From contig OZ281496.1 in the NCBI GenBank assembly GCA_965637545.1, positions 28,768,001 through 28,832,000 of the forward strand: a DNA stretch of 64,000 nt, read 5' to 3'. The notes beneath the pieces are model-generated. The model did not search any database. It was not told the origin of the DNA and saw only the letters and a list, made by a program, of their open reading frames with translations. This document shows, one piece after another, positions 1 to 64,000 of the stretch. This DNA comes from Phallusia mammillata. Its lineage: Eukaryota. Every line of letters begins with the position of its first letter. Positions within the stretch are counted from its first letter, which is position 1. The position numbers and the translations under genes are program-made.

Positions 1-109
1 AGGTCAGCCATAACTAGTTGTGTGAATAGAGTAGCTAACGCCAACACATAAAAAAGGCATTGACTTCTGATGTGGTGTTTAAGGCTGTGTACATGATGTT
101 TATTTGATT

Positions 110-265
110 TATAACCAAGTATTGCATATCCAGCAGTTTTTATTGTAAACAATCGACGTTTCGACGTCCAATACAAGACGCCTTCATCAGGATAATGACA
201 TAACTTGCAGGACAAAATTCTTATAAAGCGACAAAGTGCAAAACACACACACAAAAACGATAAGA
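110..265 (-). repeat. Dispersed repeat, copy 1, carrying an intact Penelope-type minimal hammerhead ribozyme (core 155-190)
   Basis: Minus strand reads AUUAUC-CUGAUGA-A-GGCGUCU-UGUAUU-GGACGUC-GAAACGUC-GAUUGU, then AAUAAAA. Homologous copies lie at about 10038, 11522, 36611 and 40570. Confidence 0.8.
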
Positions 266-399
266 AGAACATGCCGATGCAAACTCGCACCAACGCAATG
301 ATAACACCAGCTGTAAAAGCGCCCGATAATTTTTGTTTATTTGATTTGTCTGTGTATATATTCAACATATTGATACGCATCAGGTTTTTTTGTTGTCAG

Positions 400-1348
400 G
401 TTCACTACCTCTATTTTGCAATTATTCTGGCTGGCCAAACAGTGATTGTGGCAATTTTTGTAACACTCATCACTAAACCAATTGAAGCAAAGCATGTAAG
501 TTTTTTATTGACTTGGTTTTAAAAAAAGTTTAAAAACTGCTTTTCCATGCAGCTTCATCGACTTACATGGTATTCCCGCTTTAGCAAGCGCACTCGCGAA
601 GAACTAGGGGAGGTATCTATGTGGTTACATATCTATATTTTTTGCAAGTTATACCATATATTCAATTACAATTTTTTTCCCCAAATTCCAAATTATCACA
701 ACAAAAATCCATTAAAAGCTGTATTCTTACTAAAACTACATGCATTTCTGTTGTTAGGATGAAAAAGCGGAGAAAGACATTGATGTGGAAAAAGAAGATG
801 ATGTGGAAACAAAAGTAATCGACAAGCAGTCTATTAGCTCAGGTAAGTTTGCGGTAGGACTGCATGTCCAAGTGGTAAAATCATAAAAATTCTCAGCCAA
901 AATATGTGGACCATTACCCCATGTAAAAATGATAGATAAAAAAGTGTGCAGCAGTGAGTGATGTAAAGTTGAAGGTGTAGGCCACCTGCATGGCTGCAAA
1001 CTGCGCGAACAGGTGCAGACAAACAACACCTCTTATTATTTTGCAAATACAGTATATTTTTCAATAACCCTCTGCATTTTTTACAATATCATTCATCTCT
1101 TTTCGAATTGGTGTCATACATTAATATTATTTGGGTAACTATTGTTAGGCACTTCAACTAGTGAAAAACCCTTGTGGAGAAAAGCTGTCAATCTGTTTTG
1201 TGGATTGAACATGGAAGACAAAGAAGGTCAAGCACCACATCCGAACATAACTGACATCAGAGAAAAGAAAAATCCACAACTTATTGTAGACGTCATGTGC
1301 ATTTTAATGTTGTGTGTGATGGTGTTTTTGTTTGGATATTATGGATAA
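400..1348 (+). CDS. 3' end of an SLC5 family sodium/glucose(-inositol) cotransporter (partial; 5' part lies outside the window)
   Basis: Phase-consistent GT-AG exons 400-495 (VHYLYFAIIL...TKPIEAKH), 553-612 (LHRLTWYSR), 758-842 and 1149-1348 (LWRKAVNLFCG...IVDVMCILMLCVMVFLFGYYG*). The HYLYF, L-x-RLTW, FCG and terminal TM helix ending in GYYG are typical of SGLT/SLC5A C-termini. The paralog cannot be assigned. Confidence 0.88.
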
Positions 1349-2040
1349 ACTATGCAAGGGTTTTGTTTTATATAACACCAGTTTTGTGGACATAGATAAA
1401 AGTTACTTGGAAAAGGTGTAAAATACTAATACACTCATAAAATATGTTATATTATATTCATAAAGTTCTCACCTAACAATTTGTTTTCTTTATGATTCCA
1501 CAAAGGATATTTCTTGAAATTGTCAAACCGCTGTACTCACCTAAATAAGATTAGAATTTACATATATGTACTTGCAGTTAGAGTAATCCTATAAGTATTT
1601 TCAACACCCAAGCTTGTGTTTAAATCAACCTGTCCATTTTTTAACAAAAACTATGCTACAATTCAGAATTAAGTGTGTGTAACAAAATGAAAATGCTTAC
1701 CTGCATTTTGAAAAATTTGTATGTCATATTAACGGCAGAGAATTTTACCCTATTACAATTACATATTACATAAAATTCATTAAACTCTAAACCTGTAGAC
1801 ATCAATATAATTACACATTACTCCAAATTAAACTACACAAGAATATGCAAAAAATGCATAAGATACCAACACACAAGCATGTGCACTATAAAATCACGTT
1901 ACAAATAGCATATATTGCAACAAACCACTACAAAACTATAGCAAAAACATATATTATATCTTTAGGGTATTTGTACAATTATATACACAAATAACAGTGA
2001 TTGATACAAATAAAATCTCTAAAGTACAGACAATTGTCAG

Positions 2041-3855
2041 TTATGTTTGACTGTTTACAGAATGAATATCAGTAGATTCCTCTTGATCTCTTACTTTTGG
2101 ATCAGATTTCTTTTTATTTTTGCCAGTACCTTCAATAACAATAGCATCCGACTGAAACATTTTTTCCTCTTCATAATGTTTGTCATCCAAGTCAGCTTTG
2201 TCCAGTCTGGCTTTGGAATGGCTTGTGGTGGATTTAGACCTAACTGAAAATGGCTGCTTGGATGTTGTGGGGTCAAGACCAGCGGCAGTAACAAGTGACC
2301 CAAGACCCATGTCACTTAACATGTTTAAAAACTCATGAAATTTGTTAAACGATTTATCAATGCTCTCCAGAAGCATTTCATCTTCAATTTGGGATTTTAT
2401 TTTTGAATTTTCCAAAGTGCTGTTAAGCTCCTTTCTTAGTCTTGAATTTTCAACCTCCAATGTCATTATTTTTTTATTCAGGACCTCTTCATTTTCTTTC
2501 GATCTTATCAATCTCCGCTGTGCATCTAAAAGGTGTATTTTCAGAGCTCTAACATTCTCATTGATTTCAGGTTTTCTGTCAGAGGTCTTCAGATTAAGTT
2601 CATCAGTTGAATCGTCATCTAAAATTTTTAATTGCAGCACATCAGAGTCATCTTCTTCATCAGATAAACCCAGTTGATGCTTGGATGCTCGAACAGCAGT
2701 TCTCCAAGGTACAAATCCCTTATGGCCAGCTGGCAAAACACAAGGCACACCTTCAGAGGGGCTCGCCCTTTTGGCAATTATGCTCTTTTTGCAATGTGAA
2801 TGACCCCTTGGTTGTCTATGCTTTTTGGTTTTGTACGGATCTTTTGGAGGTTCTTCCTTGATCCATGGAAATGCAGCTTCATCTCTTTCATTGGCATTGA
2901 GCAAAACTCGACCCAGTACACTTCTTAATGTGCCATTGTCAACCATAGGATTTTGGCGAATGTCCAATACAATAAGAGTCCTGTTGTGTTCCATGGTTGT
3001 CAACAAATACTTGGCCCCATCAACAGACAAACCACAATTTTGCAAATCTAAAGCTTTCAACCACAAATCATCTTTCAATGCATCAGCAATCGTTGATATT
3101 CCAGAATCACCAATCATAGGATTGGAATTAAGTGTAATTCTACGGATGCCAGCCATGCAATTTAAATCGGGTGATCTGTATCTTAAACCATCCGCCCAAG
3201 CATCGCTGTATCTCTGCGTTGATTGGTGTTTGACCAATTTACTTATGACAGCAGCGCCAACTGGAGTAATGTTGCATCCTGCAAGACTTACATGCGTAAT
3301 ACTTGGATGGTTTTTCAGTGACTGACACAATGCAGCAACACCACTGTCAGCAATCTGGCAGTAGTCTAGTAACACATGAGTCAGGGTTTTGTTTTTGGCA
3401 ATTCCCTTCGCCAAAATTTCAATGTCTTTTTTCCGAAGGGGTACACCTTGTAGATCCAAACATTTCAGTGCTTTGGTAACACACAGACAAGATGCAAGGG
3501 ACCGTGCAGCTAAAAGCGTTACATCTTTAAAGCAAATCGCTGGGGTGCGCCTTTTAAAGTAGTGCGACTTTTTTGCATTTGTACCAGCAGAGGAATGCTG
3601 AAAATAGCTCCGTAGGGCAATGTATCTCAGATTTTTGTTTATCTTGATAGCATTAAGTATCGGAGACCAATCTATCATCCGCACTCTGTCACCGTTTATG
3701 TCCAAAAGTCCTTCTTTTACGCGAGCTTTTACATAAACCAAAGGCACAGTGCTTTGCAATGCGCAAAGATTGTCATACGTACCAATAAAGTCAAAAGCAC
3801 CGCGTTGACGAACTGCTACACTCTCAGGAACATTAGCCATTGTTTTTTTTGCCAT
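2041..3855 (-). CDS. CEP78: Centrosomal protein of 78 kDa (N-terminal RI-like LRRs, C-terminal coiled coil); single exon, about 604 aa
   Basis: Uninterrupted ORF from ATG 3855. The N-terminus (SVAVRQRGAFDF...YDNLCALQSTVPL...GDRVRMIDWSPILNAIKINK), WADGLRYRSPDL..MAGIRRITLNSNPMIGD and LKDDLWLKALDLQNCG match CEP78 as recalled. Confidence 0.93.
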   Translation of the reverse strand: MAKKTMANVPESVAVRQRGAFDFIGTYDNLCALQSTVPLVYVKARVKEGLLDINGDRVRMIDWSPILNAIKINKNLRYIALRSYFQHSSAGTNAKKSHYFKRRTPAICFKDVTLLAARSLASCLCVTKALKCLDLQGVPLRKKDIEILAKGIAKNKTLTHVLLDYCQIADSGVAALCQSLKNHPSITHVSLAGCNITPVGAAVISKLVKHQSTQRYSDAWADGLRYRSPDLNCMAGIRRITLNSNPMIGDSGISTIADALKDDLWLKALDLQNCGLSVDGAKYLLTTMEHNRTLIVLDIRQNPMVDNGTLRSVLGRVLLNANERDEAAFPWIKEEPPKDPYKTKKHRQPRGHSHCKKSIIAKRASPSEGVPCVLPAGHKGFVPWRTAVRASKHQLGLSDEEDDSDVLQLKILDDDSTDELNLKTSDRKPEINENVRALKIHLLDAQRRLIRSKENEEVLNKKIMTLEVENSRLRKELNSTLENSKIKSQIEDEMLLESIDKSFNKFHEFLNMLSDMGLGSLVTAAGLDPTTSKQPFSVRSKSTTSHSKARLDKADLDDKHYEEEKMFQSDAIVIEGTGKNKKKSDPKVRDQEESTDIHSVNSQT

Positions 3856-4286
3856 AAACAAGAAAAACTGCTATGTTTAGGTACAACTTGCGCTGTGAAC
3901 AATTTAAAAACACATTGTTTTGACGCGCAAACGGCAATTCTTTTCGTGAAAAAGCATAACATTTCTATGACAATACTAACTCTTAGATTAAAAAAAATCT
4001 TTTTGTTTATTTGAAACAATCTGCGATAAATTTAAATGATAAAACAATTAATAGACATCACAACGGTTTATTCCTGTTTTCTGTTCAATAAAACTGACAC
4101 CAGAATATAAAGGAATGTTGACTTCCCCTTGCATTGCAGAGCTATCTACTAGTTTTCAACCAATGTGAACATATTGTATGCTAATTAGGTTTTTGTTGCT
4201 TAGCTAAACGACGCTTATTTACTTCAAAAATGTCAACAATAAAAACATAAGATTTGAAGAAGTTTATTCCGTCAACTAAACATCAA
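3856..4286. promoter_or_regulatory. Putative bidirectional promoter shared by CEP78 and CCDC13
   Basis: 431 bp separate the divergent ATGs. Only imperfect RFX X-box-like motifs are visible (ATTTCTATGACAAT 3961-3974; GTTGCT half-site 4195-4200). Confidence 0.5.
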
Positions 4287-7200
4287 ATGGATAGCGACGG
4301 TCTGCAACGTCAGTTTTCTGCACTGCAGGAAGAACAAAAGCGAAAACTGATGATGGTAAAGCAACGAAAATCCCAACCAAAATCACAAGACAAAATGGTA
4401 ATTTTTATGATGCGTTGCTGCCAAATTTCAATTTGTATCAAACAAAGCTAACCACATTGACATAATGTACATGTTTACAAATGAATATTGCACCAGAAGC
4501 CCTAATTAATGTCAAAGATTGTCTTGCAATTTTAGGTAGAGGACAGCTCTTTTGGTATATCAGATGATTTGTCATTAAGCATGGCTGATGTTATGGCAAG
4601 CTCAACAGTTGGCCTGAATGTTTCCTTGGAAGCAGCAAACACAAGCATGAGAGAAGAGCTAAGGTACCCAAGTAGTATGGCTTTGATGATTACCTCACAT
4701 AAAATGTGTTACACTCCTATTGTATTATGTCTAAAATTGAAATGGCTATTCATATTGCTCAAAGCCAAACAAATGCTGATGCAATACTTTATGAACACAT
4801 TAATGTTATGTATAATGCAATTTACATAATAAACAGAGAGCTTCGAGATGAAACAGGTCGCTTGAGAAAAGTTATGGCAGAAAAAGAATACGAAGTAAAG
4901 CGATTAAACAGGAAACTTCTTAAAATGGATGAAGAGAAAAGAATGTTGTCTGGTATGTGTTACTTCCAAACACAGCATACTTTTGGCATACACACTTTTA
5001 CAGATAAGTACATAATTTTATTGTTTGATATTATAGAAGCTGGAGTAGCAAGTGATGCTGCATCGAGCAAAATTGTTGACTTGTCTAAGAAAAATAGGGA
5101 GCTAACTGCAGTAATGGAATCTGAAAGATCCAAATGTGTCCGACTCCAACAAAAAGTAACAGAACTTGAAATCAAGGTATGACTACCTCTGCTGATAAAA
5201 AATGGAAATAAATGCTTTGTGGAATTGCATATGATGCAAAATCTTTGTGTTTTTCAGTTGCATAACTCTCCAAAATCTAGTGGTGATGGTGACAGAAAAC
5301 CTGCTGTTCGACAATCATTTGCTGCAGGTTTGGTTTAATGTGTAAATGTCTAGCCAATATATACCTGTTAAATGAGGCATAGGCAATTGCTGCATCGCTG
5401 GCAGTGACAGGCTTGTCAAAATGGTCAAAGGTTAAAACTCTGTCTCAGCCATGTGTCTTTCCTCGGAGAAAGCAGGAATAGTATATTGTGAGCATCACAC
5501 TTTCAGGCATTAAAAACCTGGGGCTTATTCGCTGTTTCAATAGGCCACAGACACCTGGGTCAATGGTCATCTAATTGTTACCCATACCTTAAAGTAGAAA
5601 ATTTCTATCCTGGTTCTCAGTACATTAGCATAAGACATAGTATATCACGAGAATTTTCAATGCTTTTTTATTGTACAGGATCTCCAAGAATGTCCAATGA
5701 CGAACTGCAAGAACAATTAAATGCAGCCAACCTAAAAGTATCTGACTACAGAAATCAAGTTCAGTCATTGAAGCAAGAAATGAAAGTCGCTGTCAAGGTG
5801 AGGTTTTTGCATTTTTGACTTCCAGTTGAGTCTTATTGAACTATTTTCTGTTCGAACACACAAGTGGAAGCCAGCATGCAAAAACACATACCACTTGGTG
5901 GAAGCAAATAGCCCAAAACAATTTTCTTATCGACATGGTCGTTTGCACGTTGTTTAAATTTTATTAAGACTAAACAAATAGGTTGCAGCAGTTTTTTGGA
6001 TTGTGTTTCAACACCTTAAAAAATGTGTTCCAGGTGAGCATATATCCTGCCAAATATTTTGACATGTTCTAGCTTCTTAACTTTATTGTAGAAGTGTGTG
6101 GGTAGCAGAAGACCTGCACGTGCATATCGTGTGGTTCTTAAGCCAGTAGTAGTCATCCAACCGCACGCCGCTTTAAACAACTCCTAACTGAAACTGCTAC
6201 AATCAGTAACTCGACCTTTCAGTAACGGTTTACTGCTGTTTACCGCTTTTCCGTTATCGCTTGCATTAACAGGTGCTGAGTCAGGAAACAGGTGATAACG
6301 CAGCAAACATACAACAGCTTCTTGGCAACGGGGCGCAGGGCTTCCGCGGCCGGGCGCAACAGGTGACTGCGTTGCAAGATAAAGTCAGGTGAGACCTGGT
6401 TTCTTGCGCTACAGTGGATAAGACAGGTGTCTTCTTGCACAGGTTTGTTTGTGAAACAACACGTGGGTTAACCCTTAACGGTGTACAATTACAAGCGTGT
6501 AGCCACACAAGGGCATCTATGCAAAGTCTGAAAAGTTTGGTAAACACAATCAAGAGTATTTTCGCCAAGTTTCAGAAGAAACATACCAGCATACCTGTTA
6601 TGAAAACTGACAACTATTTTTTGCCACACGTGTAAAAAGTGCCATAAAAACGACGGCTTTACTTTAACATTTCAAGTAATACAAATGTTTCTACTTTAAC
6701 CCAGGGATCTCGAACAAAAGCTGAAAGGCTCAGCAAGCCCGAAAGAAGACAAAAATATGACACGAATCAGAAACATGGAACGCATGCGCAAAGAACAAAA
6801 TGATGTAAGTAAATGTAGCAGCTGGTTGACTTTGCAATTTCGCGTGTTCATGAATACATAAAGATTTTGTTAGGATGATGTTTTTTGGTTTATATGACAT
6901 GGGCTTTTTTCTTTGAGTTTTTACAAAGAACAAATTCCCAACTGTGTTTTCCAGCATGGCAAGCGGTATAAAATCTAATTTCACACAAGATGCCACTTGA
7001 TATCCAACTTGCGGCGTTTTGTCACTTTGAAGAGCGTAGGTCATGTACGGATCACTACAAATTCGCGACTCAGAACAACATAGTGTCTATTTCTTCGTAT
7101 TGCCGATCCACAATGAAATTGGCCATCACCATTTAAAACAAGACATCTGTCGTTTTAAAGTTCGCGTGCAAGAGTACACGCTCTGTTTCGTCTTGTTTTG

Positions 7201-10200
7201 AAAAAATCAAACCGCTTCCTAGCAAATCAATATGTAGGGATTGACCCTAAGTCGGGTGTCTGTTAGTGGTTAATGTACGATTGTTCTTGCGAAAAAAATC
7301 TACGGATCTTCAATGATTGTATCCAAAAAAGTCATTTATTGAAAGATTAATGCAAAGCATTGGCCTAACCTTAAGCCGTAAACTTTGCAAAATTTGCCAC
7401 CACTGGAAAAGCCGTAGGTAAGTAACCGCTGCCGTAATGAACCCCAGTTTACGGATCTGCGGTTTTGTGGCTGTTGTCTTGTGGGCTGTGTTCAACCGCG
7501 CACGTATAATTGTCAAGTCTGCATTTCCAGCTGTCTTTCAGGTTTCAGTACCTGCCCAAGGATGAATATAAATTTCCTGTGGTTTACCGATGGGTCAAGC
7601 AGTTCTAAAACTGCGATCCACAGTCTGTGGACCATAGCATTATCGCTAGTTTGAAAGTTAAAACGAATTTCATGCACCCAGAAACATTCACTAAATGTTA
7701 TGTAATTATTTAATTAAAGCGGTGCGCAGCGTTTGCTAACAAATCAAAACACAGCGTACGCATTCCAATTCTGCGTTGTTTCTAAATCCCCCAAAACCTG
7801 GCAACAAACATTGCAACATCGTGTTGTTCTGTCTGTGAGTCATTTTCTCCTTATTGTTTAATTTTTTTTCCCGTTACCTCAGTGGTTCCCAACCGGGGAG
7901 GAATTCCTCCCAAGGAAGAATTTACACGTGGATTAATCTGTACACGTGGTTTGTAAATTGACACTTCAGCTTTGGGAGTATGACCTCTGTGGTTGACGAA
8001 AAACCCATTTTTAAATGATCTTTGTATGGTTTAGCATCTACTATGTAGTTGATTTGGGAGGAATGAAACAATTTTCAGAATTTCAACGGAGAAATTTTCA
8101 AAAAGTTGGGGACCACTGCGTTACTTTAACGCTCACTCATTTTGCCTATACGGATATTTTAGTTGTGATTTTAGTGGAACCCTAGTTCCAGTCAAGTGTT
8201 TAATTAAACGTTCACCACCGTAAAATAACTGTTGTTGTTGTAAATCCTCGTGTTTGACTCTTTCTGACCCGAAAATGCTTTTTGGTAAAAGCAACTATTT
8301 TACTCCAAGAGCAATAAAAAGTTATGCTATTGGACCGCATAGTGCGCTAAACCAACAAGGATGTGAAACAAGAGACTTCAATGGCAATGAATTTGTATTA
8401 CTAACAAGGCAATATATAAAGTACTGCACGCATTTATGATGTATGACGTATTTATTTGTTAATTTGACGCCAAAGAACGAAATTAATGTTACAAAACTTG
8501 TAAAACAAACTAGGAATCGCTCTCAATTTTGCTGCTATTTCGGTTAGGGTAGTTTTGTTTTACTTGGTTTTGCCAATTAAAAAACAATACTCTTAGAATG
8601 AAAACCAGTGTTTTTGCAGACCTTGAAGGAAGATTTGGTGAAACTTCAGGAACAAAGCCATGAATTTCAGCGGAAATGGGAAGCTTCAAAAGCACGTGGC
8701 AAAGTATTGGCTGGCGAGGTCAAATCACTCAAGGCACAGGTGATGAGATTGCGTTCATTTTCCATGTTTTCAATGAAACTCTCAGCTATTATGTACACAG
8801 TTCACGGCTTCTAGCGTTTGCATACAACTTTATTGAAACGGACAAAAAATTTAAACAAAATAATGCGGGACGGTGCGAAGTTAATCCTAAAAACAACATG
8901 CCATCTTTTTAATTGGTTAAAGATGGTTATCAGTTTTCGTTATGTCACAAGGCAGCCGGAAACAAATTTCCTTTCGGATGTGACAACAACGTGAGGTCAA
9001 GTGTGTTGTTTTATGTTTAACGGAACTCCCAGTATGTGGGCTACCTGAAAGGAAACCAAATGAAGTATTCAATTCCCCAGCACAAGCGATAGCAAAACAT
9101 TTCACTTTAATATCTTATGTAGCGGAGGATGCAATAATGTTGTTGCTCTTTGCACGAGTTAACGCGGCACCTGTAAATGTTTTACTGTACCATGAAATCG
9201 TCAAATGATCCACGCACGCACGTTTACTCATAACCGTGACCTTGGTTGCAGAAACGTGTCTTGCTTCGAATAACTGAGAGTGTTTGAACTAAACAGTATC
9301 GGACCTTTCAACAGGCAGTCATCGACAATCACCGTTTGTGTGATTAAATAACTAAGAATGGAAAATATTTTCATAGTAACGAAATCAGTCGATGGATGTC
9401 GTGGAATAAGTTATATATATTTCGCTTAATTGCCTTCTTCAGTTCCTTATTCAAATAGAACCATTTCGTTTTAACTAATGACATTATGTCGTCAAATGAA
9501 AATCGAAGAAAGTCTTTGACAAGTTTCGTGCCAAAACGCTGATTAAACTCTCTTTTCGCAACACAAACCACCGTATAGAAATCTATAAATTCATAAACAG
9601 ATCCGTTTAAAGAAGTATGTTAGATATATTGTTGAGTTTAAGGCGTATCGAAAATCTATACATTTCTGCTTGTCAGGCATTTGTGACAAGAAGATATCAG
9701 ATTACAAAATTTCTAGCTTCTTCCGACAAATAGGACGCAATATGCGTTACGCAACTCCACCGTTAACGTACTAATCTGTTTATGGCCGTCTGTCAACGGA
9801 AACGTTGGACCTAGTGTTATCTCCAAAATTAATCTTGGTGTGACACTCTGACGATCGTGAATCCCAAAACTTGAACTTGAAGTGATGCAACTACAAAACT
9901 GTCCGAAGAATCACAAACGTATGACCCGAACGAAAGGTCACAGTATCACGTCTTGCAAGTGACAAGAATTTTGTTACCGTGGCGAATTCGAGCGCTACGC
10001 CCGCTTTACTAAGAACATGGATAAAATGTACTTGTCCTATAAACGAGTATTGCTCTTCCAGCAGTTTTATTACAAATAATAATCGACGTTCCGACTTCCC
10101 ATACAAGACGCCTTCGTCAGAATAATGGCATATCTTTCAAAACAAAGTAATATAAAAAAAAGTTAAGCGTACAAACCAAATAACGAACTGCCTCTGCCGT

Positions 10201-13200
10201 GCAGATCGGCGTGTTGACGGACAAGGGTCGCCATGACAACGAGCTCATCACGACTCTAACGAAGCAGCAAGATCGGCTGCAGAAAGTTCTGGAACGAAAT
10301 GCGACCGACAGACGCGAAACGAACCAGGATGAACAACAGGTTTGTTGCTGCTGTGATTAATTCGTTTCTGCTCTGACGCTTTGCACAGGTGCGGTGACCA
10401 GCGGGGATGTTTTCAGTTTTTTTAGGCCAATCGGCATTGAGTTATGTTTTTACTAAAGCTTCTTCGCGTATGGGTTATTTCTCTGTTGTTACAACGTGGA
10501 ATAAGTCACCACCATGAAATATACAAATTCAATCCAAAACGACGTGTAGGACAAACGTTCAAATGATTGCGTTACCAAAACCTTGTCAATCTTGCCCTGC
10601 TCCGAAACATTATTCCTTGTCTTATACAATTATTTTTTCAATTATTAGTTGGGGAAAACATTTTTCGGCTTCAAATATTCTTAGTACAATTAAGCAGCCA
10701 ATACTGCAATAAAAAACCTTTTCAGTGGGCAAATACCGCTGTTACCACCATTACGACTGGTTCGAGAAGTTTTGTTGTCCATAGCTGTTGTAAGCATTTT
10801 CTTTTTTCCCAATAGATGTGTCACTTTAAATAATTATCTTCACTCCAATTTTCTTTACAAATTTGTTACACTTAAATTTTTTAGTCGTTATATTGCAGAA
10901 GATTTGGTGAAGTTTTTTTCCTGACCTAATACGACAATTGTTTTTGTGGTCACAGTGTTCAAAATCCGAACTATTTAGTCTACCTTGTTTTGTATTATAA
11001 CCAGCCAATTTTGAACTTTTCCCAAAGTTGTAATAAATAACTCAACGCCTTGTTGAATTCAGGACAAAGTTTACCTTTCTAGGCTAGGCAGGAAACAGAG
11101 TCCATCAATCCATCAATGAATTCATAAAACATGTGTTTAATATTAAGTTCATGTCTTTTGCTAATGTTTCCGCTTCGATCATTCAAAACCTCGCTTTAAA
11201 CTATACCAATACATTTGTGGTTCCGCGTTCCTGAAATGAATCAGTCGTTGCTTCATTGACAGATACTTGGAAAACTTAAAACAGTGGTCCGAGGCAACCA
11301 ATATGACATTGTTCGTGCGATTTGTGCAAGTGGTTGCAATAGGGTCATATATTTCCCATAAAATTCAAATCAGGATGTTTTGAACAAAATAAATGACACC
11401 AGCAGCGATTCCAATAATGTCATGAAAAATATAGGCCAGTTGCGAAACAAATGGATGTATAAAATATCAAATGTATATAAAAGTAAATAATGTAAATATG
11501 CTACTGCTGCCAGACTTAACGTATAAACGAGTATTGGTCTTTCGGCAGTTATATTATAAATAATATAAGTTTCGACGTCCCATATGAGACGCCTTCATCA
11601 GGATAATGGCATATCTTAAATGTCAAATTTCTTATAAAGCGACAAAAGCATCAAAACGCATGAAAAAACGCGACGACAGGCTTGTGCGACTACATAATAT
11701 AGTTTTTAATAAACGAACTCCGAAAATTGTGAAAAATGCTGAGTAACGGCGTGTTATTGGTTCGAAACAGCTATATAAGCCTCATGAACATGTCCCCAAA
11801 AACCCTAAAAACGCACTAAGCGCTTGTTAAATTGCCCTTAAAACCACGTTTTGTATTGTCTGTGGGTAGAGAAAACTTAGAAATTTCGTAGTTTGGGGCT
11901 TATACAAGCATATTCTGGGGATGAAGGCCTACAAAAAAGATGTCGTGTTTCGGTTTGCCACAACAAACGAAGTGAACGTTATCGCTTATAGCGCTTGTCT
12001 TCACGAATCGTGTTATGCTGCACGAAAATTTTACGCACAACTTATCGCATTTCAATACACAGAAATGTCAAACGTACGGAATTGAACCTTACATACACTA
12101 ACCGCCGACCAAAGCGGCAATTACACTGTCGTTAACCCCAAAAATGCATTTGGCTCTTTAAAATCGACTTGTTTGCCACAAGCCTTTTATCGCTAAAACT
12201 TTGTTTCATTTTCATCCCATTTTTGCTCAGTAGTTGAGAAGTCCTTGAAAGAAATCTTCGCCATTTTGTTGAAAAGTAGAAGCGTTAAAGTAAATTTGCT
12301 GGGTTTTTTTCAGCTAATCAAAACACGGCACGACCTTCAACAGCAAGAGTCATCGCAACTTGCACAAATGAAGCGATTGTTGAATGACAGCGAGAAGAGA
12401 GTGATGGAGTTGGAGAGTAAAATAGCTGAGGTTTGTGCGTTTAACCATCGGCATCGCATTTGTTTAAGCCCTGAACGAAAGTTACTCAACAAACATTTCG
12501 TCCAAGTTATACAAAAAACTCGTTTTTTTGTTAAAGACCCGGTCTCGATCGATTTTATTACTCGATTTGTTTCTTTTGTTTTCTTCCCTGAAGTTTGTCC
12601 ATCTCTTTTTGACATGAAATTTTTGATGGATTTGGATGAAATTTTCATAGATGGTAGAAATAGTCAATGTTTCAAAATGGATCATAGTGTCTGTGTGCAA
12701 TGACAAAATGTGCCAAGTCACCCTTATAAATTCGCTAGAGCATTAAGATAGAATGTACAGATACGACAAAAGCAGCGGGATACGAGTCGTTAGCAAAGTT
12801 ACATTTTTTTTACCTGAAAAACGGGTATTTTGTAAAATTTACACGAGTTATACGAAACCCTGAACAAACAATAGAAAGAAAATGAATACTTTTCGGACCC
12901 ACAAGAAGGTACAAAAGTGATGCTGTGTTTATTACCATGTTAACTAGATATAAAGTAAAAAAGTTAATTGGGTTCCGAGTTTTGCGACAATACCATGTCA
13001 GCAGTGACCTTGCCGCGTCAAAGCTACCCAAATATATTATATGCACGGCTATTGTACCTTAACTTGCGGTTACATACTTTTACGTTAAACTTTTAGGATC
13101 TGAACGGACGGTCCTATGATGGGGGAGCAACGTTTAAACCTCTGTCTGTGTTTTCACCACCGTCGCAGCGAACTCATCAAGGTGCACCAACACAGGTATG

Positions 13201-16200
13201 TAGCTAAATAACTCACAATTTCGAAGTTCATAGGATCAGGACCGCTTGCTTAAAAGATCACATATATTTCAGTTTTTTTTTCGTCAGTTAATTCCCAATA
13301 CACCCAAAATATCAACATTGCGTACCAACATGTTTTATATAAACCTTTTGACGCACAAACAAGAAGAGTTCCAGCTACTCTTAATCATGCGGAAATCTAG
13401 TGATGGATCGCAGTATGATCCACTTCTGTAACCACACTTGCTTGTACGATTTTGAGGGGTCCAATAGTAATTCATCAACATCCTTAATGATTTGTCCAAG
13501 TCCGCTCGTTTCAGGTCAATTTATTACTCGTTTGCTTGCGTGCCGAAAAAATCATTGCCGTGGCCAAAACGTTTGACTGTGAACTGTGTCAATATAATGG
13601 CTCGTTTGCATCGGTAAACTTTACAACGTGCTTATTGCATGTGACTGGATGACTTATATACTCCATCTATCTACACCCTGTTCTGTGGGCACAGACATTT
13701 TTCTGTATTTCACGCGACATAACATGCTTTCAAATGCTAACCTACCAGCACCTTTGCTACGCTTCATTCACATTTGATTAATGAACCACGCCATTTTTAC
13801 ACGTAAAATGCAAACCCTTATTGTGGGTGCTAACAAAACGCTTTAAACTTGTTTTGATGAATATTATTTTGGTCGTATTTTTTTCTGTCTAACGCTGGTT
13901 TGTTCCCTGCGTTTGGTCAAGAAAGAGTGCTTTGAACTATTTCAAATTTCAACATATGTTATTTAGTTGTCCAAAGTTTGACCCCGGATAACCCAGCGGT
14001 TCGCTCACACGCCCCCAAAACGTATTTTTTCAAAATGGCTGTACTTAATAAAGTAAATGATCAATTCGTTTCATACTTTGTTGGTTTGGGCATTGTAAAG
14101 TCAATAATTTTGTATTTTTATGGTCAACTTTGCAGCCGACGCAGAGTGAGATCACAACAACAGACAACAGGTCAGTTTTAAGTTCAATGAAAATTATAAC
14201 CGTTTTGTGTTTGCTGAATTTTTTGGGAATTGTGGAAAATATTTACGTTTGTGGTTTCGTTTGTAGTGAAAACCTGATGGAACTTCGCCGCAAAGTCGTG
14301 GAACTCGAAGCCCTGCTCAAAGCTTCGGAAATCGAACGACAAAAGCTGGCAGAGTTAGTGGCAATCCTCAATAAACGGTGAGAATCCTAACAACACCAAA
14401 GTCCTATGTTTGCCTGCGTTGGTTTGAATATAGTCGTAAACCACGGTTTTTCAGCACACCATATTTGTAGATTGGTTTTTGCCACACGAAGGCACATTAG
14501 AAATAAAACAATCCTATAATATGGGAACCCATACGAAAATAAAGAAACAAATTGTGGTGTTTATTACCCTTTTAGCCACTAGAAGGGCCATAAGAAATAG
14601 AAATCCTGCGTATTTGTCCAAGAACTTCTCAATTTTTATTTAGCGGCACCAAAACTATTGCTTTCTGTTTGAAAGTATAAGTCACGTGTCGTGTATGTGA
14701 CGTTAGTAATATTTATTTCGATAAAGTTTGGTTGATTATGTTGGTTAATGTTCGCAGAACCAATAGGTCGAACCAAAGGGTAAAGTATTCCCTTAGTCCA
14801 GTGGTTCTCAAACTTTTTTTGTTGCGACGCCCCTGGACTTGCGACGCACCAGCAAATAAAAGTTAATGAGGAAACTTATTATTAAAGTTAGGTTTATTGA
14901 TACAACAACAAAAAGCCACGAAACAAAACTTTTCTGCGACGCCCTTGGAAAATTAAAGCGACGCACCAGGGCGTCGCGACGCACAGTTTGAGAACCACTG
15001 CCTTAGTCAGTTAATATCCCACAAGGCTCTCATTTTACATCGTCGAACGCACGATAAAAGTTTTCCCGCAATAACTGCAAGCTATGTTGGGTAATTGGAA
15101 CCCTTGGTTTTGTAATGCAAAAACTGCGGTGGTTCATAAATGCTAGCTGGCTGTGAAAACTATCCCTGAATCAAGTCTAAGAGCTTGGAATCTAACTTTC
15201 CCACGCAATTCTGCACGATGCATACCAAGGCACTGTTAGTGCTATTCCCAATAATAATATTTATCGAGGCGGTTCGATGGACTAGAAAATACTTCAGAGA
15301 TCAAGTTTTCACTATTTATGACGGTTTATAAAAAATATTTGCTTGGTCGCATTTTTCGTTCATATATTCAGAAGTCCGATTTCGGTGAATTTTGGATCAT
15401 TAAGGCTTGTCAATTTCTGTGTTTCACCCTTTGCCGCTATTGGGGACATTTTAAACAATGCACAAATACAGTAGGTAGCACGTCTTCTTCTATAGCAATT
15501 GCTGCGTTTTAACGAACAGTTCTTACCATTTACCTGCAAATCCATAAATAACAGCTTTGCGTTTGTTTAGGGACCCATGCGTTTCTTATTGCAGCAACGG
15601 AAGCTGCGAGAAATACGGAAAATAATATAAATAGCATATTGATTATTATTATACATCCTTTTCAAAATACCCAGTGATGTATAAACGGGTAAAAGTCATT
15701 GTTTTGCATTTGGTTTTCGTACCTCAAGAAGTTGCAAGTCACTATTGTGGTTGAAACAGGGAAAGATTTCGCTCCCGGTGACAACTGTTAAATTCGCGCT
15801 CCTGAACGCCTCGATACGGGATGTGACCGTACGATGTTTACTAAGTCACGGCCTTTCGCATTTTCCTGTGACGGATCTATTGAACTCGCCGATACCAAGC
15901 CGGAATCTTACTTGCGCTTTATCTTCAAAACAAATAAACATTGAATCGGTTTTGATGCGGTCCTGTGGTCACCTTTTAAAACCTGATATTTTTTTCAATA
16001 TCCTGAGTAGATCAGGGTCGTGGTAATACCGATTTAGCTTGGGTAGTAAGCTTTTATAAATTAAATACTTTATATTCAGACCCCGAAACAAACTCTGCTG
16101 ATAGCTGTGTAATGTCACATGAGCGTTAAATTAAAACTTTGGCGACATATTGGAAAATAACTTCCTGAGTGATTACGGTATTTTCAGGACTTACTGACGT

Positions 16201-17256
16201 GGCATTACTCCTAGAAACACCATAAAGTCAACAGCGTGACTTGCCACTGTCATAATTCATGGTTTCGAGAACCTGTGTACACTTTATTAAAAATGTTTTA
16301 AAGTTGCCATCAACAATCTTGTTCGCAGATTGCAGGAAGCAATTAATAAGGCAGAAACCGGCAGAAGTGATCTACATGTTGAACAAAGAAAATGTGCAGC
16401 ATTGCAACAACAGCTCGACACAATGGGTGGATCGCAACGCAATGGTAAGGTCATACGAATAGTTTGAGATCTTTGCCTGCCAAACGATTTTGTTTGAGTA
16501 CAAAGCTAACTAAACCCAGTGGCTGTTTAAGCCTCTACCTAAAGTTTGTCAAAATCTGAAAGCTTAACTAGATAACGTTTGGATAACAAAGCATGTCGCT
16601 TTTTACGTTTATTTGGGCCATTATATTCCTCATTAGACAGACAAATTAACAGATTCTTAAGTGTCGATGTGTTTTGAAACATTTTATGGAGTTTTATTCC
16701 GGTAGAGTTATACAACTATAACATCTCCATTTGCATAAAGCAGCCTAGATAAAGTATCGTTTATTTGGCTGTGACTGGCCTTGCTTGTTGCCTTATGTTC
16801 CACGTAACCTTATTATGTTTTGTTATCTACTTTTCAGATGGCGGGACAAGTAACAGAGACACGGATTTTGATGGCAGTGCGGATACGCTAAGCGCCCAGC
16901 TCGCAATTCAGGTATTTGTAGCATCTGTGGTTAATGTCTTGGTTCCATTATAGAGACTTCAAGTCGAACAGAAGCCAGCTCCGACATAGCTATTAGTTTG
17001 GCAAATGTCAAATTGGCACCCGTTTCGGTCTTTTGAAATGCAAACATTTTCAAGGCCTTTGCTTCCCAAACATTCAATCTTACTTGTAATTCTAAACTTT
17101 GTTTGACAGATGGACGAAAACCACGCGCTTAAGGAAGCCTTAGAGTCCACGCTTCAAGGCAAACAGGAAGACGTTGCACTTTACAATGAGATGAGTGACC
17201 AAACCAAGCAGGTTTTTTTGGACGCATTGCGCAGTTTTGGGTCCACTTCCAAGTAG
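4287..17256 (+). CDS. CCDC13: Coiled-coil domain-containing protein 13 (centriolar satellite/ciliary protein), 17 coding exons
   Basis: Phase-consistent exons: 4287-4397, 4536-4663, 4837-4952, 5037-5176, 5258-5327, 5679-5797, 6273-6388, 6705-6804, 8620-8739, 10205-10339, 12314-12430, 13097-13195, 14136-14170, 14267-14377, 16329-16444, 16838-16911, 17110-17256. Diagnostic motifs: KIVDLSKKNREL, FRGRAQQV, KGRHDNELI, AQLAIQMDENHALKEAL...KQVFLDALR. Confidence 0.92.
7880..8118. mobile_element. hAT (Charlie/Buster-like) MITE, about 239 bp, in a CCDC13 intron
   Basis: TIRs CAGTGGTTCCCAAC / GTTGGGGACCACTG; flanks CGTTACCT / CGTTACTT (7 of 8 TSD match). A related copy lies inverted at 46292-46541. Confidence 0.8.
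10038..10150 (-). repeat. Hammerhead-bearing repeat, copy 2 (core CUGACGA...GGAACGUC; GAAA mutated)
   Basis: Aligns by eye to copy 1 from TATAAACGAGTATTGC to ATAATGGCATATC; core 10085-10120. Confidence 0.75.
11522..11670 (-). repeat. Hammerhead-bearing repeat, copy 3 (CUGAUGA and stem II intact, ACGUC segment degenerate)
   Basis: GTTTCGACGTCCCATATGAGACGCCTTCATCAGGATAATGGC, followed by the TTCTTATAAAGCGACAAA shared with copy 1. Confidence 0.75.
14799..15000. mobile_element. hAT (Charlie-like) MITE, 202 bp
   Basis: TIRs CAGTGGTTCTCAAAC / GTTTGAGAACCACTG; perfect 8-bp TSD CCTTAGTC (14791-14798 and 15001-15008). A close sibling lies at 30015-30231. Confidence 0.92.
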
Positions 17257-20234
17257 ACCTTCTACGACAAAATGAAATACTTGATAAAATTGGAAGTCGT
17301 TCGTCAGTTGTCAGCTGGCTTTTTTGCCACGCATTACTGCAATAAGCCTCATTCGGGTTCCGGAAGGAGTGGGGGTATTTGGACAGTTAAACGCTATTGG
17401 ATATAAAACCGCGTCCGAATGCTTGACCTTATGCATTTTTGTCGATAGAGGTCAGTGCTATTGAAAAAATAAACTGTCGACGTATATATGTCAAAAATGC
17501 ATCCTTGGTACGAAGCCAACAAGTTTTCGTAATTTTAAAATTTAAGAAAACGTTTTAACTCGTTTGAACTTATATGTTTGTTGTTTGTTTGTATAGCGTA
17601 CGAACCCTATCGTTCATGGCGTTTTTTTAACACTAGTACATTTTACCACTGTTTTACTAACATCTTAACATCCAGTTAAGCTGTGTATTTGCATTTCCAT
17701 GTCTGGATGTTTTAATCTGTTGTACTTGGAGTACTGGTTCGACTCCGTCTTTCTTTTTACTGTGTATTATCTTCACTTTAATAAGTATGGCATTACAACG
17801 AGTATTATTTGTAATGCTTTATTGACCATAAAAACGCGGTCGAACAGAGAAACTGTCGTTATTTAACTCCTTTCCTTAGAATACGTGTTTCGAAATACAT
17901 TCTTTGTAAGTGCTGAGAACGATTACAAACTTTTGACGATAAATAGGAAACAAAAGCTCAGATTCACAAATGAGAATAACACGAAAAAACGGATGCACAG
18001 GTCATCAGAAGCTGCACACATTTTCAGATTCAGTCGTTTGCAACTGTTTTAGGAACTGTAAATGTACAGCTTTTATGCCAAACCAGCAGTTAACACTACT
18101 GGATATCAAACGCTGCGCCTAAGAAGGTTAGCCAGTTGTGCCAAATATAGCAAAATGTCTCTTTGTGAAGAATCGATTTTACTATATTACATTTAATGGT
18201 GCGCCCTATTTGGGTCATTTTATAGGTGCGACCTGGGACAAAACGTTGACAACACTGGCCTGTAATGATGGAAAGCATTGGCTCAACAGACATTTCCATG
18301 GTAAATCTTGATCACCGCACAAGCATCTTCAGCAGTGGCCGGTGCAAAAAGGCTCACATTGTTTGACTTTTTCATTAAAATATGCGCGTACTTACGCAAC
18401 CAAGCAACGATCAATCACTTCGACAAAATTGAAGTGTTTTGTTTCTACAAGCAACTGCAACAGGAAACATGTGTTATGTGAATTCAAACCAGCACTTTAA
18501 CCTCAAGGGTACAAAGTTTACTATTATAATGGATAACTTGCAAAGTAAGGTGATGTTTATCAGTTTAAGATCCCGTAACGGCCCGTAGGTTCGTCAAAAA
18601 CAACTTGATATCCCAGTTAGAATGCATTGACGATGCTGAACACATTCCTTTGCCTTTCAAGCACTTTTGGGTCTACGCACTTGGTACGCAGCCCACACAT
18701 AAACCTTTTATTTTTATAACATGCAAGAGTGGTGGGACGTCAAGAAAATCGGATAACAATACGTTATAAGCTGCATAAGCAGCCGCAGTTTGCAAGTGTA
18801 CCACTGTTGTTGAACGCAATCAACGTAAAGAGCATTCTTTGGCTTGAGTAGAAGTGGGACGATGTAAGTTTGCTCACTAATCATTTTTTGCTTTACCTAT
18901 TAATGTTACCCAGTAAGGAGAAATCTTAAAATGTTGTCCTCACACTAAATTTAAAAATTTTTCAACAACCGCTACTGTAAATTCGAGCTCACTTGTCACG
19001 AAACACGCACACGGTCGACCTACCGCAGAGTCAGGAGAATTATTCCATCGCTTGATAGGACTTTCAAATGTCAGTTGGAAAATGACTAACCGCGGAGCCT
19101 GGACCACCTGAATTGCAACGCTATAAAAAACTGATGTTTATAAATTTTACGGTGAATTGCATGCCACCTGGTTTAAGGAACATGGCACTTTCGCATTTCG
19201 GCAAAATATTCGCTCCAATAAGTTTTCCCAGATGCTGAGGTTAAGGTACAAGAATCGGAATCGCCCTTATTATAGTATCGGGATTCATTGATCCAAAAAG
19301 CAGTAATTTTCCCACATTTGCAGCGATCCACCTTAGTTTACTTCGAAATTGTGAACTGTTCCGTCAGAATAAGTCGTTGGGACATTTTTTGTGTCAAGCC
19401 TAAAGCCTTAACACGAACGTAAGGCGTTTAATGACAAAGACTTCAGACAATTCAAAATTTCTCACCATTTTTATTCGTGTTTAACCCCACAAAAACCACT
19501 GAATACTTCTAAAACATGTGTAGACAAATCAATAGCGAGTATAAAGCTCGTTCAAATGTCAGACATCTGTAAGCGCTCCGATAAGCAGACACAAGCAAGA
19601 CAACTTCATGACCACTTCGGCCAACTGGATACACAAGTAAACGTACGCACCTTTTGCGTTAACTGAGAACGCCCATATATTATAAAAATTGAAAGAATCC
19701 AATTCCTCCAAAGTTTACACGACTCTACGCTTGACTGCGATCAACAACCAACGCATTTGTACCGAAACAGTTCTAAGAATCTCAAATCGGAGAAAATTCA
19801 AGGCGTCTAATACGACCGCCCCCTATTAAGCAACGGGAAATACGCTTTAAATCGAGCAACAATAATTCCAGCCCTTTTAGATCAGCTTAACCTCGTACTC
19901 ACTTCGTGACAAGCTAACCATAATGTTGACAATGATCCTTAACGACATTTTGAGAGAAACTTCGGCATGCACCATTTGCAAGTAAAGTGTCTCTATAATG
20001 AGGCGAAAATCCGTTTTCCAGCTGGCAAACACCTGCAAGTTGACGGACACGCGAAATAAACAACCAAGTAAATTTTCAAATTTGTTTAAAGTTAAGTTTT
20101 GGAAATAAAATGGAAGTTTCAAAAGACGGGCTCTATAAACCAGAGAAGGTTCAAAATTGGACCCGAACCCGGAAGTGTACGAGCTCAAAATTCGACCCAA
20201 ACAAGATTTTATATAACAAAAACGAATTAGACTG

Positions 20235-20320
20235 CAGACAGTGCACTCTGTTTAGACCCATAAGGTCTCATCAGTACAGGTGGTGACAAGATATTGGACG
20301 TTTTGGCTGATACAGCAATC
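20235..20320. repeat. Short dispersed repeat (second copy about 35090-35180)
   Basis: Shared ACAGTGCAC-CTGTTT...CCCATAAGGTCT...TGGTGACAAG...TTGGCT. Confidence 0.55.
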
Positions 20321-20325
20321 TAACG

Positions 20326-20766
20326 CAGGGGTCCGCAAGTACTTTTTTGCGCGACCCTAAAAAAATTGCTCTAAATTATCGCGACCCAAGCATTTTGTTA
20401 GCATGTAAGTTTGTGGAAAATACTAAGCAACTAGATATCAATACTAAGACTGCTATTATGCTTTTGTCAGTTGCTATTTTCTTGCACAAAATAAAGCGAA
20501 ACTCAGCACATAAAACAGTATGTAAACGAACGTATTTATTCAGCAAAATGGTAACAGAAAAGCATGACTGCTTGCGCAGGTACGCTTAACTTATTGCATT
20601 GTTACATAGACTGTATGTAACAGTTACGTAGTCATATGTAGCAATGCAATAATAAATAGGTTGAAAAAGCTGAAAGTTCATTAATACTATAGATGCGATG
20701 CTTATATTCATGGAAAATTTGAAATATTTTGCGACCCAGACTGGAAGGTCTATTTGCGGACCCCTG
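20326..20766. mobile_element. hAT MITE, 441 bp, with an internal hairpin of about 62 nt
   Basis: TIRs CAGGGGTCCGCAA / TTGCGGACCCCTG; perfect 8-bp TSD ATCTAACG (20318-20325 and 20767-20774); near-palindrome at 20591-20652. Confidence 0.92.
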
Positions 20767-21599
20767 ATCTAACGACACTCAAGTTTGTTGGTTTGATGTT
20801 TGTAAAAGCGAATAAGACCCGAAAGTTAGTCAACTGCGGCTATTTGAGGCCGAGTGTAAGTCGGGCCCGATTTAAGCCCGATTTACTGAAACTTATGCCC
20901 GGCGGAATAGAAACCCAAACTCGATCCGAAAACCCGGCTCTACCCTGCTACAAATCCCGTGGCCAATCCAGCTACACCTCATAGGCTTTAAAATAAACTG
21001 ATACGAATTATTTGGTTTATTATCGCGTATAGAATTACAGTGCAATGCAAGTGCTTGTCACCTACAATAACTCAAAACCGCTCGGGTGAAACATATACCA
21101 GCAAGGGCAACCTACGTTGGAGAAAAGCGCGGAGACGACTGTGGGAAAATTGTACAAAAGCCAAGATAACTTTTATATACGTTTCGGTATTATACTATGC
21201 AAAATTTTGTAAGCAACACACTTTGCAGGCTCTAGCCTGTTAATATTATTAACACGGAAGTGTTACACATTTACACTTAATTTGCACCGGTGTTGTGATG
21301 TTTGAGATTGTTTAGGTCTTACGTTAGCCCGTAAATCCAAAATGTTATCCTGTACATCCGCTATTAGTGAGTAACAGCTGCGCTCTGCAAACACAAATAC
21401 TTTGCGGCTCAGTTGCTTGGATGTCGCTGGCGCGTCGCGGTAGAGTGATAGAAACAACACTGCGTTGAATAACAGTTTCAAAGCTCGGGATCGCGGACCT
21501 TTTTTGGGTCGCGAGATCTTGTTGTTTGTTCGCGTACTGTTTTAAACATGATTAAAATTTATTTTTTGGACTGTTATCACCTTGAAACGCGAAGCGTCA

Positions 21600-21860
21600 T
21601 ACGCGATTTTTGGATAAACTATAAACGGTTTGCAGACAAAAATTTTGAAAGATTCTGGTTAATTTTTTTCGTGACGACTGGCCAAGAGCTTTGTTCTAAC
21701 GCTCGAAATCAAAACTAAAATATGTTGTGCGCACGCAGGTGTGCAGCTGAAAGTATGGATAAAAATATCTCACGTTTGCGAGTGGGCGTAGCTTCAACGA
21801 CAGAGCACCGTTATGATTTAAACGTTGTATATAAGAAAGCCATGAGCGACCGACATAGCA
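21600..21860 (+). mobile_element. Possible decayed hAT (Buster/Charlie) transposase C-terminal relic
   Basis: Frame-broken fragments FW...FVTT...LEIKTK...LRVGVASTTEHRYDL resemble the hAT dimerisation tail (FATTYLCE..FS...IKTK.R.RL...LRVALS...PR.D.L). A GGGTCGCG hAT-like subterminal motif lies near 21505. Confidence 0.35.
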
Positions 21861-23913
21861 GACAAGCACGCACGGTCTTACTGTCGGCACAAGTGGACAA
21901 GTGGTTACTGCAGTGGGTGCAAATGGGTTTAAATTCGCTGACCAGTTCAGGTAGGCTTTGAGCAGAGTTTGTTAAGATTAGGCACTGTTTGACAAACAGA
22001 TAGCAGGCGTTTCAACGACAAGCAGTTTTGTTATGATTAATCTGTAAAACAGCGCTGACCTCCGCTCTATGCACGCAGTTTTTGCAAACAGTTAATGTTT
22101 TGTTCCCATACAAATGTTTACATATTGTACGACTTGTTTTATATTTACGGGTAGTTTTCTGCACCTGTTAACTTTGAGGCCAGAGCAAACCAAATAGTGT
22201 AAGACAGAATATCACATTTCTCATTTAAAACTTGGTTTAGAGTCAACAGAACTGAAGGAAAAGTTTAAAGATCTAGCGTGTGAAACAACTTGCAGATGTA
22301 ATTTAACCGGTACCGGTAGTGAACTATACGGATGTTGGATGTATTTAAACATGCAACATGCGTGTCTTGCTACAATAGACAGCCAGAAATCTCTCACTAA
22401 AACCATGCTGGTTAAAAATGTCCAAATAACAATAATGCGACTAAGTTGTCCGAAATAACACGACAGTAATGCGACAAATTTGTCTGGAAAGTACCAAGCA
22501 AAATATATTGTAAACGTTGATGGAAAATTGCAGTTGGCAACACAATGTTTTTAGTTTGTACTAACTTACAAAAGCAAGAGAAAATGTACTCATTATTCTT
22601 CTGATAAACAGACCATGACCTCCGCATTGTCTCCTTTGGAGCAAATACTACAGACAGCTGGTCTTGTGCGTTAAAAAATGGAAAATATCGCTATTTACAC
22701 CCTACATGAGCGACCATATTGACATTACAAACAGCACCAGTGTTGTAAAAATCGAAACGTGAGTAATTTGTAAAGACTTTAACTTAACTTAAAGCCAAGC
22801 CTAACAGAAATGCTCGTTTAAATTCCTTTCCAGCAAGTTGTGTAACAATTGCACAAAACCTCGTCGTTATGACCTTGACCCAAGTTTGACCTTCATGTAT
22901 CAAATAATAGCTGCCAAACTAGTTCGAAAAAAACTAGTGCAACAAGATACTAAAAATAATAGCGTGGAAATTGTTAAAACGCAGGTAATTCGACAAAATT
23001 TGGTTAAAACACCTCTTTACGCTGCGCTGAACCCGAAAACAATTATTTGAAACCCGGGTTTCCTCTCGCATTTTTTACGCTTAACCAACTTGCGTAGTCA
23101 AGCACCAGAATCGCGCACTTAATCAGAGGTATTTTGACCAGACAAAGCAAATTCCAAACACCGAAAGATCGGTTGAGTAACGTTTGAGTTAGGAGCTCAG
23201 CAAGATGTTAGCAAAGTTAAGCTCCTGAAGGAATAGGTAATCAACACCGGGGTACAGAAATAGCGATCTGCTTATGAATCACAGGAAGACAAAAAACATT
23301 TTCACGTTGAAAATTTATGATGACACCAATAGTGCAAGGTGTTAGGAAGTCCAAACTTTTATAGAAAGACGACAAATTTTACAGAAATTTCATTATTGTC
23401 GTGAAATTGTTTAAGATTGCTTCGATAATGTAACAAACAGTGACAAAAATTTACAAACTAAATAATGCTCTTCTGGCAAATGTATTTCTTTAGCTGACGT
23501 TTCAAATTTAGGTCGTATTAATGAGCGTAATAACACACAAACGTCTGTTTAAAACCTTAGGTAAAAACCTTTTTATAAAAACTTGAAACGCTATGGCCAC
23601 ACAACAGAAAACATGATCCATAAAATCAGCAACAAACAATGGGCTAATCGTTTATAGCCCAAGGTGATCGAAAACCTTCGCAATTGCTGTGAAAATGTCA
23701 AAAGAATATTTGATAAACTAATAACCGTATTTCCTTACAAGGTGGCCCAGAAAGTTTTCATTCTTTTTTTATATATTTAGATTCAAAATGAGAATTTAGT
23801 TGTGACCTATTGTTATGATTAGAATACTATAACCATGTGCTTTGTTTTGTTTCACTTCTTACAGAAGGCTGAATATTGTGTACCATATATTTTGTTACCA
23901 TAATCGAACTAGT

Positions 23914-26073
23914 ATGCCTCGCGGAGTTTTAGCACTGGCGTTGTTTGCCGCCATCTTGGCATTGTATGTACAACAAACATCGGCCGAATCTTCCGAGCTT
24001 CAGCGGGAAAAGGACAAGCAAGTTTCCGTATTTAAAGGTATTTTTCGTCTGTATACTAACTATCGAAATTCAGTCAACGTACAACTAAACATACTAGTCA
24101 ACACTACTTAAAAGCGGGTTACAAATAACCACACGCCCAGACTATTAAGATAAAATCGCAATACGATTTTGCTGGGTGCTGCAGATTACAAAAAGGATAC
24201 GCACACTGTACTTTAAATTATATTTTGCTAAACACCTCAAAGTTAAACTGTTACAAGATGGCGGTTACAAGGAACTTATTAGAGTGAATGGGTATTGTAA
24301 GTGTAAACGCCATGAAAGTGAATATCGCCATTGTCAATTTTTTATAGGCCGACATGTTCTAACACATTTCTTCTCTGACAAAATCTATAATCATGTCCGA
24401 AAAATTTTTATCGGGTCCATACAAGATGACTTACTTATTAAAGTATAAAATGCACGCACTTACAATAAACACCTGTTGTCCATAGGAGAAAGATTGGACT
24501 TTGGCGAACAGCTGCATCACATTACAAAACGAGGCATCTCACGAGAAGTAAGTTGAAACTTAAGCTACATAAGTCAAGTCATTTGCGAAAAACATCGTGC
24601 AAGTTTTTGGTGAAAGAATATTACTTGATGTTATCAGACTGTTCAATCGGATTTAGGAACACCTTGAAAGATTTATCGGGCAACGATAGTTGGCTCCAAG
24701 CAGCGGTTCTCAACTTTTTTTACTTTGCGACCCAGAGCTTTTCTAACACAACGCGACCCCTTTACAAACACATAGAAGTTTTACTATACACGAGAATGTG
24801 ATCAACATATATTTACTATTCAATGTCACTGTAACAGTTCGCATTTTTGCTCTGCAAGAAACCCTTAAAATGTGGTTATGCCTCACGTCAATTTTAAAAT
24901 TTTGCAAGAAAAGCCGAAAAACACATTCTTAGAAGTATTTAATGGCAAATGATGTCGTGCTAATTCTAAATAAAACAGTCGTGTGAGTTACTAAACTTTA
25001 AAAGCTTGGCGTGAGCTAAGATATTGGGCAAAGGTTTCGCAGATCGGGTTCGGGAGTGATTCTGGTCTTACGTCAAAACTCTTTATCACTTTGTGTCACA
25101 ATTTCACGAACTTTCGGGCCTATTTCGGGATTTGTTTTATAAAAGATATTTGGGTTCGGGTCCCAATTTCACGCCTGCTGACAACTGTGCGACAGAGTTA
25201 GTCAAGTATATCGAAAAAAATCAACCAAAGCAATCGAGAGAGTTCCAACGTTTTCTAGTGCGTGAAATATGTTGGAAATTAAAATAACAATACTCTCATG
25301 TTATCGTTGTTGGTGGCAAACAGCGACCAAGCACATCAGCTTACGTTGACAAACGTTTCAATGAATGAAAAAAGTAATAAAGTTGGGGATTTAAAAACAA
25401 CTGCGATGTACTTGGCGTAACATACCTTGCAAATTAAAGAAGTGTTTCATCGGTCGAATAGGCTTAGAACTAAAGTTTTCTACCCACAAGGATCCTTTTA
25501 ATGAAACAAGCTTTCTTTGAACTTTTTGTTGCGGCGCCCGCTTTATAAATACGCTTTTTGTCAACATAAACAGAATGAGTTCTTGTATGGGTGCATATTG
25601 CTCATCCAGTGTTACAAAGCCCCTAGTGGCGGACGTTTCTTTATTGTAAACGCTTAATAAGTGAATTATTTAGCTGGCTATTGGTACCGTTGATAAACAT
25701 TGCCTGTTGTTTATTTGGACGTACACAATGCGACAAAAATGCTAAGTCACAAACGTTTTTTACAGAAGCGCAACCGACGTAATGTGATCAGAAAAAGACG
25801 AAACAAAAGACTCTGTCCAGGATTTTTCTGCAAACTAGCTTCGTGTAGGGCGGTGCGGGGTCACTGGCGTAGTAAGTCATTAATTTATATGTAGTCATAT
25901 TAGGTTACATGGATTTTTATACATGCTGAACAACTAGTTAGGTTAATTATTGAGTCATTGGTGTTGTGCTATCTGGTACATTGTACAGGTTTGAATTAAC
26001 AGTGTATTTTGTAGAGCGATGCTTACGTTGTCGCGTACGTTACTGCCAAGGAGGTGATGTGCTGCCAGCCTGA
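23914..26073 (+). CDS. Secreted prepro-peptide (116 aa) with a cationic six-cysteine C-terminal domain; turgencin-like antimicrobial peptide candidate
   Basis: Exons 23914-24037, 24486-24547, 25766-25871 and 26015-26073 (GT-AG, phases 1/0/1, 351 nt) give MPRGVLALALFAAILALYVQQTSA-ESSELQREKDKQVSVFKGERLDFGEQLHHITKR-GISREKRNRRNVIRKRRNKR-LCPGFFCKLASCRAVRGHWRKRCLRCRVRYCQGGDVLPA*. It has a signal peptide, a pro-region, convertase sites and six Cys. Confidence 0.8.
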
Positions 26074-27472
26074 AACCTACAACTATTCCATGCAAGTCAA
26101 ATCATACGCAGGCCGAAAGTCAAATGTAAAAAATCGTAGAAATATTTGTAAATACCACATACTGTTTAAACAGGAAACGACGATAAACACTTTCAGTCGT
26201 TTATTTACATTTCTTGTGCTTTCAAACGTTTCTGTAATTTAAAATATGGCTTTAACAAAGAGTTGAATCTTGGGCCTAAGTTTCGTGAAGCGTTCCAACA
26301 TTGATAATGGGTTCGAATCCCACCTCAGACTGGAATTCGTTTTGTACTGTTTAAGTTGAATTAAAGCCCTTATAATGTGAAAAATGGCTTGAACAGACTT
26401 GAATAAATTTTTTTATACGTTGTTGATACACAAATGTTCACTTGTAGTCTTGCCACACACCGATTCATGTCACTATAGCATGAAAACGACAATGATGTCA
26501 TTTTTTAAAGAAATTAACATCGTCTAACAAAAATCCTTCAGCACCCATTGTGTTCTTTTTGCTGATGTACTATTGTTGACTTATTTTACACAGAAACGCA
26601 GCCTTGCAAATGTACTGTAATTTAAACAATAATATGCTTCTATGCCTGAAGTGAAACATTTCTTGATAACTATACTATTTCGATTTTCAATTTATCACGT
26701 AGTCGCCGGTTTTGCCCGCTTTATGGGGTTTGTGTTTGTTTGTTTAGTGCTAAACTACAGTAAACTTGCATGAGTGAAAGACGTATGTCTAAACCGTTCT
26801 TAAATTCGCCATTGTTTGTTCAAGTGTGCCCACACATGTTTCTGTTAATAAACACACAATTTTTTGTATTCGTGTTTGTTGTTTCCCTAATAGGACGGAA
26901 AAAAAAACACAAGGTAAAACGGTCGGTTAAGTTAAATGATAAATCCAAAAACAGTTTGTATGCGCGTTTAGAGCATGTGTTGGGTTTGTTTCCTATAAAT
27001 ATGTCCCCAAGATGGCCAATTGGTCAGTGCAATTGCCTTGTGCGGAAGAGTTAGCAGGTGACATGTGTGCCTCGCTACAACATACAGCCGAAAATGTCTC
27101 GCTTGACAACGTGCTGGTTCAATTTCGGCGAAACACTATGCGTACTTATCAGTGCAACAAAAAAGGCCAAGCAAACTAGCCTTTAAATCACAAACTAAAG
27201 ATGCTTTGAGACTCGAACGTATAATATAGTATGATTCGGTATAGCGCCTTCAATGGCCCTGGCGTACTGTGATGTATAATATAGTATAATATAAATAGTA
27301 TAATATAATATAGGGGCTCGATAACACCATCAAGTGTACAATGTGAAAGCCTGTGGTAAAAACCGACAAGGCTCTTCGCCGATAATTGACCCATGAAGTA
27401 AGCCCTAATGTTTCCTTTAGGTTTTGACAAATCCAAACCTCGCTACAACGTTACAAATCAGATCAGTAAGTA

Positions 27473-29188
27473 CAGACGAATCCGGTTAATCGCATCATCG
27501 ATTTGCCACGGGTATTTGATGCGATTAACCGGATTATGCGATAATCCGGTTGCTATGTGAACAGTACACGCCGTTAACGAAAGTGCTCATTTTCACTTCC
27601 CCAGCTAAAACAAAGTTGCAGTGACGCTCAACTATGGCAACGGGGCAGTATTTTCTCTCTTTTGTTGCCGAGAATCGAAAAAAGTACTGTCAAGTCAAAA
27701 CTAGATTTATTACTCTCAGCGCAATGCATGACGTCATGCTTCCTAACTGTCGTGGCTATGGTGCAATCGCCTAAGTGTGTTGAAGAAACAGTAGAAACGC
27801 ACACACACACACACACACTCTTAGTTGGCGCGCACGCCACAGTTCGCTTGATTGTGCTTTCTCTTGCAGTAAGGTTTATTTGAAAAGATATGTTACATCG
27901 CATCGTAGCCAAGGGGCCCAACATTTAAATTTGGCAACTTCCCTATGAAGACGGTTTATGACGTTTTATTCTTGTTTTGGGTAGTTTCCCTTATAAATGT
28001 GCCAGGCGTCTCGCTTCATATACGCGTAAAATGGCCTGTTGTTTCTAACCTATTTCGTTTTCTAGTTCAAACCAACGCGTTAAGCGGCAAAGTGCTAGGT
28101 GCATATTTGTAAGCCCAAACCCGTACACGACCGAAACCTAGTCAAACTTACAACTTTGGCACATTTTACAGCGCAAGGGCGCTAAGGCGAGCTGCATCAT
28201 CAATTTCCTTTTATAACCCGTTATACAATTGACAAAAAGAATAATTGATTTTAGCAAAACTTTAAAGACTCAGATTGTGGCGCTACTTTCTAGCTTACTC
28301 AGCAAAACTACAGCTGCAAGACTAGCGTGACTGTCACGTGATCAACGTGTGATCGTTGCTTCAAAAATTTAAAGCAGCAACAAGTACTAGAGGAATAAAT
28401 GCCTTTTTTAATCGGTGTTCTTCCTGATAAGTTGCGCAAGGTCACGAACAGAAGACATAAAATATGTCAGTCGTTGGCACGTTACCAATTACGTGAATCT
28501 AAACAACGTCGTGTGATTACTTGCGATCTAACATTTTTTACAACCATTACGTGTTTGGCGGGTCATGAACAATATAACAGAAACATTTTTAAACATTTGT
28601 TTTACATTTAACATTGTTTAAATTTCAATACAGTTTAACACTTCGAATTTGATGCAGTTCGCACTTAGTAAGAAATTACAATCAGCGTCTTTGCCGGAAC
28701 ACCAGTTTCGTAATTTTGACGCGTTGAACTCTTCATTTAAATTTTAAACGCCTGTTATATCACTATTGGCGATTAGATAAGCCAATAAAAAAAGGATCAA
28801 TGTGCACGGCTTTGAGATAACGACTCCTTGTTATCGCACAGCGGTATCGAGACGTGTCATTTTCAACGTTGAAATTAGATGCGTTATTTGGTGTAGAATG
28901 CAACCATGCATCCACGTCTTTTCGTGTACATTACCTCCGGAGGATTTTACTATCATGTCGTCGTTTTTTATTCGAAAAACTCGGTCTGTTCGACTTTCAC
29001 ATAGAGATCATCAATCCGGTTAATCGCATATTTCGTTGAAAATCGATGCGAATATCCGGTTTATGCGATAAACCGGTATGCGATTATCCGGACGATTTTC
29101 TTAACAAACGACGGTTTGGGATTTTTAATTGTGATGCAATTAAACGGATTATGCGATTAACCGGTATGCGATTAACCGGATTCGTCTG
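27473..29188. mobile_element. Non-autonomous Tc1/mariner-pogo-like DNA transposon, about 1.7 kb
   Basis: TA-flanked perfect TIR CAGACGAATCCGGTTAATCGCAT ... ATGCGATTAACCGGATTCGTCTG; several subterminal TGCGATTAACCGG-like repeats at both ends; no transposase ORF; (CA)n near 27800. Confidence 0.85.
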
Positions 29189-29632
29189 TATTAGTTACAG
29201 TTACACGTGGTTACCCAAAGGCTGGACCGAATAAGTCAAATTGAATAACAGCGTATTTGCAAATTTCAGGTAACCTAAGCCTACCGGTGATTTCTTGGCT
29301 GAAATATTCACCACCTCAGTTTGTTTATTGTATGGCAAAATCGTAACAACACAAAAGGTACCGAAACGCTCTTAGTTCTATAAACTAGGAGACTAATACC
29401 TACTGCAATTGCAGGAATTAAAACAGTAGAAATGCAATACACATACTTGGGTACCTAAATCACAGCGTAAAATAAAAGATGAATTTTCAATAACGTAAAT
29501 CTCAAGAACTTGCAATAAAATACAAACTACTTAACCAATTGACTTATTGCACATAGTCGTTAAATGTATCCAAGAAAATTGCTTCGTCGCAAATAATTAC
29601 AAATACAAGCTGGTGGGCAGAAAACTGGACGT

Positions 29633-32600
29633 TTAGGCCTCAGGGCTGTACATCACCTTCTGATCAGCAACAGAAACAGTGGAAGGTGTGCATTCGGACG
29701 GTTTTTCACCCTGGGTAAAATATAGGGGTTCTGTAAGGTGTGTACACAGTTTTGTTTAGGTCGATCACAGTTTTAGGAAGTCCGGTGCAAAATGGGATCA
29801 AATCTTGTCTGCAGAAAAATCTGCTTCGTTGTTAGTTATAATCTTTTCATGTTTCTTCACTTGCCAAGTTCGTATCCTTATCCTCTTTGTTCAATCTTGC
29901 TCATTTGCATTTTTCCCTTCTCAAAATCTTGCTCCCTTGCAATTTTCTCTTTAAAATCTTGCTCCCATTTCTCACTACTCTTTGCAAAGCCAAAAGCCAT
30001 TTTTTACCCTAACCCAGTGGTTCTCAAACTTTTTTTTTGTTGCAACGCCTCTGGAAAAGTTTTCTGGACTCGCGACGCACCATCACATAAAAGTTAATGA
30101 GGAAACTTATTATTAAAGTTGTGTTTATTGATACAACAACAAAAAGCCACGAAACGGAAATATTCTGCGACGCCCTTGGTAAATTGAAACGACGCACCAG
30201 GGCGTCGCGACGCACAGTTTGAGAACTACTGCCCTAACCCAACTGCACCCTTTTCACAGGACATGCAGATTCAATCTTCCTCGAAACTGATCTTTCCATT
30301 TGCGTGCCAAACAACCAATTTACACTTTTTACGACAATTTTGTGCTTTTATGTATCTTAAGCGCTAAATTACCTCACGATAAAACGTCATCGCGGGTAGA
30401 TGTGAGAAGATGCATGACAAACTCCCACAGCGTATGGCGTAACTATAATAAGCAGATAACAGAATTGAATTGCAGTCAAAAATACCCGGATCATTTCAGT
30501 CAGATATTATACAACGGATACCCTTCTTGGTGCTTTGAGCAAACTGTTTAAGCTGCTTCTCTTGATGCTTGTGCACTGGTTGCTGCTTTGGTATTCTGAT
30601 CACTGCAACCTGACTTAGATTGTGCATTTACCCAACGAGTCTCTGCCGAGGCGTGTTACTGTTTGCTAGCTCCCGAGGATCTGTTTTGAAATTATGTAGT
30701 CTACCTTGCCTTCTTCAAATTCTGATGTTTTGTAATTTCTGCACTTGGTATTCGAAAACTTTTGCGCTGCTTTCAGCTACGAACAGTATGCCTTTTATTT
30801 TAACGCAACGGCGCCTTTCCGTGTAAATCAGACAACAAATTCGCTTATTTTTCTGCAAAATACTACACTCTTATCTACCCAAAAAATGGTCTGAGCAAAA
30901 ACTATGAAAATATTTAACCTGTGTTATGAAAAGTATAGGTTTCAATTTTGTCACGTTAAGAACGGTACACAAAAAGTCAAATCTCTTATGTCAAAACGTA
31001 CCTGGTAAGTTTCACAGATCAAACTCAAGAGGTCATTAGTTGCCGCCGATTGAATTTCATCACTGTGAACCTAAGTCAAAAGAATAAGCCATTTAAGAAA
31101 TGATGAAGGCTGTCCTGCTTAAAGACACTGTTGCGCAGGATTAAGAGGCTCTCTTTGAAAGCGAAGAGTATTAAAGCTCTGAGGTGCCAATGGCGCTCGA
31201 TAAATACACTCCATTCTACCACTATGTTCGGACAGCTTGATATATTGCGTAAAATGTGTAATTTTAATCGTTCAGAAGCGTTTAAAATGCGTGTATGTTC
31301 TATTTATCATGATCCTCGGTTGGTGGGCAGCATTTGAACGCATTATGCTCACTAATATGTTTAGTTTTTAACGGAGTTGCTGCAGCCCATAATCATCTGT
31401 CCATCAATTTTAAATTTTATTTGGCAATAACGCCTAAAAGTTGCGCAGACGTATAAAGTATAGTTGACTTCTTTTAGTTCACAACTTATCGAATTCCATT
31501 CAGGATGGAGAAAAGGTTGTTTAAGTTCCTTACTCAAGGAGATACAAGTGATAAATACAACCTACAACCTTGTGATTAAAAGGCGGTTGTGTGAACCATT
31601 CGGCGAAATATTTTTTATTTTTAATAATGTATATGGACTTACTACTTACCAGGCATAGCCATGTCTAAAGATACATATTGGTTCAATATTACCTACCCCA
31701 TTTATTACAATCCATGGTACCCAGTTAAGCTTGGGTTCGAGTGCTTTGGTTTCCACGCCTGCTGTGTGAAGGAGATCATTTCCTTCAGGTCCCAATGCAC
31801 AAGTGTTGATTGTATCCCAACTGTATCCACCGTCAGTTATGCACTAATAAAGGAGTTTTTCATGTGCCTTTATATTGTATAGTTATAGCATAGCATACAT
31901 TGAAGATGGGAAGAAAAGTTTTACACTCTTAATTACACCAACTTGGCGTAAAAGAAAGACAATACACAATAACTTGAGTCATTATAAGGATTATTTAACA
32001 ATCCCTGAATCTTCACTGGATTTAACTAGACATACTTTATGTAACTTAATTCTTACTTTGTTTGCTGCAGCTACTGGATCACTTGCAGATTCCATACATT
32101 GAACAATTGGCAAATAGGAATGGGGATTATTGTCGCTGTATTTAATCAGACAATTCTGTGAAGCAATTTTCAATCATTATAATTTGTTTGGGTGTACTTC
32201 AATACAGAAAACCCTTTACTTAAGGGACCTGAACTTAGTTAATCAGACTAAGTCCTGTATTAATTGCATCAATCACCTACAAATAGCTAGAACATGTTTT
32301 ACAGGAAATTGCAACATTATGATGGACTTTGGCACCATGTGATCAACAGCAAACATTCTTATCTTGGACATATTGCCAGAAGACGAAAGGCAAATATTTC
32401 GTACTGCATTAAGTCAACTATGAAGTGTTTTCAGTAAACACAAGCCTTAACAGTATGACAAATGGTCAACCATACCTTCTGTTAGTAATAAATTTTGAGT
32501 AGTTTACACTAAACCATGACTGCCAGAGAGTTTGTGTTTAAGTTAGTGCAGAAGTTGTCATTATCAGGGCAACTTTCTGGCAGTTATATTTTGATTAAAG

Positions 32601-33777
32601 GATCAAATGTACAAAATGCAATCCAAAACACTGAATACCTCAATAGAATTTCCATAGCATTCTTTTTTGCCATGTTGGCATGAAAACTTGTATGAGCCAT
32701 CATCTTGTTTTACGTACTACACACAAAAAAGTGATTAACAGACAGGTGCTACTGCCGGAAAGTGGTACAACACAAGGAAATGTATCCATACATCAATAGT
32801 ACTAAATTTAAGGAAGTTGTGGTTTGTCACAGGACTAGCATATGTCCAACTGGCCGATATTGTGCCAACAAGTGCTGGACTTTTTAATAGTTTTGTCACT
32901 TTCGACTAGTTATCATATTGAAGTGGGTGACAAAGATTTGTTTTTCCCTGCAATGTTTAATTGCTCCGTACTGATGTGTGTACAAATGTTAAAAATTTAC
33001 TGTTTTTATCACAAGACCACAGGAACCGCTGCAAACTATTGATGCATCCCACAACATTGACTTGGAAAATCAAACACTAAAGATGTAATTTTTAAATATT
33101 AGATCTAGTTTATAGAAAATGCAAAAAATATTTAGATCTACACACACAAATTTGCATTTGGAGAAGTTTATCAGACAAAAATGTGAATTCAAGCAACTTA
33201 CGAAAGCTTTCCCAAAGGGTACAATCTTAACATTCATAATGCCAGTGCTTTCCAACTTTTCCCATGTTGGATAAAGCATTGTGGTAATAAAACGAATTGA
33301 ATCTGGGCAAAGGGATTCAAAGTAAACATCAACTTGAACTGGAGCATCACTGGCCATAGGGAAAAGTCTATTGGCACATGCACTAAGAACCTGTAAAATA
33401 TTTAAAATGCTTCAGCATTTGTCATCATAGAATGTATTTTCATAGCTTAAAGTCAGATGCTGGCTTGTTGCAGTCTAGAGGTTAAGATACAATAACTGTG
33501 GTTAACTTTTATTCTCTGTAAGTCTAGATACCTTATTACTTTAAAATAGTAAGATTAAATTGGTTAACATTTGCACACAAAAATCTATTAAATTTTGGTT
33601 TACATTTGGTTTTTGGCAGTGAAGTACAGGTAAAGATGCTAAAATTTAACAGATACTTACTCCACATTTTTTTGCCATTGAAAAGCTGTCACACCAAAAT
33701 CTGGGAGCAACTTTGCACTCACTAGCAAAGGCACATGTAGCCACAGCACTCAACAGGATAATGAATTTCAAGGACAT
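29633..33777 (-). CDS. IFI30: Gamma-interferon-inducible lysosomal thiol reductase with an N-terminal saposin-A-like motif, 258 aa, 7 exons
   Basis: Exons 33661-33777, 33202-33390, 32639-32716, 32057-32155, 31697-31843, 31002-31070 and 29633-29710 (all phase 0, 777 nt). Signal peptide, CKVAPRFWCDS..AKKC, active site VYFESLCPDS, GILT signature CQHGKKECYGN, and WVPWIVING. Confidence 0.95.
30015..30231. mobile_element. hAT (Charlie-like) MITE, 217 bp, in the last GILT intron
   Basis: Same family as 14799-15000; TIR CAGTGGTTCTCAAAC; perfect TSD CCCTAACC (30007-30014 and 30232-30239). Confidence 0.92.
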
Positions 33778-34375
33778 CTTGTTTTAATGATATTTCTTTC
33801 AATCACAACAGTTAAGTAATAATCAACATAAAAAGTCTACAATGGTAAACAATACAAAAAATAATAGAAGACTTGATATTGTACATTAGCAAAACAAATA
33901 ATCACTGGTGTCTTGGACATTTTAACTTTTATTACCAAACGTCGTAACAACGCAATACATGCACATTGTACATATGCCAGACCAGTCAGTTCAAGTATGA
34001 CATCGTTCGTCGTACCCGGAAACACGTTTACAAAGTTGAAATTGAAATGCAGACATTGATATTATTTTTAATGCGTTACGTCGCAAGCTGGCTTCTCCAG
34101 TCTTCACAGCTTTGCAATAAGGGCAATGCTGCACCTCTTGCTACCGTGTTGACTTGTTAAACACTGCCCCTTTAAACCATTTTTTCCGTGCACAACTGTA
34201 ATCACTTCAGCTCGTGATCTCGGAAATCTCGTGTTGTTGACAATGACAAATTAGAATGATGCGGCAAAATTAAAGTTTAGCTGCGTCATTCATAGAGGTC
34301 AAAGTTTAATGGTGAAGCATATTATCCCTGGGCAACATTTTAAATAAATTAAAACAAAAGCTTTTGTAATAAAAT

Positions 34376-36282
34376 TTATTTACAGTAACGCATACGACAA
34401 CAGTCCAATAAACAAAAAATAAATGACTCCATCTTCCGTGCAAGTGAACTTCCTTCACCTTTCAGTAAAAGAGCACTGCAAAGGAAATCAATTTTTTTGT
34501 TACTTTGATTAGCCTACATGATAGCCAAAAGTTAACAGTTTGTTCCGAGGGCCATGATGCTGTCTTATTGAAATTAAATGATAGAAATGGCATCCTAAAG
34601 TAAAATTGCAAAATATCCGCTACGCCGCAACAGACGCGAGTGAAAGAAAGAAGGCAATACATCTGTTCGGTATAGGCATGCAAGGAAACGTTAAACATAA
34701 TGAAATCGCTACACGATCCTACACTTACCTTCTATCACTTTATTTTCTGTTTGGAGTTTAAACTGGTCCACATCAGTTCGTGAAATAAGGTTACCACGGA
34801 GACTAATAACATCCTGCCACATAAAAACACCAGTCATTAACTCAGTATTGCATGTAGTCATGTTAAATTAAATTGCTGTACCATTGTACCGGTCATGTTG
34901 CTAACTCCTTCTATAATGCACTCTAAGTGGGATGTAGAAAGAAAGCAATGTCCCAAGTCCATTTTCTTTACTTGTTTTTCGAGAAGCAGACGCTTTAACA
35001 AAATCGCACCATCCTGGCCAATATTTGTGCCTCGCAGGTTTAGTTCTTCAATCTGCACCAATTAAAGCAATATGAGAAAGTGGTGCAAAGCAAACAGTGC
35101 ACACTGTTTCCACCCATAAGGTCTTTATTAGTGCAGTTGGTGACAAGGTATAGGCCGTGTTGGCTAGTGTAGTCATCTATGTCTTGTAACCAGCTGCACA
35201 TTTACAGAATGTTATTTAAGTAAAAACGGTTTCTTTTGTTTTACATAACTTGCCCCAATTCGTCAGATCTATTTTACCGTACCCGTAGTCTGTAGTCTGT
35301 CGCTGTATAGTACCAAGGAGGGCAACAACGATAGACGGATTATTTACAAACTTACCACAGTGCCTGTCATCTTTATCAAACTATCCACAATCATTGTTAG
35401 CTGCGTCAAAGTAAAACCGCAATCCCAGATTGTTAAACTGTCAACTTGTTTCCGCCGCAAAAGAGCTTTGATCAAAGCACAACCTTCTATTCCGATGTTT
35501 AAACTGTTCCGAAAAACAATGGTAGTGGTCTGCAAACAAAAGTATGCATCATGTTCGGGTCAGTCCCAAAATTTCTTCAAGTAGAACAGAAGCCATTAGT
35601 GGATTATTTAGGTACAGTTTCTCGTGCAAGTTGTTACAGACGCCTGATTATAATCAGATAATTATCAGCCAACCCTAATCCACATTCAGAATAGAAGTAA
35701 AATACCGAAAGCAACTGCGCTTTTAAACGCTTCGTTTGTACAGAAGTGTGGAAGGCAAATTGATTTTCCTAACATAAGCTAACTGGACGTACCAAAGCAT
35801 CATGTTTGGCGAAGAACCAATAGGAAAACACAAACAAGACGTTAGTGACAACAATAAATGTAACCTTGGTTATGTGTAACATTTCACTGTTGAACCACTG
35901 GTATAAAAAAGATAAAAATAATACTTAAGCAGTGTCTCTGTTTTGGTACCTCATCGGTTAAGACTTGTTTTATCTGAAACAATTCTTCATGACGTAACTT
36001 GCAGTCTGCGAAATTGACTTCTTTCAAATCTTTGCTCTTGATTAAGTCGAGCAGTATGTTGTTGCCTCGGTCGCCCAGCTTAAGTCTTGGGCCCAGATCT
36101 AAGCGGTCAACCTTTTGAAAGTATACCACAACATTTGAGCAACTCTCAAAGACGAGCAGCAGTGTATAATACTTACGTCTTGTGAATAGGCCTTGAGCAT
36201 GCACTGTATAGCATACTGCTGCATGGTGCATTTGAATAGCTCTCTCGTTTTGGCGCCTTTAATCATCTTGTCGATTTTTTTG
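34376..36282 (-). CDS. Leucine-rich repeat protein (RI/NLR-type LRR exons) with a Cys-rich C-terminus; 5' end unresolved
   Basis: Phase-0 exons 35950-36111, 35356-35529 and 34882-35052 each encode one 54-58 aa repeat unit (e.g. IEELNLRGTNIGQDGAILLKRLL...MDLGHCFL). Exons 34729-34813 and 34376-34458 end in FCLLDCCRMRYCK*. A probable upstream exon spans about 36177-36282. Confidence 0.7.
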
Positions 36283-36610
36283 CTTTTAAATGCATACAAC
36301 CATAAACGCTACACTGTCAGGCAGTTGATACCTGTAGACTCTACCAGTACTCCAACACACATTAAGCTTCGATAGAAAACAACACAGCAGCAACGGAACC
36401 AGTTATGATTCATTCTGTTTTCATTCATTCAATCGGTTTCATCTGTCCGGCTTGCTTTGCGAGGGCGGTGTACGTCAACAAATTGACGTTGCATGCTCCT
36501 GTCACCCAAGACAATACTCATTTCAAGACAGGCCAAGTCTGTAAATTTCGTAAGGTTATTTTTTGGAATATGAACTAAGTTATTTGGAGTTTTTTTAAAT
36601 GAAGTTTATT

Positions 36611-36670
36611 ATTACCCCGAATGAGACGCCGAAACGTCGGGCGAGTTGTTTATAAATGCCGGTTAAGGAA
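36611..36670 (+). repeat. Hammerhead-bearing repeat relic (copy 5), opposite orientation, 5' core deleted
   Basis: ATTACCC..ATGAGACGCC-GAAACGTC-GGG; the 3' stem II arm is perfectly complementary to the GGCGTCTCA arm of copy 3. Confidence 0.5.
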
Positions 36671-37607
36671 GATAAAATGTTTATGAAATAGGCCTGGCAA
36701 CAACACTATATTTATTAAACTTTACTATATATTTCCACCTTTTCCGGGTCAGACGCGTGGGCCGAAAGGTTTGCGTGTCGGAACTGTTAACTTATACGTT
36801 CACCATTTGATATATTATGTCTGCAGCAATGTTCAGAAAGTTTTTTTGTAGGGGAATGTCCTTTTGTATGTCTGGCATAAGTCATTATATCTCGAAACGG
36901 ACAAACATTGATCTGTAAAGTAAATATAAAATGCCAATGGTAAGCATCTCAGTAAATAGCTTTTATAAAAAAAACTGCAGCGACCATCAAAGTAGTCCAC
37001 AGTAAACGTGTCCACTCCGATATATGTTTAGCATCTGGAAATTTTAAAGCAATTATAGGCTTCTATATAAAGTCTTTTTCACAAGAATCGTGGTAATAAA
37101 CTTCAAAATTAATCACCCTGAAGGCTACAGACAATCAACAACAGATGATTACATTCGCACGACGCTTGACATGTGCAATTACTCAGTCTAACAAAATAGA
37201 CAGCAATTTAGATAGGAAGTTGTGTATGCTGGTCCAACTGCAAGTGAATGACCAGTTGTGCGCAGCGTCTGGTCAAATGTATTAAAGCGCGACTTTTTAC
37301 GATGGACATTTAAAAACAAATTCGGGTAAATGACAGAGGCGATGTGGGAGACATCAGTTAAAACCTGAAAGTATCAGTTTGGACTATGCTGGCATTTTTT
37401 TATTACTTTTCAGATGGTGAAAAAAATCTTGAACCAGAACTTGAGTTGCGACGTAATATTTGTAAAACCCGGTTTTGTGAAAGATAATGCATATCGGCGG
37501 TTGTTATTGTTCTCAAAGGACGATTTGGTGTTCATAAACAATTTGTTACGTTCAAATCCAGGATTAGGGGTTTCGTGTTTGTTGGACTAAAACGCGATAA
37601 ACATACA

Positions 37608-38814
37608 ATGCTGTCTGTGATAACCGATAACTTAGTAGCGTTTCTGTTAACATGGGTTGTTCTGACTTTGGTTTACAAATGGTGCAAAAAACCTCATCGT
37701 AATTTTTCGCCTGAGCCCATAGGAGTTCCACTGCTGGGGGTTCTGCCTTATCTGGGAGATAAGCCACAAGAAACTGTCAGGCAATGGACGAAACGGTACG
37801 GACCTGTTATGTCAATCAGAATGGGCTTGGAAGACGTCGTGGTACTTAATTCCTACGAGGCAATATACCAGGTATAGTTCAATAAGTTTTGGGGATATTG
37901 TTGTGCAAAGTAGTAAATTCATAGATGAAAACACCCTTGGGGAAAACAAAATCATTCAGTTTGAGTTTCAGGTGAAAGAATATATATTTTGCCTAAATGA
38001 CACCATCAGTTGCCAAACATCCATTACAAAGATCAAACTGGCACGAACGTAATAAAAAAATTCACTGGGGTAAAACGTTTTCATTTTGAATACTAAAGGA
38101 GCATGCAAGTAGCTTCTTCTTGTGTACCACAAGTCACAAGTTGGAGGACAGTAAAAACACAAACACACATTATCTTGTCTGTGCAGGGATATGTAAAGTA
38201 AGCAAACAACTTTTCCGGAAGACCCTCGAATGGTATCTTGCAACTAGTTTTTCTCAACTCGGGGGTGTCGTTCAAACCGTACGACAGCGATTACAAATGC
38301 CAGAAGAAGTTCCTTTTGAAATCATTTAAAGAGTAAGCTATAGTTGAAATCTAAAATCAACCTAGAAAATGTTGCTGTATTTCTACGTGGTAGTTGCGGG
38401 GTCGGAAAACTGGCGGTGGATGAACTAATAAATGAGGAAGCAGATATCTTTAACGAGTACCTGGAGGACAAGGAAGGCCAACTGATAATCCTTTAATTTT
38501 TTTTTCATTTATAGATAATTCCTAACTTTCATGCTGTCCACATGGATCCTGCAATATGGCCACAACCTGATCAGTTCGATCCTTACCGGCATATCGACGA
38601 AGAAGGAAAATTTGTGCATTCCCACAAAATTATACCGTTCTCATTAGGACCAAGATTCTGTCCAGGAGAACAACTAGCGCGAGTTGAAGCTTATATTTAC
38701 TTTGCAAAGCTCCTTCAGAAATACAAGATCCTTCCAGGAGACCAGCCCCCGAATATTGATGGGATCACTTCGGTGGTTCATTTTCCAAAAACCTTTAGAA
38801 TCGAACAACGTTAA
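37608..38814 (+). pseudogene. CYP2-clan P450 pseudogene A (nonsense codon plus deletion of exons 4-8)
   Basis: Exon 1 is 37608-37871, with the PPGP hinge mutated to SPEP. Exon 2 (38187-38332) has TAA at 38199-38201 where paralogs have CAA. Exon 3 starts at 38394, breaks off at about 38487 and runs into the intron-8 tail and exon 9 (38515-38814). Confidence 0.9.
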
Positions 38815-39667
38815 CGTGGTATTATACGTGACCTGTATGTGTCCCAATATTTACAACTACTACTAAGATCACCCAACGTATGTATATGATTTGCAAACAA
38901 CATGTTGCCAAGATACCCATTAACAATCTGCACTCATCTGTAGAGGATAAACGATGAGCAACGAGAAAACACTCTCCAATCATGAAAGTTTGTGGTGGAT
39001 ACCAAAACCTCTTCGGCTTTAACACTTCTATTGACTGAACTTCGCTGCATATAAATAAAGTGTCGTAAAGTATAAATTATCCCACCAAAGGCTCAATATA
39101 TACTGCGGCATCTGTATGTTTACTGGTGTTAACATTTATTTGGATAAAACAACAGGCAATCGATCAACATTCTGGCGCAGCTTTGTTGTTTACACCGCAG
39201 CCATAGTTTCAGGCTGTTTTAGCATCGGTTTTTAGCTAAGCAGACCGAAACACCTCACAGTAATTAAATCGGCAGTTCTGCATAAAATTGTATTTGGAAA
39301 TAAAGTTAAGTTCCTGTATAAAATCTTGTTTACGAGAATTGTGGTAATTAGTTTGCAGATTTTTGTAGCTCCAGTCTGCAGACAATCAACAACAAATGAG
39401 CGCATTCGCACGATTTCTGACACGTTTACTTACCCTAACCCAAAATAGACTGGAACCAGACACGAAGTTATGTATGTTGGCCAAAGTCGAGTAGATTAGC
39501 AAGTTTTGCGCAACCTCGGGTCAAGTATATTAAAGCTCGTGGCTTTTTTGACATTTGGAACCATTTCGGACCAATAAGAGAGTACAGACTTAGTGTAAAA
39601 CTTTCAGTTTTAGGGTTGTACGATTTTTAAAGTGTGATACCAGAAGTATTAGTTTTGGATTATACTC

Positions 39668-39752
39668 CTCTGTGATAACCGATAACTTAATAGTGTTTAT
39701 GTTAGGCAATGGACAAAAAAGTACAGACGAGTCATGTCAATCAAAATGGAAA
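39668..39752 (+). pseudogene. Collapsed CYP exon-1 relic
   Basis: TCTGTGATAACCGATAACTTA (start of exon 1) is joined almost directly to AGGCAATGGAC...ATGTCAATCAAAATGG (late exon 1). Confidence 0.7.
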
Positions 39753-40213
39753 TAATTCCAAGACTAAACCGGCACGAAACATTATTTGCGCTAATAAAGC
39801 ATATTCGCATGCGTATGGAGGGCCAGACGCTGGAACAAGAGCCTAGGCGCCTAAGGCTTAGCAACAGACCACATTTGCCACTTTTGTTTGTTCAGTACCT
39901 ATGTTTGGAATTTGGTCGAGCAATACGCAACGAAGTGTGCAATCAGCAAACTAACCAAACGTTTAAGAGCGTCTGCGCATTTCAACCTTGACTTCCTGCC
40001 TAAAGCAGACAGTGCAAGTTGCACGAAGGACAGTTTGGGTTACGTCACAGTGGATGCAAAGTGGATAACTAATAATAGTCACGTTGGCGGCTGATCTGTA
40101 AGTTTGATCAATTTCGTGTTAAATCAGATTAGCAGAGTTTTGATCAACATTTTGTTGCATTAAAATCCAAGATTAGTGCTCGAGAAAACAGGTCTTGTTG
40201 GACCAAAACTACA

Positions 40214-43200
40214 ATGCTGTCTATGATAACCGATAACTTGACAACGTTTTTGGCAACTTGGGTTGTTCTGACTTCGGTTTTTGCTTTGGCTTATAAATGG
40301 TGGAGAAAACCCCATCGCAATTTTCCGCCAGGGCCAATTGGAGTCCCACTTCTTGGAGTTCTGCCTTATCTGGGGGATAAACCTCAAGAAACTATAAGGC
40401 AATGGAGTGAAGAAAAGTACGGGCCTGTAATGTCAATCAGAATGGGCTTGGAAGATGTTGTGGTGCTCAATTCCTACGACGCTATATCACAGGTATGGTT
40501 CAATCAGTTGTGCAAGTTTTTGGGATATTATGTGGTTTGTAATTATGGCCAGGTAAACTGTTTTACTCAAGAAACGTTGCTCTTCCTGCAGATTTTTTTT
40601 GTAAAGTAATCGACGCTTCGACGTCCAATATACGAGCCGCCTTCATTAAGACAAAGGCAGATTATAAAACCTAATGTTCTTGGGCAAAAGAGCAGCGATA
40701 ATTAGCTTGTGCTGCTTCAAACTGTCACCAACGGAATGATTTGAATACTACTGGCATAAAAGTCATATTCCCTTATGTACCACAAGTCACAAAATCGTGC
40801 ACTTTATTAAAGAAAACACAGTCATACTTCGTATTGTCTGTGCAGGGATATGTAAGGCAAGCAAACAGCTTTTCAGGGAGACCATCGAGCGGTATTTTTC
40901 AACTGGCTGATTTTCTTGACTGGGGAATGTCGTTTAAACAGTACGACAGCGATTACAAATGCCAGAAAACGTTCTTTTCAAAATCTTTGAAAGAGTAAGT
41001 ATCAGTTAAAACCTAAAATCAACCTACAAAAATATTGCTGTGCATCTATATGGTAGTTACGGGGTCGGCAAACTTGAGGTTGATAAACTGATAAACGAAG
41101 AAGCAGATATCTTTAACGAGTATCTGAAGGACAAGGAAGGCCAACTGATTAATTTCAAGGTGACAGTTTTTTTGTATGTGTCTTTACAATATTTATTTCA
41201 AGTGCACTCGTGCCAATCAACAATATATACTGTGTTGTAGTTTAATGTTACCGTTTTCTTTTTTTTTTCGCGTTTTAGGATCATTTCTTCGCCTTAACTG
41301 CCAACGCCGTGCTAAAATTTTTGTGTGGAACTCGGTACGACTACGACGATCCCACAGCAAAGGCTCTGATTCGTGCTTTACAAAACGAGTAAGTGTCTTA
41401 AAATAGTATACCAGTTATGAACAAAGAGTCCAATTGAAGTCTCTTGGTTTTGATTCACCAGGATTTCTGATTCCAAACTTGGATTGGTTGATCTGTTTCC
41501 GATATTAAGATGGTTTCCTGTCTTTTCGAGTTCAGTAAATCATTTTCGCGAATGTATTTACCATCTTGCTGGTAAGTTTTAAATATTTTTTATTTGTAAT
41601 GGTCCGATATCGTCACAGACACTGATTTCATGTGTGATATAACGTCTTTTTCTACGCCTTTACCTTCGTTAGTTGCCGATTTTGTGTTCGTTTATACTTG
41701 CGTACAAAACAAAAGAGGTGTGCATTTTATGATCATCATGGAATTCTGTAGCCTATTATAAACTGGTATAGTTGTATACCATTTTCTACCGTCTATACCG
41801 TATAGATACAATTTGGTAGCATGAATTCAGTATTACGTATTGCTCATGTTAAATATGCTGATCAGGTTTCTATTGTTTTAAGATTTTATCGCGAGCCACT
41901 GGGATCAACACAAAGCATCGTTTAATCCAAACCATTTGAAAGACTTCATGGACATGTATCAATACGAACAGAAGTTCGGAAAAGGAGAAATGCACGCAGG
42001 ATTTAAGGTTTGACTAAAATACCATTGTATTTGCTTGACCTTCATTAAATCTGAGGTGTTTTGGGGAATTTGTTTTGGTTTATCAACCACGTTTGTCTCT
42101 TGGTGGCTAGTTTTAACTCCTTAGTCCGGTAATGGCAAGACACATGAACTTGTGGGACATTAACAACTTTATCAGGCTGATGATTTAACAAAGTGTATTA
42201 AAATAATCCTGTTCTTCGCCTAATTCTGACTAAACTTAAAGTACAAATGATTTGTAATGTGGTAAGGCTTGAATTAATCGACTTTGGGTTTACCGGATCT
42301 TCGCCTAATTGGGACATTTTTGGTCGAACGGGTACGGATTTACTATTTTTTTCTGTCGCTGCACCATTTTATGTATATTGTAGTCCACATCATGTTAAAA
42401 AGCACCTAAGTTAACTTGTTGCTCAATAGTCTTTACTTTCTAGGACCGTCAACTACGTGCATTGGGAATAGAGATTATCTCGGCAGGCGTAGAAACTACT
42501 TCAGCACATTTGTCCTGGTGTCTGCATCTCTACACATATTACTCAGAGCACCAAGCAGCGTTGGAGAAAGAAATTTCTAAGGTGTTTGGTAAGTGCTCCC
42601 GTGCATTAACATTAACAAACTGCGTGATAGGATTTACTCAAGCCTGTGAGGGGTTCGAATCCCACCGCAGACTAGGTTTCTCAACTGTTCCTTTTCATAT
42701 CGGAATACTTGGTGATCGGCTAATATGGTATAACGCCTTCAAAGAGCTTGGTACTATGATTTATACATCAGTGTGCCGTGATCGCTGGTCGGCAAGAACG
42801 CTTAAGGGCTGATCCCAGTGATGAATATTTAATCATTTTAACAGGTTTAGACCTACTGCAACTCTACACTGTTTAAAATATCAACACTGCCCAGTATAAT
42901 GTAAATGTACTTGTATACGCGAGATCAGAGTTGCATCTGTACTGAAACTAGGGCGTAAACCCGAAAGTGCAAACCCTTATTTGATTTCGTCAGAAAGTCC
43001 CCACAGACAGTAAAATTGCACCACAAATGATGCTGGGTATGAAGTAATACCAAAGGTAAGCCTGTGTTATTAAAAAATAGGCCCGAACCCGACCAGAATA
43101 GCTTGGCCGGATATACATCTCCAAACGAAATACTGGTTTTCGGCATAACATTTGTGGTAAAAAGATCATCAAGGATTTGTTCTATTTAGGCGCACGCGGC

Positions 43201-43972
43201 GCTGTGACGCAAGCACACAAACCCCAGACACCGTTCTTGAACGCATTTATACAAGAAGTCTTTCGAATTACCTCTGTTGCACCAATGTTGCTGAAACGAT
43301 CTGCTGACCATTCAGGCAAACTCATGGGGTACGACATTCCAGCTGGTACTACGGTGAGTGATAAAAACAACAAATAAAAGCCACGGTTTACGATTTTTGC
43401 ATTGTGTACCTCGTTGAAATACAGTTGTTTCAAATAGACACATAAAAAGTATAGTTTTAAGTAACGTTCTTGAATAGTCGTGGGTTCGAAACCCACTGAA
43501 AGCTAGCTTTCTTTAGCTTTAGCCTTGTCGCCTGTAAATACTTGAATAGCAGTTTTAATTAGGCACACAACCTAATCATTTGCAGATCTGGCCTACTGCA
43601 ATGTAATCACTCGTTCTCTTTTTGTGATAACTGTTTATTTATTTATTTATTTATCTTTATTCATAGATAATTCCAAACTTTCATGCTGTCCATATGGATC
43701 CTACAATATGGCCAGAACCTGAGAAGTTCGATCCGTACCGGCACATCGACAAAGAAGGAAAATTTGTGCATTCCCACAAAATTATACCATTCTCAATCGG
43801 ACCAAGATCCTGTCCAGGAGAACAACTAGCGCGAGTTGAAGTTTATATTTACTTTGCAAAGCTCCTTCAGAAATACAAGATCCTTCCAGGAGACCAGCCT
43901 CCGCATATAGATGGGATCACTTCGGTGGTTCATTTTCCTAAACCCTATGAGTTCAGAATCAAACAACGTTGA
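40214..43972 (+). CDS. Cytochrome P450, CYP2 clan, gene B (496 aa, 9 exons)
   Basis: Exons 40214-40492, 40846-40994, 41057-41159, 41279-41388, 41462-41571, 41883-42007, 42444-42588, 43190-43353 and 43667-43972. Motifs: PPGP hinge, AGVETT I-helix, EVFR, FDPYRH, heme loop PFSIGPRSCPGE. Confidence 0.93.
40570..40665 (-). repeat. Hammerhead-bearing repeat, copy 4 (degenerate core), in CYP-B intron 1
   Basis: AATCGACGCTTCGACGTCCAATATACGAGCCGCCTTCATTAAG aligns to copy 1. Confidence 0.65.
42651..42760 (+). mobile_element. tRNA-derived SINE fragment (Pol III B-box); similar pieces at about 26309, 43482, 44003, 48200 and 48717
   Basis: Recurrent GGTTCGAA(T/A)CC-ACC...GACTAG/GGCTAG with no cloverleaf. 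The body GGTATA-CGCCTTCAA also occurs near 27238. Confidence 0.5.
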
Positions 43973-45520
43973 CGTGTTAATATATGTAACTTCTACGTCG
44001 TTGGTTCGAATCCAACCACAGGCTAGATTTTTCTAGCGCCTTTTGCATAGACTGTGACTTTGTATGTGTCCCAATATTTGCAACTAATAATTTAATAGCC
44101 CAACGTATGTACTGTATATGATTTGCAAACAACAAGTTGTCAAGATTACCTTCCACAAGATGATGATAAACTGCTCTTATCTGTAGCTGATAAACGATGA
44201 GCATCGAGAAAACACTCTCCAAGCCAGGAAAGGTTGTGGTGGAAACCAAAACCTCTTTTATTCGGGTTTACCACTTCTATTGACTGAAGGTCGCTGCATA
44301 TAAATAAAGTGTCGTAAAGTATAAATTATCCCACCAAAGGCTCAATATATACTGCGGCATCTGTATGTTTACTGGTGTTAACATTTATTTGGATAAAACC
44401 AAAGGCAATCGATCAACATTCCGGCGCAGCTTTGTTGTTTACACCGCAGCCATAATTTCAGGCGTTTTTAGCATCGGTTTTTAGCTAAGTGCAGTGAAGT
44501 GTGCAGACCAAACACCTCACAGTAATTAAATCGGCAATTCTGCATAAAATTATATTTGAAAATAGAGTTAAGTTCCCATATAAAATCTTGTTTACGAGAA
44601 TTGTGGTAATTAGTTTAGAGATTTTTGTAGCTCCAGGCTGCAGACAATCAACAACAAATGAGCGCATTCGCACGATTTCTGACACGTTTACTTACCCTAG
44701 CCAAAAAAATAGACTGCAACTAGACACGAAGTTATGTATGTTGGCCAAAGTCGAGTAGATTAGCAAGTTTTGCGCAGCCTCGGGTCAAGTATATTCAAGC
44801 GTGGCTTTTTTGACATTTGGAAACAAATTCGGATCAATAAGAAAGTACAGATTTAGTGTAAAACTTTCAGTTTTAGGGTTGTACGATTTTTGAGGTGTGA
44901 GACCAGAAATATTAGTTTTGGATTATACTCACTCAAGTTTTTGTATTACTTTACAATTGGTGTAAAACATTTGGTGTAAAGAGTTGCGCTGCAGTATTTG
45001 CAAAATTCTTTGGAAAGAGGAAATACATGGGTATTAGGCCTACTATATTTTTATCGCAAGAAAACGAAACATTGTTAATAGAGATTATTACCAGATAACT
45101 TTAGGCACAAATTAAGCAAAGGCAAGTTGAAGTTGCGTGTGTCCAGTTGGACTAAAACGCAATAAACATACAATGTTGTCTGTGATGACCGATAACTTAG
45201 TAGTGTTTCTGTTAACTTGGGTTGTTCTGGCTTTGGTTTACAAATGGTGGAAAAGACCTCGTCACAATTTCCCGCCTGGGCCCATTGGAGTTCCACTTCT
45301 TGGCGTTCTGCCTTACCTGGGAGATAAGCCTCAAGAAACTCTTCGGCAATGGACGAAACAGTACGGACCAGTGATGTCAATCAAATTAGGCTGGAAAGAT
45401 GTTGTTGTTATTAATTCCTACGAAGCCATGTCCCAGGTATGGTTCAATAGGTTGTGCAAGTTTTTGCACAAAATAGTAAAACCATAGACGAAAAAACCCT
45501 TGGGGAAAACAACATCAGTC
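43305..45520 (+). repeat. Near-identical segmental duplication of about 2.2 kb (second copy about 48023-50243)
   Basis: The exon-8 tail, intron 8, exon 9, intergenic region and next exon 1 are almost base-for-base identical. The spurious ORFs 43977-44249 and 48691-48963 translate identically. Confidence 0.95.
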
Positions 45521-48500
45521 AGTTTTGAGTTTCGGGTGAAAGAATATATGTTTTCCCTAAATGGCATTATCAGTTGCTAAAATTCCATCACAAAGATAAA
45601 ACTGGCACAAACGGAATAATAAAATTTTAATTCACAGGGCTAAAACTACCCAAACACGCATTATCTTGTCTGTACAGGGATATGTAAAGCAAGCAAACAG
45701 CTTTTCCGGAAGACCTTCGACCGGTATCTTTCAACTAGTCGACTTTCTCAACTGGGGAGTGTCGTTCAAACCGTACGACAGCGATTACAAATGCCAGAAG
45801 ACGTTTCTTTTAAAATCATTCAAAGAGTAAGTATCAGCTGAAACCTAAAATCAATGTACAAAAAATATTGCTGTGCCTCTACATGGTAGTTACGGAGTCG
45901 GCAAACTTGAGGTTGATAAACTGATAAACGAAGAAGCAGATATTTTTAACCAGTATCTGGAGGACAAGGAAGGTCAACTGATTAATTTCAAGGTGATGTT
46001 GTCTTTTTTGTAGGTTTGTTATATTAACTTCAAGTCCACTCTGAATGTATGTACTCTGTGTATATTTAGTAAAAATTGAATGGCAAACTACAAATCTCCT
46101 AAATTTTGTGTGCGTAATAGTGTTTTACGTCCTTATATTTATTACCTCCGTTAGGATCATTTCTTCGCCTTAACTGCCAACGTCGTACTAAAATTTTTGT
46201 GTGGAACTCGGTACGAATACAAAGATCCCACAGCAAAGGCTCTGATTCATGCTTTAAAGAACGAGTAAGTTTCTCCACACAGAGTCTATTGCAGTTCTGA
46301 ACCTTTTTCGACGAATTCCTCCCTCAACAATTCAAAACATTTTTTATTCTTCAATACTATACAACATCATAAGCTAAATTATTCTTAGATTACTCAAAAT
46401 TGGTTATTTTACCTCACAGTACATATCACTAGAGCTTCAGTTTCTATTTATAAACCACATTCAAAAGTCAAAGAAAAATTCTTTTCTCAAGTTTTAAAAT
46501 TCCTTCCTTGGGAGGAGTTTCTCCCTGGTGTGAAACCATTGGTCTAATGAAAGCCTCTTGGTTTTGTGTACCAGGCTTTCTGATTCCAAACTTGGATTGG
46601 TTGATCTATTTCCGATATTAAGGTGGATTCCTATCTTTTCCACCTCAGTCAATAAATTTCGCCAATGCCACTATTATATTGCAGGTAAAGTTCAAATATT
46701 TTTTTCATGGTTAACTCCCGGAATACTAATAAACACAAAGAAAACACTCATATCTTCTATACTGCCATTGTTCCTGTTCTTGTGTGTACTATTTTCCGAT
46801 TTTCTGTTTGCTTAAGCTTGTGTGAAAAAAGGTTAACAAATTGCCGAAACTAGAGTTCAGTTTCACGAATTCCTAATGGTGGAACTGTCATGAATTGCTG
46901 AAGTTAAAATAGCATGAATTAAGTATCGTGTATTGCGTGTTAAGTATGCTCATCATTCTCCTGCTGTTTGAAGATGTGATCGCAAGACACTTGGATCAAC
47001 ACAAAGTGTCGTTTGACCAAAACCATTTGAAAGACTTCATCTACATGTTTCAACACGAACAGAAGTTTGGAAAAGGAGAAATGCACTCAGGATTCACGGT
47101 TTGGCAAAACTTTCTCACAAAAAATTGGCGATTACGCAGTAAAATACGCTTACATTCGCTGATATTATTTTTGATGGATGTTTAGATCTCGTGTACTGTT
47201 TATATTCTTTTATACGTCATTATCAAGATAGGTGAACTTGTGAGAAAATAACAACTTGAACAGGCTGGTGATGTGAAAAGAAACTCATTATTACTGTACA
47301 TTTGTATGTAGACTGTAGTGTAGTCTACATGAGGAGCGAAAGCCATAGCTCAATAGATCAACCGTCTTAATGTTTGTTTTGTTTTTCAGGACCGTCAACT
47401 ACGCACATTGGGAACAGAAATTACCCTGGCAGGAGTAGAAACTACTTCAGCTCATTTATCCTGGTGTCTGCATCTCTACATATATTACCCCGAGCACCAG
47501 GCGGCGTTGGAGGAAGAAATTACTAACGTGTTTGGTATGTGGTGTTGATCATTTGCGCCAACTGCCAAACTGTATACGGTTTACACAAGTTTATTCCCAT
47601 TACACCTTCAGATTGATTAAAATTTAAACATTGCTCAGCAATAAGCATGATCTGAGTTTAAATCCTTACTGAAATTAGTGCCCCAAACTGAAATCGCAAG
47701 ACAGAACTTAAAGGAAATCCTGTTGATACTTTATAAAATTACTCAAAACAATTAAAGAATAAATGATGCTGAGGGAAGCCCGTTTAATTTAACGTAAGCC
47801 CGAACCCGGCCCGAAAAGCTCGACCACAAATACAACTCTGAGCGAAATGCTCGTCTTTAGGTACAACATATGTGGTGATAAGGTATTCAGGATATTGTTA
47901 TGTGTAGGCGCACGCGGCGCTGTGACGCAAGCACACAAACCGAAGACACCGTTCCTGAACGCCTTTATTCAAGAAGTCTTTCGGTTCACCACTGTTGCAC
48001 CAATGTTGCTGAAACGAACTGCTGACCATTCAGGCAAACTCATGGGGTACGACATTCCAGCTGGTACTACGGTGAGTGATAAAAACAACAAATAAAAGCC
48101 ACGGTTTACGATTTTTGCATTGTGTACCTCGTTGAAATACAGATGTTTCAAATAGACACATAAAAAGTATAGTTTTAAGTAACGTTCTTGAATAGTCGTG
48201 GGTTCGAAACCCACTGAAAGCTAGCTTTCTTTAGCTTTAGCCTTGTCGCCTGTAAATACTTGAATAGCAGTTTTAATTAGGCACACAACCTAATCATTTG
48301 CAGGTCTGGCCTACTGTAATGTAATCACTCGTTCTCTTTTTGTGATAACTGTTTATTTATTTATTTATTTTTATTCATAGATAATTCCAAACTTTCATGC
48401 TGTCCATATGGATCCTACAATATGGCCACAACCTGATCAGTTCGATCCGTACCGGCACATCGACAAAGACGGAAAATTTGTGCATTCCCACAAAATTATA

Positions 48501-48686
48501 CCATTCTCAATCGGACCAAGATCCTGTCCAGGAGAACAACTAGCGCGAGTTGAAGTTTATATTTACTTTGCAAAGCTCCTTCAGAAATACAAGATCCTTC
48601 CAGGAGACCAGCCTCCGCATATAGATGGGATCACTTCGGTGGGTCATTTTCCTAAACCCTATGAGTTTAGAATCAAACAACGTTGA
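45173..48686 (+). CDS. Cytochrome P450, CYP2 clan, gene C (491 aa, 9 exons)
   Basis: Exons 45173-45436, 45678-45826, 45890-45992, 46155-46264, 46575-46684, 46974-47098, 47390-47534, 47908-48071 and 48381-48686; core motifs intact. Confidence 0.92.
46292..46541. mobile_element. hAT MITE, 250 bp, in CYP-C intron 4 (family of 7880-8118, inverted)
   Basis: The right end is the reverse complement of the 7880 left end; flanks GTCTATTG / GTCTAATG. The paralogous intron of CYP-B lacks it. Confidence 0.8.
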
Positions 48687-49886
48687 CGTGTTAATATATG
48701 TAACTTCTACGTCGTTGGTTCGAATCCAACCACAGGCTAGATTTTTCTAGCGCCTTTTGCATAGACTGTGACTTTGTATGTGTCCCAATATTTGCAACTA
48801 ATAATTTAATAGCCCAACGTATGTACTGTATATGATTTGCAAACAACAAGTTGTCAAGATTACCTTCAACAAGATGATGATAAACTGCTCTTATCTGTAG
48901 CTGATAAACGATGAGCATCGAGAAAACACTCTCCAAGCCAGGAAAGGTTGTGGTGGAAACCAAAACCTCTTTTATTCGGGTTTACCACTTCTATTGACTG
49001 AAGATCGCTGCATATAAATAAAGTATCGTAAAGTATAAATTATCCCACCAAAGGCTCAATATATACTGCGGCATCTGTATGTTTACTGGTGTTAACATTT
49101 ATTTGGATAAAACCAAAGGCAATCGATCAACATTCCGGCGCAGCTTTGTTGATTACACCGCAGCCATAATTTCAGGCGTTTTTAGCATCGGTTTTTAGCT
49201 AAGTGCAGTGAAGTGTGCAGACCAAACACCTCACAGTAATTAAATCGGCAATTCTGCATAAAATTATATTTGAAAATAGAGTTAAGTTCCCATATAAAAT
49301 CTTGTTTACGAGAATTGTGGTAATTAGTTTGGAGATTTTTGTAGCTCCAGGCTGCAGACAATCAACAACAAATGAGCGCATTCGCACGATTTCTGACACG
49401 TTTACTTACCCTAGCCAAAAAAATAGACTGCAACTAGACACGAAGTTATGTATGTTGGCCAAAGTCGAGTAGATTAGCAAGTTTTGCGCAGCCTCGGGTC
49501 AAGTATATTCAAGCGTGGCTTTTTTGACATTTGGAAACAAATTCGGATCAATAAGAAAGTACAGATTTAGTGTAAAACTTTCAGTTTTAGGGTTGTACGA
49601 TTTTTGAGGTGTGATACCAGAAATATTAGTTTTGGATTATACTCACTCAAGTTTTTGTATTACTTTACAATTGGTGTAAAACATTTGGTGTAAAGAGTTG
49701 CGCTGCAGTATTTGCAAAATACTTTGGAAAGAGGAAATACATGGGTATTAGGCCTACTATATTTTTATCGCAAGAAAACGAAACATTGTTAATAGAGATT
49801 ATTACCAGATAACTTTAGGCACCAATTAAGCAAAGGCAAGTTGAAGTTGCGTGTGTCCAGTTGGACTAAAACGCAATAAACATACA

Positions 49887-50744
49887 ATGTTGTCTGTGAT
49901 GCCTGATAACTTAGTAGTGTTTCTGTTAACTTGGGTTGTTCTGGATTTGGTTTACAAATGGTGGAAAAGACCTCGTCACAATTTCCCGCCTGGACCCATC
50001 GGAGTTCCACTTCTTGGCGTTCTGCCTTACCTGGGAGATAAGCCTCAAGAAACTATTCGGCAATGGACGAAACAGTACGGACCAGTGATGTCAATCAAAT
50101 TAGGCTGGAAAGATGTTGTTGTTATTAATTCCTACGAAGCCATGTCCCAGGTATGGTTCAATAGGTTGTGCAAGTTTTTGGAATATTTTTGCACAAAATA
50201 GTAAAACCATAGACGAAAAAACCCTTGGGGAAAACAAAATCAGTCGCTGGAAAACTTTTTGGATATGAAATTCCAGCTGGTACCACGGTAGGCAACACAA
50301 ATAAAAACTGTAGGCCCATAAAAATATTTGCAATTTATGAGCACATTTTCTTTTGGCAATGTCAGTTTTAAAGTACACGCTGCTTTTTTTACATAACCAG
50401 TTCAGTGCTTTAGCCACAGCTTAGTTTTGGACTTTCAGCTGATCCCAAACTTTCATGCTGTCCACATGGATCCGGCAATTTGGCCACAACCACACAAGTT
50501 CAATCCTTACCGTCACATCGACGATGAAGGAAAATTTGTGCATTCCAACAAGATTATACCTTTCTCAATCGGGCCAAGATCTTGCCCTGGAGAACAATAG
50601 GCACGAATCGAAATCTACATATACTTTGTAAAGGTCATTCAAAAATATAAGATTCTTCCGGGAGACCGGCCACCGCATATTGATGGCGTCATTTCGATGG
50701 TATATTATCCAAAACCATACAACTTCAGAATTGAGAAACGCTAA
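49887..50744 (+). pseudogene. CYP2-clan pseudogene D (exon 1 fused to the exon-8 tail and exon 9 of a divergent paralog; premature stop)
   Basis: Exon 1 is 49887-50150. Intron 1 breaks off at about 50245 into AGKLFGYEIPAGTT (ends 50287). Exon 9 (50439-50744) has TAG at 50598-50600, just after the heme Cys loop. Confidence 0.9.
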
Positions 50745-51604
50745 AATGCAGCGGACATCATCAAGTCTGAGACGAAACGGCGTTAAAATCGACATGCGTA
50801 TAAGTTTCTATGGGAATGTGTATAAAATCTGCTTGAATGCTGTATTCGTACAAACACGCTGATGACATGATAAAACTATTGAGCTGGTCATGAGTTGATT
50901 TTGGGGGCCTATTGACAGCAATGACAGGGTTGGAAATGCGCTGAGAGTTTTTAAGTTGCATTCTGAGCAGAAAAGCACAATCTGCAGTGATTTATGAAGT
51001 ACATATTAAAGATAGTGTGCAGTAAATATCCCAATTACCATCTGTACATAGCAAAAAAGGGAGCTAAGCTGCGTGTGTTGTTCATGGTTACGTTTTGTGT
51101 GCTTAGGCGGCAAAAATGCACAGCATGCACTTTTTTGCCGGTGTAGTGGTTTTGTCGACAAAGTCAAAGGTAAAGCAGCGGATGTTTGCAAGCTCTTGCT
51201 TTCGAATTCCTTTGGACTTCGTTTTACCCCACAATACATGTTTATACATCGTGCAACGAATGTTAAAGGAAAATAACAAGGAATAAACGTTCGACATAGT
51301 TAAGAGCTCTGATAACGTTTAGCGAAGGGAACAGTCGCCATAATGGAATGCCGTTTAGTGGTGCATGAAAACGTTATACAACTCATCAGTCTTATTGACT
51401 CTGATTTGGTAAATTCTCTGCATATTGAATAATTTGTATTGTAATATTCGTGTTGGAGGCTGGTCCCAAACTTTGATCAGTTTCGTAGCATATAAAGCAG
51501 TGAATGTTTGAAGATTAGCGCAGTTTTAATAAATTTTTGTTGCATTAGAATTCAATTAGTGCTGGAGAAAACAGGTCTTGTTTGACCCAAACGCGAAAAC
51601 TACA

Positions 51605-54600
51605 ATGCTGTCTATGATAACCGATAACTTGACAACGTTTCTGGCAACTTGGATTGTTCTGACTTTGATTTTTGCTTTGGTTTATAAATGGTGGAGAAAA
51701 CCCCATCGCAATTTTCCGCCAGGGCCTATTGGAGTCCCATTGCTTGGGGTTTTGCCTTACTTTGGCGAAAATCCGGAACAGAACATCAGGAAATGGAGTG
51801 AAGAACAATACGGGCCTGTAATGTCAATCAGAATGGGCTTGGAAGATGTTGTGGTGCTTAACTCTGTCGACGCCATTATGCAGGTACTATTTAAGTCTTG
51901 AAGTATAGTTTCCTTTTGCAAAGTAGTTTTAATGCGTTGACCAAGTGCATAGCAATTCTTTTTTTGTAATAGGGTTGTCGTTTGCCGTATGTCTGTTAAT
52001 AAGGCCCAATGCAAACGGAAGTTCATTTGAACAAGCAGGTCTAGTTTCCCCCCTTAACCCTTACTTTCTATGCAATAATCATCCAATGTAACATAAGTAC
52101 AAGTTTATCTAAAAGGGTTTTTAATTGTTTCAGGCCTTCGTGAAACAGGGAAGTCAGTTTTCAGGGCGCCCTTCTTCGGGTGCCTTTCAACTGCTTGATA
52201 TGCAAGACGGAGGATTATCATTTAAACCTTACACCAGCGATTACAAGCATCAGAAAAAGTTCGTCTTAAAAACGTTCAGAGAGTAAGTGGATTAATAACT
52301 TATTAATTATTACCTATTTTGCGGTGCGCAAATTTAAACTCGCCTTAATATGGGCTTAATTGAAAGCCATTAAACTTTGCAGCTTCGGGGTCGGAAAGGC
52401 AAGAGTCGACGAAATGGTAAACGAGGAAGTAAATATTTTCAACGAATTCCTGAAGGATAAAGATGGCCAACTGGTCGACCTCAAGGTACAATGTTAAATG
52501 GCAATTGGAGGGTAAGTTATATGTCATATCACCCATAAAACACAATTTATGTACGAATTCTGCATTACAAACACGAAAAGAGGTTATACCTGTAAAATGC
52601 AGAATAGTAGACTTTACGCCAAGACAGTTTTGGTCTGGTTGGTCCCAATGGTGATTTTTCTCCCAGTTTTTATACAAATGTTTCATAAATTACCGTTCAT
52701 GGATATTTTTGCGCAGAGCTACTTCTACACACTCACTTCCAATGTGATTGCAAGACTAATATGTGGACAGAGGTACGATTATGACGACCCGGAAATGCAA
52801 GGTCTGATGAAAGTTTTAAAGAGAGTGTAAGTTTATTTTTCCTAAATAAAATTTATAAAATATGGTGTAGCTACAACGCGTTCATCCACCAATTGTACCC
52901 GACACTTCTTTGCTCTCTATAACGTTTTAGTGTTGCTCAGCTATTTCCGGTTTGTTGATTGTTTCAGTGCAATTGTGTTGTTAGGTTGTGTTTCACCAAG
53001 CGAAATAAACTCTCAGCTTAACTCAATTGTGCCCATCACCGAAATACACTTCGTTGTTTAACTAAAAAGTTTATAATTGTCAAATTCAACAGCGCACAAT
53101 CCGGTTTAGTGAGATTGTAACATTAAGATTTTTTAGGTTTGCTGATCCCAGAGTCGGTCTGGTCGATATGTTCCCTAAGCTGAAGTGGTTTCCCTTGTTC
53201 TCCGCCTCCGTAAAGGAATTTATACACAACGAGCATTTTGTTCTTAGTGAGTGCAAAATTTTGTATCAGATTTAGTTAATTTGTATGGTACGTTGTTGGG
53301 ACTCAAAAGATAACATGATTTCAATCTTACCAAACAATGTTTAACAATCGTATTTCATTGCAAACCCTAACACAGTTGCCACATGTCTTTATAAGGTGCG
53401 TTTGTTTAACCATCATTTTCTAGTAACTAACTAACTAGTTAAAAGTTACCAAAATTGAAACCGGGCAATGGTTGGTATTTATCCACTTGAAGATTGTATG
53501 TATCCACTTGTGCCGCAAAATCTTTATCAGTGGTATTTCAATATATAAGCTATTGCTGCCAGGCATAATATCAAGTTCATAGAGCTCTTCTGACAAAAGT
53601 ATTTCATTGCAAATACTACTACAGTTGCCACATGCCTTTGTTTGGCGCCACTGTGTACTTTTTTAACTTCATGCAAAGTACAAAAATTTATATCGAATAT
53701 TCTTCTGTTAAGACATTGTAAAGAAACATTGGAAACGACACAAATCTCTGTTTGATCCGAACCACTTAAAGGATTTTATGGACTTGTTTCGTTACGAACA
53801 GAAGTTTGGGACGAGCGAAGAGAAAGCTGGCTTTACGGTAAATGAATAAATATTTTTGATGGCAACAATAATCTTGCTTTACCATACCCAAAATAACTCA
53901 TTGTAGAGTAAAATGGCAAAGGGACTAACAAAGCTGAAGTTTTAAAATAGCGCACAAAAAGCCAATTTTTTTTTTTTTAAGTAATTTTTTTTAACATGGA
54001 CCGAAATCTTCTTTTATTATGGTTTGTGGCACACCAATGTGCTGTTAAGTTTTACAAATGTTTATGACTGTGTGGTCATGAGCAAATATCACCACTTCAC
54101 CACTAAAACAGTAAAGCTTTTTTTAATATTTCAGTAAGCAACGTCGAAAGTATTCCTACGGACTTTGACTAACAGTTTTGGTACTATATACCATCCTAAG
54201 CAGTATTGGTGAATTTGAAATAGATATTTACTTCAATTTAGGATACATGGTTTGACTTCTTCCATAAACCCAAGTTTCGGATCTCAAAGTCTTAGGAATG
54301 TAACTTCAGCAAATTAAGAAAACTACAAAAAGTACGGAAACAATCTGTCATTGGTTTCTGTTACAGGATCACCAGATGGAATGGTTGGGAGCCGACTTTT
54401 TCCTGGCGGGAGCAGAGACTACTTCGACTCAACTATCTTGGTGTTTGCATTTGTACGTGTACTATCCGGAACATCAAGCAGCGTTGGAGAAGGAAATAAT
54501 TGAAGTGTTTGGTAAGACAAGCAACAAATTACACTATAGTTTGCACTGTGACAAACTACAATGCAGTACTCAGTTCAGAAGCCATATCATCTTTCATTGT

Positions 54601-55669
54601 CGCCTTTTAAACAGCATATACTCACTGCAGTTTGACAGCAGATGTTAAATAACGCAGTGAACCAGGCCTACATCTCACAGTACTTGCAGCCACGCAACTT
54701 ATAAATACATGTCAGCACATACAGCACAGACATTGAAAAATGTGATATATATAACAGTAAACAAAAGGCCTTGATGGCACACTGAATCACAGGTATGTAA
54801 CGAAGCAAATATTCTACAAATGTGTTTTTCTTTCAGGCTCTGAAGGCGAAGTGACCCAAGCGCACAAAGCGCGGACTCCCTTTCTCAACGCATTCATCCA
54901 GGAGGCTTTTCGGTTCAAAACCACAGTACCGTTGGTGTTAAAGCACACTGCACTTTGCAACACTAAACTGCTCGGATTCAATATTCCGAAGGGGACAACG
55001 GTAAAAGACTAAGTTTGTAATAATTAATTCGTTTATGAAGTTCTTAGAGGCATTAATGTATACAACTTGCCATTTGATCTCCGAGAAACTCTAAAGAATT
55101 ATAAACACCTTTCTAAGCACATAATTAGGATGACCCAGCGCCTCTTTACTTGTCCCAAATTTAAACTGGAAATACAAAAGTCCACAAAAAGGTTTAAAAT
55201 ATTAATCAATGGGTTTGGAGGATATGTATTTTGAAAAGAGGTGTTCGTTAAATAGTTGGAGCAAATGTGTCAAATATACGATGTGAATTTGAATCCCACA
55301 TAAATTAGATTTCAAGACAATTTTGATAATGTTTATCATATAACTCCTGATGTTTCTTTTTAGTTGATACCCAACTTTTACGCTGTGCACATGGACCCCA
55401 CAATATGGCCCGAACCCGAAAAATTCAACCCATATCGCCACATTGACGAGGACGGAAATTTCGTATTTTCCAGTAAAATTATCCCTTTCTCAATGGGACC
55501 AAGATCCTGTCCTGGTGAGGCTTTAGCCAGAGTCGAAACCTACATCTTCTTAGCCAAGCTTCTTCAGAAATACAAGATACTACCTGGGGATAAACCTCCT
55601 CACATCGACGGCAGTACTTCAATTGTATATTATCCCAAACCATACAAGTTCAGAATTGAACAGCGTTGA
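51605..55669 (+). CDS. Cytochrome P450, CYP2 clan, gene E (496 aa, 9 exons)
   Basis: Exons 51605-51883, 52134-52282, 52383-52485, 52717-52826, 53137-53246, 53713-53837, 54367-54511, 54837-55000 and 55364-55669. Motifs: FLAGAETT, EAFR, PFSMGPRSCPGE. Confidence 0.94.
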
Positions 55670-56753
55670 GAACGCATTATTAGGTCTTGGTAAATAATCG
55701 TACAATGTATTGTGTACATGTCAATTAACATATAGTGGCAAACAATAATTATGTATTGTGTTGTGACTTTGGCTGTACAGATGAATGCAAAGCGAAACAA
55801 GAGTTTCGTTTTTTTAGCAATTGGCCTCAACCTAATTGTTCTTTCAATTTTCTGCGCTCCATAGTATTACAAATTAGATTTGCATAGCCATTTCCGACGT
55901 TATTGTTCTAAATCAATTGTGTAGCTATGCTCTTTTCGCCAAGCGAAATAAAATCAACTTAAACTGCAAAAAATCATTTCAATGCGACGTTTACATCTTC
56001 TGCGCTCAAACAACATTTAGGAACGGAATAATATTAAGAAATATGATACTAGATAATGTTGAAGAAAGACACAGTGACCATTAAATGCTTGATATATACC
56101 TTGGTTTGTTGGCTATAAAAGCGGAAACGTTTGCACTCAACAAAAAGGTTTAAAAGGTCATAAAGTGAAACCGAAGTATTTAGAAGTTCGTGCAAATTTT
56201 CAAACTTTGCCAAATGGGAATGAAGTTATCGTATACTAAACAAAAAAATTCAAAACACGATAAACATAATTTTCTGTTCAACAATACTGATAAAAGTCAT
56301 CTATAAAAAAGAAATTTAAAAAGCGTAATAAAGAACTGACACCATAAAAAGGGGATAAACAAAACACATCAAAATCTGGTAAGTAAAATAGTTAAAGGAT
56401 TTTCTTTTAACGTTTGGTGGCGTTAAGAGCAACGCAATTTTTAGAACAGTGTTTTCCTTTCTTTCTGAGTTGCTGACAATGTATAACTTTGTTTGTGGCA
56501 AACTTCTTCAAATGTACGAAAACAAATAAGCTCAAAGTGGAGTTCTGACGTAGTCCAGCATTCGTCATACACCAGCATTTTGTCATACAATCCGTTGGGG
56601 TACACATACAAACTATTTCGCGGATCATTTGCAATTTGCTTTAAGTTACACTAGTTTACCGCAGAAAAGTGGTTTAAAAACCTGGTTCAGAGCTTTGTTA
56701 ACGTACATTTCCATAGATTTCTCCTTGTTTCCAGTTGAAAACGCCGCTGGCCA

Positions 56754-57686
56754 TTAGTTTAAAGTTGGGCTTGAAATAACGTGTATTGTTGTTGACCGAG
56801 AACGCCTGGGTTTCCGTTTTGCAAACGGCGCTTTGAGTATTTTCCGCCACGAAGTAAAAGAGAACAACAAGGTTAGAAGGTTTATTACTAAATTCACGTC
56901 ATACAGAGTGACCGTAACGTGACGAGTGGCGTTCCCGGGAACGACAAAAGCGAACAGGATCAGAGCTATGAAGTCGGTAGCAACACACACAGCGGCCAGA
57001 ATAGCTGAGCGGCGTATAATGCTAAATACAGGCCTTGACTCAACCGCTTGTGACCGTAGAGGGTAAATAAACAGGAACAGCATCAACCCCTGTCCGAACA
57101 TCATAAGGCAAGTGCTAAAGTATGTTGGCCACAGCTTGAACTCCTCTACGGGCTTTGCGATGCATCCTCGCGACGAGTTCAGGTAGTTGTTAGGAAACGC
57201 ACTTGCAAGACAGCTAAATGACAGCCCCACTAGCATCAAGACCATGGCACTTAAATCCACCCAGAAAAGCCAAGGCTTACGGACTGCCTCCAAAGCCGGG
57301 TGTTGGTACAAAGCTTTCTGCCTGAACCACAGGAAAAAGTACCAAGCCGTGCCGGCAATGTAAAATATTACAGTTGCTACATCCATCAATATCTCACAGA
57401 GCAAATTCGAATCGTCGAAGTAGCCCGCATTAAAGACGAATTGGCCACTAAGCAGTCGGATGCAACCCATAGCGTACGCCACCACTGCTGAAGTGTAAAC
57501 GGGCCCCGCGCTAAGCTGCAAATTGCTGCTTTTTGTCCATTTGCCACAACGTACTCCATGTACAATAAAAGCAATCTCAATGTAAACTATGGCCAACAAG
57601 GCTGCTATATTACATGCCTCAGCAACAATCCATTCTGTTTGTTCAAAACGTCCGTTAAAGTCCTGTGACGAAGCGCTGTCGACCAT
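56754..57686 (-). CDS. Orphan intronless seven-transmembrane (GPCR-like) protein 1, about 310 aa
   Basis: Single ORF from ATG 57686 with seven hydrophobic segments. Cys at the top of TM3 (LCE) and in ECL2 (RGCI); WFRQ at the DRY position; paralog of 59885-60841. Confidence 0.85.
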   Translation of the reverse strand: MVDSASSQDFNGRFEQTEWIVAEACNIAALLAIVYIEIAFIVHGVRCGKWTKSSNLQLSAGPVYTSAVVAYAMGCIRLLSGQFVFNAGYFDDSNLLCEILMDVATVIFYIAGTAWYFFLWFRQKALYQHPALEAVRKPWLFWVDLSAMVLMLVGLSFSCLASAFPNNYLNSSRGCIAKPVEEFKLWPTYFSTCLMMFGQGLMLFLFIYPLRSQAVESRPVFSIIRRSAILAAVCVATDFIALILFAFVVPGNATRHVTVTLYDVNLVINLLTLLFSFTSWRKILKAPFAKRKPRRSRSTTIHVISSPTLN

Positions 57687-58634
57687 TTTGCACTCGTGAT
57701 AGTGAAAATGCAACCTGTCCTTTACATTCTCAATGATTTTTAGGACTGTGATGTGCTAAATACAGACGCACAATGCAGCAACAAAGTTCACAAACCTGTC
57801 TTCCCCTACACAAAAATGCTGTCCTCTGATTGGCCTTCCACTGACCCCCCGCCTAAGTTAAAACTTGATAATTTAAAGATGTAATACGTCATGTGTGGTA
57901 TGAGCTCAGGTAGCATCGTATGCAAATTTAAAACACATAATTCGATAAAGCGACCCAAACACTTCGGGAGTGCTATTATTAGGACTCAAAATATACGCTT
58001 CCTGCTTTTCTAATGATGCTTCTTTTTAATGATTGGTTCCATTAAGAAAACACCCATCCTGGACATCTAACAATCTTCCGATAAATCTCAATACAGCAAC
58101 AATAGTAACAAAAATAAGCTATTGCTGTCAGGCATAATATCCAGTTAATAGTGACAAATGTTCTGACAATTTTAAAGTACAACTTCAAGGCCATATATAG
58201 GTTATGTTGTATTTCATCAACAAAACCCAATATATAGCCTACGTATAGATATAGGCCGTGAATTTAAATCATCTATTGTAAGTGACAATGTAGGAACCAA
58301 AGGTGACAACTAAATGGTAAACGTTGCGGCCTGTTTACGTAAAAGGACAAAAAAAGTTTTTCTGCAAATATCTGCAATGTCACCTTCTATACTAAACTTG
58401 ATTACGAATTACTAATGTTGTTTAGGCCATCCACGCCATCAATATTAAACGCCCTAAACGCCCCTAAATTTTTTTTTGGACAGTAATTGTTTCATGTGAA
58501 GGTATCGTTTCCGTGAAAACGTTGTATTCAAAGGCAATAAGCGTTGCGTCGTTTTCCACTTCCTTGTAAAATGACGCACAGAGGTTGCACGCTGGACTTC
58601 TTGTTGCAAACGGTGTTTATACTTGATGCGTATA

Positions 58635-58954
58635 GGAAGTCTGCGGACATGGGTAGCCTAATTGATAGTGATTGTGGCTGCGTAGCTAGCTGACTCTGCT
58701 AGACAGATAAGGTAAGACAAATCGGTTTAGTTTCACGGTAAAACACATTTTTTCATGGAAATAAGATGCAAAGTGAGGGCAAGACAGGGAAAGTTTGCGT
58801 ACATGGGTTGCCTAATTGATAGTGATTATGGTTGCGTAGCTAGCTGACTCTGCTAGACAGATAAGGTAAGACAAATCGGTTTAGTTTCACGATAAAACAC
58901 ATGTTTTCATGGAAATAAGATGCAAAGTGAGGGCAAGACAGGGGAAGTTTGCGT
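58635..58954. repeat. Tandem duplication, two copies of about 154 bp, between the 7TM genes
   Basis: ACATGGGT...GTTTGCGT at 58647-58800 and 58801-58954, with few mismatches. Confidence 0.95.
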
Positions 58955-59437
58955 AGTAAGAGAATGTGTTTAGCAGTTCACAGTTCCTACCAGCCTATTC
59001 ACCCGACTAGATAATAATAAACATATTTAAAACCGAAAAGAAACAGAATCACAACTGTTGCGCAGGCGACTCGTGATTGAAGCCAAATCTAATGATTTTT
59101 TTAGGCATCGTTGCACTTGCTATATTTAAAACCATATGTGTTGGAAACTGGTTTCGTCCCACTTCTTAAACATTGGACAGGCGTGTGCATAGTTTTGATC
59201 AGAGGAAAAAACATGGCGCTTTGTTACAGCGAATGCAACCGTGGCAATTTTATAGCCCAATCCATTAGGTATGCGACAAACAGAAACACACGAGAGAGGC
59301 ATGTGTTTAAAGCAAGTTGTTTATTCGTTTGTAACAAATGGGATTTCGTATTGCAGGGACATAGTATTCATTTTGGTATTTATTGTGACAGCGCTTAGTC
59401 GCAAACCAAAAAAATTCTCGCCCGAGCAATAGATATA

Positions 59438-59746
59438 TAGGCCTTCCATATTTTCATCAGCAAAAAGGAGGACACATTCACGACAAAGAATAATAACACT
59501 TACTTGTGTGTGTGCGCAAAGAAAATGAAGGCACATGAAGTTTAACTTACTATACATTATTAATTTCAATTAAAACTCACATTATTTGGCAGTTTTTAAA
59601 AGGCACAATTGTTATTTAGATATTTAGTAAATACAGAAAATTAAAAAGGAGGACATTTGGGCATTTTTATAGTCCCTGGGAGGACAACGTTCTTTTCGTT
59701 AAAAAGGAGGACATGTCTTCTAATAAGAGGACGTATGGTAGGCCTA
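59438..59746. mobile_element. hAT (Blackjack-like) MITE, about 309 bp, just upstream of 7TM gene 2
   Basis: Ends TAGGCCTTCCATA / TATGGTAGGCCTA; repeated GGAGGACA subterminal motifs; flanked by AGATATA on both sides. Confidence 0.7.
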
Positions 59747-59884
59747 AGATATAACACAATTTTTTATCATTCAGACAATTGTGGATACAGTAATGTGCAG
59801 AAACTCAGCAAAAAATCTAAACATATAAATACAGCAAAAATCTAAACATATAAATACTAAGATTGATTCGCTGATTGAATCAAG

Positions 59885-60841
59885 ATGTCTACCAACGAAA
59901 CTAACTTCAACACAACGTTCACAAGTCGCTTCGAAAATCCACTATGGATAGCCGCAACCTGCGTCAACATTTTGTCGATCAGCTTCCTGACTTGGATTGT
60001 GACTGGATTTATAATGTATGGAAAACGAAAGGGCAAGTTCGCCAACTTGAAAGCAAGGGACACTTTGAAGCGGCACGGTGGAATCGTTTTTCTTTCTGCT
60101 TTGGTAGCATTTGTTTGTTGCTACTCAGTTCTGTTCCTGAATATAGCATTCTATAATGCTGGCTTTGGAAGTTTAGACACAAGACCATGTGAAGCGCTCA
60201 TGGACGCTGTGTTTGCCTGCTACAAATGCTCTGCTTTTCTGATACTGTTGTACTACTGGCTGCGTCAGCGTGCTCTTTACCAAAACCAGGTAATGGCCGA
60301 TTTGGCTCAGAAATCACGAGTACGTTTTTTCACCTGGGCAGCATTATGTATCCTCATTGTCGGTTTTACAGTCGAAATAATATCATTTACAATTCCAAAA
60401 CAAGCCGCAACGAATGGTAACGGCTGTGCAACACTACCCTTCGGCCAAATTATCCTTTGGCCATTTTACATTTGCCTTACAGTGTTTTTCACAGGCCAAG
60501 TAATCATGTTAGGACTTTTTGTTTACCCACTTAGACAGCAGTCGCAAGGCAAAGCGTTCAATCGTAGGCGAATAAATTCACTTTACAAACGAAACGCTAT
60601 GCTAGTGATGTTTACAATCATTTCCAATATAATGTCATTTGTTTTACCAGTAGTGGTGCCATTTGGTAGCACCATACATGGCCCAGAAATGTGGTTTGAG
60701 ATAAATTTGATGTTGATTGCTTTATCAGTGGTCTTGTCATTTACGGATAGATGGAAGATACTATTTCCGTGCGGCGGTGTCAAAGAAAAACAGCAAAAAG
60801 TGCAAGTAGCTTCTGCAGGCACCGTTTCTACCAACGTTTAA
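59885..60841 (+). CDS. Orphan intronless seven-transmembrane (GPCR-like) protein 2, 318 aa
   Basis: Single ORF with N-terminal sequons NET/NTT and seven hydrophobic segments; PCE / NGCA Cys pair; WLRQ; C-terminal STNV. Confidence 0.87.
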   Translation: MSTNETNFNTTFTSRFENPLWIAATCVNILSISFLTWIVTGFIMYGKRKGKFANLKARDTLKRHGGIVFLSALVAFVCCYSVLFLNIAFYNAGFGSLDTRPCEALMDAVFACYKCSAFLILLYYWLRQRALYQNQVMADLAQKSRVRFFTWAALCILIVGFTVEIISFTIPKQAATNGNGCATLPFGQIILWPFYICLTVFFTGQVIMLGLFVYPLRQQSQGKAFNRRRINSLYKRNAMLVMFTIISNIMSFVLPVVVPFGSTIHGPEMWFEINLMLIALSVVLSFTDRWKILFPCGGVKEKQQKVQVASAGTVSTNV

Positions 60842-63800
60842 ATATCTAGGCTAGTGTGCCTTTTTATGCTCATAATCCACGAGCTAATTAAGCCCGATAC
60901 TAGGCTAGAACATGTTTCGCCCTTGTTCCTATACCGTGTGTCAGGGTTATGACTGGTGAAGTCAATTACAGTTAACTTGAGTTCTATTTTGCAAAAGATG
61001 CAGAGGTGAGAAAGAATTAACTCATCAAACCGATCGTGATTAAAACAGCATATTTTTTGGTGTTCGAAAACAATAATTTTCGGTCATTTGATGCATTTAT
61101 CCCAATTCACGCTATACCCAGTTTTGTGCAAATTGTCAGATTGCTCTACAATTCGACGTTTTTAACTAGTGCAACTTGCAACATACATTGCACTTATATT
61201 CAAAGTGTTGATTATTGTTTTCTTGCACTGATACATTTTTTCATGTTTATAATAAACGATACTGTTGACTTGATATCTTGAACAGTAAGCTAAGGGGTAA
61301 AAGTAAAGAAAGAGAAATGAACCACAAATGTCTTCACGAACCGATTACGGCCTATACGTATACCAAATAAAAAGATGCAGCAAAATTTTGCTAGTTACTT
61401 TGTTTGCAAGTAAAAGACGACGAGAGAGTGAAAAATATATCAACGGGATTTTGAGTTGCGTTTTTAAAAATATTTCGAGTTGTTTTTAGTCAAAACAGTG
61501 AACAAATGTTCTCATATCAAAAGTGAAAACCACGGATTGCACAGATGAGTCTCAAGCATTTTTTCTCGAATAAAATGACAGCTAGCTACTGGTTTTTCCC
61601 AGCCTGCTGACATTGCGCATTTTCCAGGTAACCGTTTAGCCATTATCACCGGAAAACGTCACGGACCAGCTAAATCAACTCAGCCCATTTCCTGTATAGT
61701 GTCAAGTTGTTCCCAAGGTTGAAGTTAATTGTAACCAGATTCGGGTTCAGCATCTTTAAAAAAGTGTTCGTAAGTTTATATTTTAGTGCTATTTGTTTAT
61801 CCTCTATCGTATCCCAGAACACGTACAAAGCGTCTTTTTTCAACGGACATGCCATATCAACAAAGTTGTCATTTCTGAAATTGTAGGCCGATTTGGTTTC
61901 GTGTCAACCTCGGACATTTTTTTTTATTAGGTTCCATCATTAGAATGGAAAAGCTTATTTGGTAAAAATTCCTGCATGTTTCTTGAAAATGTTTTTTTTG
62001 GCGGTGGCCCACGCTTACCATATGCGACTTTAGTCGCTTAACCCTTTCAACATTTTTACTTACCGTCAATACAAAGTTTTGAAAACAGCAATGGATTTTG
62101 CAACTTGCACAAATTTTAACCGATCTTGGCTTTGTTCACCTGCAACTTGTACTTACCATTGCATAGCATGCAATAAAAGACAATACGTCATGGTTAATCG
62201 CCGATCAATCGCGTTTTATTGCGTACCTATTCAGGCCTGTGTGTTTTACCCGACATCTGCACAGATTTTGCAGCCCTTCATCAGTATCCAACGGTCAAAA
62301 AATGTACACAAAGGACTCACATTCCAAGAACTTTGTTTCTTGGACCAACAGCAATCCATTTCATAGATGACATACCGATAAACTCAGTAGACAAAACCAC
62401 ACGTTGCATTTTGGAGCTTTGTGTTTGGTTATATAGAACTTTGTACAACTTAGCACTATACAATACTTACATGCTTGACAGGAGGTGCCATGCCATACCT
62501 GTTTTAACAAAACTGTTTGTATTTCTTGACAATTTGCCTCACCTCGAGTAAAACTGTTGTCTCTTTGGTATGTGCATTGTAGTTGTTCCATCCTGAAGGA
62601 TAATTCCAGTTCCAAAACTTACCTTGTACCACACAGGGAAACAACAAATCTAAAAACAACCAAAAGCTGCAAAACATTTATCGAGCCTGTGTTGATCATT
62701 CACTTGGGTTGTGCAAGCACACACCATTTTCCACCAGACAGCTGTAAGTCAAAACTGTCCAAGATCTGTCCGAAAACACTCCAGGAGGAAAATAGCATTG
62801 CCAAAATTATTAGAATATTTGGCTTGACCTGTAGGGTATATGCTACAAAAATTTATATGTAGTCAATTCATACAAAAAATTTAAAATGTTACATGCAATA
62901 TACAGTTGGAGTATATTTGTTATGGATCATTTGCTCTTTGTTACTTACCAGCTCACAGTACCTCACTTTGTCATCTCACAATATTTAAATTGACCACAAC
63001 CAATGCCATTTTAAAGTGTTCAATTGCATTGTATGCATGCTTTTCAACCTCATATTGTTTCCAAAACTTGTTTTTCCAGCATCAAAACATTCATCATAGA
63101 GACCAACACACTGTAAATACAAATTAAGCTGACACAAAAGTTAAAACTTTTACATCTAGCAGGATTTTAGTGCATACTAGTCTAATTAATAATAAGACTA
63201 CTAAGCAAACAAAAGAAAAAATGCCCCATAACCACAAATAACCAAATTCATAAATGCCTTCAGCAGAAATAGAACACATTTCTGATTTTAATGTTTACAA
63301 ATACAAACATATAAACACAGCTTACTTGAAAAAGTAAACCACCACAATATAACATACAGGATATAGATTTAATCTTACCTGCCGTTTAATCCAAATTCAA
63401 GTTTTCAGTAATGTTTAGTATAGGCAGCAAAATACATCATATCCAAGGTTCAACGAAATATGTATCTCTATTTTCCTAACGAATGTTTTAAGTTGAGTAA
63501 AAGGCACACATTTGTACTTACATTGCGTTGCTCTTAAAAAACAAACCTCCAGTTCTGAAACTTAACAAAAAACAAGCAATATATGTTCCGCAGCCGACTT
63601 TTTAAAAGTTTAAACGAGCCCTCCGAAAACTTGGAACCGAAACTGGCGCGAAAAAAACCCTTTCCCTCATCCGTATATATTTTTTCACATACCGATATGG
63701 TTTTAAACCAGATACTTATTGTTTCTTAAAAACGAAGTAAAAAAGTGGAACCACACTACCACGTTGATTCAAACTTTTATTTTGGCGCTGTGATAGAAAT

Positions 63801-64000
63801 TAAAATTCTAATGACAAATCGCCAAATCTACAAAAGTTGTGCAGTGCGCACGGACATTAAATGCACTCACAAAACAATAACACCACCATTTGCCTGGAAA
63901 ACCTGGATGTTCCTGCACCCAATATTTAGTTAAAAAGGCATGAGAAAAACAGTAATAGTACTCAAAATTGTTTTTAATCGTTATAAACATCACAGTAGAC

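Follow-up and report, generated by a model that had tools for sequence, protein, structure and literature searches.

The helix-III-less hammerhead ribozymes of Penelope-like elements (PLEs) were characterized by Cervera and de la Pena (2014; PMC4209133). The available part of that report describes RNAs without helix III, with a palindromic stretch at 15.2-16.2, an extra base after A9, a G10.1-C11.1 pair, a helix II of 7-8 bp and a helix I of 4-5 bp. Most genomic copies were solo and truncated, some formed inverted pairs and some occurred as 3-kb tandems around an RT ORF. Monomers of these minimal hammerheads showed no cleavage and dimers cleaved at a low level. For the Poseidon element PAc of Anolis (Frangieh et al. 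2024; PMC11167929), hammerhead cleavage was found only with protein, insertion did not need cleavage, and an internal start of reverse transcription was shown in vitro. In the portions of both reports cited here the role of the hammerhead in PLEs is left unresolved. According to the accessible text of PMC8557442, endonuclease-positive PLEs show partial tandems, an inverted 5'-truncated copy, an optional tail of 30-40 bp and a target-site duplication (TSD), and a linker without CX2-5CxxC is the Penelope/Poseidon state. The part of PMC3846280 (Arkhipova et al. 2013) drawn on here left the PLE template strand open between antisense and unspliced sense RNA.

The whole stretch of DNA analyzed here (the window) comprises 64,000 nucleotides, C3:28,768,001-28,832,000 of a 240-Mb sea squirt genome, of which C2, C5 and C6 are further sequences. 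Near its start lies a 5'-truncated solo pLTR of 223 bp (copy 1; 110..332, minus strand), 89% identical over 232 columns to the master copy of a PLE family, here called family A (locus L032, 6285-6515). Copy 1 consists of the last codons of the GIY-YIG ORF, the 3' region, the hammerhead and the pLTR end, without the tail. It is flanked by identical 14-bp TSDs at 97..110 and 334..347 (plus strand), and duplications of 10-14 bp were found at copy 1 and at eight further family-A insertions. The insertion lies within a GT...AG intron of 397 bp (3..399, plus strand) in an inferred gene model for a sodium:solute symporter-like gene, an upstream exon of which matches PF00474 (E 4.7e-21), and copy 1 is antisense to this predicted host gene. 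A genome search with copy 1 returned 1,143 first-look candidates, of which 40 were scored; divergence from its relatives is ~7-11%. A tblastn search revealed no PLE ORF inside or beside the window. Very probably, positions 110-332 represent a 5'-truncated, TSD-flanked pLTR of an autonomous Penelope/Poseidon-type element, in which the hammerhead is a likely inactive passenger predicted to cut only as ACGU-paired motifs.

The preliminary description of this DNA had proposed a Penelope-type minimal hammerhead at 149..196 of the minus strand. This proposal is borne out: all sequence features listed in the consulted part of PMC4209133 are present in this minimal type I hammerhead, an assignment based on its sequence and on covariation between families. 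Stem I (AUUAUC, 196-191, with GAUUGU, 154-149) contains one U.U mismatch and one U-G pair. It is followed by the core CUGAUGA (190-184), an extra A (183), a stem II of 7 bp (182-176/169-163) with a 6-nt loop, GAA (162-160) and the palindrome ACGU (159-156), all as had been described. C17 is located at 155, which supports the earlier prediction of a cut after this position, between 155 and 154. An AAUAAA motif follows in the pLTR, 10 nt past the cut site (139..144, minus strand). Copy 1 thus combines a CUGANGA...GAA...UH core, the extra base 9/10.1, the G10.1-C11.1 pair and a palindromic A15.1-U16.1 stretch with the lack of helix III and a position in a PLE pLTR. There is little room for doubt that this is a PLE minimal hammerhead inside a truncated pLTR, and as such an already known kind of element. 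Compared to the published part of PMC4209133, the host and the sequence families are new while copy 1 is structurally alike; the supplementary alignments of that paper may include tunicate examples.

A descriptor demanding at least 5 bp in stem II matched the window twice (copies 1 and 3), whereas 200 Markov resamples gave 0.005 matches on average. The genome-wide motif search that the preliminary description had suggested gave 285 near-exact matches (reversed control 0) and 1,730 matches to a generic pattern with ACGT (control 1). The resampling mean and the empty reversed control place the hammerhead matches beyond chance. C dominates at position 15.2 (the 1,730 matches), with 141 matches for another base at this position (control 34). 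Alternative 4-nt palindromes combined with a long stem II yielded no sizeable family, the matches listed being mostly ATGT variants of known families. An Rfam scan of the window gave 0 matches at E<=1, which is uninformative for a helix-III-less motif.

Related hammerheads define families B, C and D, which adjoin PLE ORFs 64%, 43% and 77% identical to that of family A. Covariation was evaluated with 21 hand-picked, related sequences of families A-D against 500 shuffles and slid controls. In this set 77.8% of the cells were paired, with 35 two-sided changes and a score of 0.433, each reached in 0/500 shuffles, and the slid controls remained below the real alignment. The two other measures of the five, pair counts and pair types, were not above the shuffles (299/500 and 436/500). 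Helix II of 7-8 bp and helix I of 4-5 bp are therefore accompanied by compensatory changes in three of five measures, and the G10.1-C11.1 pair is found in 21/21 hammerheads. The covariation that the preliminary description had read from the five window copies is absent; it is real between families only. In the predicted folds the active form is disfavoured, both as monomer and as dimer. For the monomer the predicted minimum (-13.5 kcal/mol) has the core paired with ACGUC, compared to -9.1 for an open core, and the active dimer is predicted at -17.1 kcal/mol against -32.2 for an extended duplex.

It had been supposed that these repeats are a non-autonomous PLE or retrozyme-like family. This view does not stand, as an autonomous parent was found in the same genome. 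The ORF of L032 (6496-8907) is uninterrupted and encodes 804 amino acids from the first Met, with an RT domain and, at the C terminus, a GIY-YIG domain (Pfam RVT_1, E 2.4e-7, above cut-off; GIY-YIG, E 0.011, below cut-off but with the motif visible). Of 7,990 candidates scored against the L032 protein, 1,100 are homologues at E<=1e-50. The partial tandems of L032 are arranged head-to-head, with a hammerhead spacing of 2,598 bp; three hammerheads at 2,600-bp spacing occur on C2. Family A thus has a unit of 2.6 kb, tandem and inverted copies, an optional tail and TSDs, as in endonuclease-positive PLEs. No cysteine cluster (CX2-5CxxC) is present in the RT-endonuclease linker, and family A is classed as Penelope/Poseidon-type by the state of this linker. 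Family A shares with PAc the RT and C-terminal GIY-YIG domain, the tandem pLTRs, the AT-rich targets and the optional tail of ~30 nt inside the ORF start (PMC11167929). In PAc the start of the ORF lies at stem II, upstream of the cut, whereas the first Met of family A is located 25 nt downstream of it. Contigs of three studies (runs X5, X8 and X10) contain a second variant of family A, which compared with L032 diverges by ~7-8% over the ORF.

Among 29 scored of 30 loci, the family-A copy stops at the pLTR end in 15 cases, at the tail end ~30 nt further on in 10 and elsewhere in 4. These two preferred 3' ends match the pair of internal sites at which PAc reverse transcription was reported to start (PMC11167929). 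The 5' ends are staggered and reach into the RT-GIY-YIG ORF. In a sample of 65 copies, made up of the first 67 among the 285 matches minus two internal tandem copies, 54 stop within 300 nt upstream. We propose that the upstream pLTR would initiate transcription at stem I's first base or close to it, which would give a full-length RNA with one hammerhead per end. The element protein would nick AT-rich DNA, and reverse transcription would begin internally, at the pLTR end or the tail end, its early termination giving rise to a copy such as the 223-bp copy 1. As copy 1 spans the cut site, its template would have been uncleaved. In tandem transcripts two motifs could form a 4-bp ACGU helix and be cut slowly after C17, probably assisted by protein; the solo, antisense copy 1 would have no partner in cis.

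The 5' junctions near the motif were scored at 30 loci of 76 matches. One junction of the 30 was located at the cut site and nine at the base of stem II, and a further eight fell at 6474-6476, including indel and inversion artefacts. This rules out that genomic junctions are enriched at the cut site, and the lack of a pile-up there among the sampled copy ends indicates that templates were mostly uncut. Reverse transcription likely stalls at the folded stem II, judging from the position of these ends. Data from sequencing runs were used as contigs only, with 14 of 20 runs guessed to be RNA. Contigs of four guessed-RNA runs span the whole family-A unit, and no splice joints were found in the family-A contigs. 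In three contigs from two studies (guessed-RNA runs) a sequence that we take to be the template-switch adapter is joined directly before master position 6429 or its equivalent in a variant. Position 6429 opens stem I and is also the A in TCATT; in copy 1 it corresponds to A196 within an initiator-like TCATT (194..198, minus strand), which in our assumption fits the Inr consensus. Position 6429 may thus be a transcription start, a weak candidate as adapter strand invasion is possible. CA is a common start dinucleotide in Ciona, according to the part of PMC4691747 consulted. No adapter-joined end at the cut site was seen among the 24 loose-end rows listed, with 42 more outside this list, a result that weighs neither for nor against cleavage.

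These ends bear on a different explanation of the motif, in which it is kept mainly as a promoter or protein-binding structure and cleavage is rare or vestigial. TCATT would mark the start, as the adapter-joined ends at 6429 suggest, and the 3' strand of stem II would be a downstream promoter element (DPE) at +28. Indeed RGWYV, which we assume to be the DPE consensus, is found exactly at +28 in families A, B and D and in 5/6 family-E copies scored, compared to 5/308 TCAKT sites in the background, but family C lacks a match at this position. From the accessible parts of the respective papers, Drosophila Penelope carries an RGACGTGY element (PMC2377424) and overlap of promoter and ribozyme is known in L1Tc (PMC3383444), while in promoters of Ciona the DPE has no preferred position (PMC4691747). 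In vitro insertion of the anole element was unaffected in hammerhead mutants, and none of the reads stopped at the cut site (PMC11167929). However, the catalytic core and palindrome have been kept across clades whose proteins are 20% identical, and copy ends do not pile up at the candidate start: such a pile-up is ruled out, with 4/54 ends within 3 nt of 6429. A predominantly promoter-related role is compatible with the insertion history set out above, and we consider it rather unlikely.

Since the majority of family-A copies are short and without ORF, multiplication as a non-autonomous retrozyme or SINE-like family via short circular RNAs has also been weighed. Animal non-LTR retrozymes carry type I hammerheads related to those of pLTRs and have been proposed to derive from pLTRs (bioRxiv 10.64898/2026.07.22.740005, in part). 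The same text defines the class by tandem hammerhead units, whereas family A lacks short tandem units and has an autonomous parent. The preliminary description had suggested looking for tandem copies and a linked ORF; the 2.6-kb tandems and the RT/GIY-YIG ORF were found, but no short tandem repeats, and hence no short non-coding tandem units, occur at any hammerhead copy of the window. Together with the shared 3' ends and the staggered 5' ends reaching into the RT-GIY-YIG ORF, this largely refutes the circular RNA route, which we regard as highly improbable. That copy 1 is a regulatory ribozyme adopted by the host and acting on the gene that contains it is scarcely credible. Its core is intact inside an intron, but copy 1 is antisense to the gene and without a partner in cis, and at a divergence of only ~7-11% an intact 48-nt motif needs no selection. 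The passenger hammerhead in a truncated pLTR therefore remains our preferred reading of copy 1.

The other window copies had been described as members of the same repeat. This holds for copies 2-4, which are decayed relatives of family A on the minus strand, but copy 5 belongs to a different and older family (family E). Copy 2 (10038..10146) is 82% identical to the master and has an A13 to G change, C at N7 and one mismatch in stem II; it alone varies at N7, a variation that had been ascribed to the other copies in general. Copy 3 (11494..11647, 81% identical, with tail) has lost the palindrome, having ACUU instead of ACGU, and the first pair of stem I. Its seven stem II pairs are the same as in copy 1, so that the base-pair swaps once reported for it do not exist. 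Copy 4 (40548..40740, 77-78% identical) has a mutated core. Copy 5 (36615..36716, plus strand) starts inside stem II at about 36615 and is without catalytic core; as CUGANGA and the 5' strand of stem II are absent, the compensatory pairing claimed for it falls away. The statement that only copy 1 has a full core is correct with respect to copies 2, 4 and 5, but copy 3 retains all invariant core bases. Comparison with family A identified two further minus-strand pieces, a pLTR-end/tail fragment without hammerhead (53537..53608) and a tail-only fragment (58112..58146).

The window displays several features besides PLE copies. An intronless ORF of 609 amino acids with leucine-rich repeats (PF13516; 2041-3870, minus strand), presumably resembling CEP78, is apparently antisense to a plus-strand coiled-coil gene that we take to resemble CCDC13. 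A tandem cytochrome P450 gene cluster occupies ~37000-55700 (PF00067 at 37569-37877) and includes a 2.5-kb duplication with 96% identity (43054-45520/47772-50245). Two intronless hydrophobic ORFs of ~330 amino acids each are located at 56754-57755 (minus strand; no Pfam match) and 59879-60841 (plus strand), and similar-looking ORFs were seen in L037 and L287. A 154-bp tandem duplication of 2.1 copies is found at 58637-59011.

A second hammerhead type had been overlooked in the window. It is present in three minus-strand copies of another family, family S: a pLTR piece of a Neptune-type PLE (9245..9461), in which a spliced leader is followed by GAA and an AUAUAU hammerhead, and two decayed hammerheads at 37935..38011 (73%) and 45475..45578 (71%). 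In the first copy the leader lies at 9461-9446 (15/16 match) and C3 at 9442, and stem II is decayed. Family-S hammerheads have the 6-nt palindrome AUAUAU and a short stem II. The 16-nt leader is the Ciona spliced leader given in Table 1 of PMC1488885, as far as the consulted part of that paper goes. Its 16-mer has 3,860 exact genome matches (control 0); the first 30 are dispersed or within segmental repeats, and the total may include arrays of leader RNA genes. The leader followed by 2-9 nt and the core through GAAATAT has 97 exact genome matches (control 0), one of them at window positions 9417-9455.

Family S also exists in an acceptor form, in which a pyrimidine tract plus AG replaces the leader 3-5 nt before the core. 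By eye, 33 of 38 rows were of the acceptor type, one carried the leader and four neither, with a query that favoured the acceptor form. Between subfamilies stem I covaries, with the terminal bases of the leader as part of it, and from the position of the acceptor the last bases of the leader would complete stem I. Acceptor-type pLTRs follow an RT and GIY-YIG ORF 20% identical to that of family A, with a CxxCxxC linker. CxxCxxC precedes the GIY-YIG motif in L277, L278, L280, L282, L284 and L286, as in Neptune/Nematis linkers, and 'Neptune-type' is used here as a label for the linker only. In one of these loci (L286, C5:16981500-16990000) a C2H2 zinc-finger-like array precedes the family-S ORF and is fused to it in frame (open frame of 700 amino acids). 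In the part of PMC4209133 consulted, Drosophila virilis Penelope likewise has an intron end with acceptor by helix I and a longer palindromic helix III. Family S differs from it by the cysteine linker of Neptune/Nematis type and by the joining of the acceptor to the host leader instead of a cis exon.

The family-S loci studied comprise L156-L185 and L247-L288. Among 28 leader-headed copies, five had a duplication of 9-13 bp abutting the 5' end of the leader (control rate 6%) and one a doubtful 8-bp match; five rows showed an inverted leader upstream. Metagenome contigs, representing another organism's DNA, contain another family that shares this leader and layout in at least 121 stretches, of which 80 were examined (L350-L429) and 27 of 79 scored had duplications. 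The occurrence of acceptor and leader at the same point implies sense, trans-spliced templates, and as the leader is confined to processed sense RNA, leader-headed genomic copies record a sense, uncleaved template. From the sequences of these copies we infer that sense PLE RNA would be trans-spliced and, its hammerhead still uncut, then reverse-transcribed from an internal position as far as the cap. Alternatively, a single leader capture may have founded one lineage, although many divergent subfamilies carry the leader. The leader also directly heads LINE-like elements at L115:1501 and L120:1501 (a coiled-coil ORF, then an endonuclease-like ORF; families by eye), so that further retroelement RNAs may be trans-spliced in this organism.

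Family A is connected with the leader in another way. Its motif is joined to the leader at five genomic junctions (control 0). Leader-headed copies of DHFR and PMVK (Pfam E 8e-29 and 3e-43) that end in poly(A) are preceded by pLTR pieces at C3:11.54-11.56 Mb and 12.61 Mb, and two further leader-headed mRNA copies lie behind pLTR pieces at the same loci. The DHFR-PMVK cassette was found at ~15 places, mostly on C3 (loci L148-L151 and L238-L243; 6.0-7.6, 11.5-11.6 and 12.6 Mb). The DHFR parent on C6 has introns that are missing from the copy. An AG at the leader joint is present in the PMVK parent and in a third parent and absent in the DHFR parent. One adapter-joined contig and the motif-leader-DHFR junction match the pLTR variant of the cassettes, suggesting that this pLTR drives the retrogenes. 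Amplification of pLTR-framed host genes is known from Adineta Penelope (PMC3846280). The consulted part of that work describes a captured gene with introns and suggests an antisense template, whereas the DHFR copy lacks introns and has leader and poly(A), which points to a processed sense template. Leader-tagged retrogenes are known in dinoflagellates, from sources seen in part. Literature searches found no description of leader-headed PLE hammerheads or of leader-headed mRNA capture by PLEs among the papers listed in them. Three distinct junctions between poly(A) and pLTR occur: one begins precisely at the cut site, the other two at stem II's base. The first may be a fossil of cleavage in vivo, to which we give only a small chance; the spread of junctions near the motif and the weak stem I of the cassette variant make it merely a lead. 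On balance we favour the view that PLEs of this sea squirt are copied from processed sense RNA with an uncut hammerhead, the Neptune-type family being trans-spliced and family A jumping between pLTR RNA and leader-capped mRNAs, thereby building pLTR-driven DHFR-PMVK cassettes.

With the motif of copy 1 a known class gains one further genome, and the parent element, young and with an intact ORF, lends itself to biochemistry. This motif is outweighed by the side results, the leader-headed family S and the mRNA cassettes, which bear on PLE replication. Leader-headed copies would offer a natural marker with which RNA 5' ends could be counted against ribozyme cuts, and the DHFR-PMVK cassettes would represent a way for a PLE to make and amplify spliced retrogenes.

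What the first reader, a model, noticed from the sequence alone, without database searches (positions are those of the whole stretch)
23914..26073. Hidden four-exon gene for a turgencin-like cationic six-cysteine peptide precursor
Seen: four small exons, never joined in the ORF track, splice in frame via GT-AG sites into a 116-aa protein. It has a signal peptide, a pro-segment, a polybasic linker ending in the furin-type site RNKR, and the 39-aa domain LCPGFFCKLASCRAVRGHWRKRCLRCRVRYCQGGDVLPA (6 Cys, 9 K/R, 1 D). Knowledge, recalled from memory and to be verified: turgencin A from the ascidian Synoicum turgens is a roughly 36-aa helical-hairpin antimicrobial peptide with nested disulfides and contains CKLATC...GGWKCKLC. 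This peptide has CKLASC...GHWRKRCLRC and a similar spacing (C-x4-C-x4-C-x10-C-x2-C-x4-C). Inference: a new tunicate host-defence peptide, possibly showing the precursor and gene architecture of a family known mainly from isolated peptides. Cleavage at ITKR would instead give a 59-aa hyper-basic form starting GISR.
Basis: partly seen in the sequence, partly recalled or inferred. Interest (0 to 1): 0.88.

Follow-up and report, generated by a model that had tools for sequence, protein, structure and literature searches.

The report
Expressed sea-squirt six-cysteine cationic peptide gene
The four small exons are a real, transcribed and correctly spliced sea-squirt gene for a secreted precursor that should release a 39-residue, strongly positive, six-cysteine peptide. 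It looks like a host-defence peptide, but kinship with the turgencins is only weakly supported and its activity is untested.

Summary
Observation confirmed. Exons 23914-24037, 24486-24547, 25766-25871 and 26015-26073 join in frame into a 351-nt CDS of 116 aa.

Expression:
- Assembled cDNA contigs from three runs of three separate studies carry exactly these three GT..AG joints. A DNA run carries none.
- One contig begins with the ascidian spliced leader joined at the AG at 23863-64, so the mRNA is trans-spliced and its 5' end is known.
- The first ATG of the mRNA opens the ORF.

Protein:
- Signal peptide 1-24.
- Neutral pro-piece 25-57.
- A +10 linker 58-77 holding four overlapping R-x-[KR]-R sites.
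- A 39-aa C-terminal peptide: net +8, about 4477 Da with three disulfides, Cys spacing 4-4-10-2-4.

The gene is single-copy in its 240-Mb genome. No relative appeared in Pfam, PDB sequences or the protein libraries, but these were searched exon by exon only.

The turgencin link is weak:
- Similarity to turgencin A is marginal (p=0.027 with Cys fixed).
- There is none to turgencin B (p=0.78).
- The spacing, both shared motifs and the amidation signal all differ.

Best reading: an orphan, convertase-processed, cationic disulfide peptide, most likely host defence. A signalling ligand remains a serious rival.

The parts
23863..23864 (+). AG acceptor for spliced-leader trans-splicing; the mRNA body starts at 23865
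   Evidence: the X4 contig carries 24 loose letters in front of 23863. They end in the first 14 letters of the 16-nt ascidian spliced leader, and the last two (AG) coincide with the genomic AG. The leader sequence is confirmed in PMC1488885. A pyrimidine tract precedes the acceptor.
23865..23913 (+). 5' UTR, 49 nt, with no upstream ATG
23914..24037 (+). Exon 1 coding part: signal peptide (residues 1-24, 23914-23985) and the start of the pro-piece; ends in phase 1
24038..24485 (+). Intron 1 (GT..AG, 448 nt)
   Evidence: joint in X1, X2 and X4, absent in DNA run X13.
24486..24547 (+). Exon 2: rest of the pro-piece up to K56-R57 (ends at 24532) and the start of the basic linker
24548..25765 (+). 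Intron 2 (GT..AG, 1218 nt), holding a dispersed repeat at about 24700-24993
   Evidence: joint in three runs; depth spike in the DNA run over 24704-24820.
25766..25871 (+). Exon 3: polybasic linker with overlapping R-x-[KR]-R sites (up to R77, 25808-25810), then the first half of the Cys domain (C1-C3) from L78 at 25811; ends in phase 1
25872..26014 (+). Intron 3 (GT..AG, 143 nt), phase 1. It splits the codon of K98 in the loop between Cys3 and Cys4.
   Evidence: joint in three runs.
26015..26073 (+). Exon 4 coding part: second half of the Cys domain (C4-C6), a short tail and TGA at 26071-26073
26074..26675 (+). 3' UTR. Contigs end at about 26317 (X4), 26465 (X1) and 26675 (X2). Poly(A) signals ATTAAA at 26360 and AATAAA at 26402.

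Best explanation
This is a real single-copy ascidian gene. Shown: its pre-mRNA receives the spliced leader at the AG at 23863-64 and loses three GT-AG introns. The first ATG of the mRNA opens a 116-aa ORF. Inferred from the sequence: signal peptidase cuts after Ala24. In the secretory pathway, furin or PC-type convertases cut within the linker at four overlapping R-x-[KR]-R sites (residues 61-77), the last being RNKR77. This frees the C-terminal 39 residues (L78-A116). That peptide has net charge +8, pI about 10 and a mass near 4477 Da with three disulfides. Inferred function: a disulfide-stabilised cationic peptide that binds anionic microbial surfaces or membranes, that is, a host-defence peptide. 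In sequence terms it is an orphan. It may be a very distant relative of the turgencins, but it cannot be filed with them.
For: The gene and its splicing are shown. Identical spliced contigs come from three studies and no joint appears in the DNA run. CDS GC is 0.49 against 0.36 in the introns, and the ORF is the first and longest in the mRNA. Trans-splicing rests on the leader found on the X4 contig, the published leader sequence and 3179 leader-plus-GT copies in the genome against 0 in the control. The precursor layout is given: a hydrophobic 24-aa N-terminus with a T-S-A cleavage motif, four overlapping furin-type sites, and a +8 six-Cys C-terminal peptide. This layout resembles hepcidin and LEAP2 precursors (my own knowledge). 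The gene is lineage-restricted and has no detectable relatives, as is usual for fast-evolving defence peptides. Earlier notes on this genome report many other small cationic peptide genes.
Against: No activity, tissue or induction data exist. The RNA runs are coded, so the expressing tissue or stage is unknown. Contig depth is modest (6-12). The gene is single-copy, whereas defence peptides often sit in clusters. The pro-piece is neutral rather than anionic. Signal-peptide and cleavage calls rest on inspection, not on a trained predictor. The fold and disulfide pattern could not be predicted because the joined domain was not submitted. The homology searches had low power because they used 20-41-aa exon pieces.
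Confidence: 0.5

Rival explanations
1. It is a true member of the turgencin family: a helix-loop-helix peptide with nested C1-C6, C2-C5 and C3-C4 disulfides. It would then reveal for the first time how such peptides are encoded.
For: It comes from an ascidian and has six non-adjacent Cys. It shares a C-K-L-A-[ST]-C loop and a G-x-W-[KR] element before Cys4 with turgencin A, and the C4-x2-C5 spacing. The alignment score against turgencin A exceeds Cys-preserving shuffles at p=0.027. The two outer spacings (C1-C2 and C5-C6) are both 4 here and both 3 in the turgencins, as nested pairing would allow. The turgencin genes are unknown, so precursor features cannot contradict this.
Against: There is no similarity to turgencin B (p=0.78). 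The best local alignment to turgencin A pairs only 4 of the 6 Cys. The spacing differs in three of five loops. The motifs CxMAC and KKxGG are absent and there is no amidation signal. The p-value is post hoc, for one comparison picked from memory. The C-terminal half has beta-type rather than helical amphipathicity.
Confidence: 0.2
2. It is a secreted signalling peptide, a hormone, neuropeptide or embryonic cue, released by convertases and acting on a receptor.
For: The signal peptide, dibasic and furin sites and a C-terminal disulfide-locked peptide are the standard prohormone layout. The gene is single-copy. It is found at low to moderate depth in 12 runs of three studies. One library shows a template-switch oligo tail, typical of low-input embryo or single-cell work (my own knowledge).
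Against: No orthologue was detected, although Ciona proteins are in the library. A +8 charge with arginine-rich amphipathic stretches is unusual for a receptor ligand. No receptor or tissue data exist.
Confidence: 0.22
3. The basic linker is not removed. A 59-aa form (from G58) or the whole 92-aa pro-form acts as a polyanion or metal binder, for example on sulfated tunic or egg-coat polysaccharides.
For: The 59-aa form would carry net +18 and pI 11.7. There is a dibasic K56-R57 site ahead of it. Ascidians are rich in sulfated glycans (PMC10609765 abstract).
Against: Four overlapping optimal furin-type sites lie between residues 61 and 77, so survival of the linker in the secretory pathway is unlikely. 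No Pfam match to any binding domain was found (exon by exon).
Confidence: 0.06
4. The transcript is real but the ORF is not translated, or it has no function.
For: No protein-level evidence and no detected homologue.
Against: The ORF is the first and longest in the mRNA, in a good start context with A at -3. Exon GC is 0.49 against 0.36 in introns. The layout is a coherent signal, pro-piece, cleavage sites and six-Cys domain. The only CDS difference seen between individuals is synonymous (26061 G>C, third base of Val113).
Confidence: 0.02

Closest known systems
Turgencins A and B (Synoicum turgens; PMC7024374)
   Same: Ascidian origin, 35-39 residues, cationic, six non-adjacent cysteines and C4-x2-C5. 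The C-K-L-A-[ST]-C loop and the G-x-W-[KR] element are shared with turgencin A.
   Different: The Cys spacing is 4-4-10-2-4, against 3-4-8-2-3 and 3-4-7-2-3. There is no CxMAC or KKxGG motif and no amidation signal. The peptide is arginine-rich rather than lysine-rich. There is no similarity to turgencin B. The disulfide pattern and activity are unknown here, and the genes and precursors are unknown there.
Three-copy cationic six-Cys peptide family of the same genome (G000:C3:2806297-2842704; earlier notes s1-399059 and s1-399078)
   Same: Secreted, strongly basic, six Cys split 3+3 by a phase-1 intron in the loop between Cys3 and Cys4, C4-x2-C5, and a Trp shortly before Cys4.
   Different: Those genes have three exons and no pro-piece or furin linker. 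Their spacing is 3-3-11-2-5 and they carry long basic C-terminal tails. There is no significant sequence similarity (p=0.12-0.42) and no cross-hit in genome searches.
Hepcidin and LEAP2-type precursors of vertebrates (my own knowledge, not tested here)
   Same: A small prepropeptide made of a signal, a pro-piece, a polybasic furin site and a C-terminal disulfide-rich cationic peptide.
   Different: Different Cys number and framework (8 and 4 Cys), no sequence similarity expected, and a different exon count.
Beta-hairpin arginine-rich peptides such as tachyplesin, protegrin and gomesin (my own knowledge)
   Same: The stretch around C4-C6 alternates Arg with hydrophobic or Cys residues and has a high beta-type hydrophobic moment (up to 0.99).
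   Different: Those peptides have 17-21 residues and four Cys. Here this is only half of a 39-residue, six-Cys domain.

Membership tests
Turgencin family | Six cysteines, none adjacent, in a peptide of about 35-40 residues | tested here: met
   Cys at positions 2, 7, 12, 23, 26 and 31 of 39. Family definition.
Turgencin family | Cys spacing 3-4-(7/8)-2-3 | tested here: not met
   One search gives 4-4-10-2-4. The turgencin spacings were read from the sequences.
Turgencin family | The motifs CxMAC and KKxGG, stated by the authors as common to A and B | tested here: not met
   The first loop has four residues with no Met-Ala, and the hairpin loop has no KKxGG.
Turgencin family | C-terminal amidation (the precursor should end in Gly, with or without basic residues) | tested here: not met
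   the ORF ends in Pro-Ala followed by the stop.
Turgencin family | Sequence similarity above chance to the known members | tested here: inconclusive
   p=0.027 against A and p=0.78 against B with Cys fixed. A against B gives p=0.013.
Turgencin family | Disulfides C1-C6, C2-C5 and C3-C4, with a helix-loop-helix-like fold | not testable with these tools
   The joined domain has no reference, so it was not folded. The hydrophobic moments do not favour a helical second half.
Turgencin family | Antibacterial activity | not testable with these tools
   Needs peptide synthesis and MIC assays.
Convertase-processed secreted prepropeptide | N-terminal signal peptide | tested here: met
   Arg3, a 15-residue hydrophobic core, Thr-Ser-Ala before residue 25, and GRAVY 1.30. 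This is by inspection; no trained predictor was available.
Convertase-processed secreted prepropeptide | R-x-[KR]-R site directly before the presumed mature peptide | tested here: met
   sites at 61-64, 64-67, 71-74 and 74-77.
Spliced-leader trans-spliced ascidian mRNA | The leader sequence at the cDNA 5' end, joined at a genomic AG, with leader RNA genes in the genome | tested here: met
   one contig, X4; published leader; 3179 copies, with a tandem array of 553-bp period.
Beta-defensins | Cys5 and Cys6 adjacent (framework C-C-C-C-CC) | tested here: not met
   four residues separate Cys5 and Cys6. The framework is from my own knowledge.
Any Pfam domain (ShK, defensins, vanabin and others) | A match to the family profile | tested here: inconclusive
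   no family at E up to 10, but each exon was scanned alone, so each profile saw only half a domain.

The most novel reading that the evidence does not exclude
This gene, the three-copy cationic family at C3:2.8 Mb and the turgencins may be branches of one old ascidian superfamily of six-Cys hairpin peptides. Each would be built from two three-Cys half-domains on separate exons, split by a phase-1 intron in the hairpin loop, with C4-x2-C5 kept throughout. If so, this locus gives the first gene and precursor architecture for a peptide class so far known only from purified material.
Probability: 0.15. Interest if true: 0.7.

Novelty: new variant of a known kind. Interest (0 to 1): 0.5.

Why it matters
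Ascidian cysteine-rich defence peptides are known almost only as purified molecules. The authors of the turgencin paper say that relationships can only be settled once the genes are characterised, and that their attempts to build a cDNA library failed. Here we have a transcript-verified gene in a laboratory ascidian. It has a defined precursor, predicted cleavage sites and a mass to look for. That makes both the chemistry (fold, disulfides, activity) and the biology (where and when it is made, knock-down) directly testable. If the kinship holds, it gives a template for finding turgencin genes. If it does not hold, this is still a new six-Cys framework.

Tried and rejected
Protein searches, exon by exon, all blank:
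- Word-indexed search with the exon-1 frame and the exon-3 frame: no candidates.
- The exon-4 frame was too short for that tool.
- phmmer of exon 3 against 1.84 billion representatives: 0 hits.
- Pfam and PDB sequences: nothing.
- ESM Atlas features for exon 3: no usable hit.
- Metagenome contig scan: 583 pattern hits, none a relative.

Control: an intronless 7TM ORF from the window finds a Ciona intestinalis protein at 26% identity and a Logan protein at 40%, but no identical entry. So tunicates are in the library, but this species' proteome is not. The blanks are therefore weak evidence.

Paralogue hunt in the own genome:
- Each exon hits only itself.
- The DNA pattern for C-x4-C-K-[LF]-A-[ST]-C gave 3 other hits against 1 in the control. 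The C-x3-C version gave 1 other hit.
- On inspection none of these has a basic or Cys-rich context, so I rejected them as chance.
- No second such exon lies in the 64-kb window.

Kinship with the C3:2.8 Mb six-Cys family was tested and is not significant.

Literature: no paper in the library gives a turgencin precursor or a six-Cys Phallusia peptide.

Left out on purpose: every search, fold or complex prediction with the joined 116-aa or 39-aa sequence, which has no reference. The joined sequence was used only inside local scripts built from window.fa.

Full report
**1. The observation**

The sequence at 23700-26300 holds the four exons as described.
- Exon 1 is 23914-24037: 41 codons plus one base, donor GT at 24038.
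- Exon 2 is 24486-24547: acceptor AG at 24484-85, and it ends in phase 0.
- Exon 3 is 25766-25871: 35 codons plus one base, donor GTAAGT.
- Exon 4 is 26015-26073: its first two bases complete the Lys98 codon, and TGA lies at 26071-73.

A local script built the CDS from window.fa and gave 351 nt, 116 residues and no internal stop. CDS GC is 0.49 against 0.36 in the introns.

**2. Expression and splicing**

Twelve runs labelled as probable RNA, from three studies of one organism, hold about a fifth of the sampled words of a 2.5-kb query. That is what exons plus UTRs would give. Two DNA runs hold nearly all the words.

I laid three RNA runs from three studies, and one DNA run, on 23300-26800.
- Each RNA run has one contig that skips exactly 24038-24485, 24548-25765 and 25872-26014, all GT..AG.
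- The DNA run has no such joint.
- Each exon occurs only once in the genome, so a processed copy cannot explain the contigs.

The model is therefore transcript-verified base for base.

The X4 contig carries 24 further letters in front of 23863. They look like a template-switch oligo tail (my own knowledge) followed by the first 14 letters of the 16-nt ascidian spliced leader. The leader's last two letters coincide with the genomic AG at 23863-64. That leader is the published Ciona one (PMC1488885). The genome holds 3179 copies of leader plus GT, against none in the reversed control, including a tandem array with a 553-bp period.

So the mRNA is trans-spliced, its body starts at 23865, and the 49-nt 5' UTR has no ATG. 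The 116-aa ORF is the first and the longest in the mRNA. The 3' UTR runs to about 26465-26675, with poly(A) signals at 26360 and 26402. No RNA contig covers 23300-23862, so there is no close upstream gene on this strand in these runs.

**3. Anatomy of the protein**

| Residues | Part | Properties |
|---|---|---|
| 1-24 | Signal peptide | Arg3, 15 hydrophobic residues, Thr-Ser-Ala before the cut |
| 25-57 | Pro-piece | Hydrophilic, net charge 0, ends in Lys-Arg |
| 58-77 | Linker | Net +10, four overlapping R-x-[KR]-R sites at 61-64, 64-67, 71-74 and 74-77 |
| 78-116 | Presumed mature peptide | 39 residues, 2 K, 7 R, 1 H, 1 D, net +8, pI about 10, 4477 Da average with three disulfides, Cys spacing 4-4-10-2-4 |

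- Intron 3 is phase 1 and splits the loop between Cys3 and Cys4, so each three-Cys half sits on its own exon.
- The second half alternates Arg with hydrophobic or Cys residues. Its beta-type hydrophobic moment reaches 0.99, while its helical moment stays at 0.1-0.6. This does not speak for an amphipathic second helix.
- An Arg-Lys-Arg stretch lies in the loop just before Cys4. Cleavage there would give a two-chain disulfide-linked peptide. This is only a possibility.

**4. Relatives**

The joined 116-aa and 39-aa sequences have no reference, so they were sent to no search, fold or complex tool. They were used only in local scripts.

All exon-wise searches were blank:
- the word-indexed protein search;
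- phmmer against 1.84 billion representatives;
- Pfam;
- PDB sequences;
- Atlas features;
- metagenome contigs.

A control with an intronless ORF from the window found a Ciona intestinalis protein at 26% identity and a Logan protein at 40%, but no identical entry. Tunicate proteins are therefore present, but this species' proteome is not. With 20-41-residue queries the blanks carry little weight.

In its own 240-Mb genome the gene is single-copy. Pattern hits for the C-K-[LF]-A-[ST]-C loop turned out to be chance. No second such exon lies in the window.

**5. The turgencin comparison**

It also gives the family's features:
- six non-adjacent Cys;
- spacing 3-4-8-2-3 in turgencin A and 3-4-7-2-3 in turgencin B;
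- shared motifs CxMAC and KKxGG;
- C-terminal amidation;
- nested disulfides and a helix-loop-helix-like but unstable fold.

The present peptide shares the Cys count, the C4-x2-C5 spacing, the second loop (three of four residues identical to turgencin A) and a G-x-W-[KR] element before Cys4. It differs in three of the five spacings. It lacks both motifs and has no amidation signal.

I ran a permutation test that keeps the cysteines fixed.

| Comparison | p (Cys fixed) |
|---|---|
| This peptide against turgencin A | 0.027 |
| This peptide against turgencin B | 0.78 |
| Turgencin A against turgencin B | 0.013 |

The best local alignment to turgencin A pairs only four of the six Cys. The comparison was also chosen after the fact, so this is a lead and not evidence of membership.

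One point in favour is that the two outer spacings are both longer by one residue, as nested pairing would permit. The two hosts belong to different ascidian orders (my own knowledge). Weak similarity therefore does not exclude common descent.

**6. A possible wider pattern**

Earlier notes on this genome pointed to a cationic six-Cys family 26 Mb away on the same chromosome. I fetched it and read three copies.
- They are three-exon genes in which the signal peptide is followed directly by the peptide.
- Their spacing is 3-3-11-2-5.
- They too have a phase-1 intron in the Cys3-Cys4 loop, C4-x2-C5 and a Trp just before Cys4.

Sequence similarity to the present peptide (p=0.12-0.42) and to the turgencins (p=0.36-0.73) is not significant. 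The shared architecture is suggestive only.

Some of those notes name the organism as Phallusia mammillata. I did not test that. What I can show is an ascidian with the Ciona-type leader that is not Ciona intestinalis itself.

**7. Verdict**

- The precursor reading (secretion, convertase cleavage, a 39-residue three-disulfide cationic peptide) is well founded but inferred.
- A host-defence function is the most likely single reading, at about one half. A signalling ligand is a serious rival.
- Membership of the turgencin family is not shown, and several defining features were tested and not met.
- The gene is best described as an orphan six-Cys cationic peptide precursor with a Cys framework that matched no family in the searches run here: a new variant of a known kind.

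Noticed in passing
G000:C3:11108338-11147465 (outside the window): A tandem array of spliced-leader RNA genes with a 553-bp period. The genome holds 3179 exact copies of the 16-nt leader plus GT, against none in the reversed control.
   Followed up: partly
window 24700-24993 (intron 2): A short dispersed repeat. DNA-run depth jumps from about 110 to 2656, and contigs from other loci, RNA ones included, match 24734-24778.
   Followed up: no
window 23448-23504: A short high-copy element that matches contigs on both strands. Depth is 685 against about 116. It lies about 360 nt upstream of the trans-splice acceptor.
   Followed up: no
window 33070-33357 (-): An ORF whose first 57 residues or so match the Pfam GILT family, a lysosomal thiol reductase (E=6.6e-13). 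It is probably the first coding exon of a neighbouring gene, about 7 kb downstream on the other strand.
   Followed up: partly
window 59885-60841 (+) and 56754-57713 (-): Two intronless ORFs of 318-319 aa, which another reader noted as orphan 7TM receptors. The + copy is 26% identical to an uncharacterised Ciona intestinalis protein and 40% identical to a protein from a Logan transcript contig.
   Followed up: partly
window 26061, 26320-26350, 26408 and 26464: Differences between individuals or runs. There is one synonymous change in the CDS (G>C, Val113) in DNA run X13, several 3' UTR substitutions, and a 6-nt insertion after 26464 in X2.
   Followed up: no
G000:C3:2806297-2842704 (L012, L013, L018): Three copies of a three-exon gene for a secreted, very basic six-Cys peptide with spacing 3-3-11-2-5. 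A phase-1 intron sits in the Cys3-Cys4 loop, the same placement as in the gene studied here.
   Followed up: partly
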